From: an uncultured Anaerolineales bacterium
Lineage (GTDB): Bacteria > Chloroflexota > Anaerolineae > B4-G1
Direction of reading: 5' to 3'
Assembly: GCA_964486415.1 (NCBI GenBank)
Contig: CAZANJ010000002.1
Coordinates: 1 to 27,682 of the forward strand
DNA length: 27,682 nt
Part shown: positions 1-27,682 of the stretch, one piece after another
Numbering within the stretch: the stretch's first letter is position 1
How the letters are laid out: the number at the start of each line of letters is the position of its first letter
Notes under the pieces: model-generated
What the model saw: the letters and a program-made list of their open reading frames with translations, nothing else
Database searches by the model: none
What the model was told of the DNA's origin: nothing
Position numbers and translations under genes: made by a program

Positions 1-5
1 GCTAT

Positions 6-29
6 GTAGGGCGGGTTTCCATACCCGCC
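6..29 (+). repeat. GTAG-family REP-like hairpin
   Basis: GTAG followed by a perfect 7-bp stem, GGCGGGT-ttccat-ACCCGCC; this matches the general GTAG-REP layout. Confidence 0.6.
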
Positions 30-61
30 GCCTTGGGGTTGATGAGTTCACACAATGCCAC

Positions 62-110
62 AGAAAGCCTCTGGTGGCCTCTGGAGGGCCTTGGAACCGC
101 TACGATTTCC
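62..110 (+). repeat. 49-bp dispersed repeat, copy 1
   Basis: 48/49 identical to the reverse complement of 27634..27682. Confidence 0.9.
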
Positions 111-125
111 GAGAGCCTTTCTCAC

Positions 126-153
126 TTGCCCTAAAGCCAAGTACAGGTACAAT
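126..153 (+). promoter_or_regulatory. putative sigma70 promoter of dnaG-rpoD
   Basis: TTGCCC-16 nt-TACAAT, the same architecture as the rpsB promoter. Confidence 0.5.
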
Positions 154-168
154 AGAATTATGCTCGCA

Positions 169-203
169 ATTCGCCATCCGCCATTCGCTATTCGCCATTC
201 GCC
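169..203 (+). repeat. 5x heptamer tandem repeat (ATTCGCC) abutting the dnaG start codon
   Basis: attcgcc atccgcc attcgct attcgcc attcgcc, then ATG at 204. Confidence 0.85.
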
Positions 204-2192
204 ATGAGTGTTATTGACGAAGTCAAAGCCAGAATCGATATCGTAGACGTCATCTCGGAGTCGGTTGACCTCCGGAAGTCAGGACGCAACTATAAGGCGC
301 TGTGCCCCTTCCACTCGGAGAAGACGCCCTCTTTCGTTGTCTTCCCCGATAGCCAGCGCTGGCACTGCTTCGGGGCTTGTAACGAAGGCGGGGACGTTTT
401 TTCCTTCGTGATGAAGCATGATGGCTGGGACTTCCGCATGGCTCTGGAGGAATTGGCCCAGCGGGCCGGCGTCGAGCTCCAGCCGCGCACCCCAGAGCAG
501 GCTCAGGCGGCCGAGGAGGCCGATCGCTTGCGGGATATTTTGGATACGGCCTCTCAGTATTATCATCATCTATTGCGCCATGCGCCGGAGGCCGATGGGG
601 CGCGTTCCTACGTCGATAAGCGTAACTTGAGCGACGAAACAGTCGAGGAGTTTCAACTTGGCTACAGCTTGTCGGGCTGGAACAGGGCGCGGGATTATTT
701 GACCGAGCGCGGATACGCGGTCGATGATCTGGTCAAGGCCGGGCTGTTGGTGGAACGTGAGGGCGGCGGTACGTATGATCGCTTCCGTGGAAGATTGATG
801 ATCCCCATCCGAGATCAGCGTGGGCGGGTGATCGGCTTCGGCGCGAGGACACTCGATCCGGACGGTGTGCCCAAGTATCTCAACTCGCCCCAGACGGCGC
901 TCTTCGATAAGAGCACGGTTCTCTTTGGGCTCGATCTGGCGCGTCGGGCCATTCGCCGCGAGGATCGCGTTGTCATCGTCGAGGGATATATGGACGTGAT
1001 GCAGGCGCACCAGGCCGGTTTCGAGAACATCGTGGCGCAGATGGGCACTGCGCTCACCGAGCCGCAGTTGAAACAGCTCCAGCGCTACTCCAAACGGATA
1101 GTGCTCTCGCTCGATCCAGACGCGGCCGGAGTGCGGGCGACGCTGCGCGGCGTCGAGGTGGCGAGTGATACGTTGGAGCAAGAATGGGAGCCGGTCTTCG
1201 ACCCACGCGGCCTGGTGGGATATGAGGGACGTCTGGGGGCCGAGCTACGGGTGCTGAGGCTTCCTCCCGGTCAGGACCCGGATGATCTGATACGCCAGGA
1301 TGCTCAGCGTTGGCTCACCTTGGTCGAGGAGGCTGTGCCGGTGGTCGATTTCTACCTTCATATTCTGATTGAGGGGATTGACCTGGAGGATACCAAGGCC
1401 AAGGCCCGTGTGGTCGATAAAATGCTGCCGGTTTTGAAGGCGGTGGCGAATCCGGTGGAGCGCGAGGATTACGTCCAGAAAATAGCGAGGGCTTTGCGGG
1501 TGGGCGAGCGTGCTGTGCTGTCGCGCCTTAGGAGTAAGAAGGCTCCCGTCGGGAGAGCGGGGCGCAGGGGGCGCGAAAGGCGACAAGATCGGGAGAATGG
1601 ACGGGATGGGGAGCCTAAAAGGGACGGTGTGCGCGATGTGATTATTGAACTTGGGGAGCATTGTCTTTCCTTGTTGCTACAACGTCCTAGCTTGCTCTCT
1701 CAAGTCAATAGGGCTCTCAGGGAAAGGGAACTGGAGCCTTTGCGGATCAAAGACTTTCAGGATGCGGGTCACAGGGCGATTTTAGAAGCGTGGAAAGAGC
1801 TTCTGGATTCCAGGCCATCGGTTTCGAGCGATATGCTGCGCGAGGTACTGCCCAGTGGTCTGGAGGAACAGTTGGATGCGTTGCTCAACCCGGGTGAAGT
1901 CGAGTTTTCGCTTAGCTCCAAGGGGGGAAGCGAGCTTCTGGGTAAAAATAATTCACCTGGCCTTGAGGGATGGGCGGAAGAGCAATTGGTGCGAGATGCT
2001 GTCTTGACCCTGCTGCGATTGCGCGAGCGTCATTTGAGGCAGTTGGGGCAAGAATTGAGTTTCTTAACCCGTGAGGCACAGGATGCCGGGGATATGCGAG
2101 CTGAAGAATATGCCATGGCATGGCTTTCCCATACCGCTACGCTTCGTCAGACGCAGCGGGCATTAGCGCAGTCATGGGGACAAGTGGGGTAG
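204..2192 (+). CDS. dnaG: DNA primase
   Basis: Zn-binding [40 protein letters not shown] motifs VEGYMDV, DPDAAG and DPDD; lies upstream of rpoD. Confidence 0.98.
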
Positions 2193-2224
2193 TCAACGGT
2201 CGATCTGATGTGTTGATAGAGATT

Positions 2225-3823
2225 ATGATGACTGAGAGAGAGAAAGGCTTGACTGTGTCAAATATATCAAGCGGCATTGAGAATCAGCAGTACGTCTCCG
2301 AGGATGCTGAGGGCGAGACATTCGATTCGGTGCTGGTGGAAATCGCCACTGAACAGGAAGAGCCTCTCGTTTGGGATGAGGAGGGCGAGCCCACATTTGG
2401 CGAATTGGAGAAAATCGAGAGTGAGCTGGATGAAGATAAGCACGATGCTCTCCTTGAGTCGACCGATGATCCGGTGAGGATGTACCTGCTCGAAATTGGG
2501 CGCGTGCCCTTGCTGGAGCATCACGAAGAGATATGGCTATCCATCCAACAAGAGACAGAGAAATATCTGGAGAGTGTAAGGGCGGTCCTGGGCGAACCGG
2601 GGGAGATAAAGGAGCGAAAGGTCGTACTCGCTATGGTGGATGTACTTCGTGGGGCATGGTCAGAGGTGCTCTATTGTTGCGATCAGCTTGAGCTACCTTT
2701 GCCAAAACCGACCGCGTTGATGGATGAGGCGCATGCTCTCCGTTATAGCCTTTTGCCCGACATTCACTCCTACCTCTACGAATTTATGGATCGGATTGGC
2801 TGGTCGAGTTCTGATAATGAGTTACAGAATTCGCTCGTCGATCATTGTTTTGATGTTTTTGCCATGTTTATTCTGTTGCCCGAGCCGGTGATGAAATACC
2901 TTCATGAGGAGTGGGGCGATGATGTGGCTTTTCCTGATTTGCCGGCACTCGAACAGATGATCCCTGACGAAGAGACCATCGCGGTGAGTTGGTCCAATGT
3001 GGAAACGCGGGTGCATGAAGCTCGCCAGCTTTTGGCTCAGGCAAACTTGCGGCTGGTGGTTAGTGTGGCCAAGAATTATACTGGTCGGGGCATATCTTTC
3101 CTGGATTTGATCCAAGAGGGGAATATTGGATTGCTGCGGGCGGTTCGGAAATTTGATCATACCAAGGGCTTTCGCTTCTCGACCTATGCCACCTGGTGGA
3201 TTCGCCAGGCGATCAGCAGGGCTATCGCCGATCAAGCGCGTACGATCCGCATTCCCGTGCATATGGTGGAAAAGATCAATCGTTTGATCAAGCTCAAGCG
3301 GCAGATGGTGCAGGAGTTGGGGCGGGAACCGACGACGGAGGAGTTGGCGCTGGAGTCGGATATATTGGATTCTGAGGTGAAAGCCGCGATCCGGATGGAG
3401 CAGGAAGATGATGATACCCTTTCGCCGGTATTGAAGCGCCAATTGCGGCGCGCCACTGCCGAAGTGCGGCGCATCCTGCGTGTTTCCAAGGAGCCTATGT
3501 CGCTAGAGATGCCCGTGGGCTCGGAGGATGACAGCGTTCTGGGAGAGTTTATCGAGGATGAGAACGTGCCCGGGCCGGTCGACGCGACCTCTTATCAGTT
3601 GCTAAAGGAACAGGTCCGCTCATCGCTCGACATACTCAGCGAACGAGAGCGGGCGGTTCTGGAGATGCGCTTTGGCTTGAAGGATGGAGAGACTCGTACC
3701 TTGGAGGAAGTGGGGCGAGTGTTCGGTGTGACACGTGAGCGGGCTCGACAGATCGAATCGAAGGCCTTGCGCAAGTTGCGCTACCCCGGCCGCAGTCACA
3801 AACTGCGCGATTTCCTCAGTTGA
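2225..3823 (+). CDS. rpoD: primary sigma70 factor; start uncertain (ATG 2225/2228 or GTG 2255); the ORF-track extension to 2120 overlaps dnaG
   Basis: Region 1.2 DDPVRMYL, region 2 [33 protein letters not shown], region 4 TLEEVG..FGVTRER.RQIE.KALRKLR. Confidence 0.95.
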
Positions 3824-3834
3824 GGGGGACTATT

Positions 3835-4686
3835 TCAGGGCATCGATGGCAGTGCTGTGAGCAAGGCGTCATCGAAGTAAACGGCGTGGTAGATCTGTGC
3901 GAACTGCGTTTCCGCGAAGATACAGACCGTTGCTTGGCCTGATTGTCCTATTGTGACCTCTGGAGAGAGGAGCATCACCACCCCATCTTCCTGGTTGATG
4001 ATCTGTTCTTGGCCCCATTGCGCTTCATCACATCCCGCGTTACCTTGAGGGTCTATCCCGGCCTTTACGATGTATCCCCCCTCCGTCTCCTTGACGAATC
4101 CCCTGGCGTTTACCTGGAACTGTAGGACGGTGTTGGGCTCCGCCTGCACTGTTTGGAATACCCAAGCTTGCAATTTCACCCAGGGCGTGGTGTCGATCTT
4201 GAGCGTCGATCCGTTGATCTGGCGTTGAGGATCGGTGGCGGCCTGGAAGCGAGGGGCGGCGTAGGAAGTTTCGGGGTCGAATCCTTCACCCGGCTTCCAA
4301 TTTACGAACCCACCCGTCTGCCAACCGGGAATACTGTTTCTACTGAGGCGGTCGAAGGTTGGATTTTCGAGGGCGATGGGGGCTGGCGTGGGAGGAAGTG
4401 TCACGGTCATACGTTCAACGGGCGTGGCCCAGGAGGTGGGTAGTTCGGTCGGTGTGCTGGTCGGGCTGGGCGTGAGTGTGGCGTATGGCGTGGAGCTTGG
4501 TGTAGGCGTCCAGGTGGGCGGCTCAGTGATGGTCGGTGTAAGTGTAATCGTCGGTGTCTCGGTGGGGGGTAGGCTAGGAGATGCCGGTTGTGTCAATGAA
4601 CTACGCACGGCGTTCACCATCGCGCCTAGGATAATAATATCGGCCAATGCCAGAATTGCTACAATTATCCATTTTCTCCGGGACAT
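3835..4686 (-). CDS. membrane-anchored protein with a Pro/Thr-rich linker and a C-terminal beta-rich (carbohydrate-binding-like) domain
   Basis: Basic N-terminus plus one hydrophobic helix, then PT repeats, then an LENPTFD..PGW-type domain; SD GAGGAG upstream. Function is inferred. Confidence 0.75.
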   Translation of the reverse strand: MSRRKWIIVAILALADIIILGAMVNAVRSSLTQPASPSLPPTETPTITLTPTITEPPTWTPTPSSTPYATLTPSPTSTPTELPTSWATPVERMTVTLPPTPAPIALENPTFDRLSRNSIPGWQTGGFVNWKPGEGFDPETSYAAPRFQAATDPQRQINGSTLKIDTTPWVKLQAWVFQTVQAEPNTVLQFQVNARGFVKETEGGYIVKAGIDPQGNAGCDEAQWGQEQIINQEDGVVMLLSPEVTIGQSGQATVCIFAETQFAQIYHAVYFDDALLTALPSMP

Positions 4687-4719
4687 AAGTGACTCCTCAT
4701 TGTACTACACTTCATCACA

Positions 4720-4748
4720 AGTTTACTTCATGTTCTCTATTCCGTCAA
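4720..4748 (-). promoter_or_regulatory. sigma70 promoter for the minus-strand membrane protein gene
   Basis: On the minus strand, TTGACG-17 nt-TAAACT. Confidence 0.6.
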
Positions 4749-4786
4749 CCGGACGCGAGAGGATCGGTTTTTATTCGGCAAATGAT

Positions 4787-4815
4787 TTGACATCATTGCT
4801 GAGATGTGGTAAACT
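4787..4815 (+). promoter_or_regulatory. sigma70 promoter of the nuo operon
   Basis: TTGACA-17 nt-TAAACT with a TGTG extended -10 element. Confidence 0.75.
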
Positions 4816-4882
4816 CTATCCCGTTGTAGCCTTCTCGTCGAAAGCCGATTGAATACCATAGTGATCACCTTGGAGGAGCACA

Positions 4883-5239
4883 TTGCTGAATCAGTTTACT
4901 TTCGTCGGTGTTTTTCTTGTTATTGCGCTTGCTTTTGGTGTTGCCCCGATTGCTATTGCCTTCTTCTTACGCCCCAAGAAACCCAATTCTCGTAAAGCGT
5001 CTACCTATGAGTGCGGTCTAGAACCCTACGGTGATGCTTGGGTTCAATTCAAAGCACAGTACTATATTTTCGGCCTGGCCTTTGTCATCTTTGATGTCGA
5101 GGCCGTTTTGTTGTTGCCATGGGCTGTGGCATATCACGCGTTGGGGCTTTATGCCGTGATCGAGGCTATGATTTTCATCCTCATTTTGCTTGGCGCTCTG
5201 GTTTATGTCTGGCGCAAGGGCGCGCTTGAGTGGATGTAA
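4883..5239 (+). CDS. nuoA: complex I subunit A (TTG start)
   Basis: YECG loop, FVIFDVE, WRKGALEW; SD GGAGG. Confidence 0.96.
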   Translation: MLNQFTFVGVFLVIALAFGVAPIAIAFFLRPKKPNSRKASTYECGLEPYGDAWVQFKAQYYIFGLAFVIFDVEAVLLLPWAVAYHALGLYAVIEAMIFILILLGALVYVWRKGALEWM

Positions 5240-5313
5240 TTTATCGCGTGGCGTGATGCAACTGAGGATAGGGCGATTAGATTAGCGATCGACGCTGGGA
5301 TGGAGCTTTTTCT

Positions 5314-6501
5314 ATGGAATTTATCAAGGACTTGATCCTCAATATCGGTGGCTGGTTGCAAGGGCTATTGATGGGCACAGGGTTGGCTCCCTCTTGGGTG
5401 CAGGTGATTATGCACCTCATCGGTGGAGTTGCGTTGGCCATTGTCCCATTGGTAGCAGTGATTTTCCTCATCTGGGCAGCCCGTAAGATTGTGGGGCGAA
5501 TGCAGGATCGGCTCGGCCCCAATAACTCCGGTCCTTACCCCGGACCTTACGCTATTTTCCAGACTTTTGCTGATGCCGTCAAGATGCTGACAAAGGAAGA
5601 TGTTGTCCCCACCGCGGCCGATCGGGGAGTTTTCAACATTGCTCCAGTGGTGATCTTGGCTTCCGCCGTGCTGGTTTGGGCTGTCATTCCCTTGGGCAAA
5701 GGGCTCATCGGCGCCGATCTAAACATCGGCGTTTTTTACATTCTCTCCATTGGCTCATTGAGCCTGATCGCGCTGATGATGGCGGGATTGGGGTCCAATA
5801 ACAAGTATGCTTTAGTGGGCGCATTGCGTGCGATAGCCAGTCTGATCAGTTATGAGGTACCGCAGGTCATCGCTGTTATGACGGTGGTCATGGTCTCCGG
5901 CTCCTTCTCTATGCAACAGATCGTCGAAGCGCAGCAAGTGCCTTTTATATTCGTGATGCCCCTGACCGCTTTTCTATTCTTCGTCGGTTCCCTGGCCGAG
6001 GTAGGCCGGCAGCCCTACGACCTGACGGAGGCGGATTCGGAGATTGTGGCCGGTTACTTCGTCGAGTACAGCGGGATGAAGTTTGGGCAGTTCTATCTAT
6101 CGGAGTTTATGAATAACTTTGCCCTTGCCGTCATCACCGCGACACTCTTCCTCGGCGGGTGGCGTGGGCCATTTGTGGAAAGTGTGCCTGTTCTGGGATC
6201 GCTTTGGCTTCTGCTCAAGGCATTGCTCGTCTTCTTCGTTCTCCTGTGGTTGTGGGGTACGATGCCCCGCTTGCGCATTGACCACATGTTGAGCTTCAAT
6301 TGGAAGTTTTTGGTTCCCTTGGCGCTGGCGAACTTGTGTGTAGTGGCCTTAGTAGGCAAAATAGTGCCAATGAGCGCTCCTCCTTTAGTGCGTGCGGGAG
6401 CGTTTTTGGGGTCCAATATCCTGTTGGTATTGATTGTGTTGGTAGTGCTGGCGATTGCCGGTCGCCGAGCTCGGCGGCAGCAGCTAGAGGTTAGTGGCTA
6501 G
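5314..6501 (+). CDS. nuoH: complex I subunit H
   Basis: QDRLGPN, ADAVKMLTKE, ISYEV, RQPYDLTEADSEIVAGYFVEYSG, PRLRIDH. Confidence 0.96.
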   Translation: MEFIKDLILNIGGWLQGLLMGTGLAPSWVQVIMHLIGGVALAIVPLVAVIFLIWAARKIVGRMQDRLGPNNSGPYPGPYAIFQTFADAVKMLTKEDVVPTAADRGVFNIAPVVILASAVLVWAVIPLGKGLIGADLNIGVFYILSIGSLSLIALMMAGLGSNNKYALVGALRAIASLISYEVPQVIAVMTVVMVSGSFSMQQIVEAQQVPFIFVMPLTAFLFFVGSLAEVGRQPYDLTEADSEIVAGYFVEYSGMKFGQFYLSEFMNNFALAVITATLFLGGWRGPFVESVPVLGSLWLLLKALLVFFVLLWLWGTMPRLRIDHMLSFNWKFLVPLALANLCVVALVGKIVPMSAPPLVRAGAFLGSNILLVLIVLVVLAIAGRRARRQQLEVSG

Positions 6502-6511
6502 GGATTAGACC

Positions 6512-7015
6512 ATGCAAATTACACTTCAACAAATCTTGTTCATTATCTTAGGCGCGATCACGTTGGGGGCAGCCTTGATGGTGGTGACGCGTCGTAATGT
6601 TTTCCACGCTGCACTCTTTCTCATCTTATCCTTCTTCGGTGTGGCAGGGCTTTATGTATTGCTAGAGGCCCCTTTTCTCGCCGCCGTACAGCTGTTCATT
6701 TACATCGGCGGTATCTCGATCCTGATTATCTTCGCCATTATGCTCACGCAGAACATGATGGATCCCAACTTGCCGGGAGCCAATCGCCAGTGGTGGGCTG
6801 CGGCCTTGGTGGCCGTGGCTATTTGCGGCATTCTGGGGTGGGTGGTGTTGAACCGTAATTGGGGGACGGCTAGCGCAGAGGTGCCTCAAAACACCATCAC
6901 GATTTTGGGTACGGCTCTGATGGACCCGGAGGGATTGTTGTTGCCTTTTGAGGTGGCCTCGGTCCTTCTCTTAGTCGCTCTCGTCGGTGCTGTGACTATT
7001 GCAAGGGAGCAATGA
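6512..7015 (+). CDS. nuoJ: complex I subunit J
   Basis: QLFIYIGGISILIIFAIML and LLPFEVASVLLLVAL. Confidence 0.95.
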   Translation: MQITLQQILFIILGAITLGAALMVVTRRNVFHAALFLILSFFGVAGLYVLLEAPFLAAVQLFIYIGGISILIIFAIMLTQNMMDPNLPGANRQWWAAALVAVAICGILGWVVLNRNWGTASAEVPQNTITILGTALMDPEGLLLPFEVASVLLLVALVGAVTIAREQ

Positions 7016-7018
7016 TTT

Positions 7019-7327
7019 ATGGTTCCTTTAGCTTGGTATCTTATTCTGGCAGCAGCTTTGTTCTGCATAGGATTGTATGGCGTTCTCTCGCGGCGTAATG
7101 CTGTGGCGATTTTGATGGGCGTCGAGCTGATGCTGAACGCTGTCAACATCAATCTGGTCGCCTTTTGGCGCCATCTGGAGCCGGGAGCGGCGACAGGGCA
7201 AGCCTTCGCACTTTTCGTCTACGTCGTCGCGGCTGCCGAGGCAGCCGTGGGCTTGGCGCTCATAATAGCCGTGTGGCGCACCCGTGACACTGTTGTCCTC
7301 GAAGACATCGATTTGCTCAAAGGTTAA
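7019..7327 (+). CDS. nuoK: complex I subunit K
   Basis: [10 protein letters not shown] and [11 protein letters not shown]; both conserved Glu residues are present. Confidence 0.96.
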
Positions 7328-7341
7328 ACACCGAGGTGACT

Positions 7342-9753
7342 ATGGAGATTCTCAACCTTGCTTGGCTGATACCCCTCTTCCCATTTCTTGCATTTGTTTC
7401 AATAGCGATCTTCGCCCACCGAAGTCGCCGATTGAGCCACCAGTTGACCATTGGTGGTATCGCCTTTGCTTTTCTGATCGCGCAGATTGTCTTTTGGCGG
7501 GCGGTGACTTTGCCGGTGGGGGGCGGCGAGCATGCCTTCGAGTCATCGGCCATCCACTGGCTGGTTGCGGGTGAAGAACGGCTCACACTTGGCGTCTACG
7601 TCGATCCAGCCACGGCGGTGATGCTCTTTATGGTGCCCTTGGTCTGTATGATGATCTTCATCTACAGCGTCGGCTACATGAACTTCGGCACACCGGAGGT
7701 CGATCCCCGTTACAGCCGTTTCTTCTGTTACCTCTCCCTCTTTGCCACCGGCATGTTGGGAATGGTGGTTTTTAATAACCTGCTGGCCTTCTTCATCTTC
7801 TGGGAGATTATGGGGACTTGTTCTTATCTGTTGATCGGCTTCTGGTATGATAAAAGTTATCCCGATCCCGATAAAATCACCCCTAAGGAGGCCGGGCTGA
7901 AGGCCTTCATCGTCACCAAGATCGGCGATTTGTTCTTTATGCTTGGCTTGGCCTTGCTCTACGCCGAGGTGGGATCGCTGGCCTACCGGGACATCTTCGC
8001 CGCCGAGACGCTGGAGCATCTGGCCCATGCTAACTTCCTGGGAACTCAATGGTCGCTGGCCTCCGTGATCGCCCTGCTCTTGTTTGGCGGCACTGTCGGT
8101 AAGAGCGCACAGTTCCCGCTCCACGTCTGGCTGCCCGACGCGATGGAGGGGCCCACACCTGTCTCCGCCCTCATCCACGCCGCAACGATGGTTTCGGCCG
8201 GCGTCTTCCTCGTGGTGCGCTCCTTCCCGATTTTCGCTGCGGTCGAGGGCACCCATATGACGATTGTGGCGACCATTGGGGCTTTCACGGCCATCTTTTC
8301 GTCCGTCATCGCCATCGCGCAAGATGATATAAAGGGAGTGCTGGCCTTCTCTACTATCAGTCAGTTGGGATATATGGTTGCTGCGTTGGGTATCGGCGCT
8401 TATGTGGCTGGAGCCTTCCACCTCATCACTCACGCTTTCTTCAAGGCGCTCTTGTTCCTCAGTTCCGGCTCGGTGATCCACGGTATGGAACATGGACATC
8501 ATCACGTCCACGAGCATGCGGAGCACCACAATGATGATAATGAGAATCATGAGGAGCATGATGAGCACGGCGAGCACGAGGAAGAGGAGTGGTTCAACCC
8601 CAATGACATGAAGAATATGGGCGGCCTGGCAAAACGTATGCCGCGTACCGCTTTGCCATTTCTCGCCGGTGGGTTGGCTCTCTCCGGTTTTCCCCTGTTC
8701 ACTGCCGGTTTCTGGTCGAAGGATGAGATACTGGCCCAGGCTTACGAGCTATCCCCCGCCGTCTTCTGGACGCTGGGTATGGCCGCTGTGCTGACCGCTT
8801 TCTACACCGCGCGTCAACTCTGCTTGACCTTCCTGGGGGAGCCGCGCACCGAGGCCGCCAAGCACGCGCCGGAGAGTGTGCCATCTATGACGACCCCCCT
8901 GGCTATCCTGGCTGTCTTCGCCATTATTCTGGGCTGGGCTGGTATTCCGGAGCATTTCCCCGTCATCGGTGGGATTATCCCCAACTGGGTCCATCACTTC
9001 GTCGGATCGACAATTGCGGGGGGGCACGCTGAGCATGCAACGAAAGTAGCCGGGCATCTCTCGGAGGCCGCAGAGGCAGGCTTTGTATGGCAGCCATTGG
9101 TGATGAGCATCCTCTTCGCGCTGGGCGGGTTGACGTTGGGGTGGTTGGTTTATGGCCGCAAGCCGATGGTAGCCGGTGAGATGGATCGGGTGGAAGCAGC
9201 AATGCGCAAAGTGGGCCTGGGATGGCTGTACGAAGCTATGCGCAACCAATTCTACTTCGATGAAATCTACCAGACGATAGTTGTGCGCCCCTCCATCTGG
9301 TTGGCGGACGTTTTTGACACGTTCGACTATGGCCGCGAAGAGGGCAAGCATGGCGTGGTAGATGGCATAGTGACCTTGGCCGGGAAGATAGGAAGGGCTG
9401 TGTCCGACATATCCGGATGGCTTGATGCCAAAATTGTGGATGGATTGGTCAACCTGGTCGGGGGCTTAGGAAAGGCCATATCCTGGGTCAGTGGTTGGCT
9501 CGACGTCAACATCGTGGATGGGTTGGTCAATCTGGCGGGCAGCGCTGGAGCCCTGCTATCCAATGGGCTCAACAGCTTCGATCTCACTGTGGTGGACGGC
9601 GCCGTCAACGGCGTCGCCGATGTCGTCATGGGCGGTGGGAAGGCAATCCGCCCCATTCAGACCGGTAAAGTTCAAAACTATCTGCTGCTGGCATCCCTGA
9701 TGGTGCTGGCATTAATCTTGACATTCTTTGTGATATTGTTCTTGCAAATCTAG
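7342..9753 (+). CDS. nuoL: complex I subunit L with a His/acidic insertion and a greatly extended lateral helix (alternative GTG start at 7336)
   Basis: FWEIMG, GKSAQFPLHVWLPDAMEGPTPVSALIHAATMV, HAFFKALLFL, FWSKDEI, QTGKVQNY. Confidence 0.96.
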   Translation: MEILNLAWLIPLFPFLAFVSIAIFAHRSRRLSHQLTIGGIAFAFLIAQIVFWRAVTLPVGGGEHAFESSAIHWLVAGEERLTLGVYVDPATAVMLFMVPLVCMMIFIYSVGYMNFGTPEVDPRYSRFFCYLSLFATGMLGMVVFNNLLAFFIFWEIMGTCSYLLIGFWYDKSYPDPDKITPKEAGLKAFIVTKIGDLFFMLGLALLYAEVGSLAYRDIFAAETLEHLAHANFLGTQWSLASVIALLLFGGTVGKSAQFPLHVWLPDAMEGPTPVSALIHAATMVSAGVFLVVRSFPIFAAVEGTHMTIVATIGAFTAIFSSVIAIAQDDIKGVLAFSTISQLGYMVAALGIGAYVAGAFHLITHAFFKALLFLSSGSVIHGMEHGHHHVHEHAEHHNDDNENHEEHDEHGEHEEEEWFNPNDMKNMGGLAKRMPRTALPFLAGGLALSGFPLFTAGFWSKDEILAQAYELSPAVFWTLGMAAVLTAFYTARQLCLTFLGEPRTEAAKHAPESVPSMTTPLAILAVFAIILGWAGIPEHFPVIGGIIPNWVHHFVGSTIAGGHAEHATKVAGHLSEAAEAGFVWQPLVMSILFALGGLTLGWLVYGRKPMVAGEMDRVEAAMRKVGLGWLYEAMRNQFYFDEIYQTIVVRPSIWLADVFDTFDYGREEGKHGVVDGIVTLAGKIGRAVSDISGWLDAKIVDGLVNLVGGLGKAISWVSGWLDVNIVDGLVNLAGSAGALLSNGLNSFDLTVVDGAVNGVADVVMGGGKAIRPIQTGKVQNYLLLASLMVLALILTFFVILFLQI

Positions 9754-9838
9754 CAAGTAGGCAAGTGGGCAAGTGGGCTAGTAGGCAAGTGAACAAGTAG
9801 CATAGATAAGTCGGACACTTGCAGACCTGCAAACTTGC
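9753..9838. repeat. octamer array: 6 direct units (GCAAGTRG-like) followed by 3 inverted units (..ACTTGC)
   Basis: gcaagtag gcaagtgg gcaagtgg gctagtag gcaagtga acaagtag ... acacttgc agacctgc aaacttgc. Confidence 0.8.
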
Positions 9839-9863
9839 AGACTCAAAAGAAGGAGAGCATACT

Positions 9864-11390
9864 ATGTTTCCAATTCTAAGCGTTACCCTGTTTGCCCCGC
9901 TGGTGGGCGCCCTACTCATTTTGGTCATCCCGCGTGAGGATGTTAAGACAATCCGGCGGATGGGGACCGCGTTTGCTTTCCTGACGCTCATCCTCACAAC
10001 TATCATCTGGGTGAGTGTGGCGCAGTCAGGGGCCGGCGTTATGCAGTTTGAGGAGAACTATCCCTGGATCAAGGCATTCAATGTGCGGTTTCACCTCGGG
10101 GTGGATGGTCTCAGTGCACCTTTGCTCTTCTTGACTGCCCTGTTGACCACTCTTGTGACGTTCTACTCATCTTATACCATTGACGACCGGGTCAAGGAAT
10201 ACTATTTCTTGTTCCTGTTGCTTGAGATGGGTATGAGCGGTGTATTCCTTTCCCTGGATCTGGTGCTGTTCTACGTCTTCTGGGAGATCGGTTTGGTGCC
10301 GATGTTCTTGCTTATCGGTGTGTGGGGCGGAAAGCGCCGCCTGTACGCGGCCATCAAGTTCTTCCTCTACACGCTCGTGGGCAGCGTGGCGATGTTGCTG
10401 GCCATCATCGGCGTTTATTTCCAAACCGGCACCTTCGACATATTGGAAGCGGCTGCGGCACAACCCTTCGCTGGCAATTTCACTTGGGCTAGTGTAGCTT
10501 TTTGGGCCTTCTTCGTCGCCTTTGCCATCAAGGTGCCAGCTTTCCCCTTCCACACTTGGTTGCCAGACGCTCATACAGAGGCGCCCACTTCGGGTAGTGT
10601 CATTCTGGCGGGCGTCTTGCTGAAGTTGGGGGCTTATGGTTTGATGCGTATCGCGCTGCCATTCTTCCCAGCACAGTTCAAGTACTTTGTCGTGAACGTG
10701 CCAATTGTTCCCATTATGGCGGTGATGAGTATTGCCTACGGAGCGATGGTCTGTATGGCGCAGTGGGACCTTAAACGGCTGGTTGCTTACTCCTCGGTGG
10801 CTCATATGGGCTACGTCACACTGGGGCTATGCGCGGCAGCGGCTGGCATCGGGATGCTGGATGATCCGGCGAACCTCAGCGCGGCGGCCTCGGGCCTCAG
10901 CGGCGCGGCATTCCAGATGTTCGCGCACGGCATCATCACGGGAGGGATGTTTTTCCTGGTCGGTATGATCTACGATCGGGCCCACACGCGCGACCTGAAG
11001 GTCTTTGGCGGACTCGGTAAGCAGATTCCTTATTATTACGGGATTGTGATGGTTACCGGGTTTGCGTCCCTGGGGCTTCCCGGCTTGGCTGGCTTCTGGA
11101 GTGAGTTCTTCGTCTTCCGGGGCACAATCCGCTTTATCCCCTTGGCCGCTTTCATCGGCGTGATCGGAGTAGTCTTCACCGCTGCCTATATCCTGTGGAA
11201 AGTTGTACAGCACCTCTTCTTGGGGGATCTGGACAAGGAGAAGTGGGGCAAGCTGACCGACATGACCTGGTGGGAAAAGGTAACAATGTGGCCTTTGGTG
11301 ATCATCATGGTTTTCCTCGGTATCTATCCCGCTCCCCTGCTGGATATGTTCAACGCTGCGCTCACAGGGGTTTTGCGGGCGCTGCCGTAA
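9864..11390 (+). CDS. nuoM: complex I subunit M (start set at ATG 9864 after SD AAGGAG)
   Basis: LGVDGLS, FWEIGLVPM, AIKVPAFPFHTWLPDAHTEAP, LLKLGAYG, DLKRLVAYSSVAHMG, FWSEF. Confidence 0.96.
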   Translation: MFPILSVTLFAPLVGALLILVIPREDVKTIRRMGTAFAFLTLILTTIIWVSVAQSGAGVMQFEENYPWIKAFNVRFHLGVDGLSAPLLFLTALLTTLVTFYSSYTIDDRVKEYYFLFLLLEMGMSGVFLSLDLVLFYVFWEIGLVPMFLLIGVWGGKRRLYAAIKFFLYTLVGSVAMLLAIIGVYFQTGTFDILEAAAAQPFAGNFTWASVAFWAFFVAFAIKVPAFPFHTWLPDAHTEAPTSGSVILAGVLLKLGAYGLMRIALPFFPAQFKYFVVNVPIVPIMAVMSIAYGAMVCMAQWDLKRLVAYSSVAHMGYVTLGLCAAAAGIGMLDDPANLSAAASGLSGAAFQMFAHGIITGGMFFLVGMIYDRAHTRDLKVFGGLGKQIPYYYGIVMVTGFASLGLPGLAGFWSEFFVFRGTIRFIPLAAFIGVIGVVFTAAYILWKVVQHLFLGDLDKEKWGKLTDMTWWEKVTMWPLVIIMVFLGIYPAPLLDMFNAALTGVLRALP

Positions 11391-11467
11391 CTAAAACGTG
11401 AAAACGTAAAGCGTAGGTGTGACTCAAAACATCACATTCGCGCTTTATGTATAGTAGGAGGACAACG

Positions 11468-12943
11468 TTGTTCGGAGAACCGACACTCACGTTAGGCCAG
11501 ACGCTATGGCTGCTCTCGCCGGAACTGGTGCTTCTCTTGACAGGCTTCCTCATTATGGGACTGGATGCTATCCATCCGCAAAAAGAGGAAAAGCGCTGGG
11601 TGCCTTATGTTGCCTTGGGAGGGCTAGCCGTTGCCCTGATCGCATCTATCACCCTTTGGGGTTGTAACACCAGGGTGCTCTTCATGTTTTCCTGTGACCC
11701 CTTCTCGTTGGTCGTTAATATGGTGGCTATGTTGGCTGTGGGGCTTGTGATACTCACATCCGACCTGTACATTCGAGTGCATAGTCGGTATCAGGGTGAG
11801 TTTTACGCTCTCCTGCTCTTCTCAGCTCTAGCCATCTGCCTGTTGGGTGGGGCGACTAACTTGATTATGGTCTTCTTGGCTTTTGATTTCCTGAGCATCA
11901 CGTCATATATTCTCACCGGCTACTTGCGTGAGGATCAAAAGTCAACAGAGGCTGCGATCAAGTATTTTCTCTACGGCGCAGCTCTCTCCGCAATAATGCT
12001 TTATGGAATGTCCTGGTTCTATGGGCTGACCGGCTCCACAGACCTGAGCGGTATTGCAATGGTTCTCATGGAAGGGGAGCGTGTACTGCGTCCAATCATC
12101 TTGCCAGCCTTGATCTTTATCGCCGCTGGCTTCGCCTTCAAAATCGCCGCTGTGCCATTTCACCAATGGGCTCCTGATGCTTATGAAGGTGCCCCGACTC
12201 CGGTAACGGCTTTTCTCTCTGTCGGGCCCAAGATCGGTGGCTTCGCTGTCATCCTACGGGTGCTTTTAACCGCCTTGCCTGGTGATCTGGTGAACCTGGC
12301 GATGGATTGGCGGGCACTGCTGATGGCGGTCTCTATGCTCACGATGACGGTCGGCAATCTGGTAGCGCTTTGGCAGAAGAACATCAAACGCCTGCTGGCT
12401 TACTCCAGCATCGCGCAGGCCGGTTACATCCTTATCGGCGTGGTGGCAGCCTCTCCTCGGGGAGCGACGGCGGTTTTGCTCTACTTGGCGGCTTATGTGC
12501 TGACCAACTTGGGCGTTTTCGCCGCTATCATCGCTTTCTCCAACCAGGTCGGGTCCGATGACATAGACGATTACGCGGGACTGAGCAAGCGGGCTCCTGG
12601 GCTGGCCTTGGTGATGATTGTCTGTCTGCTCTCGTTAGGAGGCCTCCCACCGACGGCCGGCTTCATCGGCAAGCTGTGGCTCTTCTCCGCGGCGATCGAG
12701 GATGGGTTAATCTGGCTCGCTGTGGTCGGCGTGATCAACAACGTCATCTCTCTATCCTACTACTGGAAGGTAATCCGCGCGATGTACCTCACCCCTGCGC
12801 AGAACGGGGAACCGCTGTCTACCTCGTCCGCGCTGGCTGTTGCGCTGGGGGTGTCTGTGGTGGGCGTTCTGGTCGTGGGAGTCTTCCCTGGCCCGCTTCT
12901 GGCACTGCTCCAGGCAGCAGCGCTGACCTTTTTCGGCGGGTGA
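11468..12943 (+). CDS. nuoN: complex I subunit N (TTG start after SD AGGAGG)
   Basis: EAAIKYFL, FKIAAVPFHQWAPDAYEGAPTP, NIKRLLAYSSIAQAGY, GFIGKL. Confidence 0.95.
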   Translation: MFGEPTLTLGQTLWLLSPELVLLLTGFLIMGLDAIHPQKEEKRWVPYVALGGLAVALIASITLWGCNTRVLFMFSCDPFSLVVNMVAMLAVGLVILTSDLYIRVHSRYQGEFYALLLFSALAICLLGGATNLIMVFLAFDFLSITSYILTGYLREDQKSTEAAIKYFLYGAALSAIMLYGMSWFYGLTGSTDLSGIAMVLMEGERVLRPIILPALIFIAAGFAFKIAAVPFHQWAPDAYEGAPTPVTAFLSVGPKIGGFAVILRVLLTALPGDLVNLAMDWRALLMAVSMLTMTVGNLVALWQKNIKRLLAYSSIAQAGYILIGVVAASPRGATAVLLYLAAYVLTNLGVFAAIIAFSNQVGSDDIDDYAGLSKRAPGLALVMIVCLLSLGGLPPTAGFIGKLWLFSAAIEDGLIWLAVVGVINNVISLSYYWKVIRAMYLTPAQNGEPLSTSSALAVALGVSVVGVLVVGVFPGPLLALLQAAALTFFGG

Positions 12944-12967
12944 CTCGTCATGGGCTCAGTCGAACGA

Positions 12968-12995
12968 TTGTCTTCTGAGGGGATTGTGTTATAAT
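12968..12995 (+). promoter_or_regulatory. internal sigma70 promoter in front of the Fo genes
   Basis: TTGTCT-16 nt-TATAAT with a TGTG extended -10 element. Confidence 0.6.
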
Positions 12996-13005
12996 GTTTC
13001 CCGCT

Positions 13006-13503
13006 ATGGATACCGGAAATAAACAAGGGAACGAACTACAGGCCGTCATCCTCCCCTCTTTGGGGCTGGGTATTCAGATCGCTGGTGTGGTGGTAGTGGC
13101 GGTGCTGGGCAGCCTGTTCCTGGGGCTGTGGATTGACCGCCGACTGGGGAGCACTCCCTGGGCCACGCTGCTTTTGTTGGGCCTGGGTACGCTGGTGGCC
13201 ATGATCAGCTGCTACCGCGCGATGGCCCCGGTGATCGCACATCTGGCAGCCGGTCAGGAGGTCGAGTGGGGAGAATCCCTGCGCACCCTGGCTTTCGTCG
13301 CTCAGACGGAGCTGGTGGTCACCACTCCGCTGCTGGTCGGTCTCTTGCTGGGTCTGTGGGTGGACGTTCGATTGGATACTAGTCCATGGGTGACCTTGGC
13401 TCTGACGGTTTTGGGGGCTGTGGCGGGGTTGGTGGGCGCATGGCGCTTGCATTCTGCATTTCTGAAACGAACGGCTAAAGGTGATCAAGAGGAGAATCTG
13501 TAA
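13006..13503 (+). CDS. AtpZ/ATPase gene-1-like membrane protein with two tandem domains (alternative start 12994)
   Basis: Two copies of the G.W.D....(T/S).PW hairpin motif, GLWIDRRLGSTPW and GLWVDVRLDTSPW; first gene of the atp cluster. Confidence 0.75.
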   Translation: MDTGNKQGNELQAVILPSLGLGIQIAGVVVVAVLGSLFLGLWIDRRLGSTPWATLLLLGLGTLVAMISCYRAMAPVIAHLAAGQEVEWGESLRTLAFVAQTELVVTTPLLVGLLLGLWVDVRLDTSPWVTLALTVLGAVAGLVGAWRLHSAFLKRTAKGDQEENL

Positions 13504-14324
13504 TGGAACTTGTGCGCGAGTTGCCCCACATCTCAATGGCTGCTGAGACGCTCTTTCACATCGGTCCTTTGCCCGTCACCAATTCCCTTTTTACTACGTG
13601 GATTTGCATGTTGCTCCTCATTGTTCTCTCATGGTTGTTCTCCAAGAGTATGAAGCTTGTTCCCACTCCCTTGCAGAACCTGATCGAGACGGCCATTGAG
13701 ATGTTTTACGACGGCGTAGCCAAAGCGAGGGCCAGCGAGCATGCTGAACTTTTTCTTCCCCTTGCTGGCACCCTTTTCTTCTTCATCCTCCTCGCCAACT
13801 GGATGGGTTTGCTGCCGTTCTTTGGATCTGTTGGATTCATAATGGAGCACCATGGTGAAGAGATGTTCGTTCCTTTGTTGCGCCCGGCCAATGCTGACCT
13901 GAACACCACGCTTGCTCTGGCACTCTTCTCAGTGATCGCCACCCAGATCTACGGGATCAAGGTGCAAGGCTTCTTCGGCTACGCCAACCGATTTATTAGA
14001 GTGGACAGATTCGTGGAGTTCTTCAAGCGACGGCGCGACCCTATGTTGCTTATGAATGGCGTAATCGATCTCTTCATCGGGGCGTTGGAGATGCTTGACG
14101 AGCTGACGAAGCTTCTCTCCTTCTCCTTCCGTCTGTTCGGCAATATCTTCGCCGGTGAGGTGTTGCTGATCGTGATTTCTATGCTGCTTCCCTACGTCGC
14201 ACCGTTGCCTTTTATGGCACTGGAGCTTTTCGTCGGTTACATTCAGGCTCTTATTTTTGCAAGTCTGACGCTGGTCTTCATGAAGCAAGCAACAGCTGCC
14301 CATGGTCACGACGAAGGGCACTGA
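13503..14324 (+). CDS. atpB: ATP synthase Fo subunit a
   Basis: LLRPANADLNTT, SFSFRLFGNIFAGE with the essential Arg, ELFVGYIQALIF. Confidence 0.96.
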   Translation: MELVRELPHISMAAETLFHIGPLPVTNSLFTTWICMLLLIVLSWLFSKSMKLVPTPLQNLIETAIEMFYDGVAKARASEHAELFLPLAGTLFFFILLANWMGLLPFFGSVGFIMEHHGEEMFVPLLRPANADLNTTLALALFSVIATQIYGIKVQGFFGYANRFIRVDRFVEFFKRRRDPMLLMNGVIDLFIGALEMLDELTKLLSFSFRLFGNIFAGEVLLIVISMLLPYVAPLPFMALELFVGYIQALIFASLTLVFMKQATAAHGHDEGH

Positions 14325-14450
14325 ACGCTCTAAATCGAAAAAAGGACGTAATGCGTAAGAACCTGAACGTTAGTGGATCTATCGTAAGGTAAGAATAGAT
14401 GAGAATCCGAAAGTTAGTGAATTTGAATCGTAACAAGGAGGAAAAACAAA

Positions 14451-14669
14451 ATGGATAAGAATCTGATAGCAGCGTTGACTATCGTTCTGGGGGCTATTAC
14501 GCCGGCTGCGATGATTGGCCGCTTCTCGACCGAGGCGATGCGATCGCTGGGGCGCAATCCAGAGTCTGGCGCTCCGATCAGCGCCAATCTGATCCTGGCG
14601 TTGGCCCTGAGCGAGGCGATTGCCATCTATTCCTTGGTGGTCGCTCTGGCCATCAAGTTCGTGGAGTAA
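14451..14669 (+). CDS. atpE: ATP synthase Fo subunit c
   Basis: GRNPE loop and the ion-binding Glu in LSEAIAIY; strong SD AAGGAGG. Confidence 0.95.
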   Translation: MDKNLIAALTIVLGAITPAAMIGRFSTEAMRSLGRNPESGAPISANLILALALSEAIAIYSLVVALAIKFVE

Positions 14670-14685
14670 GATAAGGAGGCTGGCT

Positions 14686-15201
14686 TTGGAAGCCCTAGGG
14701 ATTAACCTATATGTTCTGATCGCCCAGGTCATCAACCTTGCCATTCTGTTCCTCGTGCTCCGTTCTTTGCTCTTCAAGGGTTTTCTGAAGAAGATGGAAG
14801 AGCGCAAGCAGAAGATCCAGCAGGGCCTAGAGGAGGCCGAGCGCGCCCAAGAAAAGGCGACGCGAGCCGAGGCGATCTACCAGGAGCGCATGGAGCAGAT
14901 TGAGCGGGAGCGGGAAGCCCTCATTGCCGAGGCAAGGGAAGAGGCCGAGCGGCTGCGGGCAGAGATGGTGGCGCAGGCGCGAGAGGATGCCCGTGAAGAG
15001 GCGCGCCGCATCATCGCGCAGGAACGGGAAGAGTTCGAGGCCGAGCGCCAGCAGGCTATCGCCGATATGCACAGCCAGATGGTCAGCCTGGTTATGACTG
15101 CCACCCGCAAGGTGGTCGAGGAGGGCATAGACGAGCAGGTGCAACACCGGCTGATTGATCGCTTCCTGGACGAGACGGGCGCGCTGGGGAGAATCCAATG
15201 A
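14686..15201 (+). CDS. atpF: ATP synthase Fo subunit b (TTG start after SD AGGAGG)
   Basis: EALGINL..LIAQVINL TM helix followed by a long E/A/R coiled coil. Confidence 0.92.
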   Translation: MEALGINLYVLIAQVINLAILFLVLRSLLFKGFLKKMEERKQKIQQGLEEAERAQEKATRAEAIYQERMEQIEREREALIAEAREEAERLRAEMVAQAREDAREEARRIIAQEREEFEAERQQAIADMHSQMVSLVMTATRKVVEEGIDEQVQHRLIDRFLDETGALGRIQ

Positions 15202-15701
15202 ATAGTAACAGCAATCCTGCCGAGGCCTGGGAAGGTGACCTGAAAACAATCGCGGAGCGGCTGCAGCGTCGAAATCTGATATCGCCGGAGCAAGCCACGA
15301 CCTTGGAAGCGCTGACCAGTGAGTTTGAGAGACTTTCCAAGTACGAGCCCGGTATGGCGATGCCGCTGGTAGCCACGATATTCTGGGCTGTCGAGTTCGA
15401 GCGGCTGTCACAGCAGCAGGCACAGGCCGCCGGGATGGTGGCGTGGGTGCGCAGCGCGGTTCCACTCACTGGGGAAGAGCGCGAACAGCTCAGACGCCGT
15501 CTACGAGAACATTTCGGTCAAGATTTTGTCCTGCGCGTGGAGGTTGACCCGTCACTCATTGGCGGCCTGGTGGTTCGAGCCAAAGACCGGGTCTTCGACA
15601 GCAGCGTTGCTGGCAGGTTGGACGCCCTCGATGAACGCCTGAGAACCGCTGTTGAAGAACAGATATCACTTGCTCAGGAACTCCAAGAGACAGATGAATA
15701 A
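15198..15701 (+). CDS. atpH: ATP synthase delta-like protein (canonical C-terminal domain, unrecognised N-terminal domain)
   Basis: VRSAVPL..L...L...VDPSLIGGLVVR..D.V.DSSV.GRL. Confidence 0.85.
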   Translation: MNSNSNPAEAWEGDLKTIAERLQRRNLISPEQATTLEALTSEFERLSKYEPGMAMPLVATIFWAVEFERLSQQQAQAAGMVAWVRSAVPLTGEEREQLRRRLREHFGQDFVLRVEVDPSLIGGLVVRAKDRVFDSSVAGRLDALDERLRTAVEEQISLAQELQETDE

Positions 15702-15715
15702 AAAGGAGTAGCCGT

Positions 15716-16024
15716 ATGCCACAAATTCCCGAATTGGCGAACGCCGTTCTCTTTTTTGCTCCCGGCTTCCTGCTCGTGCAGACGCTCTACCTTGGCGGCA
15801 TTGCACGCAGACGCTCGAATTTTGAAACGGTGGTCTGGAGCGTCATCGTCGGTGTGTTCATCCGTTGGGCCTCCGCGGAGCTTGTCGGACGACTTAGTTT
15901 GGGGATCGAGCCAGGCTTGGATCTGGAGATAGCTCTCCTGGGCCTGACCCTCGCTGCGGGTGTGATTGTACGAACGTTTGTCTCCCTGTTTGCCTTCGGG
16001 AGAGAGGAAGAGGAACGGGTATAG
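15716..16024 (+). CDS. small hypothetical membrane protein (about 3 TM), possibly DUF6338-like
   Basis: SD AAGGAG; hydrophobic, with FFAPGFL...SNFETVVWS. The family resemblance is from memory only. Confidence 0.6.
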   Translation: MPQIPELANAVLFFAPGFLLVQTLYLGGIARRRSNFETVVWSVIVGVFIRWASAELVGRLSLGIEPGLDLEIALLGLTLAAGVIVRTFVSLFAFGREEEERV

Positions 16025-16027
16025 GTA

Positions 16028-16141
16028 ATGACCAATGAGCCAATTACAAATGATAGCGGGCTGATGGTGCGCGTGGGCGAGTGGGTGGTGGGCGGCAGCG
16101 TCGCTGGACAACTAGAGCAATTGCAACAATCCTTGATCTAG
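16028..16141 (+). pseudogene. 37-codon ORF carrying the C-terminal end of a second ATP synthase delta domain
   Basis: GLMVRVGEWVVGGSVAGQLEQLQQSL aligns without gaps to GLVVRAKDRVFDSSVAGRLDALDERL of the upstream delta (12/26 identical). Confidence 0.6.
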
Positions 16142-16218
16142 AAGATAATATCTCACTGTAGTTGTTTATCAATCCGGTCTGGCAAGTAGTTGATAAGATA
16201 GTTCAACCGCAGAAATGT

Positions 16219-16255
16219 AAGAGCAGTTCGTACTCAGTTTGTGCGGACTGCTCTT
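16219..16255 (+). terminator. 15-bp stem-loop, possible terminator or stabiliser after the atp cluster
   Basis: AAGAGCAGTTCGTAC-tcagttt-GTGCGGACTGCTCTT, fully paired allowing two G-U pairs; the U-tract is weak. Confidence 0.45.
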
Positions 16256-16314
16256 GTGGTTTTCTGGCTGACGGAGAAAGCCTAATCTGCTGAATAGAGG
16301 GAGGAACCGAAAAG

Positions 16315-16539
16315 ATGACTACTCGTGAAGTCATATTAAATATGCCCGAGGGGCTGTACAGTCAGCTTGAAGCGGCAGCGACTCAGATGCAGCGTGATAC
16401 CAACTCGGTTATCTTGGATGCTCTTTCTGCCTACGTTCCTCCTCTTACGCCCGATTTGAACGCTGAGTTAGCGGCCTGGGACACTCTCAGCGACGAGGCC
16501 CTATGGGACTTCGAAAGCGATCTGAAGACTTCAAGCTGA
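16315..16539 (+). CDS. putative type II antitoxin (RHH-like N-terminus, acidic C-terminus)
   Basis: 74 aa, SD GGAGG, TGATG overlap with a PemK-like gene; ELAAWD..SDEALW tail. Confidence 0.7.
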   Translation: MTTREVILNMPEGLYSQLEAAATQMQRDTNSVILDALSAYVPPLTPDLNAELAAWDTLSDEALWDFESDLKTSS

Positions 16540-16876
16540 TGCACCAGGGTGACGTTTATCTCGTGCAACTGCCCGTGGTCGATGGTCGGGAACAAGCCGG
16601 TAGCCGACCGACTATCATCATTCAGGATCCGGTGACCGGCGGGCCGCCCCCACTGTCTTAATCGTTCCTCTGACCTCCCAGATGGCGGCCTCCAGATTCC
16701 CCGGCACCCTGGTCATTTAACCTGATGACCAGAACAGCTTAGTGTCCAAATCGGTGGCGCTTGTCTTTCAGACTCGTGCCATCGATCGGCGACGGCTGGG
16801 GGCAAGGTTGGGCTCCATCAAGCCTCGACAATTGGAGAAAATCCTTCAGTTGCTCGATCAACTCCTTGGCAGGTAG
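16539..16876 (+). pseudogene. PemK/MazF-family toxin pseudogene
   Basis: MHQGDVYLVQLP..DGREQAGSRPTIIIQD, then a frameshift near 16640-16650, then PTVLIVPLTS..FPGTLVI*(TAA 16718-16720)PD..SVALVFQTRAIDRRRL..LGSI..LDQLLGR*. Confidence 0.85.
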
Positions 16877-16970
16877 AATTCCTAACGTAAGCCCCACGCT
16901 TTTTGGGAGCAAAATTATTGCTCGGCGCCTTTGTGGTATCTAATGGTGTAGACGAGTTAGGAACACAGAA

Positions 16971-18524
16971 ATGAAACTGAGCTGTCTGCTCGAAGCTTTG
17001 CCCGCTATTCTGGCGCGAATCGGCGACGATGTTGAGATACATAACATCGTCGCCGATTCGCGCCAGGTGCACCCCGGTGATCTTTTCATCGCCATCCCTG
17101 GTCTCACGGTCGATGGTCATCGCTTCGTCGCCGAAGCTGTGGCGAAAGGCGCAGCCGCTATCGCTGGCGAGAGGTCCCTTGATGACCTGCTGGATTTACC
17201 GCGCTCCATTCCTTACATCCGCGTTCCCAATGCACGGGAAGCCTGGGGCTGGTTGTGCGCTGCTTGGCACGATTTCCCCGCTCGAAAAATGACACTCATC
17301 GGTGTCACTGGCACGGATGGAAAGACTACCACAGTCAACTTCGTCCACGCTATCCTGCGCGCTGCGGGAGCCAACGTAGGGATGCTTAGCACCGTGAGCG
17401 CGCACATCGATGGAGAAGAGGTCGATACAGGGCTTCACACAACAACCCCCGATCCCCCTGATGTTCAGCGATATCTGGCCCGTATGTTAGAGGCTGGCGC
17501 CACACACGCTGTGCTGGAGGTCACATCGCATGGGCTGGCTCAGCAGCGGGTGGCAGGTTGTGATTTCGACGTGGCCGCTTTGACCAATATAACCCATGAG
17601 CACCTTGATTTTCACCATTCTCTGGATGCCTATCGACGAGCCAAGGCCCGTCTCTTCGAGGGGCTGGCGCATTCCTTTCGCAAGCGTGGCGTGCCAAAGG
17701 TTGCGGTTCTCAATCGAGACGATGCTTCCTTCTCTTTCATGAGCGCCATTTCTGTTGATCGAAAACTTCACTACGCTATAGAGAGCGAGGCTGATGTAAC
17801 TGCTCGTGAAATCCGCTTCGCTCCTGACCGGACTGGATTTATACTGGTCGCGCCCACTGGCGAGATCGCTGTGGAGACACACCTGGTGGGGGCCTACAAT
17901 GTGAGCAATGCTCTGGCTGCAGCGACTATCGGTGTGGCTATAGGCCTTTCCTTGGAGGATATTGCGGAGGGAATCGCCGCTTTGCGCAGCGTTCCTGGGC
18001 GGATGGAGCGTATCGAGGAGGGACAGGATTTCCTGGCCCTCGTCGATTTCGCGCATACACCCAACGCGTTGGCGCAAGCGCTGCAAACAGCACAGAGTAT
18101 GACGACCGGGCGTGTGCTCGTCGTCTTCGGCTGTGCGGGTCTGCGAGATCGGGATAAGCGCCCTATGATGGGGCGAATTGCTGGACAGTTGGCCGATGTG
18201 GTGATTGTCACCGCCGAGGATCCACGCACCGAAAGCCTGGATGAGATTATGAGGCTCGTCGTCTCCGCTGCTGAGGAAACGGGTAAGCGTGAGGGAGTTG
18301 ACCTATTCCGTGTTCCGGATCGGGGAGAAGCACTCATGAAGGCATGTGAGGTGGCGGAAAGCGGCGATGTTGTCATCGCTTGCGGAAAAGGGCATGAACA
18401 GAGCATGTGCTTCGGCGCCACTGAATATCCTTGGGACGACCGCGAGGCGATGCGGCTCGCGGTTCAAGGGAAGACTCTGAACACACTTCCGACAGTTGAG
18501 GTAGAGGATGGGGAAGGAGAATGA
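16971..18524 (+). CDS. murE: UDP-N-acetylmuramoyl-dipeptide--diamino acid ligase
   Basis: DSRQV..GDLFIA, GVTGTDGKTT, TTPD, EVTSHGL, TNITHEHLDFH, VDFAHTP, FGCAG.RD..KR, GKGHE. Confidence 0.93.
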   Translation: MKLSCLLEALPAILARIGDDVEIHNIVADSRQVHPGDLFIAIPGLTVDGHRFVAEAVAKGAAAIAGERSLDDLLDLPRSIPYIRVPNAREAWGWLCAAWHDFPARKMTLIGVTGTDGKTTTVNFVHAILRAAGANVGMLSTVSAHIDGEEVDTGLHTTTPDPPDVQRYLARMLEAGATHAVLEVTSHGLAQQRVAGCDFDVAALTNITHEHLDFHHSLDAYRRAKARLFEGLAHSFRKRGVPKVAVLNRDDASFSFMSAISVDRKLHYAIESEADVTAREIRFAPDRTGFILVAPTGEIAVETHLVGAYNVSNALAAATIGVAIGLSLEDIAEGIAALRSVPGRMERIEEGQDFLALVDFAHTPNALAQALQTAQSMTTGRVLVVFGCAGLRDRDKRPMMGRIAGQLADVVIVTAEDPRTESLDEIMRLVVSAAEETGKREGVDLFRVPDRGEALMKACEVAESGDVVIACGKGHEQSMCFGATEYPWDDREAMRLAVQGKTLNTLPTVEVEDGEGE

Positions 18525-18528
18525 AGGC

Positions 18529-19293
18529 ATGCCATATGTGGAAATAGTCGATGGGAACCTTTTCTATAGCCTGAGCCGAGGAGAGAAGGGCTATCCTGCG
18601 TTGGTACTTGTGCATGGGGCTGGAGGCAGCCGTTTGCATTGGCCGCCAGAACTACGTCGTTTACCTGGCGCCACGGTCTACACGCTTGATCTGCCCGGTC
18701 ACGGGCGTTCGGATGGTCCTGGTCATGATACCATAGAGGGCTACGCGGGTGCAGTCGCTACTTTCCTTAGCACACTTGATATCGAGCGAATTGTTGTCGT
18801 GGGGCATTCTATGGGCGGAGCCATAGCCCAGGCTTTGGCTCTGGGATCACCGGACCGGCTGACCGGGCTAGTGCTGATGGCGACTGGAGCGCGGCTGCGT
18901 GTAGCCCCATTCATTCTCCGGGGAATCTGTGATGACTTTGAGGAGACTGTAGGGATTATCACGCGGTTAGCTTGGTCTCCGGAGACAAGCCCGGATTTGA
19001 TTGAACTGGGGCGGCAAGCGCTTTTGGATGCGGGGCCCGCTGTGCTGAAGAGTGATTTTGTGGCATGTGACCGCTTCAACGTGATGGAGAGGTTGGGGGA
19101 GATCAGCGTTCCCACCTTGGTCATCGGCGGTACAGCGGATCAACTCACGTCGGTCAAGTATGCGCACTTTTTAGCCGAGCACATCCCCAGCGCTCAATCC
19201 TTGATCCTTGAAGGCGCTGGGCATATGGTTATGTTGGAGCGGCCCCGACAGGTTTCAGCAGCGATAAGTGGATTTCTTATGGAACTCCGTTAG
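18529..19293 (+). CDS. alpha/beta fold hydrolase (start set at ATG 18529)
   Basis: LVHGAGG, DLPGHGRS, nucleophile GHSMGG, acid GTAD, His in AGHMVMLE. Confidence 0.9.
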   Translation: MPYVEIVDGNLFYSLSRGEKGYPALVLVHGAGGSRLHWPPELRRLPGATVYTLDLPGHGRSDGPGHDTIEGYAGAVATFLSTLDIERIVVVGHSMGGAIAQALALGSPDRLTGLVLMATGARLRVAPFILRGICDDFEETVGIITRLAWSPETSPDLIELGRQALLDAGPAVLKSDFVACDRFNVMERLGEISVPTLVIGGTADQLTSVKYAHFLAEHIPSAQSLILEGAGHMVMLERPRQVSAAISGFLMELR

Positions 19294-19440
19294 GTTCTGA
19301 AGTCAGGCCGCTCACCCGGCTTTCTAGTTTAGAGATCATTGAAAAACTTGCTCCGAGACCCGTTTCGGTCCGCCCGTTGAAGGTGGGCTAGAGCAATTTT
19401 TAATGCTCTCTTTCTCTTATTTCACTCATCCCTCACGTTT

Positions 19441-20703
19441 TCAAATTTGCACGAACAGATTGAGGAAGTCCTCGTTGCTCTGAGTTCGTTTGAGGACACT
19501 GAGTAACTCTTGCATTGCTTGGCCCCTGCTGTAACCGGAGCTTTGCGAATCCAAGAAGCGCTGTCGCATCATCCACACCTTCTGCTGTGTATCCTCATCT
19601 AGCAGCAATTCCTCTCGACGTGTGCCCGAACGCTCGATGTCGAAAGCCGGGAAGATACGGCGTTCCTGCAACAGGCGGCTCAGATGGAGCTCCATGTTGC
19701 CGGTGCCCTTGAATTCCTCGTAGATCATGTCGTCCATCCTGCTACCTGTGTCTATCAGACATGTGGCGATAATGGTCAGACTGCCTCCCTCCTCAATGTT
19801 GCGAGCTGCACCAAAGAAGTGCTTGGGGGGATAGAGCGCGCCGGGATCAAGCCCGCCAGAGAGAGTGCGACCACTAGGCTGCACCACCAAGTTGTAAGCT
19901 CGCGAGAGTCGGGTGATGCTGTCTAGAAGAATGACGACATTCTCTTGTTTCTCCACCAACCGCTTGGCCCGTGCCAGGGCTGTCTCCGCCACCTGAGCGT
20001 GACTGCGCACTCGCTCATCGAATGTCGAACTTATCACTTCGGCATCCACTGAGCGATCCATATCGGTGACCTCCTCAGGTCTTTCGCCGATTAGCGCCAC
20101 CATCAGATGAACTTCCGGGTGGTTAGTCGTTATGCCGTTGGCTATGCGCTTGAGCACGGTGGTTTTGCCCGCTTTCGGTGGAGATACGATGAGGCCGCGT
20201 TGCCCCTTCCCAATCGGCGCGATCATGCTTAGCAATCGTGTCGTTAAATCTCCGTCCAGTATGAACGGTTCATCAGGAAATATTGGCGTCAGCGACTCGA
20301 AGTGGGGACGGTGCTTGGCAATTTCTGGATCATCGCTATTGACTGCCTCCACGCGCAGGAGGCTGTAGTACCTCTCATTCTCCTTGGGCGGCCTTATCTG
20401 CCCGATCACCAGATCGCCCGTGCGCAACCCAAAGCGTCTGATCTGGGATTGTGAGACATAGATGTCGTTCGGCCCCGGCTTATACTTTTCAGGGCGCAAA
20501 TAACCCTTATTCTCATCGATTATGTCCAGCACGCCGCCGCCGAAGATCAATCCCTCTTGTTCTGTTTTAGCTTGTAGTAGGCGGATGATCAAGTCGTCTT
20601 TGTTCAAACGGCTATAACCGGACACGTCCCAATCTCGGGCCAAATCGCGTAGCTCCGTCAGCGTCTTAGCTTGCATATCGGCTATGTTGATTTCTGAGTT
20701 CAC
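19441..20703 (-). CDS. rho: transcription termination factor Rho
   Basis: N-terminal L..LAR helix domain, [57 protein letters not shown]. Confidence 0.98.
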
Positions 20704-20782
20704 ATTCCTTTCTCCTATTTTTCAAAACTTTTCCATTGTAACTGCTTGAGTTGAATCTGGTGATTTGAATATAGCTTAGCAG

Positions 20783-21796
20783 TTACTCTTCGTCATATTT
20801 GGCCATGTACTCTTCTGCTTTTTTAACTAACTCTCGATTACCGACAAAAAGCGGGGTGCGTTGGTGCAAATTATGTGGCTTTATATCGAGAAGGTTCTGA
20901 TGCCCGTCTGAAGCGTATCCACCAGCTTGTTCGGCGATGAAGGCTAGAGGATTGGCTTCGTAAATCAAGCGCAATTTGCCTTCTGGTCTTCTTGGATCGG
21001 CTGGATAATAGAATATCCCTCCCGCTAACAGGTTGCGGTGAAAGTCGGCCACCAGTGCGCCAATATACCGACTGGAGAGCATTTTGCGCTTATTACCTTC
21101 ATCGCGCCCTTGTAACCAATGAGTGTAGCGTCGTATGCCCTCGCTCCAGTATTGCTCATATGCTTGGTTGGTGCTGTAGTACTTGGCTTCTTCGGGAATT
21201 TTGATGTCGGGGTGGGAGAGCAAAAACTCTCCTATGCTGGGATCTAGGGTGAAGCCGTGTACTCCTTTCCCTGTTGTATAGACCATCATAGTGCTAGAGC
21301 CGTAGATGATGTAGCCAGCAGCGATCATTGCTGACCCTTTTTGTAAACAATCCTCTTCATTCCCCGGTCCACTTGTGCTCACTCGTTGGTAAATGGCAAA
21401 TATCGTGCCGATAGTAGCGTTGACGTCGATGTTGGATGACCCATCAAGAGGATCGAAGACGAGTACATATTTACCTGTCTTGTACCTTGGGGTAATTGGT
21501 ATGATACCTTCGCGTTCCTCAGAGGCCATTACGGCTAGGCGATCAGTGTAGGAATTCATGCGAATGATGACCTCATTGGCGAAGACATCAAGTTTCATCT
21601 GCTGCTCGCCTTGAACGTTGACTTCTCCGGCTTTGCCTAGAATGTCGACTAATCCGGCGCGAGTAGCTTCGCGGGAAATTATTTTACCAGTCAGAGCCAT
21701 GTCGTATAGCAAGCTGGAAAATACCCCGGTCGCTTCTGGATGTTCTCTCTCTTGCTCAATAATATGTCTCTCAATAGTGATGATTTGGTCAACCAT
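20783..21796 (-). CDS. fbp: class 1 fructose-1,6-bisphosphatase
   Basis: [51 protein letters not shown]. Confidence 0.96.
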
Positions 21797-21852
21797 AAGT
21801 TTCTCCTGTGTGTGTTACTTGTGTTTCCTGACCTTGCCCGTTTTGATTTGTC

Positions 21853-22263
21853 TCAATCAAGATACCATACCCATCGAGCGCCGCGCATTTCACGAATGAT
21901 ATCGGTGGTCGAAAGAATCCCCAAGGGCTTATCATTTTTATCCACCACTAGCAAGCGGTGAATGTGGCTCTCCAATAACTTTTGGGCTGCTTCCTCCACT
22001 GTGGCGTTCTCCGATATGCTGATGACTTCAGGAGTCATCACATCACGGGCTTGAAAGGCTGTTAAATCCTCCCCATAGTGAGAGATGGTATCTGTATGGG
22101 ATACTACTCCTACAGGAGGCGCACCTTCTCTTTCGGCCACCATGATGGCATGGATCTCTGTATCTGCCATCACTCGAACTACTTCCTGGAGGGGAGTTTC
22201 GGGTTTGCAGAAGATGACCCCTTTGTGGTATATATCGCGCACCAGTCGTTCTCTTTCATTCAT
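21853..22263 (-). CDS. tandem CBS-domain protein
   Basis: Two CBS repeats (VGVVSHTD; ARDVMT.EV..I.E.ATVEEAA..L....IHRLLVVD...LGILSTTD). Confidence 0.9.
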   Translation of the reverse strand: MNERERLVRDIYHKGVIFCKPETPLQEVVRVMADTEIHAIMVAEREGAPPVGVVSHTDTISHYGEDLTAFQARDVMTPEVISISENATVEEAAQKLLESHIHRLLVVDKNDKPLGILSTTDIIREMRGARWVWYLD

Positions 22264-22342
22264 CTTAGTCTCCTCTCACTTTTAACTTAACTTTCAACTT
22301 GTTCGTTGAGATCATTCTGCGAGCTTTTCATAGATGGCAGTT

Positions 22343-23155
22343 TCAGATTGTGAACCATAAGACATAGTAATAACCGATTACCGCTGCCCATAACATGCTA
22401 TCCACTCGATCTAGAGCACCGCCGTGACCAGGGAACAGGTGACCGCTGTCCTTTGCTCCAACTTGACGCTTGATCATAGAGATAGAGAGATCGCCCAGCG
22501 GCGTCAATGTAGCGATAAATAAGCCTAAAAAGAGGCCATGTTTGCCTCCGATGGGTGTGCTCGGCCCAAGGTGAGCGCGCCATAGTAAGCTCCATAAGAT
22601 GGTCGCTAACGTGCCGACGATTACACCGCCGATGTATCCTTCCCAGGTTTTGCCTGAACTCAGGGTGGGGGATAACTTATGCTGTCCCCAAGTCGATCCA
22701 ACGAAGTAGGCCCCACTGTCTACGAATGCAGTGGATGCTATCACTATCAGAGTCCATCCCAGTCCGTCATTCGGCGCCTGGCGTAGGGCGATCAAGTGAG
22801 CCCCGCACAATCCCAGGTAAAGTCCCCCCGTTACGGTTAGTGTCCAATCTGCAACTTGATAACGTTGATGGTGGAACACATGCCACGCTAAGGAACCGAG
22901 TAGGATCACGGCCAAGCCGGGTTGTAGCAAGCTTAAAGTTGGGAATTGAGCATTCAGTAGTAGAATCCACACAAGTCCGATGCTGAGGGCGGTTGTTGGT
23001 CTGAAGCCGTTGCGAGCTACCAGACGACAAAACTCAACTACTGCCAATGTCAGCAGCAGTGTTACCAGAGCTAGTAACAGCCAATCGCCCTCGCAGATGC
23101 ACACAATGGCGATCGGGATTAGAATTACAGCGGTGATAAGACGTGAGTTTAACAC
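22343..23155 (-). CDS. cdsA: phosphatidate cytidylyltransferase (start set at GTG 23155; uncertain)
   Basis: DSGAYFVG, LSPTLSSGKTWEG, GDLSISMIKR..GAKDSG.LFPGHGGALDRVDS. Confidence 0.93.
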   Translation of the reverse strand: MLNSRLITAVILIPIAIVCICEGDWLLLALVTLLLTLAVVEFCRLVARNGFRPTTALSIGLVWILLLNAQFPTLSLLQPGLAVILLGSLAWHVFHHQRYQVADWTLTVTGGLYLGLCGAHLIALRQAPNDGLGWTLIVIASTAFVDSGAYFVGSTWGQHKLSPTLSSGKTWEGYIGGVIVGTLATILWSLLWRAHLGPSTPIGGKHGLFLGLFIATLTPLGDLSISMIKRQVGAKDSGHLFPGHGGALDRVDSMLWAAVIGYYYVLWFTI

Positions 23156-23593
23156 GACGCCGAAGCACTTTGACAGTGGTCGTAATGAGCGTTCATGGCT
23201 GCAACCGTTTGCATATAGACCTGGGCAAGCATTCATCTTGAGTGATAAGTGCGGAATGTGAGCTTTCAAACAAGTGAGGATCCTAGATTCTCTTAAACTC
23301 TTAGACTTTTCAAGATGGCATGGCAGCTTCTACACCGTTGCCACGCCCGGTGTGGTAACTCGGCCCGCTAAAGAAACCGCATATCTAAGCTTGTTCATAG
23401 AGCCTGCGCTTCAGGAGTATTAAACGGAGACAACCTGCGAAGCATTCTTTGAACCCATCGCACTGAGCGTTGATGTGGGAAGCTATTCGCGCTGTTTGGC
23501 TTTCTAAAGGAGGCCCGAAAAGCATATCGCCCAAGTTTAAATTCCCTTGGGGGGGAATCAGTCACCTCGAATGGACGATATCACTGGAATGAC

Positions 23594-24328
23594 TTAAGGG
23601 AGTATCCCAAAACGGCGTTCGCGCTGTTTGTAGTCCTTCAGCGCTTTGTAGAACTCGTCTTTGTCAAAATCGGGCCACAGCGTGGGGGTTGTATAAAACT
23701 CTGCGTATGCTCCTTGCCAGATGAGGAAGTTGCTAATCCTCATCTCTCCACTGGTGCGAATGATCATGTCGGGGTCGGGTATCCCGGCTGTGTAAAGATA
23801 TTGGCTAACAAGTTCTTCATCTACCTGATCAGCCGGGACCTTGTCAGTTATGATGTCCCGTATTGCATCTACAATCTCGGCTCGACCGCCATAGTTGAAG
23901 GCCACATTGAGAATTAAGCGTTGGTTATCTTGAGTCAATTCGATGGCGTGTTTGACCTTTTGCTGCAACTCTGGGGAAATCCGCTCCAGACGACCGATAT
24001 GGCGCAACTGAACACCTTGCTCGTTTAGCCTGGACAGTTCTCGGTCGATCACCTGTTCTATGATAGACAGCAGGCCCTTAACCTCTCTCTCTGGTCGATC
24101 CCAATTTTCTGTCGAGAAGGCATAGATGGTGAGGACCGAAACCCCGAACTCAACTGCTGCGCGTAGTACTCTGCGCAAATTTTCAGTTCCTGCTCGGTGT
24201 CCGGCCAGCCGAGGTAACCCACGCCTTCTAGCCCAGCGCCCGTTGCCGTCCATAATGATACCGACGTGCTCCGGTACTTTCTCTAGAGGTGGATAACGCT
24301 GATTGTCCTGTGTTTTGTCAGAGGGCAT
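23594..24328 (-). CDS. uppS: isoprenyl diphosphate synthase
   Basis: HVGIIMDGNGRWA, YAFSTENW, NYGGRAEI, DMIIRTSGEMRISNFLIWQ. Confidence 0.97.
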   Translation of the reverse strand: MPSDKTQDNQRYPPLEKVPEHVGIIMDGNGRWARRRGLPRLAGHRAGTENLRRVLRAAVEFGVSVLTIYAFSTENWDRPEREVKGLLSIIEQVIDRELSRLNEQGVQLRHIGRLERISPELQQKVKHAIELTQDNQRLILNVAFNYGGRAEIVDAIRDIITDKVPADQVDEELVSQYLYTAGIPDPDMIIRTSGEMRISNFLIWQGAYAEFYTTPTLWPDFDKDEFYKALKDYKQRERRFGILP

Positions 24329-24461
24329 GATTCGTGGATTGATGGATGTGAGGGGATATCAGGTCAGTGCTAGGGAATATCCAGAATAAAACTGAACTCG
24401 CCCAAAATTGAAGCTTTTCACTGGAAATTAGTCATTTGGGGAATTACTTTTCTGGAACGGT

Positions 24462-25025
24462 CTAGCTTTCCATGATCTCCCGTTGCTTGCGGTCACTGAT
24501 TTTATCCATCTCTTCAGTGTGGCGATCTGTTATATCCTGGAGGCGGTCTTTGCTACGATAGAAGGCATCTTCGGAGATCAACTTCTCGTTTTCTAGCTCG
24601 CGTAGATCATCCAGCGCGTCACGTCGAATATTCCTGAGGCTTACCTTTCCTTCCTCTACGCGTTTACGAACCCTCTTTGTGAGGTCCACCCTCCTTTCCT
24701 CTGTCAATCTTGGGATGGGAAGGCGGATGATGCGACCATCGTTGGAAGGTGTTAGGCCGACGTCAGACTTGAGTATTGCGCGCTCGATGTCCTCCAGCGA
24801 TTGAGGGTCGTAGGGGCGGACTGTGAGCAGGCTCGGCTCTGGTGCAGATATGACGGCCAGTTGGTTGAGTGGCGTCGGTGTGCCGTAGTAATCTACCATC
24901 ACCTGTTCTACTAGAGCCGGAGTGGCCCGTCCAGTGCGAACGGTGCGGAGATCAGACATCAGTATCTCGACCGTTTTGCGCATACGATTCTCTGTCTCTT
25001 TTAGTAATTCTTTATCCATAGTCAT
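24462..25025 (-). CDS. frr: ribosome recycling factor
   Basis: RTGRA, VDYYG.PTPL.QLA, PSNDG..IRL.IP.LTEERR. Confidence 0.97.
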   Translation of the reverse strand: MTMDKELLKETENRMRKTVEILMSDLRTVRTGRATPALVEQVMVDYYGTPTPLNQLAVISAPEPSLLTVRPYDPQSLEDIERAILKSDVGLTPSNDGRIIRLPIPRLTEERRVDLTKRVRKRVEEGKVSLRNIRRDALDDLRELENEKLISEDAFYRSKDRLQDITDRHTEEMDKISDRKQREIMES

Positions 25026-25030
25026 AGCCG

Positions 25031-25747
25031 TTATCTAGAGATCAATGTGCCAATCGGTTCTCCCAGAACTGCTTGCTCCAAGCTATGTGGCTGCCACATA
25101 TTGAGCACGATGATGGGGAGATCATTTTCCATGCAAAGGGATATTGCCGTAGCATCCATCACGCCCACGCGCATTTCGAGCGCTTTCATATAGGCGAGAT
25201 GTCCAAACCGTTCGGCGTCTGGATTTTCATGGGGGTCTTCAGAGTAAACACCATCTACCTTTGTAGCTTTGATCAGCAAATCAGCGTCAATTTCCATCGC
25301 CCTGAGCGCGGCAGCTGTGTCGGTGGTAAAGTAGGGATTGCCTGTGCCCCCGCCGATGATTACTATGCGTCCTTTTTCCAGATGACGGATCGCTCGCAGC
25401 CTGATGTAAGGCTCGGCGATAGCCCTCATTTCAATGGCAGTCTGCACACGAATGGTGCTCCCTAGTCGTTCCAAAGCATCGGCAAGAGCTAGGGCATTCA
25501 TCACCGTCGCCAGCATCCCCATATGATCCGCTGTGGCCCGATCCATACCGTGTGCAAGCCCATCACGTCCACGCCAAATATTGCCTGCACCAAGGACGAT
25601 AGCGATTTCAGCTTCTAGGTTGTGTACATTCTGGATTTTGGCGGCTACTTCCTCTGCCATGTGAGGGCTGATGCCGAAGCCGTTAGGCTCTGCTAGCGAT
25701 TCACCGCCTATCTTGAGTAGGACCCGTCTATATTTTGCAGTGCTCAT
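25031..25747 (-). CDS. pyrH: uridylate kinase (start set at ATG 25747)
   Basis: [46 protein letters not shown]. Confidence 0.97.
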
Positions 25748-25824
25748 AATCTTTTTCTGCCTCAGAAACAGCACGTAAAGTCGGTTTGCTTATTCGACCT
25801 ATGTGTCAATTGGGATATTTGAGG

Positions 25825-26427
25825 TTATTGTGTGTCCTCTCCCACTTCGTAACGTGCGAAACGGTTTAGGACAATGTTCTCGCCAAGCTTTAGGACAGCG
25901 TCATTGATCAAATCCTGGACGGTGATGTCATTGTCCTTGACGAATGGCTGTTCCATTAGACAGATCTGTTCGTAGAACTTATCTGTGCGGCCCTCGACTA
26001 TACGCTCCACAATATGCTCTGGCTTGCCTTCTTCCAGCGCTTGCTTGTGATAGATAGCTTGTTCAGCTTCGAGAACTTCTTCGGGTACATCCTCACGAGT
26101 GAGATATCTTGGGGCAGCGAATGCGATATGGAGCGCTAGCTCGTGCGCTAGGTCTTTGAATTCATCGGTACGGGCGACGAAATCGGTCTCGCAGTTCAGC
26201 TCTAGCATCACACCGATGCGATCACCATGGTGTACGTAGGCTTCAACGCACCCTTCAGAGGCTGTGCGGCTGCTTTTCTTGGCCGCTTCTGCTAACCCCT
26301 TTTCGCGTAGGTTAGTGACGGCTTTTTCATAATCTCCATCGACTGCCTCCAGTGCCTTGCGACAGTCCAGCACGCCAGCGCCGGTCGCTTCTCGTAATTC
26401 CTTGATCATGGATACAGTAACTTCCAA
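25825..26427 (-). CDS. tsf: elongation factor Ts, short type (TTG start after SD AGGAG)
   Basis: [32 protein letters not shown]...RFARYE. Confidence 0.97.
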
Positions 26428-26639
26428 GGTTCGTTCTCCTTTTTGTCCGATGTAAACTTGTGGTGGCACTCTCGTAAAAAGCGGGTCTTCAGTTTCAGTA
26501 TCTTAAGACCACACTCTGATGACTAAGCTCATTGTGCAAAAATTTTACTAAGTCCTATAACCTGGCAGAGCCATAACTCAAAAAGAACTCCTATTCACCA
26601 GGTTCTTGCTTAATTTACAAGGATTTCGTTGGTTGGGCC

Positions 26640-27470
26640 CTAACCTGCCTCTTCGTTTTCCTCAGCTTCTTCTTTTCCCTCAAAGGATAGCTCCTTGAGG
26701 CGGGCCAAGGTAGCAGCGCTAAGGTATTTTTCATCTTCGACGCTCAACTCTTCGATCTCCGGCATAATTTCTTCTTCATATGCCTTTTGCTGTGCGAGTC
26801 CCTCTAGCGCGGCGTCGGCTATAGTGGCTGTGATCAGCCGAATGGCGCGGATGGCATCATCGTTGGAAGGTATCACATAGTCTATCATATTGGGATTGCA
26901 GTTTGTGTCTACCATCGCGATGATGGGGATACCTAATTTGTCGGCTTCTGCCACTGCTGTCGCTTCGCGCTGAATATCCACGACAAAGAGCAAGTCTGGG
27001 AGTTCACGCATCTCCTTTATGCCTCCCAATCTTGTATTCAACTTCTCGATTTCTCGCCCTTTTTCCAGTGCCTCTTTTTTCGTCAAGAGATCGAAGTCGC
27101 CTCGATCGCGTCGCGCTTCTAGCGTGTGCAAGTAGTCGATGCGCTGTCGAATAGTGCGCCAGTTAGTTAATGTGCCACCTAGCCAGCGCAAGTTGACGTA
27201 GGGCATTCTACAGCGCTCTGCCTCGTGGGCGATTGTCGCTTGGGCTTGGCGCTTGGTGCCTACGAAGAGTATTGTCCCGCCAGCAGCAACCGTATCTTGG
27301 ACTAATTCGTAAGTTTCTTCAAGGGCAGCGATGGTCTTTTGTAGATTGATGATGTGCACCCCTTTTCGCTCAGTGAAGATGTAAGGGGCCATCTTGGGAT
27401 GCCATCGCCGGGTGCGGTGACCGAAGTGCACTCCTGTTTCCAGGAGCGCTTTCATAGAAACAACAGCCAT
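26640..27470 (-). CDS. rpsB: 30S ribosomal protein S2 (start set at ATG 27470 after SD AAGGAGG)
   Basis: [51 protein letters not shown]. Confidence 0.98.
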
Positions 27471-27500
27471 TGGGGAACCTCCTTTACCGTTTTTTTCCTC

Positions 27501-27575
27501 CGCCTCCATCTCTCCGCCAAGGGACCAGGTTGGCTGTTCCTGGCACGGCCTCGTCGGTCAGGTGGCGTGTGTTTT
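27501..27575 (-). promoter_or_regulatory. rpsB 5' leader (T44/S2-responsive-like RNA)
   Basis: On the minus strand, ACACACGCC...CCAGG/CCUGG stem...UGGCGGAGAGAUGGAGGC, resembling the conserved ACACAC and GGAGGC ends of rpsB leaders. Confidence 0.55.
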
Positions 27576-27589
27576 ACCAAAGCTGATGA

Positions 27590-27617
27590 ATTGTACCATA
27601 AAGTGAGATTTGAGCAA
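27590..27617 (-). promoter_or_regulatory. rpsB promoter
   Basis: On the minus strand, TTGCTC-16 nt-TACAAT with an extended -10 TG. Confidence 0.6.
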
Positions 27618-27633
27618 ATAGTGATGTGAGAAG

Positions 27634-27682
27634 GGAAATCGTAGCGGTTCTAAGGCCCTCCAGAGGCCACCAGAGGCTTTCT
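27634..27682 (-). repeat. 49-bp dispersed repeat, copy 2 (inverted; runs off the window end)
   Basis: Reverse complement matches 62..110 with one mismatch. Confidence 0.9.

What the first reader, a model, noticed from the sequence alone, without database searches (positions are those of the whole stretch)
4787..16141. Candidate new bioenergetic locus: complex I membrane arm directly adjacent to an Fo-only ATP synthase cluster
Seen: twelve co-oriented genes (nuoA-H-J-K-L-M-N, atpZ-like, B, E, F, H). Eleven are membrane proteins, and every catalytic soluble subunit of both machines is absent from the locus. The nuoN-to-atp gap is only 50-62 bp with no terminator hairpin. Proton-translocating residues are retained in both modules, so neither looks decayed. 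Inference, three alternatives: (a) the genome separates membrane from soluble subunits, with nuoBCDI(EFG) and atpAGDC in other loci; (b) these are interchangeable membrane modules that dock onto non-standard soluble partners; (c) they form a physically linked pump-rotor supercomplex, perhaps bridged by the extended NuoL helix. I do not recall this arrangement being described.
Basis: partly seen in the sequence, partly recalled or inferred. Interest (0 to 1): 0.85.

Follow-up and report, generated by a model that had tools for sequence, protein, structure and literature searches.

The report
Adjacent split complex-I and ATP-synthase operons
An Anaerolineales (Chloroflexota) bacterium keeps the membrane-subunit genes of respiratory complex I next to the membrane-and-stalk genes of its ATP synthase; the order is conserved in relatives, but the two are separately promoted pieces of ordinary split operons, not a new machine.

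Summary
The window carries nuoA-H-J-K-L-M-N, then atpZ-B-E-F-H, all on the + strand. No nuoB/C/D/I/E/F/G and no atpA/G/D/C lie anywhere in the 27.7 kb. The junction assembles identically in two samples.

The adjacency is not unique. At least 10 Anaerolineales lineages share it, with NuoN or NuoL identity down to about 52%. None has atpA after atpH.

It is still two units:
- A sigma-70-type promoter with an extended -10 sits just upstream of atpZ in 10 of 12 lineages.
- That promoter travels with the atp cluster when nuoN is not upstream.
- A near-conspecific genome (NuoL 96% identical) has a 10.8-kb aldehyde-oxidoreductase/hydrogenase island, including an opposite-strand gene, between nuoN and atpZ.

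Both splits are known kinds. Separation of nuoBCDI from the nuo operon is reported for cultured Chloroflexi. An atp split between delta and alpha is reported for Chlorobi. Across 7 of 8 metagenomes, an atpD-like contig tracks the sister strain's Fo cluster in depth (r = 0.99).

Reading (a) is supported. Readings (b) and (c) are not. The more unusual feature is NuoL: its lateral helix holds four tandem 26-residue units, with only one nuoM in the cluster.

The parts
4787..4815 (+). Promoter-like site upstream of nuoA (TTGACA-17-TGgTAAACT)
   Evidence: Consensus scan. Promoter-like sites of the same kind (-35 hexamer plus TG-extended -10, one or two per locus) lie upstream of nuoA in L093, L009, L002, L003, L004 and L013.
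4883..5239 (+). nuoA (118 aa, TTG start after GGAGGA)
   Evidence: PF00507, E = 2e-36. D and E in FVIFDVEAV.
5314..6501 (+). nuoH (395 aa)
   Evidence: PF00146, E = 2e-106. Acidic cluster AEVGRQPYDLTEADSEIVAGYFVEYSG.
6512..7015 (+). nuoJ (167 aa)
   Evidence: PF00499, E = 1e-38.
7019..7327 (+). nuoK (102 aa)
   Evidence: PF00420, E = 2e-29. Two membrane Glu residues.
7336..9753 (+). nuoL (805 aa, about 150-200 aa longer than canonical NuoL)
   Evidence: NF005141 equivalog, 596.8 bits against a cutoff of 556. Alignment to PDB NdhF and Nqo12. AF2 model with mean pLDDT 85.4.
8488..8595 (+). His/Asp/Glu-rich loop insertion in NuoL (aa 385-420)
   Evidence: Unaligned against PDB NuoL/NdhF sequences. 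Sequence. Lowest-confidence stretch of the AF2 model, with pLDDT below 50 at aa 405-414.
9355..9678 (+). NuoL lateral helix (HL): four tandem 26-residue units starting at aa 674, 700, 726 and 752, against one unit in the canonical NuoL/NdhF sequences aligned
   Evidence: Sequence and PDB alignment. Relatives carry 2-5 units. AF2 predicts one continuous helix over aa 674-775, followed by TM16.
9819..11390 (+). nuoM (the only copy; the true start is probably the ATG at 9864)
   Evidence: PF00361, E = 8e-72, plus a weak PF01059 match. E/K/K/E residues present.
11447..12943 (+). nuoN (498 aa)
   Evidence: TIGR01770, 413 bits against a cutoff of 332.6. The TM5 carboxylate is Asp, clade-wide.
12968..12995 (+). 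Promoter of the atp unit: TTGTCT-16-TGTGTTATAAT, an extended -10
   Evidence: Consensus scan. Positionally conserved in L002, L013, L009, L014, L024, L035, L096 and L001, and inside the nuoN 3' end in L097.
13006..13503 (+). atpZ/atpI-like membrane protein with two PF09527 domains. Start is the ATG at 13006 by homology, about 10 nt after the -10, so near-leaderless. An in-frame ATG at 12994 lies inside the -10.
   Evidence: PF09527, E = 2e-22, two stretches. N-termini of L001, L002 and L013 homologues.
13503..14324 (+). atpB (Fo subunit a)
   Evidence: PF00119, E = 6e-44. Canonical F-type models score above the alternate/N-type model. Arg in FSFRLFGN is invariant.
14451..14669 (+). atpE (Fo subunit c, H+-type)
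   Evidence: PF00137. Glu in LSEAIAIY, without the Q...ES..Y Na+ motif seen in the N-type c subunit of L010.
14686..15201 (+). atpF (subunit b; TTG start after AAGGAGG)
   Evidence: TIGR01144, 79.1 bits against a cutoff of 65.5. Start matches L001 (MEALGINLY).
15198..15701 (+). atpH (delta/OSCP; only the C-terminal half matches delta models)
   Evidence: PF00213 matches profile positions 92-172. TIGR01145 scores 55.1 against a cutoff of 57.5.
15716..16024 (+). orfX, a small protein that I read as about three hydrophobic helices (no transmembrane predictor was run); no family match
   Evidence: No Pfam or NCBIfam hit. Homologues at the same position in L013 (47% identity) and L024 (34%).
16216..16268 (+). 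Intrinsic-terminator-like hairpin (18 pairs) plus a U-rich tail, ending the atp unit
   Evidence: Consensus scan. Fold of -32.6 kcal/mol, z = -4.3.

Best explanation
The locus is two conventional transcription units lying head to tail. Unit 1 is nuoA-H-J-K-L-M-N, the membrane subunits of a Chloroflexota-type complex I. Its quinone-module genes (nuoB, nuoC/D, nuoI) are encoded elsewhere. Unit 2 is atpZ-B-E-F-H (plus orfX), the Fo sector and stalk of an ordinary H+-coupled F1Fo ATP synthase. Its operon is split between delta and alpha, so atpA-G and atpD-C lie elsewhere.

Each unit has its own sigma-70-type promoter with an extended -10, and one strong terminator follows the atp unit. No terminator separates the two units, so some read-through from nuo into atp is possible. 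It is not required.

The head-to-tail order is ancestral in a clade of Anaerolineales. It is a matter of gene order, not a new assembly. The products should join standard soluble partners to make a standard complex I and a standard ATP synthase.

Shown: gene identities, residues, conservation of the adjacency, conservation of the promoter, and dispensability of the adjacency. Inferred: the location of the soluble-subunit genes in this genome, promoter activity, and read-through.
For: Identity and intactness.

Adjacency is conserved.
- nuoN is followed directly by atpZ in L002, L006-L008, L009, L013, L014, L024 and L029, and L096 and L097.
- No atpA follows atpH, or the b-delta fusion, in any of the 11 loci where downstream sequence is visible.
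- About 35 more distant AtpB relatives keep the canonical atpB-E-F-H-A-G-D order, and none has nuo genes next to atpB where upstream sequence is visible.

The atp unit is independent.
- The promoter TTGnnn-16/17-TG(n)TAnnnT sits at the same place in 10 of 12 lineages.
- In L001 the upstream neighbour is an opposite-strand hycI and the promoter is still there.
- In L097 the promoter lies inside the nuoN coding sequence.

The adjacency is dispensable.
- MAG contig CAZDYW010000001.1 (NuoL 96% and Rho 99% identical) has the same dnaG-sigma70-nuoA..N upstream and the same murLigase-rho downstream. It carries 10.8 kb (AFOR, Fer4, FlpD, NiFe hydrogenase, hycI) between nuoN and atpZ.
- Logan contigs of equal depth tile this arrangement in two runs.
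- L003 follows nuoN with mazEF and nrdR. L004 and L010 follow it with AFOR.

Both splits are known kinds.
- A delta|alpha split is known in Chlorobi (PMC4154653).

F1 elsewhere: an atpD-like contig, with translated flank ATIVLERSIV, matches the depth of the sister strain's Fo cluster in 7 metagenomes (43.9/36.7, 53.7/52.5, 32.2/29.1, 5.2/5.4, 11.2/13.9, 7.3/5.8, 30.7/32.8; r = 0.986). It lies on contigs separate from the Fo cluster. The 14.9-kb Fo-bearing contig in X10 is a different record from the atpD-like contig of matching depth.
Against: - The window is a whole 27.7-kb metagenome contig. nuoB/C/D/I and atpA/G/D/C of this genome were never seen.
- The atpD link is by depth covariation in a sister strain. 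One of eight runs (X8) did not show the allele. F-type and N-type beta cannot be told apart from the fragments.
- The adjacency is kept over deep divergence with gaps of 7-138 nt and no terminator. That suggests selection for co-expression, which a purely accidental order would not predict.
- Promoters are consensus matches plus conservation. No RNA data exist for this stretch.
- The 78 extra residues in the NuoL lateral helix are not explained by a standard L-M-N arm.
Confidence: 0.8

Rival explanations
1. The adjacency is under selection as a membrane-subunit super-operon. Read-through from the nuo promoter couples expression, and perhaps co-translational membrane insertion, of the complex I membrane arm and Fo. 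The internal promoter only adds extra atp transcription. The enzymes themselves are standard. This is an add-on to the best explanation, not an alternative to it.
For: - Same-strand adjacency is kept in at least 10 lineages, down to about 52% NuoN or NuoL identity, with gaps of 7-138 nt and no terminator.
- The adjacency persists even though AtpB types and NuoN groups are incongruent, which suggests atp alleles were replaced in situ.
- A third membrane pump gene, H+-PPase, sits inside the nuo cluster in L009 and just after the atp cluster in L013, L024, L035 and L043.
Against: - The atp unit keeps its own promoter nearly everywhere.
- A near-conspecific strain tolerates a 10.8-kb island with an opposite-strand gene in between.
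- L003, L004 and L010 lack the adjacency.
- No RNA data.
Confidence: 0.3
2. Reading (b): the membrane modules dock onto non-standard partners. One example is a nuo arm extended by extra antiporter-like or other membrane modules and driven by an alternative electron-input module. Another is an Fo that shares an F1 head with the N-type ATPase found in relatives.
For: - The NuoL lateral helix has 3 extra 26-residue units, and one such insertion accompanies one extra NuoM in '2M' enzymes (PMC9040806). Here only one nuoM is in the cluster.
- Relatives L004 and L010 carry an N-ATPase-like operon directly upstream of the nuo genes.
- Delta lacks a recognisable N-terminal domain.
Against: - Subunits a, c and b score as canonical F-type, above the alternate-ATPase models.
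- The N-type operon has its own a, c and b, and it is not upstream of nuoA in the window, L009 or L093.
- HL unit number does not track nuoM number: the 2M cluster L097 has 3 units, while 1M clusters have 3-4.
- In my ORF calls the delta genes of the canonical-operon relatives are also short (about 108-180 aa).
Confidence: 0.08
3. Reading (c): complex I and Fo form a physically linked pump-rotor supercomplex bridged by the long NuoL helix.
For: Only the conserved gene adjacency and the long helix.
Against: - Established complex I structures show that HL runs back along the arm from NuoL towards NuoN/K/J and ends in TM16. It does not point outward.
- The adjacency is dispensable in a strain with 96%-identical NuoL, whose NuoL has the same four units.
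- L003, L004 and L010 keep 3-4 HL units with no atp cluster after nuoN.
- The rotating c-ring and the stator leave no evident docking need.
- Nothing in the sequence fuses or links the two sets.
Confidence: 0.03
4. Artefact or decay: the junction is a chimeric assembly, or the genes are remnants left after loss of the soluble subunits.
For: One relative (CP070814.1) has a nuoL truncated by an IS110 element, so decay does occur in the order.
Against: - The junction is covered by contigs in two samples and recurs in at least 10 independent assemblies.
- All ORFs are intact and the functional residues are kept.
- Proteins are 52-96% conserved across lineages.
Confidence: 0.01

Closest known systems
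Chloroflexi-type complex I gene organisation (Chadwick et al. 2018, as summarised in PMC7117926): nuoA-H-J-K-L-M(-M2)-N operon with nuoB-CD-I encoded separately
   Same: The operon holds membrane subunits only, in the same order. NuoL has insertions in the lateral helix. The same taxon is involved (Anaerolineae). One relative here (L097) is a true 2M cluster with the same downstream atp genes.
   Different: The window has a single nuoM, yet four 26-residue HL units. The papers I could read do not mention the atp cluster immediately downstream.
Split F1Fo atp loci surveyed by Koumandou & Kossida 2014 (PMC4154653), in particular the Chlorobi split I-a-c-b-delta ; alpha-gamma ; beta-epsilon
   Same: The cluster ends after delta. 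Alpha is not adjacent. An atpI/Z-like gene comes first.
   Different: That survey reported Chloroflexi as unsplit. Here a whole Anaerolineales clade is split. In some members b and delta are fused (245-255 aa) and delta lacks a recognisable N-terminal domain.
N-ATPase (Dibrova et al. 2010, PMC2881411; order beta-epsilon-Q-R-a-c-b-alpha-gamma)
   Same: A PF09527 (AtpQ/gene-1) protein precedes subunit a. Relatives L004 and L010 carry an operon of this order next to the nuo genes, and its c subunit has a Q...ES..Y motif.
   Different: The window's a and c are only 37% and 32% identical to that operon's. They score higher on canonical F-type models. Its c subunit lacks the Na+ motif, and no beta/epsilon or alpha/gamma genes flank it.
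2M complex I of Nitrospira and the five-pump Complex_I_3 of 'Ca. Manganitrophaceae' (PMC9040806)
   Same: There are 26-residue insertions in the amphipathic lateral helix of NuoL/MrpD.
   Different: In those enzymes one insertion goes with one extra pumping subunit encoded in the cluster. Here there are 2-4 extra units and no extra nuoM. That paper also notes NuoL insertions without extra NuoM in other Manganitrophaceae clusters.

Membership tests
Respiratory complex I (NDH-1), membrane-subunit operon of the Chloroflexi split type | All seven membrane subunits A, H, J, K, L, M, N present and intact, in that order | tested here: met
   Pfam, with E-values from 1e-29 to 1e-106. NuoL and NuoN pass NCBIfam cutoffs.
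Respiratory complex I (NDH-1), membrane-subunit operon of the Chloroflexi split type | Conserved charged residues of the proton channels (TM5 carboxylate; TM7, TM8 and TM12 Lys/Glu in L/M/N; NuoK Glu pair; NuoA Asp/Glu) | tested here: met
   Motifs read. NuoN TM5 is Asp rather than Glu, clade-wide.
Respiratory complex I (NDH-1), membrane-subunit operon of the Chloroflexi split type | Q-module genes nuoB, nuoC/D and nuoI present elsewhere in the same genome | not testable with these tools
Only literature on relatives is available (PMC7117926).
F1Fo ATP synthase, split atp locus (Fo plus delta cluster) | Subunit a with the essential Arg, subunit c with the ion-binding carboxylate, and subunits b and delta present | tested here: met
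   Delta matches only positions 91-172 of the 172-position model and scores 55.1 against a cutoff of 57.5.
F1Fo ATP synthase, split atp locus (Fo plus delta cluster) | F1 genes atpA, atpG, atpD and atpC present elsewhere in the genome | tested here: inconclusive
   An atpD-like contig co-varies with the sister strain's Fo cluster in 7 of 8 runs (r = 0.986). This was not shown for the window's own strain, and the F-type or N-type identity of the fragment is unresolved.
F1Fo ATP synthase, split atp locus (Fo plus delta cluster) | Own promoter and terminator, making it an independent transcription unit | tested here: met
   In silico only. The promoter is conserved in 10 of 12 lineages and moves with the cluster. 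Terminator z = -4.3. No RNA runs exist.
N-ATPase | Operon order beta-epsilon-Q-R-a-c-b-alpha-gamma | tested here: not met
   No beta or epsilon gene upstream and no alpha or gamma gene downstream.
N-ATPase | Na+-binding motif in subunit c (Q in helix 1, ES..Y in helix 2) | tested here: not met
   The window's c subunit has I/G at the Gln position and EAIAIY in helix 2. L010's c subunit has Q...ESLAIY.
2M-type complex I | A second nuoM gene between nuoL and nuoN | tested here: not met
   There is a single nuoM in the window and in most relatives. Only L097 has L-M-M-N.
2M-type complex I | A 26-residue insertion in the NuoL lateral helix | tested here: met
   Three extra units in the window. Relatives carry 2-5 units in total.
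   A 10.8-kb island with an opposite-strand gene lies between the clusters in GCA_964509655.1. An internal promoter is present. L003, L004 and L010 lack the adjacency.

The most novel reading that the evidence does not exclude
The NuoL lateral helix of this clade carries 3-5 tandem 26-residue units; the window has 4, giving a predicted continuous helix of about 100 residues. If one unit measures one antiporter-like module, as proposed for 2M enzymes, the membrane arm would hold two or three more modules than the operon encodes. These could be extra copies of NuoM, antiporter-like subunits from another locus, or another membrane protein from the conserved neighbourhood (Fo, AtpZ or H+-PPase). 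That would make an unusually long, high-stoichiometry complex I.
Probability: 0.1. Interest if true: 0.8.

Novelty: new variant of a known kind. Interest (0 to 1): 0.35.

Why it matters
For annotation, this shows that a 'partial' complex I or an 'Fo-only' ATPase in an Anaerolineales MAG is a gene-order trait of the clade. It is not evidence of missing function, and it is not evidence of a new machine. Module-completeness calls for these abundant mat, sediment and digester bacteria should look for nuoB-CD-I and atpAG/atpDC at other loci.

The locus also extends the catalogue of atp-locus splits to Chloroflexota. In addition, it is a clear case of a conserved gene neighbourhood whose two halves exchange alleles and accept a 10.8-kb island.

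The open question worth pursuing is structural. What does a complex I lateral helix with 3-5 tandem 26-residue units span when the operon encodes only L, M and N?

Tried and rejected
- **Exact look-up of the window's NuoN.** Not on record, because the database call starts 7 codons later.
- **GTDB genome scan with AtpB.** Whole-genome searches for nuoBCDI and atpAGDC were therefore impossible.
- **RNA-seq across the junction.** No RNA run holds the stretch.
- **Laying metagenome contigs on a canonical atpA-G-D stretch (L060).** The result was mostly noise from many organisms. It became usable only after following one atpD allele across runs.
- **Chadwick et al. 2018.** Not held in the library. 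I used what PMC7117926 and PMC9040806 say about it.
- **The 3.07-Mb Anaerolineales genome CP070814.1.** It looked promising, but its nuo cluster is broken by an IS110 element and no atp genes lie within 10 kb.
- **Third homologue search, with a canonical F1 alpha or beta query.** Considered and not run. The 120 listed hits would be close relatives of the query, not this clade.
- **Idea that the L004/L010 atp genes are orthologues displaced to the other side of nuo.** Rejected. They are an N-type paralogue with 32-37% identity.
- **Rfam.** No hits in the window.

Full report
**1. What is in the window**

Pfam and NCBIfam scans of all long ORFs give this order:
- dnaG and a sigma-70 gene on the + strand.
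- An unknown 283-aa gene on the - strand.
- On the + strand: nuoA, nuoH, nuoJ, nuoK, nuoL, nuoM, nuoN.
- An atpZ/atpI-like gene with two PF09527 domains, then atpB, atpE, atpF, atpH and a 102-aa ORF with no family match that I read as about three hydrophobic helices (orfX).
- A strong hairpin terminator at 16216-16258.
- A Mur ligase and an alpha/beta hydrolase.
- On the - strand: rho, fbp, a CBS protein, cdsA, uppS, frr, pyrH, tsf, rpsB.

No NuoB/C/D/I/E/F/G and no F1 alpha, beta, gamma or epsilon is encoded in the 27.7 kb. The only alpha/beta-family hit is Rho.

The charged residues expected of working proton channels are present. One conservative exception is an Asp at the TM5 carboxylate of NuoN, and it is clade-wide. 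Subunit c has a lone Glu and no Na+ motif. Subunits a, c and b score higher on canonical F-type models than on 'alternate F1F0' models.

The nuoN-atp gap is 50 nt to the ATG at 12994 and 62 nt to the ATG at 13006. It has no significant fold (z = -0.24). Three amendments apply: delta is a soluble F1-binding stalk subunit, there is a thirteenth ORF, and the gap is not empty.

**2. The junction is real**

The window is a whole contig from a microbial-mat metagenome. In run X1, an independently assembled 11,137-bp contig covers 10500-16500 without a difference. In a second sample, X4, a 610-bp contig crosses the junction.

**3. The adjacency is conserved, not unique**

I looked at the surroundings of NuoN and NuoL homologues and scanned metagenomes with an AtpB alignment. 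nuoN is followed directly by atpZ in:
- L002 (NuoN 84% identical)
- L006-L008 (73%)
- L009 (76%)
- L013, L014, L024 and L029 (81-53%)
- two NCBI Anaerolineales MAGs, L096 and L097 (NuoL 52% and 54%)

In L035, three small ORFs intervene. In many of these the downstream Mur ligase-hydrolase-rho synteny is kept as well.

In none of the 11 loci where downstream sequence is visible does atpA follow atpH or the b-delta fusion. By contrast, about 35 more distant AtpB relatives (50% identity or less) all have the canonical atpB-E-F-H-A-G-D order. None has nuo genes next to atpB where upstream sequence is visible.

So a nuo membrane operon followed by an Fo-plus-delta cluster is an ancestral trait of a clade of Anaerolineales.

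**4. It is nevertheless two units**

A sigma-70-type promoter with an extended -10 lies immediately upstream of atpZ:

| Locus | Promoter |
|---|---|
| window | TTGTCT-16-TGTGTTATAAT |
| L002 | TTGCCT..TGTGCTATAAT |
| L013 | TTGCTT..TGTGCTATAAT |
| L009 | TTGATC..TGTGCTATAAT |
| L014 | TTGCTT..TGTGGTATACT |
| L024 | TTGACA..TATGGTATCAT |
| L035 | TTGACA..TATGGTATCCT |
| L096 | TTGACA..TGAGTACAAT |

In L097 the gap is only 7 nt, and the promoter (TTGATT-17-TATCAT) lies inside the 3' end of nuoN. Only L006 and L029 lack a recognisable site.

In the window, L002, L013 and L001 the -10 ends about 10 nt before the homology-supported start codon (13006 in the window). The first gene would therefore be translated from a nearly leaderless mRNA. 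nuoA has its own conserved promoter or promoters.

**5. The adjacency is dispensable**

The only GTDB hit, MAG contig CAZDYW010000001.1 (GCA_964509655.1), is nearly conspecific. Identities are NuoL 96%, Rho 99%, CBS 99% and UppS 99%.
- It has the same dnaG-sigma70-unknown(-)-nuoA..N upstream.
- It has the same atpZBEFH-Mur ligase-hydrolase-rho downstream.
- Between nuoN and atpZ lie 10.8 kb: a small ORF, aldehyde:ferredoxin oxidoreductase, ferredoxins, an FAD protein, two FlpD/Hdr-like proteins, a NiFe hydrogenase small and large subunit, another ferredoxin, and hycI on the opposite strand.

The atp promoter is still there, now preceded by 270 bp of non-coding DNA.

Logan contigs confirm this arrangement. 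The same 3,064-bp contig matches the window's nuoN at about 96% identity and the AFOR gene of L001. Contigs of equal depth tile the island in runs X11 and X7.

Between this genome and the window the atp cluster is only about 79% identical in DNA, while the downstream flank averages 92%. Across the clade, AtpB types and NuoN groups are also incongruent. This suggests the atp segment has been replaced in situ more than once.

Other relatives break the adjacency in different ways:
- L003 follows nuoN with mazEF and nrdR.
- L004 and L010 follow it with AFOR. They have an N-ATPase-like operon (epsilon-Q-a-c-b-alpha-gamma; c subunit with Q...ES..Y) upstream of the nuo genes.
- That operon is a paralogue, 32-37% identical to the window's a and c.

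**6. Where the soluble subunits are**

This could not be settled for the window's own genome.

[quoted passage not shown] The genes were found on a separate contig of a Chloroflexi MAG (PMC7117926, citing Chadwick et al. 2018).

*atp.* Splits of the locus are common, and a split between delta and alpha is reported for Chlorobi. The Chloroflexi sampled in 2014 were unsplit (PMC4154653).

*A depth-based test.* I followed one atpD-like allele, recognised by a fixed alignment pattern and the translated flank ATIVLERSIV, through eight metagenomes that hold the sister strain.

| Run | Fo cluster depth | atpD-like contig depth |
|---|---|---|
| X11 | 43.9 | 36.7 |
| X12 | 53.7 | 52.5 |
| X13 | 32.2 | 29.1 |
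| X14 | 5.2 | 5.4 |
| X7 | 11.2 | 13.9 |
| X9 | 7.3 | 5.8 |
| X10 | 30.7 | 32.8 |
| X8 | about 12 | not seen |

Over the seven runs with both values, r = 0.986. The atpD-like gene is always on a contig separate from the Fo cluster. In X10 the Fo cluster sits on a 14.9-kb contig, and the atpD-like piece of matching depth is on a different, 525-bp record.

This is binning-grade evidence that an F1 beta gene lies elsewhere in the same population. It is not proof, and the fragments cannot distinguish F-type from N-type beta.

A further argument is indirect. Every member keeps delta or a b-delta fusion, which has no known role except to hold F1.

**7. The long NuoL**

NuoL is 805 aa. Against solved NuoL/NdhF sequences it has two insertions:
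- A His/Asp/Glu-rich loop at aa 385-420.
- About 78 residues in the lateral helix.

The helix insertion consists of three extra copies of a 26-residue unit (VVDGxVNLxGxxGxxxSxxSxWLDxx). There are four tandem units, starting at aa 674, 700, 726 and 752, where the canonical NuoL/NdhF sequences aligned have one.

Relatives carry 2-5 units. With a 116-sequence alignment, AlphaFold2 predicts one continuous helix over aa 674-775, then TM16. Mean pLDDT is 85. Along the helix it falls from about 80 to about 50.

In 2M complex I, one 26-residue insertion has been proposed to accommodate one extra NuoM (PMC9040806). Here the cluster has a single nuoM. The one true 2M relative (L097) has only three units. 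So unit number does not track the nuoM genes in the cluster, and this is unexplained.

It does not support a bridge to Fo. In solved complex I structures the helix runs back along the arm. Relatives with no atp cluster after nuoN (L003, L004, L010) keep 3-4 units.

**8. Verdict**

Reading (a) is supported. Readings (b) and (c) are not.

What is new:
- The delta|alpha split of the atp locus in a Chloroflexota clade.
- Its conserved position behind the nuo membrane operon, often alongside an H+-PPase gene.
- The multi-unit lateral helix.

None of these calls for a new kind of machine. Interest is modest for the locus as proposed. The NuoL helix is the part that deserves a structural follow-up.

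Noticed in passing
window 9355-9678 (NuoL aa 674-781); also L002, L003, L004, L006, L009, L010, L013, L035, and proteins P0121-P0240: The lateral helix of NuoL is built of four tandem 26-residue units, against one in the canonical NuoL/NdhF sequences aligned. Relatives have 2-5 units. Unit number does not track the number of nuoM genes: the 2M cluster L097 has 3 units, while 1M clusters have 3-4.
   Followed up: yes
window 8488-8595 (NuoL aa 385-420): There is a His/Asp/Glu-rich low-complexity loop (EHGHHHVHEHAEHHNDDNENHEEHDEHGEHEEEE) just before the conserved DMxxMGGL motif. It is absent from solved NuoL/NdhF sequences. It looks like a metal-binding or acidic loop.
   Followed up: partly
L009 3578-5662; L013 12938-13195; L024 6310-8058; L035 7496-9205; L043: A membrane H+-pyrophosphatase gene (PF03030) sits between nuoJ and nuoK in L009. 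In four other lineages it lies directly downstream of the atp cluster. That is a third ion-pump gene recurring in the same neighbourhood. The window itself has none.
   Followed up: partly
L010 1-5427 and L004 1-3143: An N-ATPase-like operon (epsilon-Q-a-c-b-alpha-gamma) lies immediately upstream of the nuo genes in two relatives. Its c subunit has a Q...ESLAIY Na+-type motif, and its alpha has a roughly 40-residue N-terminal extension. In L010 atpG is followed by nuoK, with no nuoA/H/J called in between.
   Followed up: partly
window 12982-16117 against L001 9479-12607; flanks window 16315-24260: Mosaic divergence. The atp cluster is about 79% identical in DNA to the sister genome, while the downstream flank averages 92%, nuoN is about 96% identical, and Rho, CBS and UppS are 99% identical in protein. 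AtpB types (three groups) are also incongruent with NuoN groups across the clade. This suggests repeated in-situ replacement of the atp segment.
   Followed up: partly
window 13006-13503: The AtpZ/AtpI-like protein is a tandem duplication with two PF09527 domains (165 aa). This holds in the window, L001, L002, L013 and L097. The other atp types (L006, L009, L035, L096) have a single-domain protein of 86-94 aa.
   Followed up: no
window 15198-15701; L006 13097-13852; L009 13163-13930; L096 16866-17603: Delta matches only the C-terminal half of delta/OSCP models. In several relatives b and this delta C-terminal domain are fused into one protein of 245-255 aa. The 'alternate F1F0' b model (TIGR03321) has the same architecture. 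How the stator grips F1 without a recognisable delta N-domain is unclear.
   Followed up: partly
window 15716-16024: orfX is a 102-aa protein that I read as about three hydrophobic helices, with no family match. It directly follows atpH inside the same promoter-terminator unit. It is conserved at that position in L013 (47% identity) and L024 (34%), so it may be an accessory Fo or assembly protein.
   Followed up: partly
window 12990-13008: The -10 element ends about 10 nt before the atpZ start codon in the window, L001, L002 and L013. This implies a near-leaderless first gene. An in-frame ATG at 12994 lies inside the -10 and is probably not used.
   Followed up: partly
window 11447-12943 (NuoN aa 147): The TM5 carboxylate of NuoN is Asp (FLAFDFLSI) rather than the usual Glu. 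At least 77 of the 79 listed NuoN homologues where the motif was found also have Asp there.
   Followed up: yes
L095 9851-13441 (CP070814.1, 3.07-Mb Anaerolineales genome): Only a 44-aa nuoK fragment remains, and nuoL is truncated (623 aa) next to an IS110-family transposase. This looks like a decaying nuo cluster in a relative.
   Followed up: no
window 3835-4686 (- strand): A 283-aa ORF with no Pfam or NCBIfam match sits between the sigma-70 gene and nuoA. It is conserved at the same place and with the same length in the sister MAG (L093 6498-7349).
   Followed up: no

Follow-up and report, generated by a model that had tools for sequence, protein, structure and literature searches.

In cyanobacteria and chloroplasts, the ndh genes of NDH-1 are scattered over several loci, and the electron donor is ferredoxin. 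In group 4 [NiFe] hydrogenases, the NuoB/D-like subunits are encoded within the gene cluster itself. Mrp antiporters lack NuoH and NuoA and require MrpB, E, F and G.

A "2M" complex I of Chloroflexi (Anaerolineae) was described by Chadwick, Hemp, Fischer and Orphan (2018, ISME J). According to the passage in PMC7117926 that cites this work, nuoBCDI lie apart from the membrane operon and nuoC and nuoD are fused; in that form, the split is already on record for the Anaerolineae. The marine actinomycetes Salinispora, Streptomyces and Kocuria carry an extra partial nuoAHJKLMN operon beside a complete nuoA-N operon, read as a marine adaptation (PMC6676996). The complex I of Candidatus Manganitrophaceae and Nitrospira has 26-residue lateral-helix insertions, one per added pump subunit, and in some Manganitrophaceae NuoL carries the insertion without a matching extra subunit (PMC9040806).

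The locus described here lies on a contig of an Anaerolineales bacterium (Chloroflexota) from a microbial mat; "the window" denotes the whole 27.7-kb stretch that was analysed. A pump of the complex I type that had no quinone/Fe-S module would, if true, be a new class of energy-converting enzyme. It is instead highly likely that the window holds the complete membrane arm of an Anaerolineales NDH-1/complex I and that another site in the genome has a small operon for NuoB, a fused NuoC-D and NuoI. A split operon, rather than an enzyme of a new kind, very probably accounts for the "missing head": the genes would form two blocks, a membrane-protein operon and a small cytoplasmic Fe-S operon, the latter often with a gene for an Fe-S cluster carrier.

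Gene content of the cluster and its flanks

Seven genes, nuoA-H-J-K-L-M-N, all on the + strand between positions 4883 and 12943, were identified with Pfam and NCBIfam (Table 1); they constitute the membrane arm only of respiratory complex I. The gene set and the gaps reported in an earlier note on this DNA (74 bp between nuoA and nuoH, 10 bp between nuoH and nuoJ) agree exactly with the coordinates, and gaps of this size are too short to leave room for gene remnants. The absence of nuoB, C, D, I and nuoEFG claimed there holds for the entire window. The other sizeable ORFs are Pfam-assigned or matchless, with no homologue of the missing subunits and no hydrogenase subunit among them; tblastn of the window with NuoB, C, D, CD and I from real Bacillus and Bacteroides nuo operon sequences gave no match; and a motif scan of the window for the missing subunits returned nothing. 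A search for nuo genes on a Chloroflexi plasmid or chromid, to serve as a seed, found none. Bacillus NuoD as a protein query returned Bacillaceae matches only and was uninformative.

Table 1. Positions of the nuo genes, the NuoL insertions and the flanking features in the window
Feature	Position	Strand	Description
Divergent upstream gene	3835-4686	-	283 aa; signal anchor, Pro/Thr-rich linker; secreted; no Pfam/NCBIfam family
Promoter-like site	4787-4815	+	TTGACA, 17 nt, TAAACT, upstream TG; 10/12 consensus matches
nuoA	4883-5239	+	118 aa, TTG start; PF00507 E=2e-36; YECG loop and FDVE motif by eye
nuoH	5314-6501	+	395 aa; PF00146 E=2e-106; NF004741 315 bits (cut-off 305)
nuoJ	6512-7015	+	167 aa; PF00499 E=1e-38
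nuoK	7019-7327	+	102 aa; PF00420; NF004322 135 bits (cut-off 128); both membrane glutamates kept
nuoL	7336-9753	+	805 aa; NF005141 597 bits (cut-off 556); top PDB match 6hum_F
His/Asp/Glu-rich loop insertion in NuoL	8482-8595	+	aa 383-420, between GSVIH and DMKNMGGL motifs
Four 26-residue amphipathic units, NuoL lateral helix	9352-9651	+	aa 673-772; unit HMM
nuoM	9819-11390	+	523 aa, sole nuoM; TIGR01972 558 bits; TM5 Glu and TM7 Lys motifs
nuoN	11447-12943	+	498 aa; TIGR01770 413 bits (cut-off 333)
atpI-like	12994-13503	+	Pfam, gene calls
atpB	13503-14324	+	Pfam, gene calls
atpE	14451-14669	+	Pfam, gene calls, translation
atpF	14686-15201	+	Pfam, gene calls
atpH	15198-15701	+	Pfam, gene calls
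Terminator-like hairpin, strong	16216-16258	+	18-pair stem; closes the + strand gene run

The subunits look functional as judged from their sequences, since NuoH and NuoK exceed the NCBIfam equivalog cut-offs and the motifs of NuoH, NuoA, NuoK and NuoL/M are intact. In the NuoH translation, the quinone-cavity loop motifs MQDRLGPN and DLTEADSEIVAGYFVEYSG are both preserved, and an additional hydrophobic segment is present at the C-terminus. Its top PDB matches are complex I NuoH, ND1 and NdhA, and it is 98% identical to the NuoH of a MAG named "Anaerolineales bacterium" in GTDB. NuoL, NuoM and NuoN exceed the cut-offs of TIGR01974, TIGR01972 and TIGR01770, respectively. The TM5 Glu and TM7 Lys were found by pattern in NuoL and NuoM; the same patterns gave no match in NuoN, which is assigned as antiporter-like by family score only. 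At the protein level, NuoL is 96% identical to that of the closest species, whose DNA is 92-95% identical; this is consistent with purifying selection.

On the left, the cluster is bordered by a divergent gene, as the earlier note had said, which lies outside the system. The note also gave the operon a strong promoter of its own. A sigma-70-like site is present 68 bp before nuoA, with a GGAGGAG ribosome-binding site at 4872-4878 ahead of the start codon; as a consensus match it is a putative promoter, for which "strong" is plausible. On the right, nuoN is adjoined by genes for the membrane and stator parts of ATP synthase, with no F1 genes after them. This atp group is probably a neighbour and a unit separate from nuo. 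A promoter-like site lies at 12968-12995, between nuoN and atpI, and no terminator-like site was found in that interval. A single conserved operon of nuo and atp F0 genes was considered and rejected as a firm claim; synteny with the closest species stops exactly at the nuoN stop codon.

The split across Anaerolineae and the partner block

The cluster was compared with the 80 best-matching related loci or genomes, all from Anaerolineae/Chloroflexota. The order A-H-J-K-L-M(-M)-N is found in every one of them, and tblastn and a motif scan of 1.39 Mb of flanks detected B, C or D within 10 kb of the cluster in none. Hydrogenase large and small subunits (NuoD/NuoB-like) were likewise not detected in the window or at 10 kb or less in the 80 relatives. 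The tblastn hit-to-hit spacing in the relatives has a median of 101 bp from A to H (maximum 276) and of 260 bp from H to J (maximum 458). The premise of the earlier note, that homologues of B, C, D and I always adjoin H, thus fails in 80/80 Anaerolineae genomes, and the ndh genes of cyanobacteria and chloroplasts also break this gene order. Within the class, the window belongs to a distinct sublineage (clade W), whose NuoM proteins are at least 62% identical to each other and at most 47% to the rest. Its nuoM is the orthologue of the L-proximal copy; the first copy was the closer one in all 43 loci with two nuoM genes. Two further look-ups led to unrelated systems, an odd double cluster (P0128) and an archaeal complete operon (P0300).

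For a metagenome contig, an assembly or binning artefact has to be weighed, as has a decaying remnant after loss of B, C, D and I; a related closed MAG (CP070814.1, P0478) retains just a truncated nuoK/nuoL, beside which lies an IS110 transposase. Both are essentially refuted. The same contig was recovered independently in ENA, JGI and Logan assemblies, coverage in one run is even at ~27x, and the order is identical in the 80 genomes. Furthermore, all reading frames are intact, and the equivalog scores of NuoH and NuoK and the protein identity of NuoL with that of the closest species, given above, speak against decay.

The partner genes were found in other Anaerolineae lineages, with NuoH ~45% identical to that of the window. 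The Chloroflexi MAG GCA_019690095.1 encodes a fused NuoB-C-D (835 aa) and NuoI between housekeeping genes, and a second orphan block was also seen directly. A representative search and cluster look-ups yielded many fused NuoCD proteins. Metagenome loci were then collected with a family-specific NuoC motif, and the counts that follow hold among the matches listed. B-C-D-I are contiguous in 80 of 80 loci, the subunits being confirmed by Pfam; nuoB with a fused nuoCD occurs in 44 and a fused nuoBCD in 7. In 78 of the 80, no membrane-arm gene is present in the available flanks, which extend at least 5 kb upstream in 27 of these orphan loci, at least 5 kb downstream in 23, and both in 14. In 39 loci, about half, a NUBPL-type gene (PF10609 and PF01883) comes after the orphan block.

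Two loci join the sets: L124 reads A-H-J-K-L-M-M-N-B-CD-I and L161 reads BCD-I-A-H-J-K-L. Their NuoH and NuoL are 57-61% identical to those of Anaerolineae MAG loci and their CD proteins 52-64% identical to those of orphan loci; by these identities, they are ordinary members of both the membrane-arm and the orphan-block families. The earlier note had named a block of matching phylogeny elsewhere in the genome as the finding that would reduce the cluster to a simple split operon. At the level of the clade, the orphan B-CD-I blocks and the joined loci are such a finding. Its proposal that the redox head is supplied in trans stands in part: the head must be encoded elsewhere, but it is most probably not exotic, the clade having ordinary nuoB, fused nuoCD and nuoI.

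We infer that this genome, too, carries a B-CD-I block and that the products of both gene sets would assemble as one enzyme. A separate operon of NuoB, fused NuoC-D and NuoI, often with an added gene for an Ind1/NUBPL/ApbC-type Fe-S carrier, is the rule in the class Anaerolineae. The NuoB/CD/I module would dock onto NuoH and NuoA, and electrons would travel via the clusters of NuoI and NuoB to a quinone in the NuoD/NuoB/NuoH pocket. Proton pumping by NuoH/A/J/K and by the antiporter-like N, M and L, linked through the lateral helix of NuoL, would then be driven by quinone reduction. Neither block carries nuoEFG, so that the enzyme would be of the 11-subunit type. We infer the identity of the donor and of the quinone; ferredoxin, in its reduced form, is a more probable donor than NADH, in line with the genes for aldehyde:ferredoxin oxidoreductase and a 4Fe-4S protein that flank the cluster in the closest species and in other relatives.

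Neither this genome nor any other clade W member yielded a B-CD-I block, and the matches listed in the metagenome scan included no contig from the samples of the window. Extension from the genes at the ends of the window gave no further context. The contigs of the window have depths of 26.1-27.6 in run X1, 12.8-14.5 in X2 and about 4-5.5 in X4. Contigs at depths of 28.6-30.1, 14.8 and 4.4-6.6 in the same runs show collinear NuoB-to-NuoD and NuoD-to-NuoI matches, in conserved segments of 80-120 bp only, and about 10 populations in run X1 carry NuoB/D-like genes. These depth-matched contigs are a weak hint at the block of this genome.

In six relatives from clade W, genes for AOR (aldehyde:ferredoxin oxidoreductase), Fer4 (4Fe-4S protein), an HdrA-MvhD fusion, HdrC-like and HdrB-like proteins and a polyferredoxin stand immediately before nuoA and share its strand. 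AOR and Fer4 genes come after nuoN in the closest species and after the atp genes in L179, and AOR with a 4Fe-4S protein flanks the cluster in other relatives too. With the sublineage's own B-CD-I block not found, such neighbours would fit an arm that uses a non-canonical head (Hdr-like/polyferredoxin, AOR-linked or hydrogenase-like) in place of NuoB/CD/I, in keeping with the earlier note. This is improbable, as the NuoH quinone-cavity loop and the NuoA YECG loop, which contact NuoD/NuoB, are kept; all other Anaerolineae lineages, among the matches listed, use the orphan B-CD-I block; and the same run holds the depth-matched B-D-I contigs. The window itself has no Hdr-like or AOR genes beside the cluster, and AOR/ferredoxin neighbours are equally explained as suppliers of an electron donor. 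Their recurrence makes the donor of an EFG-less complex I testable in Anaerolineae.

The seven proteins might also work alone, as a redox-independent, Mrp-like cation/proton transporter. The same set has been called a stand-alone "proton pump" in Salinispora, Streptomyces and Kocuria (PMC6676996), the window comes from a microbial mat, and related sequences also occur in hypersaline lake runs. The actinomycete set is, however, an extra copy beside a full operon, whereas here the set is found throughout the class and has partner blocks. The quinone-site motifs of NuoH and NuoA are conserved, and the top NCBIfam match is not an Mrp model for any of the seven Nuo proteins, MrpA and MrpD models scoring more weakly and below cut-off. 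A transporter of this kind is very improbable. With the split operon as the preferred reading, Anaerolineae will be miscalled as complex I-less or "partial" by pathway callers that look for contiguous nuo genes.

The lateral-helix array of NuoL

The part of the locus that still deserves attention is NuoL, which is ~190 aa longer than canonical NuoL. An AF2 model computed from a 112-sequence alignment has a mean pLDDT of 85; a single-sequence model of the C-terminus was discarded (mean pLDDT 40). NuoL also has a loop insertion (Table 1), the lengths of which were compared across relatives and in which pLDDT falls below 50 at aa 405-413. The lateral helix spans 147 aa, compared with ~60 in canonical NuoL and 86-88 in typical 2M relatives. 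A unit HMM places its units at aa 673, 695, 721 and 747, and the array also shows hydrophobic-moment peaks. AF2 predicts, at low confidence (pLDDT 50-65), a single helix at aa 674-771, followed by a TM16 anchor helix at aa 779-804; hydropathy and hydrophobic moment also indicate a lateral amphipathic helix with a C-terminal anchor TM. Tandem Repeats Finder detected no repeat in the DNA encoding the helix, and the units have thus diverged at the DNA level in this genome.

Canonical NuoL has one unit, window NuoL four, and NuoL of the sublineage relatives 2 to about 7. Four units alongside a single nuoM are unusual. By the published rule, which allots one unit to each pump subunit, the number in this sublineage is always above the need of its one or two nuoM genes. 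A pumping arm of variable length, with several copies of the single NuoM or with unlinked antiporter-like subunits, seems rather unlikely. The lengthened helix might clamp other partners, the arm coupling to AOR/Hdr-type ferredoxin modules instead of or besides the standard Q module. If the unit number does report the number of pump modules, the lineage would be a natural test of the stoichiometry and length of the pumping arm.

Comparison with known systems

Mrp (Mnh/Pha) antiporters and group 4 [NiFe] hydrogenases (Mbh, Ech, Hyf) share with the window antiporter-like subunits (PF00361) and NuoK/J-like small subunits. Unlike Mrp, the window has NuoH and NuoA and does not hold the MrpA-G set, and the Hyf and Mrp models score far lower on its proteins than do the NuoH/L/M/N models.

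The NDH-1 of cyanobacteria and chloroplasts (PDB 6hum) is similar in having 11 core subunits and no NuoEFG. Its NdhF1 (6hum_F) is the top solved match of window NuoL, and the cyanobacterial NdhB-type model is the top NCBIfam match of NuoN. The ndh genes are divided into ndhC-K-J, ndhA-I-G-E and separate ndhH, D, F and B, a split that differs from that of the Anaerolineae. Cyanobacterial NDH-1 also differs in having extra subunits specific to oxygenic phototrophs and in lacking a fused NuoCD and a lateral-helix repeat array.

The partial operon of marine actinomycetes is identical in gene set and order and also lacks B, C, D, I, E, F and G (PMC6676996). It is an extra copy there, whereas in the Anaerolineae the cluster is typical of the class, and the clade has an orphan block dedicated to it as partner. 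The set fits neither Mrp nor group 4 enzymes, as the earlier note had stated, but it is known from actinomycetes (PMC6676996) and is class-wide in Anaerolineae, where it very probably belongs with complex I. Manganitrophaceae and Nitrospira differ in having one insertion, as against 1-6 extra units in the lineage of the window, and their operons are not split in this way.

Also close is the 2M complex I, as far as the account in PMC7117926 describes it. Both have i) a single membrane-arm operon with nuoBCDI separate; ii) a NuoL lateral-helix insertion, of ~26-residue units in the window; iii) no nuoEFG in either block; and iv) membership of the class Anaerolineae, the fused nuoCD being seen in lineages other than that of the window. 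With respect to the same account, the window has one nuoM instead of two, for which reason we do not class it as a 2M complex; in its NuoL, the extra 26-residue units number three instead of one, and it falls in the distinct sublineage defined above by NuoM.

Gene content of the window and gene order across Anaerolineae

Genes were assigned by comparing six-frame ORFs with Pfam and NCBIfam (table). No homologue of NuoB, C, D, I, E, F or G was found in the window by Pfam, by motif scan, or by tblastn with the Bacillus and Bacteroides subunits, which confirms the earlier note's claim that the membrane-arm genes (nuoA-H-J-K-L-M-N) stand there without nuoB, C, D, I and nuoEFG. The gaps it gave, 74 bp between nuoA and nuoH and 10 bp between nuoH and nuoJ, are exact, and the gene upstream of nuoA is divergent. 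As to the strong promoter claimed for the operon, a promoter-like site with a ribosome-binding site is present, its strength being a consensus match only. The contig is real; independent ENA, JGI and Logan assemblies of microbial-mat samples all contain it, and its coverage in one run is even at ~27x.

Features of the window and their coordinates
Feature	Position	Strand	Remarks
dnaG	204-2192	+	Pfam/NCBIfam
rpoD	2120-3823	+	Pfam/NCBIfam
Pro/Thr-rich secreted protein, 283 aa	3835-4686	-	signal anchor, long Pro/Thr-rich linker; no family match
Promoter-like site	4787-4815	+	TTGACA-17-TAAACT, TG upstream; GGAGGAG ribosome-binding site downstream
nuoA, nuoH, nuoJ, nuoK, nuoL, nuoM, nuoN, in that order	4883-12943	+	
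nuoH	5314-6501	+	
NuoL His/Asp/Glu-rich loop	8482-8595	+	aa 383-420
NuoL lateral-helix units	9352-9651	+	aa 673-772
atpI-like, atpB, atpE, atpF, atpH	12994-15701	+	
102-aa ORF between atpH and hairpin	15716-16024		no family match
Terminator-like hairpin, strong	16216-16258	+	murE after hairpin
rho, fbp, cdsA, uppS, frr, pyrH, tsf, rpsB	rest of window	opposite strand	housekeeping

NuoH was scanned against one genome per GTDB species and the best 80 loci were compared. All are from Anaerolineae/Chloroflexota, the top one being an 'Anaerolineales bacterium' MAG at 98%. In all 80, nuoH comes directly after nuoA, and nuoJ, K and L, then nuoM in one or two copies, and nuoN complete the cluster; the nuoA and nuoH hits are spaced 101 bp apart at the median and 276 bp at most. 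NuoB, C and D homologues are absent from the 1.39 Mb around these loci (up to 10 kb on each side). This absence is therefore the conserved gene order of the whole class and not a deletion in this genome. The claim that the gene set fits neither complex I-like enzymes nor Mrp antiporters is unsupported: the arrangement is very probably the split complex I already described for Anaerolineae.

The atp run starts 50 bp after nuoN and encodes membrane and stator parts of an F-type ATP synthase (atpI-like, a, c, b, delta); no F1 alpha, gamma, beta or epsilon genes follow them in the window. The atpI-like gene carries two ATPase_gene1 repeats, and nuo and atp together encode almost exclusively integral membrane proteins. 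atpB comes after nuoN in many relatives, and also at locus L179. The stretch from dnaG to nuoN is syntenic with the closest species (92-95% DNA identity), but the synteny breaks off exactly at the nuoN stop, and a promoter-like site lies in the nuoN-atpI gap; the atp genes are treated as a frequent neighbor of nuo and not as a proven part of the operon.

In the relative L004 (9012-11096; the same in L005) a putative 694-aa membrane pyrophosphatase-like gene, recognized by eye from conserved motifs, separates nuoJ from nuoK and shares their strand. At L181 (CP070814.1, 2664229-2686099, from a 3.07-Mb 'Anaerolineales bacterium' assembly) nuoK is reduced to a 44-aa fragment and nuoL is truncated, with no other nuo gene left, and an IS110 transposase adjoins them; this remnant is either a disrupted copy or the product of an assembly with many frameshifts.

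The orphan nuoB-CD-I block

In cultured Chloroflexi having a two-nuoM complex I, nuoBCDI are described as lying apart from the operon and nuoCD as fused, in a passage of PMC7117926 that cites Chadwick et al. 2018. The Lost City Chloroflexi MAG of PMC7117926 has the same nuoBCDI split and fused nuoCD, on two contigs.

A search seeded with fused NuoCD found proteins of 820-835 aa that combine NuoB, NuoC and NuoD domains. P0370, which carries the label 'Chloroflexi bacterium', is one of these; it is encoded in MAG GCA_019690095.1, with a NuoI-like 2x[4Fe-4S] gene directly after it. The neighbors on either side of its block are dnaK/hrcA/ybeY and Ham1-type genes, and no further nuo gene occurs within 10 kb. 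A second orphan B, CD, I block was found in an ENA assembly. A family-specific motif that closes the NuoC domain, scanned for in JGI metagenome contigs, yielded at least 80 loci. Among the matches listed, B-C-D-I are contiguous in 80/80, the subunits being confirmed by Pfam; nuoB plus fused nuoCD occurs in 44 and fused nuoBCD in 7, while the other 31 run off the end of their contig. Single NuoB-NuoC-NuoD polypeptides of 820-835 aa thus occur in some Chloroflexi, at 7 of the 51 complete loci listed (L093/L094 10001-12508; L095, L161 and others).

No membrane-arm genes occur in the available flanks of 78 of the 80 metagenome loci listed; these flanks reach at least 5 kb upstream in 27, at least 5 kb downstream in 23, and both in 14. 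Two loci join the blocks: L124 reads nuoA-H-J-K-L-M-M-N-B-CD-I on one strand, and L161 reads nuoBCD-I-A-H-J-K-L. At both loci NuoH/NuoL and CD fall within their respective families as typical members, which argues that a single enzyme is divided between the orphan block and the A-H-J-K-L-M-N cluster.

A gene for a NUBPL/Ind1/ApbC-type Fe-S carrier (PF10609 + PF01883) comes after the orphan block in 39 of the 80 loci listed (e.g., L107 6042-7118) and fits a dedicated Fe-S module operon. Among the matches listed, a divergent ArsR-type regulator stands upstream of the block in 32 loci, and a PSP1-domain gene is near it in 22. A different order is seen at L091/L092 (GCA_029980365.1, JARXNO010000636.1): nuoJ-K-L-M-N, nuoA, fused nuoCD, a small ORF, nuoH, Fer4, then J and K once more, followed by several antiporter-like genes. 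The domain calls at this locus include no NuoB.

The lateral helix of NuoL

The window NuoL is 805 aa long, and its lateral helix has four consecutive 26-residue amphipathic units, compared with one in canonical NuoL and two in typical two-nuoM relatives. Between its FDxxY motif and the last TM helix it spans 147 aa, compared with ~60 aa in canonical NuoL and 86-88 in 24 typical two-nuoM Anaerolineae. In published work, each 26-residue insertion is taken to mark one extra pump subunit (PMC9040806). The window's single nuoM is the orthologue of the L-proximal copy in two-nuoM relatives.

The array was seen at L003-L008, L013-L019, L034, L179 and L180, and in proteins P0399-P0518. Among 112 clusters of clade W, the window's own Anaerolineae sublineage, NuoL has 2 units in 15, 3 in 58, 4 in 34 and 5 in 2. 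One protein has ~7 units; one has three nearly identical consecutive units, which indicates recent duplication. The 16 clade W loci with known context carry one nuoM (13 loci) or two (3 loci), and the helix units always exceed the number predicted from this count. AF2 with the 112-sequence alignment (mean pLDDT 85 overall) models aa 674-771 as one continuous helix, at pLDDT 50-65, followed by the anchor TM helix. The candidate explanations are that each complex holds several copies of NuoM, that antiporter-like genes unlinked to the operon contribute, that the helix reaches over NuoK/J/A/H or other partners, or that its conformation is not a rod.

A His/Asp/Glu-rich loop of NuoL, HGHHHVHEHAEHHNDDNENHEEHDEHGEHEEEE, lies between TM segments and may bind metal; Anaerolineae NuoL proteins commonly have a His-rich loop here, 15-66 aa long, whereas the Bacillus loop has 4 aa. 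Compared with NuoH proteins 320-345 aa long, the window NuoH is extended at its C-terminus (aa ~355-395) by an additional hydrophobic segment and a tail rich in Arg, and the alignment with many Anaerolineae homologues continues through this extension.

The head and the electron donor in clade W

NuoM identity is at least 62% inside clade W and at most 47% to all other Anaerolineae. A B-CD-I block of any clade W genome was looked for and not retrieved, and L124 and L161 come from lineages outside the clade. The window NuoH retains the quinone-cavity loops (MQDRLGPN; DLTEADSEIVAGYFVEYSG), NuoA retains YECG and FDVE, NuoK both glutamates, and NuoL and NuoM the TM5 Glu and TM7 Lys; NuoH and NuoK score above curated equivalog cut-offs. 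The depth of the window's contigs in three sequencing runs is 26.1-27.6 (X1), 12.8-14.5 (X2) and ~4-5.5 (X4). Contigs that match two orphan loci collinearly, from NuoB to NuoD and from NuoD to NuoI, have depths of 28.6-30.1, 14.8 and 4.4-6.6, respectively. This match is compatible with a Q module (nuoB, nuoCD, nuoI) in the same organism, but weakly so because ~10 populations in X1 carry NuoB/D-like genes. Together, the intact Q-loop, YECG/FDVE and Glu/Lys motifs and the depth match lend indirect support to a Q module in clade W. According to the earlier note, a single orphan nuoBCD-I block of matching phylogeny elsewhere would make this a simple split operon; in other Anaerolineae lineages orphan blocks are found, along with L124 and L161, which at that level counts against the note's reading. 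Very probably, the Q module of this genome is encoded in a separate block.

Neither block contains nuoEFG, which points to an enzyme of the 11-subunit type. An aldehyde:ferredoxin oxidoreductase (AOR) and a 4Fe-4S protein recur beside nuoAHJKLMN in clade W. In the closest species these genes come after nuoN; they are seen at 18178-20575 in L003, and after the atp genes in L179 (18636-21027). In six clade W relatives (L017 1503-9221; L016, L019, L027, L051, L069), AOR + Fer4, an HdrA-MvhD fusion, HdrC-like, HdrB-like and polyferredoxin genes lie upstream of nuoA, the Hdr-like and polyferredoxin genes directly so. The Hdr-like and polyferredoxin genes are the main argument for a membrane arm that works with a non-canonical head, a reading considered very unlikely; a separately encoded Q module is preferred. 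The remaining interest lies in the NuoL helix array and these AOR/Hdr neighbors. The best solved structure match of the window NuoL is cyanobacterial NdhF1, and by analogy with cyanobacterial NDH-1 the likeliest donor would be reduced ferredoxin.

Follow-up and report, generated by a model that had tools for sequence, protein, structure and literature searches.

The window analysed here, a stretch of 27,682 nucleotides from an uncultured Anaerolineales bacterium, encodes a complex I gene cluster in the order nuoA-H-J-K-L-M-N, with nuoL confirmed in its place between nuoK and nuoM (Table 1). Immediately after it come atpI-a-c-b-delta, with no F1 genes; the remaining ORFs of the window are housekeeping or atp genes, and none of nuoB, C, D, I, E, F or G is found in it. 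Only three ORFs of the window, nuoL, nuoM and nuoN, match Proton_antipo_M, in agreement with an earlier note on this DNA, made from the sequence, which had counted a single nuoM.

Table 1. Features of the nuo cluster and of the C-terminus of NuoL
Feature	Position in window	Strand	Residues and basis
nuoA, nuoH, nuoJ, nuoK	4883..7327	+	Pfam Oxidored_q4, NADHdh, Oxidored_q3, Oxidored_q2
nuoL	7342..9753	+	Pfam Proton_antipo_N and Proton_antipo_M; neighbours nuoK and nuoM
TM15, distal HL anchor	9088..9156	+	aa 585-607; AlphaFold2 helix 585-607, pLDDT >95; fragment-model helix 10-31
Canonical first HL part	9187..9339	+	aa 618-668; FDEIY module
Extra HL unit 1	9340..9417	+	aa 669-694, EGKHGVVDGIVTLAGKIGRAVSDISG; assigned by register and identities
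Extra HL unit 2	9418..9495	+	aa 695-720, WLDAKIVDGLVNLVGGLGKAISWVSG; 12/26 identical to unit 1, 13/26 to unit 3
Extra HL unit 3	9496..9573	+	aa 721-746, WLDVNIVDGLVNLAGSAGALLSNGLN; assigned by register and identities
Canonical last HL module	9574..9681	+	aa 747-782, SFDLTVVDGAVNG..RPIQTGKVQNY
TM16, proximal anchor	9670..9747	+	aa 779-804; AlphaFold2 helix 779-804; fragment-model helix 203-229, pLDDT >90
nuoM, M1 type, single copy in window	9864..11390	+	Pfam Proton_antipo_M; 508 aa in public calls
nuoN	11468..12943	+	491 aa as called, ORF opens at 11447; Pfam and gene call

NuoL, whose residues are numbered throughout from the GTG at 7336 that starts the 805-aa ORF (public gene calls start at the ATG at 7342 and give 803 aa), matches PF00662 at 5.9e-13 and PF00361 at 3.7e-71, and its AlphaFold2 model superimposes on solved NuoL, NdhF and ND5 chains with target-normalised Foldseek TM-scores of 0.72-0.88. 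The channel residues E157, K256, H362, H366, K370, K462 and D463, which correspond to TM5 Glu, TM7 Lys, TM8 His, TM11 Lys and TM12 Lys-Asp, are conserved in 95-107 of 107 relatives. Canonical NuoL/Nqo12/ND5/NdhF chains (E. coli 3RKO, T. thermophilus 4HE8, P. denitrificans 8QBY, T. elongatus 6HUM) share with it the 14-TM core, the channel residues, the succession of TM15, amphipathic lateral helix (HL) and TM16 (AlphaFold2 helices 585-607, 618-775 and 779-804), the FDxxY module and the D-x-x-V-V-D-G-x-V-N .. Q-x-G-x-x-x-x-Y module. They differ in the segment from FDxxY to the final Y, which spans 142 aa in the window's NuoL but about 57 aa in the canonical proteins, and the extension is absent from every solved chain compared. 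MrpA (6Z16, 7QRU) likewise has a homologous antiporter-like core and a lateral helix, but its matches are far weaker (E = 5e-43 vs 1e-113 for NdhF); an MrpA identity was rejected given that the neighbours are nuoA/H/J/K/M/N and not mrpB-G, and that the C-terminus ends at TM16 without an MrpB-like domain.

The long segment runs from FDEIY to QTGKVQNY, and the coordinates and peptides that the earlier note had quoted for it are right, nt 9256-9681 translating to NuoL aa 641-782. Its VDG motif does recur every 26 aa (aa 675, 701, 727 and 753, with Asp codons starting at 9361, 9439, 9517 and 9595); the description of the repeats as exact holds for this period and fails for the sequence, in which the units differ. 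Units 1-3 share 9-13 of 26 residues pairwise, the fourth unit, which is the canonical module, shares 5-7 of 26 with them, and DNA identity among units is 40-56%. The periodicity is far above chance: at an offset of 26 the array matches itself at 31 of 78 positions, against 7.9 +/- 2.6 in shuffles (n = 20,000, maximum 19) and only 3-12 identities at neighbouring offsets. Subtraction of three units and a 7-aa insert leaves 142 - 78 - 7 = 57 aa, and the suggestion that this remainder is close to canonical length agrees with solved structures; upon in silico deletion of aa 669-746 the NuoL C-terminus aligns end to end with Paracoccus 8qby_L (590-695) and T. elongatus 6hum_F (569-651), the remaining gap being just 6-7 aa. 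The first HL part, which includes a lineage-specific insert of 6-7 aa at about aa 665-672, aligns to YFDEIYE.. of Paracoccus NuoL and YFDELYE.. of T. elongatus NdhF, and the last module to VDYNVVDGVVN..LQNGRAQFY of T. elongatus NdhF and DGAVIDGTINGVA..VQSGYLFHY of Paracoccus NuoL. Judged by these alignments, three of the four 26-aa modules are extra copies of the canonical HL module, and the docking module has the consensus W-x-D-x-x-[IV]-V-D-G-L-V-N-L-x-G-R-x-G-x-x-L-S. Its VDG Asp presumably corresponds to E. coli NuoL D563, an equivalence on which no conclusion here depends.

Conservation among relatives extends across the array. In the last module D749, D754, Q775, G777 and Y782 are near-invariant; D676 of unit 1 is kept in 100 of 106 relatives, and D723 and D728 of unit 3 in 94 and 95, respectively, of the approximately 98 relatives that have this unit. 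In each of the extra units the two Asp residues typical of the canonical module are present in some 95% or more of sequences, and the Gly pattern is kept as well. Two AlphaFold2 runs, one with the full-length protein and one with a C-terminal fragment, predict a near-continuous helix across aa 674-775, interrupted in the fragment run by a single break at aa 709-711 (GGL, in unit 2); the first HL part is modelled as helices 618-625, 629-636 and 638-665. The pLDDT over the array is 43-62 for the full-length protein and 65-87 for the fragment, and no fold-back was recognised in either run, so that the extended helix expected by the earlier note is predicted at modest confidence. The hydrophobic moment per 26-aa unit is 0.35-0.47, with amphipathicity along the whole unit. 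A Foldseek search with the C-terminal fragment model gave no significant match, a result that would fit an extended shape but carries no weight of its own.

The series of unit numbers that the earlier note had envisaged among relatives does exist, ranging from +1 to +4. The 142-aa segment is preserved in full-length relatives with 96% (GCA_964509655.1) and 89% identity, and five fragments at 69-73% identity keep the 26-26-26 spacing; the C-termini of 224 distinct relatives fall into HL classes +1, +2, +3 and +4, and none of the 224 has the canonical HL length. On a neighbour-joining NuoL tree with about 75 scored tips, unit number changed approximately 20 or more times (about 26 changes counted), and the relatives P0162 and L087 carry near-identical, recent unit duplicates. 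A lengthened HL is common in Anaerolineae and occurs across dozens of Anaerolineae and Caldilineae species, including the cultured Caldilineae member Litorilinea (locus L076), which has a +1 HL and one nuoM. The units of the window are duplications of the canonical HL module, and the proposal that they are old and kept by selection is supported by their dN/dS of 0.23 against the 96% relative, which indicates purifying selection. This corresponds to 10 nonsynonymous and 13 synonymous changes in the extra units, as against 1 and 12 in the canonical parts of the same segment and a dN/dS of 0.037 in the rest of NuoL; constraint on the extra units is thus weaker than elsewhere in the protein (Fisher p = 0.03 and 0.001).

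The length of the unit has a precedent in '2M' complex I, which combines one 26-aa HL insertion in NuoL with a second nuoM (Chadwick et al. 2018 as cited in PMC9040806 and PMC7117926); the earlier note had named this length, and the two citing papers give the same figure. Chloroflexi 2M operons have the layout nuoA-H-J-K-L-M..N with nuoBCDI elsewhere (PMC7117926), which the window matches; the same paper counts Anaerolinea thermophila among the 2M organisms. The insertion lies at the same position in the window's NuoL, where it is present three times in register and in tandem, but a second nuoM is absent from the window's cluster. Descent from the Chloroflexi 2M clade is indicated by operon layout, synteny and orthologues: the arrangement K-L-M1-[M2]-N-atpI-a-c-b-delta..murE is common to the window and the 2M operons L021 and L093-L095, and the M2 proteins of L021 and L034 are orthologues (55% identity). 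The window's NuoM is 64% identical to the M1 and 38-40% identical to the M2 of the L021 operon. Given this shared synteny without M2 and the M1-type NuoM, we infer that M2 was lost in the window's lineage while HL reached +3; the nuoM-nuoN spacer of only 56-77 nt leaves no room for an M2 remnant.

Unit number does not match the number of pump genes. One nuoM is present in 59 of the 61 species genomes with a complete L..N cluster, whatever their HL class (34 are +1, 19 are +2, 5 are +3 and 1 is +4), and the nine operons with both M1 and M2 are +1 (L034, L092, L094, L095), +2 (L021, L089, L090, L093) or +4 (L087), so that units outnumber extra genes in several of the 2M operons too. Thus, in distinction to the published pairing of one insertion with one M2, unit number varies in the window's relatives from +1 to +4 irrespective of M2 and does not track pump genes. 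Long helices are common, at the gene level, in single-M complexes, an outcome that the earlier note had named as one that would refute its interpretation. A comparable case is 'Ca. Manganitrophaceae', in which the NuoL proteins of Complex_I_1 and Complex_I_2 have an HL insertion and no matching pump gene in the operon, the authors leaving open whether extra subunits are accommodated (PMC9040806). These proteins differ from the window's in belonging to Nitrospirota and in having a single insertion, and the accessible text of that paper describes no tandem array or copy-number series. Literature searches of limited coverage turned up neither an HL array built from two or more insertions nor a complex with three or more NuoM.

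Together these observations favour, with somewhat less than even confidence, the reading that HL here is a strap of variable copy number that brings no extra pumps with it. The array arose by in-register 78-nt duplications of NuoL's own HL docking module, with units still being gained and lost in the lineage. It lengthens the amphipathic strap that holds the proton-pumping subunits together on the cytoplasmic side and that reaches from NuoL's TM15 to TM16, at the proximal end of the arm; the strap has kept its canonical start and finish. As unit number is decoupled from pump gene number, the arm is most likely still L-M-N, and the surplus 117 A of helix could be absorbed on the membrane surface if the helix kinks at Gly-rich hinges or continues across NuoK/J/A/H. 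On this view the array would be a stabilising strap, adjustable in length, and would not count antiporter modules. The weaker constraint on the extra units fits this reading, as do the energetics: by textbook potentials, a forward pump moving 7 H+/2e- from NADH to menaquinone (~0.49 eV) is workable only at a proton-motive force of about 70 mV or less. Several observations weigh against it: 1) a unit that is mere surplus should sometimes be lost, and no reversion to canonical length is seen among the 224 C-termini; 2) the Asp pair and the Gly pattern are retained, as expected of a specific contact and not of a passive spacer; 3) the predicted helix is near-continuous and amphipathic over each whole unit, and a straight HL of ~160 aa (~240 A) would overshoot a three-module arm; 4) strap length is not generally free, because a 6-7 aa insertion in the E. 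coli HL between L and M abolished most pumping (PMC3274701).

The main rival, which we consider unlikely though deserving of attention, is that each extra module docks on one added antiporter-like position filled by repetition of the single NuoM (M1). HL length would then determine how many M are built in (L-M-M-M-M-N in this case), and the gain and loss of units would serve as an evolvable H+/e- gear. PMC9040806 and PMC7117926 tie the same 26-aa quantum (~39 A as a helix) to an extra NuoM in 2M complexes. The canonical HL can already be read as roughly three of these modules, matching its three subunits; the helix is predicted to be unbroken and amphipathic, and the conservation of the Asp pair and Gly pattern in every unit points the same way. 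A homomeric ruler also predicts one nuoM gene with a variable number of units, and HL never falls below +1, even where M2 is missing. Against this, constraint on the extra units is relaxed relative to the canonical modules, the abrupt gain of several units at once (L087, P0162) would shift stoichiometry by 2 or more in one step, and no complex I, Mrp or related complex is known to us to reuse one antiporter-like subunit several times in a row. Moreover, 7-8 H+/2e- lies beyond the thermodynamic reach of forward NADH:menaquinone turnover at normal proton-motive force and would be feasible only with ferredoxin as the donor, at a low proton-motive force or in reverse. The room for three extra antiporters seen by the earlier note is a matter of geometry only. 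About equally unlikely is the general proposition that HL acts as a molecular ruler, whereby a single nuoM gene would provide two to five NuoM copies side by side, each on its own 26-aa module, for a total of four to seven antiporter-like modules and 5-8 H+ per 2 e-. Were it true, simple 78-nt duplications and deletions in nuoL would change the gear ratio from one species to the next, as differences in c-ring size do for ATP synthases, and mat-dwelling Anaerolineae might use such enzymes for electron transport that is driven by ferredoxin, works at low proton-motive force or runs in reverse.

It is improbable that the extra positions are filled from elsewhere in the genome by an orphan M2, a subunit of a second nuo operon or an MrpD-like protein. 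Cyanobacterial NDH-1 does use dispersed NdhD/NdhF paralogues. Within this class nuo genes can scatter, the complete genome CP070818.1 having an M1-M2-N cluster away from nuoL; in this clade nuoBCDI lie away from the cluster (PMC7117926), and in PMC9040806 the same idea is raised for the Manganitrophaceae NuoL with insertions and no matching gene. However, all 10 M2 genes whose surroundings were read directly follow an M1 gene, and the absence of orphans among them argues against this explanation since an orphan M2 in each of the 59 single-M genomes should dominate such a sample. No further antiporter-like ORF occurs within 10 kb at any of 80 loci or in the window, and +3 and +4 arrays would demand three and four extra genes.

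Also improbable, in our estimate, is that the surplus helix reaches another partner, be it the Fo encoded next door, a second complex I (in a dimer or row) or another respiratory complex, an arrangement for which we know of no precedent. The atp genes directly follow the nuo genes, without F1 genes, in 19 of 56 related loci as they do in the window, distant 2M operons among them, but they are missing there in the closest relative, which has the same +3 HL and 96% NuoL identity. Other +3/+4 HLs (L003, L019, L022, L026) and the +1 Caldilineae also lack this adjacency, which in any case is no evidence of physical contact, so that the adjacent Fo, which the earlier note had named as a possible partner, gains no direct support. 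An assembly artefact or decaying gene, for which nothing speaks, can practically be dismissed: ENA, JGI and Logan assemblies include the same gene on 10 or more independent contigs, the sequencing runs X1-X3 contain it at a word share of 0.97-1.00, its frame is intact with the dN/dS given above, and the array is conserved across dozens of species.

The 26-aa HL insertion is currently taken as a genomic marker of an extra proton-pumping subunit, and here the same module occurs in tandem, from +1 to +4, in species with a single nuoM in the operon (or two). One possibility is that the marker is unreliable and that complex I puts up with a strap far longer than the arm; the other is that a single gene is used several times, a ruler helix fixing the stoichiometry of the pump. 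Both matter for the working of the lateral helix and for the evolution of H+/e- ratios. None of the sequencing runs that contain the locus is of RNA. The Shine-Dalgarno sequence of nuoM is strong (AAGGAG), but those of nuoA, nuoN and atpE are likewise strong, so that this feature does not discriminate.

Examination of the NuoL protein in the window confirms that its lateral amphipathic helix (HL), which extends from TM15, on the N-side of the arm, as far as the proximally placed TM16, contains the 26-aa repeats described in the earlier note, with coordinates and VDG positions as reported there. The protein fits NuoL in its Pfam domains, operon position, conserved channel residues and Foldseek comparisons (target-normalised TM-score 0.72-0.88). 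At an offset of 26 the HL segment matches itself at 31 of 78 positions, against 7.9 +/- 2.6 identities (maximum 19) in shuffled controls (n=20,000). When the three extra units (aa 669-746) are left out, the C-terminus aligns end to end with 8qby_L (Paracoccus NuoL) and 6hum_F (T. elongatus NdhF), except for an insert of 6-7 aa in the window NuoL; the canonical module is unit 4 of the array, and the extended HL is absent from every solved chain compared. Pairwise identities among units 1-3 of only 35-50% (protein) and 41-56% (DNA) mark them as old duplications. Elsewhere in this NuoL, a His/Glu/Asp-rich insert of about 30 aa occupies a loop that has 9 aa in T. elongatus NdhF; the clade consensus retains its EHGHHHxHxH portion, AlphaFold2 models the insert with low confidence, and the loop may bind metal or sense pH.

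Features of the window, with nucleotide positions on the forward strand and residues numbered from GTG 7336
Feature	Nucleotides	NuoL aa	Description
Heptamer repeat	164-205		TCGCCAT x6, last copy ending at dnaG start codon
283-aa ORF	3835-4686 (-)		Hydrophobic N-terminal segment, long Pro/Thr-rich linker
Membrane-sector-only clusters	4883-15701		nuoA-H-J-K-L-M-N and atpI-a-c-b-delta side by side, then murE
NuoL loop insert	8497-8601	about 388-422	HGHHHVHEHAEHHNDDNENHEEHDEHGEHEEEE
HL segment	9256-9681	641-782	FDEIY..QTGKVQNY, 142 aa
VDG motifs		675, 701, 727, 753	
nuoL-nuoM spacer	9753-9843		About 6 tandem octamers GCAAGTRG, then ACTTGCAG x3, able to pair with the octamers
52-aa ORF	about 16500-16660		Public gene calls; between atp cluster and murE

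A 26-aa HL insertion has been reported in NuoL of complexes with two NuoM (2M), where it has been suggested to extend across a fourth pump subunit, and the same account places such insertions in Manganitrophaceae operons without an extra pump gene as well (PMC9040806). In E. coli, most pumping was lost when 6-7 aa were inserted into HL between L and M (PMC3274701). The window array is a real, conserved multi-unit version of this 2M-type insertion, and one apparently undescribed. Two aspartates per unit (D697/D702, D723/D728, D749/D754) are kept in about 95% or more of unit-bearing sequences, and every unit retains an L-V-N-L-x-G-R-x-G pattern. Relative to the nearest genome, the uncultured Anaerolineales MAG GCA_964509655.1 (NuoL identity 96%), the extra units differ by 10 nonsynonymous and 13 synonymous changes (dN/dS 0.23), against 1 and 12 in the canonical parts of the segment and a dN/dS of 0.037 in the rest of NuoL (Fisher tests, p = 0.03 and 0.001). 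For 11 sequences with three extra units (+3), pairwise identity averages 49-59% in those units and 62-66% in the canonical HL and TM15/TM16. Together these contrasts indicate that the extra units are under selection, looser than that on the canonical modules.

An AlphaFold2 model of full-length NuoL (107 sequences; mean pLDDT 85.4) renders aa 674-775 as one helix, yet with a pLDDT there of only 43-62; a model of the C-terminal fragment (116 sequences) predicts helices at 674-708 and 712-775 (pLDDT 65-87), the sole break falling at G709-L711, and a Foldseek search with it found no compact fold. The fold-back that the earlier note had considered is not predicted, on the weak evidence of monomer models. 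The units are amphipathic along their entire length (hydrophobic moment 0.35-0.47; spectrum peak at 96 degrees), and since 26 residues make 7.2 ideal turns, only a helix of about 3.71 residues per turn keeps their hydrophobic faces aligned.

Relatives form a series of +1 to +4 classes, with (segment length - 57) mod 26 equal to 0-2 in 169 of 224 C-termini.

HL classes by units beyond the canonical helix: FDxxY-to-Y segment length in 224 distinct relative C-termini, nuoM genes in 61 species genomes with a complete L..N cluster, and seven further 2M operons from an M2-based search
Class	Length (aa)	C-termini	One nuoM	Two nuoM (M1+M2)	M2-found operons
Canonical	about 57	0			
+1	83-85	106	34	1 (L034)	L092, L094, L095
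+2	109-117	69	19	1 (L021)	L089, L090, L093
+3	127-142	39	5	0	
+4	150-161	6	1	0	L087
Between classes	79, 90, 101, 106	4			

A neighbour-joining tree built from the NuoL core shows about 26 changes in unit number across about 75 scored tips. Three near-identical units of 26 or 27 aa in each of P0162, a relative NuoL, and L087 (1461-3944) indicate recent duplications, array expansion being ongoing in some lineages. When a 50%-identity library of 1.84 billion proteins was searched, the scorable matches were mostly +1 and only 9 of 73 reached +2 or more; hence such longer arrays seem to be restricted mainly to this Chloroflexota clade.

In this clade, the gene counts refute a strict one-to-one correspondence between units and encoded extra pumps. 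According to PMC7117926, Chloroflexi 2M operons have the order nuoL-M1-M2-N, with nuoBCDI elsewhere. The M2 genes of L021 and L034 are orthologues (55% identity), and one complete genome has nuoL separate from its M1-M2-N cluster. L021 and L093-L095 share the window synteny plus M2 (K-L-M1-M2-N-atpI-a-c-b-delta-murE); this, with the M1-type NuoM of the window, indicates a clean loss of M2 in its lineage, whose HL is now at +3. The L091 nuo operon has an unusual order, in which J-K and a 491-aa M-like gene precede nuoL (632 aa, canonical HL of 58), followed by a 483-aa product; its nuoE and nuoF are separated by small genes unrelated to the operon (DUF433, DUF5615, Inhibitor_I42).

Because long helices beside a single nuoM, named in the earlier note as evidence against its '4M' arm, prove common in gene content, that arm is conceivable but not the best-supported reading. 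We tentatively favor an arm that is still L-M-N (or L-M1-M2-N), with the extra HL length tolerated or adaptive, in line with the nuoM counts and the relaxed constraint on extra units, and with a unit number that is labile and has recently jumped by several units at once. Textbook potentials argue the same way: with about 0.49 eV from NADH:menaquinone, 7-8 H+/2e- permits a proton-motive force of about 70 mV or less only. Against this tolerated surplus stand an HL never below +1, the conserved Asp and Gly positions and a predicted continuous helix that would overshoot a three-module arm. Occupation of the extra positions by repeated NuoM copies is the main rival, though less likely: it accommodates module conservation and the single nuoM gene, but must absorb abrupt stoichiometry changes and is, to our knowledge, without precedent. 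Partners encoded elsewhere, or others such as Fo, are together improbable, since none of 10 M2 genes examined is an orphan (M1 immediately precedes each) and nuo-atp(Fo) adjacency, though shared by 19 of 56 related loci (in the ranges L004-L035 and L093-L095), distant 2M operons among them, is absent from the closest relative, which has the same +3 HL. Stoichiometry is the decisive point between these readings, which together leave some of the probability unassigned.

The window encodes, in order, dnaG, rpoD, nuoA-H-J-K-L-M-N, atpI-like, atpB(a), atpE(c), atpF(b), atpH(delta), murE and housekeeping genes; it contains no nuoB, C, D, I, E, F or G and no F1 genes, the adjoining atp cluster being without alpha, gamma, beta and epsilon. 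At least 10 microbial-mat metagenome contigs (e.g. JGI 3300012009, ENA ERZ922772) carry the locus in identical form. The nuoL-nuoM spacer repeats, also present in the 96% relative (L001 12409-12500), fold as RNA at -32 kcal/mol (z = -1.84) and are followed by a strong Shine-Dalgarno site (AAGGAG); the element could act in mRNA processing or stability. The 283-aa ORF has no Pfam match and is conserved in close relatives between rpoD and nuoA, while the 52-aa ORF, with a weak PemK-toxin match, is probably a toxin remnant. Many Caldilineae-type loci (L043, L051-L053, L057-L060, L062, L064, L067, L069-L072, L076-L079, L082) have an additional nuoA, encoded on the opposite strand, immediately upstream of the nuoA-H-J-K-L-M-N cluster; this extra copy leads, in L071, a minus-strand run of ORFs of 123, 180, 623 and 657 aa, which could be the separate nuoB/nuoCD genes.

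Follow-up and report, generated by a model that had tools for sequence, protein, structure and literature searches.

A Chloroflexota Fo and peripheral-stalk gene cluster that most probably represents one half of an ATP synthase locus cut between delta and alpha

In the alphaproteobacterial arrangement exemplified by Rhodospirillum, the ATP synthase genes are distributed over two transcription units, atpIBEXF and atpHAGDC, whose products form one enzyme. Among bacteria the atp genes are separated at a variety of junctions, one of them being delta/alpha in Chlorobi, where the groups are I-a-c-b-delta, alpha-gamma and beta-epsilon (PMC4154653). In the same survey of complete genomes, Koumandou and Kossida (2014) scored the Chloroflexi as unsplit and did not describe a linkage to nuo genes (PMC4154653). 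The closest enzyme of known structure is the F1Fo of Chloroflexus aurantiacus (PDB 9itj series), which is encoded by eight genes in one cluster (Caur_3040-3047) and has an a2-b4-delta2-c10 stoichiometry with a dimer of the delta N-terminal regions; a short N-terminal region of delta is common to Chloroflexi (PMC12002316). F1 self-assembles, and the finished head is then bound by delta (PMC8904574).

We analysed a 27,682-nucleotide stretch of DNA from an Anaerolineales bacterium, called here the window. Pfam searches delimited an Fo and delta gene cluster at 12994-16141, in which AtpZ, a, c, b and delta are followed by a membrane ORF of 102 aa and a mini-ORF of 37 aa (Table 1). In contrast to the C. 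aurantiacus cluster, the genes of alpha, gamma, beta and epsilon are missing: tblastn with the full F1 protein set detected none of them in the 27.7 kb, the sole weak P-loop match being rho (19441-20703). The first-pass annotation had described an Fo-only cluster with intact arginine and glutamate and without F1, and this description was confirmed.

Table 1. Features of the window and of the two atp contigs of the relative GCA_034717375.1
Feature	Position or contig	Strand	Evidence and remarks
Complex I membrane-arm genes nuoA, H, J, K, L, M, N	4883..12943	+	Pfam; directly 5' of atpZ
Promoter-like site TTGTCT-16-TATAAT with TG	12968..12995	+	Between nuoN and atpZ; consensus match only
atpZ/atpI-like membrane protein	12994..13503	+	Tandem double PF09527 (ATPase_gene1/AtpZ), two stretches, E 2.1e-22
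atpB, Fo subunit a	13503..14324	+	ATP-synt_A, PF00119, E 6e-44
atpE, Fo subunit c	14451..14669	+	ATP-synt_C, PF00137
atpF, subunit b, 171 aa, TTG start	14686..15201	+	PF00430; NCBIfam TIGR01144 above cut-off; gene call in L001
atpH, subunit delta	15198..15701	+	OSCP PF00213, C-terminal half above cut-off
Predicted three-helix membrane protein, 102 aa, acidic tail, good Shine-Dalgarno	15716..16024	+	No family (Pfam, NCBIfam)
Delta-C-terminal-like mini-ORF, 37 aa	16028..16141	+	OSCP positions 147-172, E 1.8e-4; NCBIfam delta models agree
Terminator-like hairpin, 18 pairs, then GTTTTCT	16216..16258	+	Best in 3700-17100
Putative antitoxin, 74 aa, whole	16315..16539	+	Position 5' of mazF; outside atp cluster
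mazF/pemK pseudogene	16539..16880	+	Pfam; outside atp cluster
hppA-nuoKLMNN-atpZ-a-c-b-delta	JAYELH010000620.1 (GCA_034717375.1)		a subunit MEA3340864.1
cdsA-uppS-frr-pyrH-tsf-rpsB-regulator, then atpAGDC	JAYELH010000855.1 (GCA_034717375.1)		alpha MEA3341490.1

The encoded Fo keeps the key residues of its proton path. The essential arginine of subunit a is R210 (codon 14130-14132), located in the penultimate membrane helix within FSFRLFGNIFAGE, and aligns with the same residue of the identical motif, FRLFGNIFAGEVLL, in the C. aurantiacus subunit a (9itj_T). In subunit c, the ion-binding carboxylate is E55 of LSEAIAIY in helix 2 (codon 14613-14615), and the hairpin carries an RNPE loop that conforms to the R-N/Q-P pattern. 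The glycine motif of helix 1 is degenerate (GAITPAAMIG), as it is in all the Anaerolineae loci, canonical operons included. Together with b and delta, which provide a peripheral stalk, the window thus holds the residues and subunits of an F-type Fo sector. The closest solved structures all belong to C. aurantiacus (9itj_T for a, E 4.8e-43; 9itj_H for c; 9itj_S for delta). As in C. aurantiacus, delta combines a canonical C-terminal domain, matching the OSCP profile at positions 92-172 only, with a short N-terminal region that has no match to the canonical profile; the alignment with 9itj_S covers residues 80-148, and the N-terminal regions of the two deltas have no significant sequence similarity. 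This region may be of the short Chloroflexi type (PMC12002316). On the sequence kinship of a, c and delta and the short delta N-terminal region, the window's enzyme would have a Chloroflexus-like architecture, with paired stalks and paired a subunits. The purified C. aurantiacus enzyme has no AtpZ, 102-aa protein or mini-ORF product among its subunits. AtpZ is kept in every Anaerolineae locus examined; its gene has an alternative ATG start at 13006, which the first-pass annotation had used. Small PF09527-type membrane proteins also lie beside a, c and b in the N-ATPase operon (atpD-C-Q-R-B-E-F-A-G). However, that operon has no delta and contains its F1 genes, whereas the window has delta, lacks F1 and follows the order Z-a-c-b-delta. 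An N-ATPase identity was ruled out on these grounds and because a and c group with the F-type subunits of Anaerolineae and Chloroflexus.

The genes upstream of the cluster encode the membrane arm of complex I, and nuoB, C, D and I were not found among them by Pfam. The nuo genes and the atp cluster probably belong to one transcription unit or to two that are closely linked, and the hairpin that follows the mini-ORF likely marks the 3' end of the operon; an analogous hairpin of different sequence is present in the related loci L006 and L025. No Rfam family was found in the whole window. The small membrane protein, the delta fragment and the hairpin that had been noticed in the first pass downstream of delta were all recovered. 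The toxin-antitoxin locus reported beyond them held up in part. The antitoxin is whole and has an ortholog in L006 (dN/dS 0.045), but in mazF a C-run near 16645-16650 shifts the frame by +1 and a TAA codon stands at 16717-16719, so that no intact type II MazEF pair exists in the window; L006 has an intact mazF of 115 aa.

The same layout was found in relatives. The order atpZ-a-c-b-delta without F1 occurs in seven related Anaerolineae loci (L006, L007, L009, L010, L011 and L024/L025), whose a subunits are 53-76% identical to that of the window; L006 is the relative returned by a genome-collection scan with the a subunit and was used for synteny. The cluster lies directly 3' of complex I membrane-arm genes in six of the seven (L007, L009, L010, L011 and L024 included), and tblastn revealed no F1 genes in L006, L007, L009, L010 and L011. 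The canonical atpZBEFH-AGDC operon is present in L008 and L012, which are more distantly related, with an a subunit that is 49% identical in one of them. Conversely, stand-alone atpAGDC(-mreB) clusters occur in the same Anaerolineae group, and no Fo genes were found upstream of the atpAGDC-mreB clusters, over 10 kb in L014-L017 and over 0.1-2 kb in L018-L023.

Both halves were observed in the metagenome-assembled genome GCA_034717375.1, whose a subunit is 70% identical to that of the window. Its Fo and delta genes and its atpAGDC genes lie on two contigs (Table 1), each cluster lacking the other half; in the window's organism, the Fo half is the one that was seen. The first-pass annotation had named two signs of an ordinary split operon, a lone atpAGDC block and no other Fo, and the first of them is present in this relative. 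The genes flanking this F1 cluster are orthologs of genes at the right end of the window (68-82% identity) and have diverged from them as far as the Fo genes have, which argues against a binning error. Bins of metagenome-assembled genomes can carry contamination.

Searches for F1 genes belonging to the window's own organism recovered none. A forecast based on the synteny of L026, which placed atpAGDC just past the right end of the window, failed for the first 2.4 kb: atpA was not found over this distance, where the overlapping L027 carries a response regulator gene and a DUF2298 gene. A Logan contig with atpG-atpD-like genes from the same sample has depths of 29.2/14.6/16.1, against 27.6/14.5/15.4 for the window contig; it was obtained at 80% likeness, along with alpha and beta genes of many organisms. 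The depth match, the sole hint from this sample, is suggestive of a link between this contig and the window's organism. A scan of JGI metagenomes with a related alpha subunit gave generic matches, which, among those listed, were at most 82% identical and included none from the window's sample.

The best explanation of these data is an ordinary atp locus that is split at the delta/alpha junction. The ancestral atpZBEFH-AGDC operon would have been cut at this junction in an Anaerolineae clade; the membrane and stator half would now lie 3' of the complex I membrane-arm genes, and the catalytic half, atpAGDC, would persist at another place as a separate cluster, typically with mreB 3' of it. In the window's organism, AtpZ, a, c, b and delta would be the Fo and peripheral-stalk part of its ordinary F-type ATP synthase, driven by protons. 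Like other bacteria whose atp loci are split, the organism would make the two halves separately and join them into a single enzyme, so that no free, uncapped Fo would arise. We consider this reading highly probable, and infer with it an F1 locus in the window's own organism and no second Fo. The case for an ordinary split operon rests mainly on the clade-wide pattern. Among known systems, the Chlorobi are cut at delta/alpha too, with delta staying with Fo, but have a further gamma/beta cut (PMC4154653), whereas the Anaerolineae atpAGDC is undivided. In the Rhodospirillum type, Fo and F1 are separated as here, but delta goes with F1 there and with Fo here.

Since the window is a metagenome contig, its F1 genes might have been dropped through misassembly, leaving a chimera or a truncated operon. 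This has next to no probability: the string delta, small ORF, TA, murE recurs in assemblies from JGI, ENA and Logan, the junction is the same in at least five independent assemblies, Logan contigs of three runs span 12900-17100 at even depth (27.6, 14.5 and 15.4) with neither joints nor indels, and a different species (L006) shares the junction. The junction 3' of delta is genuine and not an assembly artefact, and the assembly is supported across 15.7-16.3 kb, where the first-pass annotation had asked for a check. A decaying ATP synthase relic, in an organism that lost F1, could account for the gene fragments 3' of the cluster (the delta fragment, a c fragment in L009 and the broken mazF). However, the five atp genes are intact and keep their catalytic residues, and the layout is stable among relatives down to 53% identity. 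The dN/dS values against L006 (c 0.03, delta 0.14, a 0.17, AtpZ 0.30, b 0.31) show purifying selection on all Fo genes of the window and contradict a relic, which is extremely improbable.

Two further alternatives accept a functional Fo. It is common for a genome to encode more than one rotary ATPase (PMC11738941), and the cluster might supply an additional, auxiliary Fo that draws on the F1 of another, complete atp operon in the same genome. This is very unlikely, given that the nearest relatives of the window's a subunit are all Fo-only, that a, c and delta are strongly constrained and of the mainstream Anaerolineae/Chloroflexus type, and that the alpha gene found in GCA_034717375.1 sits in an Fo-less cluster, which makes the Fo of that genome its natural partner. 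The other alternative is an Fo working without F1, either capped or gated by another protein (the 102-aa protein or the delta-like peptide) or coupled to some other machine. In the split clade alone, delta is indeed followed by an orphan membrane ORF and a delta-C-like mini-ORF, both conserved, but b and a full delta, the sole known role of which is to hold F1, are retained, stand-alone atpAGDC clusters co-occur within the lineage, and the 102-aa ORF is weakly constrained and missing in L011. We regard an F1-less Fo as highly improbable. The first-pass annotation had left three possibilities side by side. F1 encoded elsewhere is supported by the layout of the clade, by the stand-alone atpAGDC clusters and by GCA_034717375.1, while another cap and a second Fo remained unsupported. 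Its concern that such an Fo would uncouple the membrane presupposed that the genes are adjacent, and in many bacteria they are not (PMC4154653).

The small ORFs downstream of delta are peculiar to the split clade. Only 10 representative clusters of the 102-aa protein were found among 1.84 billion proteins. Its homologs lie 3' of delta in L006, L007, L009, L010 and L025, and the family follows delta across the split clade where the contig extends beyond delta, except in L011; the dN/dS against L006 is 0.44, a sign of weak constraint. The mini-ORF is in frame with the 102-aa ORF, past a single TAG and one codon, and has a conserved core at about 16045-16103; the same element also follows in frame after TAG in L006 and L025. 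The synonymous-site conservation of the delta-like block is equalled in the c and atpZ genes where these are best conserved, and indicates a constraint that is not unique to the block. Several other explanations of the block were discarded. The consensus fold gave a hairpin with only invariant pairs in three sequences and no evidence of covariation, L025 has no fourth G-tract for a four-tract G-quadruplex, and the antisense frame differs in L006, which removed antisense coding. Recoding of TAG is unlikely, as TAG ends 8 of the 29 genes here. An unlikely proposal is that the 102-aa protein and the delta-like peptide, made separately or as a 141-aa read-through product, extend the stator module and appeared together with the split, possibly acting until F1 docks as a membrane-tethered mimic of the delta C-domain on the tip of the b-stalk or as a chaperone of a-b-delta. 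If so, the small-ORF products would stop proton conduction by Fo while the halves come from different loci.

A gene cluster restricted to Fo need not mean a naked proton channel, split atp loci being common. A sizeable Anaerolineae clade has the delta/alpha split, against the unsplit score of the Chloroflexi (PMC4154653), and our literature search found no reported split of a Chloroflexi atp locus. The split is new only for Chloroflexota and is a known kind of arrangement elsewhere. In this clade, the membrane and stator genes of the ATP synthase are joined to complex I membrane-arm genes, often also to a H+-pyrophosphatase gene, with the soluble parts encoded elsewhere, a natural example of genes grouped by cellular compartment and not by enzyme. 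If Chloroflexi enzymes have two a subunits and two stalks (PMC12002316), the separate expression of a-b-delta and alpha3beta3-gamma-epsilon could, speculatively, help to set the stoichiometry of the enzyme.

The Fo and stator genes of the window start 50 bases downstream of nuoN and are joined head-to-tail to complex I genes, whose cluster contains the membrane arm only and none of nuoB, C, D and I (Table). Downstream of the hairpin lie an antitoxin-like gene, a broken mazF and then murE. Subunit a has its essential arginine at position 210, within FSFRLFGNIFAGE, and subunit c keeps Glu55. When the 27.7 kb were searched by tblastn for the F1 subunits alpha, gamma, beta and epsilon, nothing matched but the P-loop domain of rho. 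Thus, every observed item of the first-pass annotation, an Fo-only cluster with intact proton-path residues and no F1 genes, was confirmed by ORF and profile assignments, the two residues and tblastn. The toxin-antitoxin locus that it placed after the hairpin is present, with the refinement that the toxin partner is a pseudogene.

Table. Features of the window and loci of relatives (a, subunit a, with amino acid identity to that of the window)
Feature or locus	Position	Strand	Remark
dnaG, rpoD		+	upstream of complex I genes
nuoA, H, J, K, L, M, N	4883-12943	+	complex I, membrane-arm genes only
AtpZ/ATPase_gene1	12994-13503	+	tandem double protein
Subunit a	13503-14324	+
Subunit c	14451-14669	+
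Subunit b	14686-15201	+
Subunit delta	15198-15701	+
102-aa membrane ORF	15716-16024	+	no family
37-aa mini-ORF	16028-16141	+	core ~16045-16103; matches only last 26 positions of OSCP/delta profile
Terminator-like hairpin	16216-16258	+	best of the region
mazF	16539-16880		pseudogene
Mini-ORF, L006	12518-12631
Mini-ORF, L025	5151-5213
Delta, L008	11742-12104
Delta, L012	6891-7244
L007			a 58%; nuoAHJ-KLMN-atpZ-a-c-b-delta-small ORF
L009			a 61%; nuo-atpZ-a-c-b-delta-small ORF ... murE
L010			a 58%; nuoD-H-I-J-K-L-M-N-atpZ-a-c-b-delta-small ORF-H+-PPase
L011			a 53%; nuo-atpZ-a-c-b-delta-H+-PPase
L024/L025			a 70%; H+-PPase-nuoKLMNN-atpZ-a-c-b-delta-small ORF

The gene junction downstream of delta is real and is not an assembly artefact. 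An identical a-subunit protein is encoded on JGI, ENA and Logan contigs from several runs, and three of these contigs continue through delta, the small ORF and the toxin-antitoxin genes into murE. Positions 12900-17100 are spanned by Logan contigs of three runs (depths 27.6, 14.5 and 15.4) with no joint and no indel. Assembly support was thus upheld by independent assemblies, and also by an Anaerolineales MAG of a different species (L006, subunit a 76% identical) with identical gene order. Nucleotide identity between window 12950-19300 and L006 is a mosaic, around 80-85% over the atp genes and 93-100% over murE and a hydrolase gene, suggesting that the two lineages recombined recently.

Homologs of subunit a carry Anaerolineae or Chloroflexota annotation. 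No F1 gene was found within the available sequence of the five related loci of the Table. In the more distant L008 (49%) and L012 the operon is canonical, atpZ-a-c-b-delta-alpha-gamma-beta-epsilon. Because the closer relatives are Fo-only and the more distant ones canonical, the split at the delta-alpha junction is a derived and stable trait of one Anaerolineae clade. The linkage of nuo to atpZ is kept in L007, L009, L010, L011 and L024, often with an adjoining H+-pyrophosphatase gene, and nuoD and nuoI are still in place in L010. In all the Anaerolineae loci examined, split or canonical (window, L006-L012), AtpZ consists of two tandem copies of the PF09527 unit. The 102-aa ORF, predicted to encode a three-helix membrane protein with an acidic tail, comes next after delta in every split-clade locus whose sequence extends that far, L011 excepted; it is an orphan, and its family has 10 representative clusters in a set of 1.84 billion proteins.

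Searches with the alpha subunit located its genes in stand-alone atpA-G-D-C-mreB clusters, with no Fo genes within 10 kb upstream in four loci (L014-L017); six others (L018-L023) have the identical cluster, with just 0.1-2 kb of upstream sequence. Since mreB also lies downstream of atpC in canonical relatives (L012), this arrangement suggests that F1 kept its place and that the Fo and delta part was relocated. Both halves occur in one MAG, GCA_034717375.1, whose accession numbers link subunit a (P0023, MEA3340864.1) and alpha (P0286, MEA3341490.1). The former is encoded inside a nuo-Fo-delta cluster on contig JAYELH010000620.1; contig JAYELH010000855.1 carries cdsA-uppS-frr-pyrH-tsf-rpsB-regulator followed by atpA-G-D-C. 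The flanks of this F1 cluster are orthologous to the right-end genes of the window (68-82% identity), and the Fo genes diverge from the window equally, which argues against a binning error as the source of the pairing. One group of Anaerolineales/Thermoflexia alpha subunits, of 550-554 aa (P0344, P0330 and others), is distinguished by an inserted segment of about 45 aa (…HYIIVPKDAP…EIRKKPGT…) within the region of the nucleotide-binding domain.

The earlier proposal that F1 is encoded elsewhere thus holds for this relative, on separate contigs, and for the stand-alone loci; F1 was not recovered for the organism of the window. No atpA was found in the 2.4 kb past the right end, where a longer contig (L027, 1-2202) encodes the response regulator that follows rpsB and then a DUF2298 membrane protein; the same regulator lies directly upstream of atpAGDC in GCA_034717375.1 (L026). 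A JGI scan with the alpha subunit yielded no F1 of this organism, the matches listed being generic alpha subunits. A Logan contig of about 1.7 kb resembling atpG-atpD, matched to L034 (2036-2860) in runs X1-X3, has depths of 29.2/14.6/16.1, versus 27.6/14.5/15.4 for the window contig, a hint that it is a candidate piece of the missing locus.

The dN/dS values against L006 (c 0.03, delta 0.14, a 0.17, AtpZ 0.30, b 0.31) indicate that all five are working genes. Among solved structures, those nearest to a, c and delta belong to the Chloroflexus aurantiacus enzyme, which has two a subunits, two stalks and a delta with a short, non-canonical N-terminal domain, a feature its authors describe as common to Chloroflexi (PMC12002316). 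This may explain why the Pfam match of the window delta covers the C-terminal half only; the protein may be a full-length Chloroflexi-type delta with no truncation. Canonical Anaerolineae operons encode still shorter deltas (117-120 aa, L008 and L012), and one relative has a delta-alpha fusion of 639 aa (P0129).

The mini-ORF, resembling the delta C terminus, lies in frame after the TAG of the small ORF, an ordinary stop codon in the window, in three lineages (window, L006 and L025). Its core of ~56 nt is 88-93% identical in nucleotides, a level similar to that of the best-conserved segments of the c and atpZ genes, with one 12-nt in-frame indel just 5' of it and unalignable flanks. An Rfam search gave no family match for the element, and its predicted hairpin had no covariation support. 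The element is under constraint, at the peptide or the RNA level. Downstream of the small ORF, L009 has, at the position corresponding to the mini-ORF, a fragment resembling the C-terminal helix of subunit c (12606-12695, E 0.002) and L025 a 64-aa H+-PPase fragment (5422-5616), so the region past the operon seems prone to rearrangement. The window mazF is disrupted twice, by a +1 frameshift within a run of C near 16645-16650 and by the stop codon TAA at 16717-16719; the antitoxin is intact, and so is the mazF ortholog in L006. The population is polymorphic at this gene, since run X3 contains two variant 126-nt contigs at 16688-16813.

In E. coli assembly, delta is reported to link the a-b2 module to the c-ring-F1 complex, and the proton path thus forms only late. 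F1 assembles independently and the finished head is then bound by delta (PMC8904574); hence separate Fo and F1 genes should pose no special uncoupling problem. The concern that an Fo without F1 genes nearby would uncouple the membrane is not supported, as many bacteria are known to have divided atp loci, interrupted at nearly every junction, including in Chlorobi the delta-alpha junction that is also cut in the clade of the window; Chloroflexi are classed as unsplit in the survey that records these cases (PMC4154653). Identity as an N-ATPase was rejected because of the presence of delta, a different gene order, and a and c subunits that do not group with that type. The cluster is very probably an ordinary split atp locus with a minor appendix, seen in the organism of the window by its Fo half. 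It adds a new lineage, an Anaerolineae clade, to the examples of the already known split-atp arrangement.
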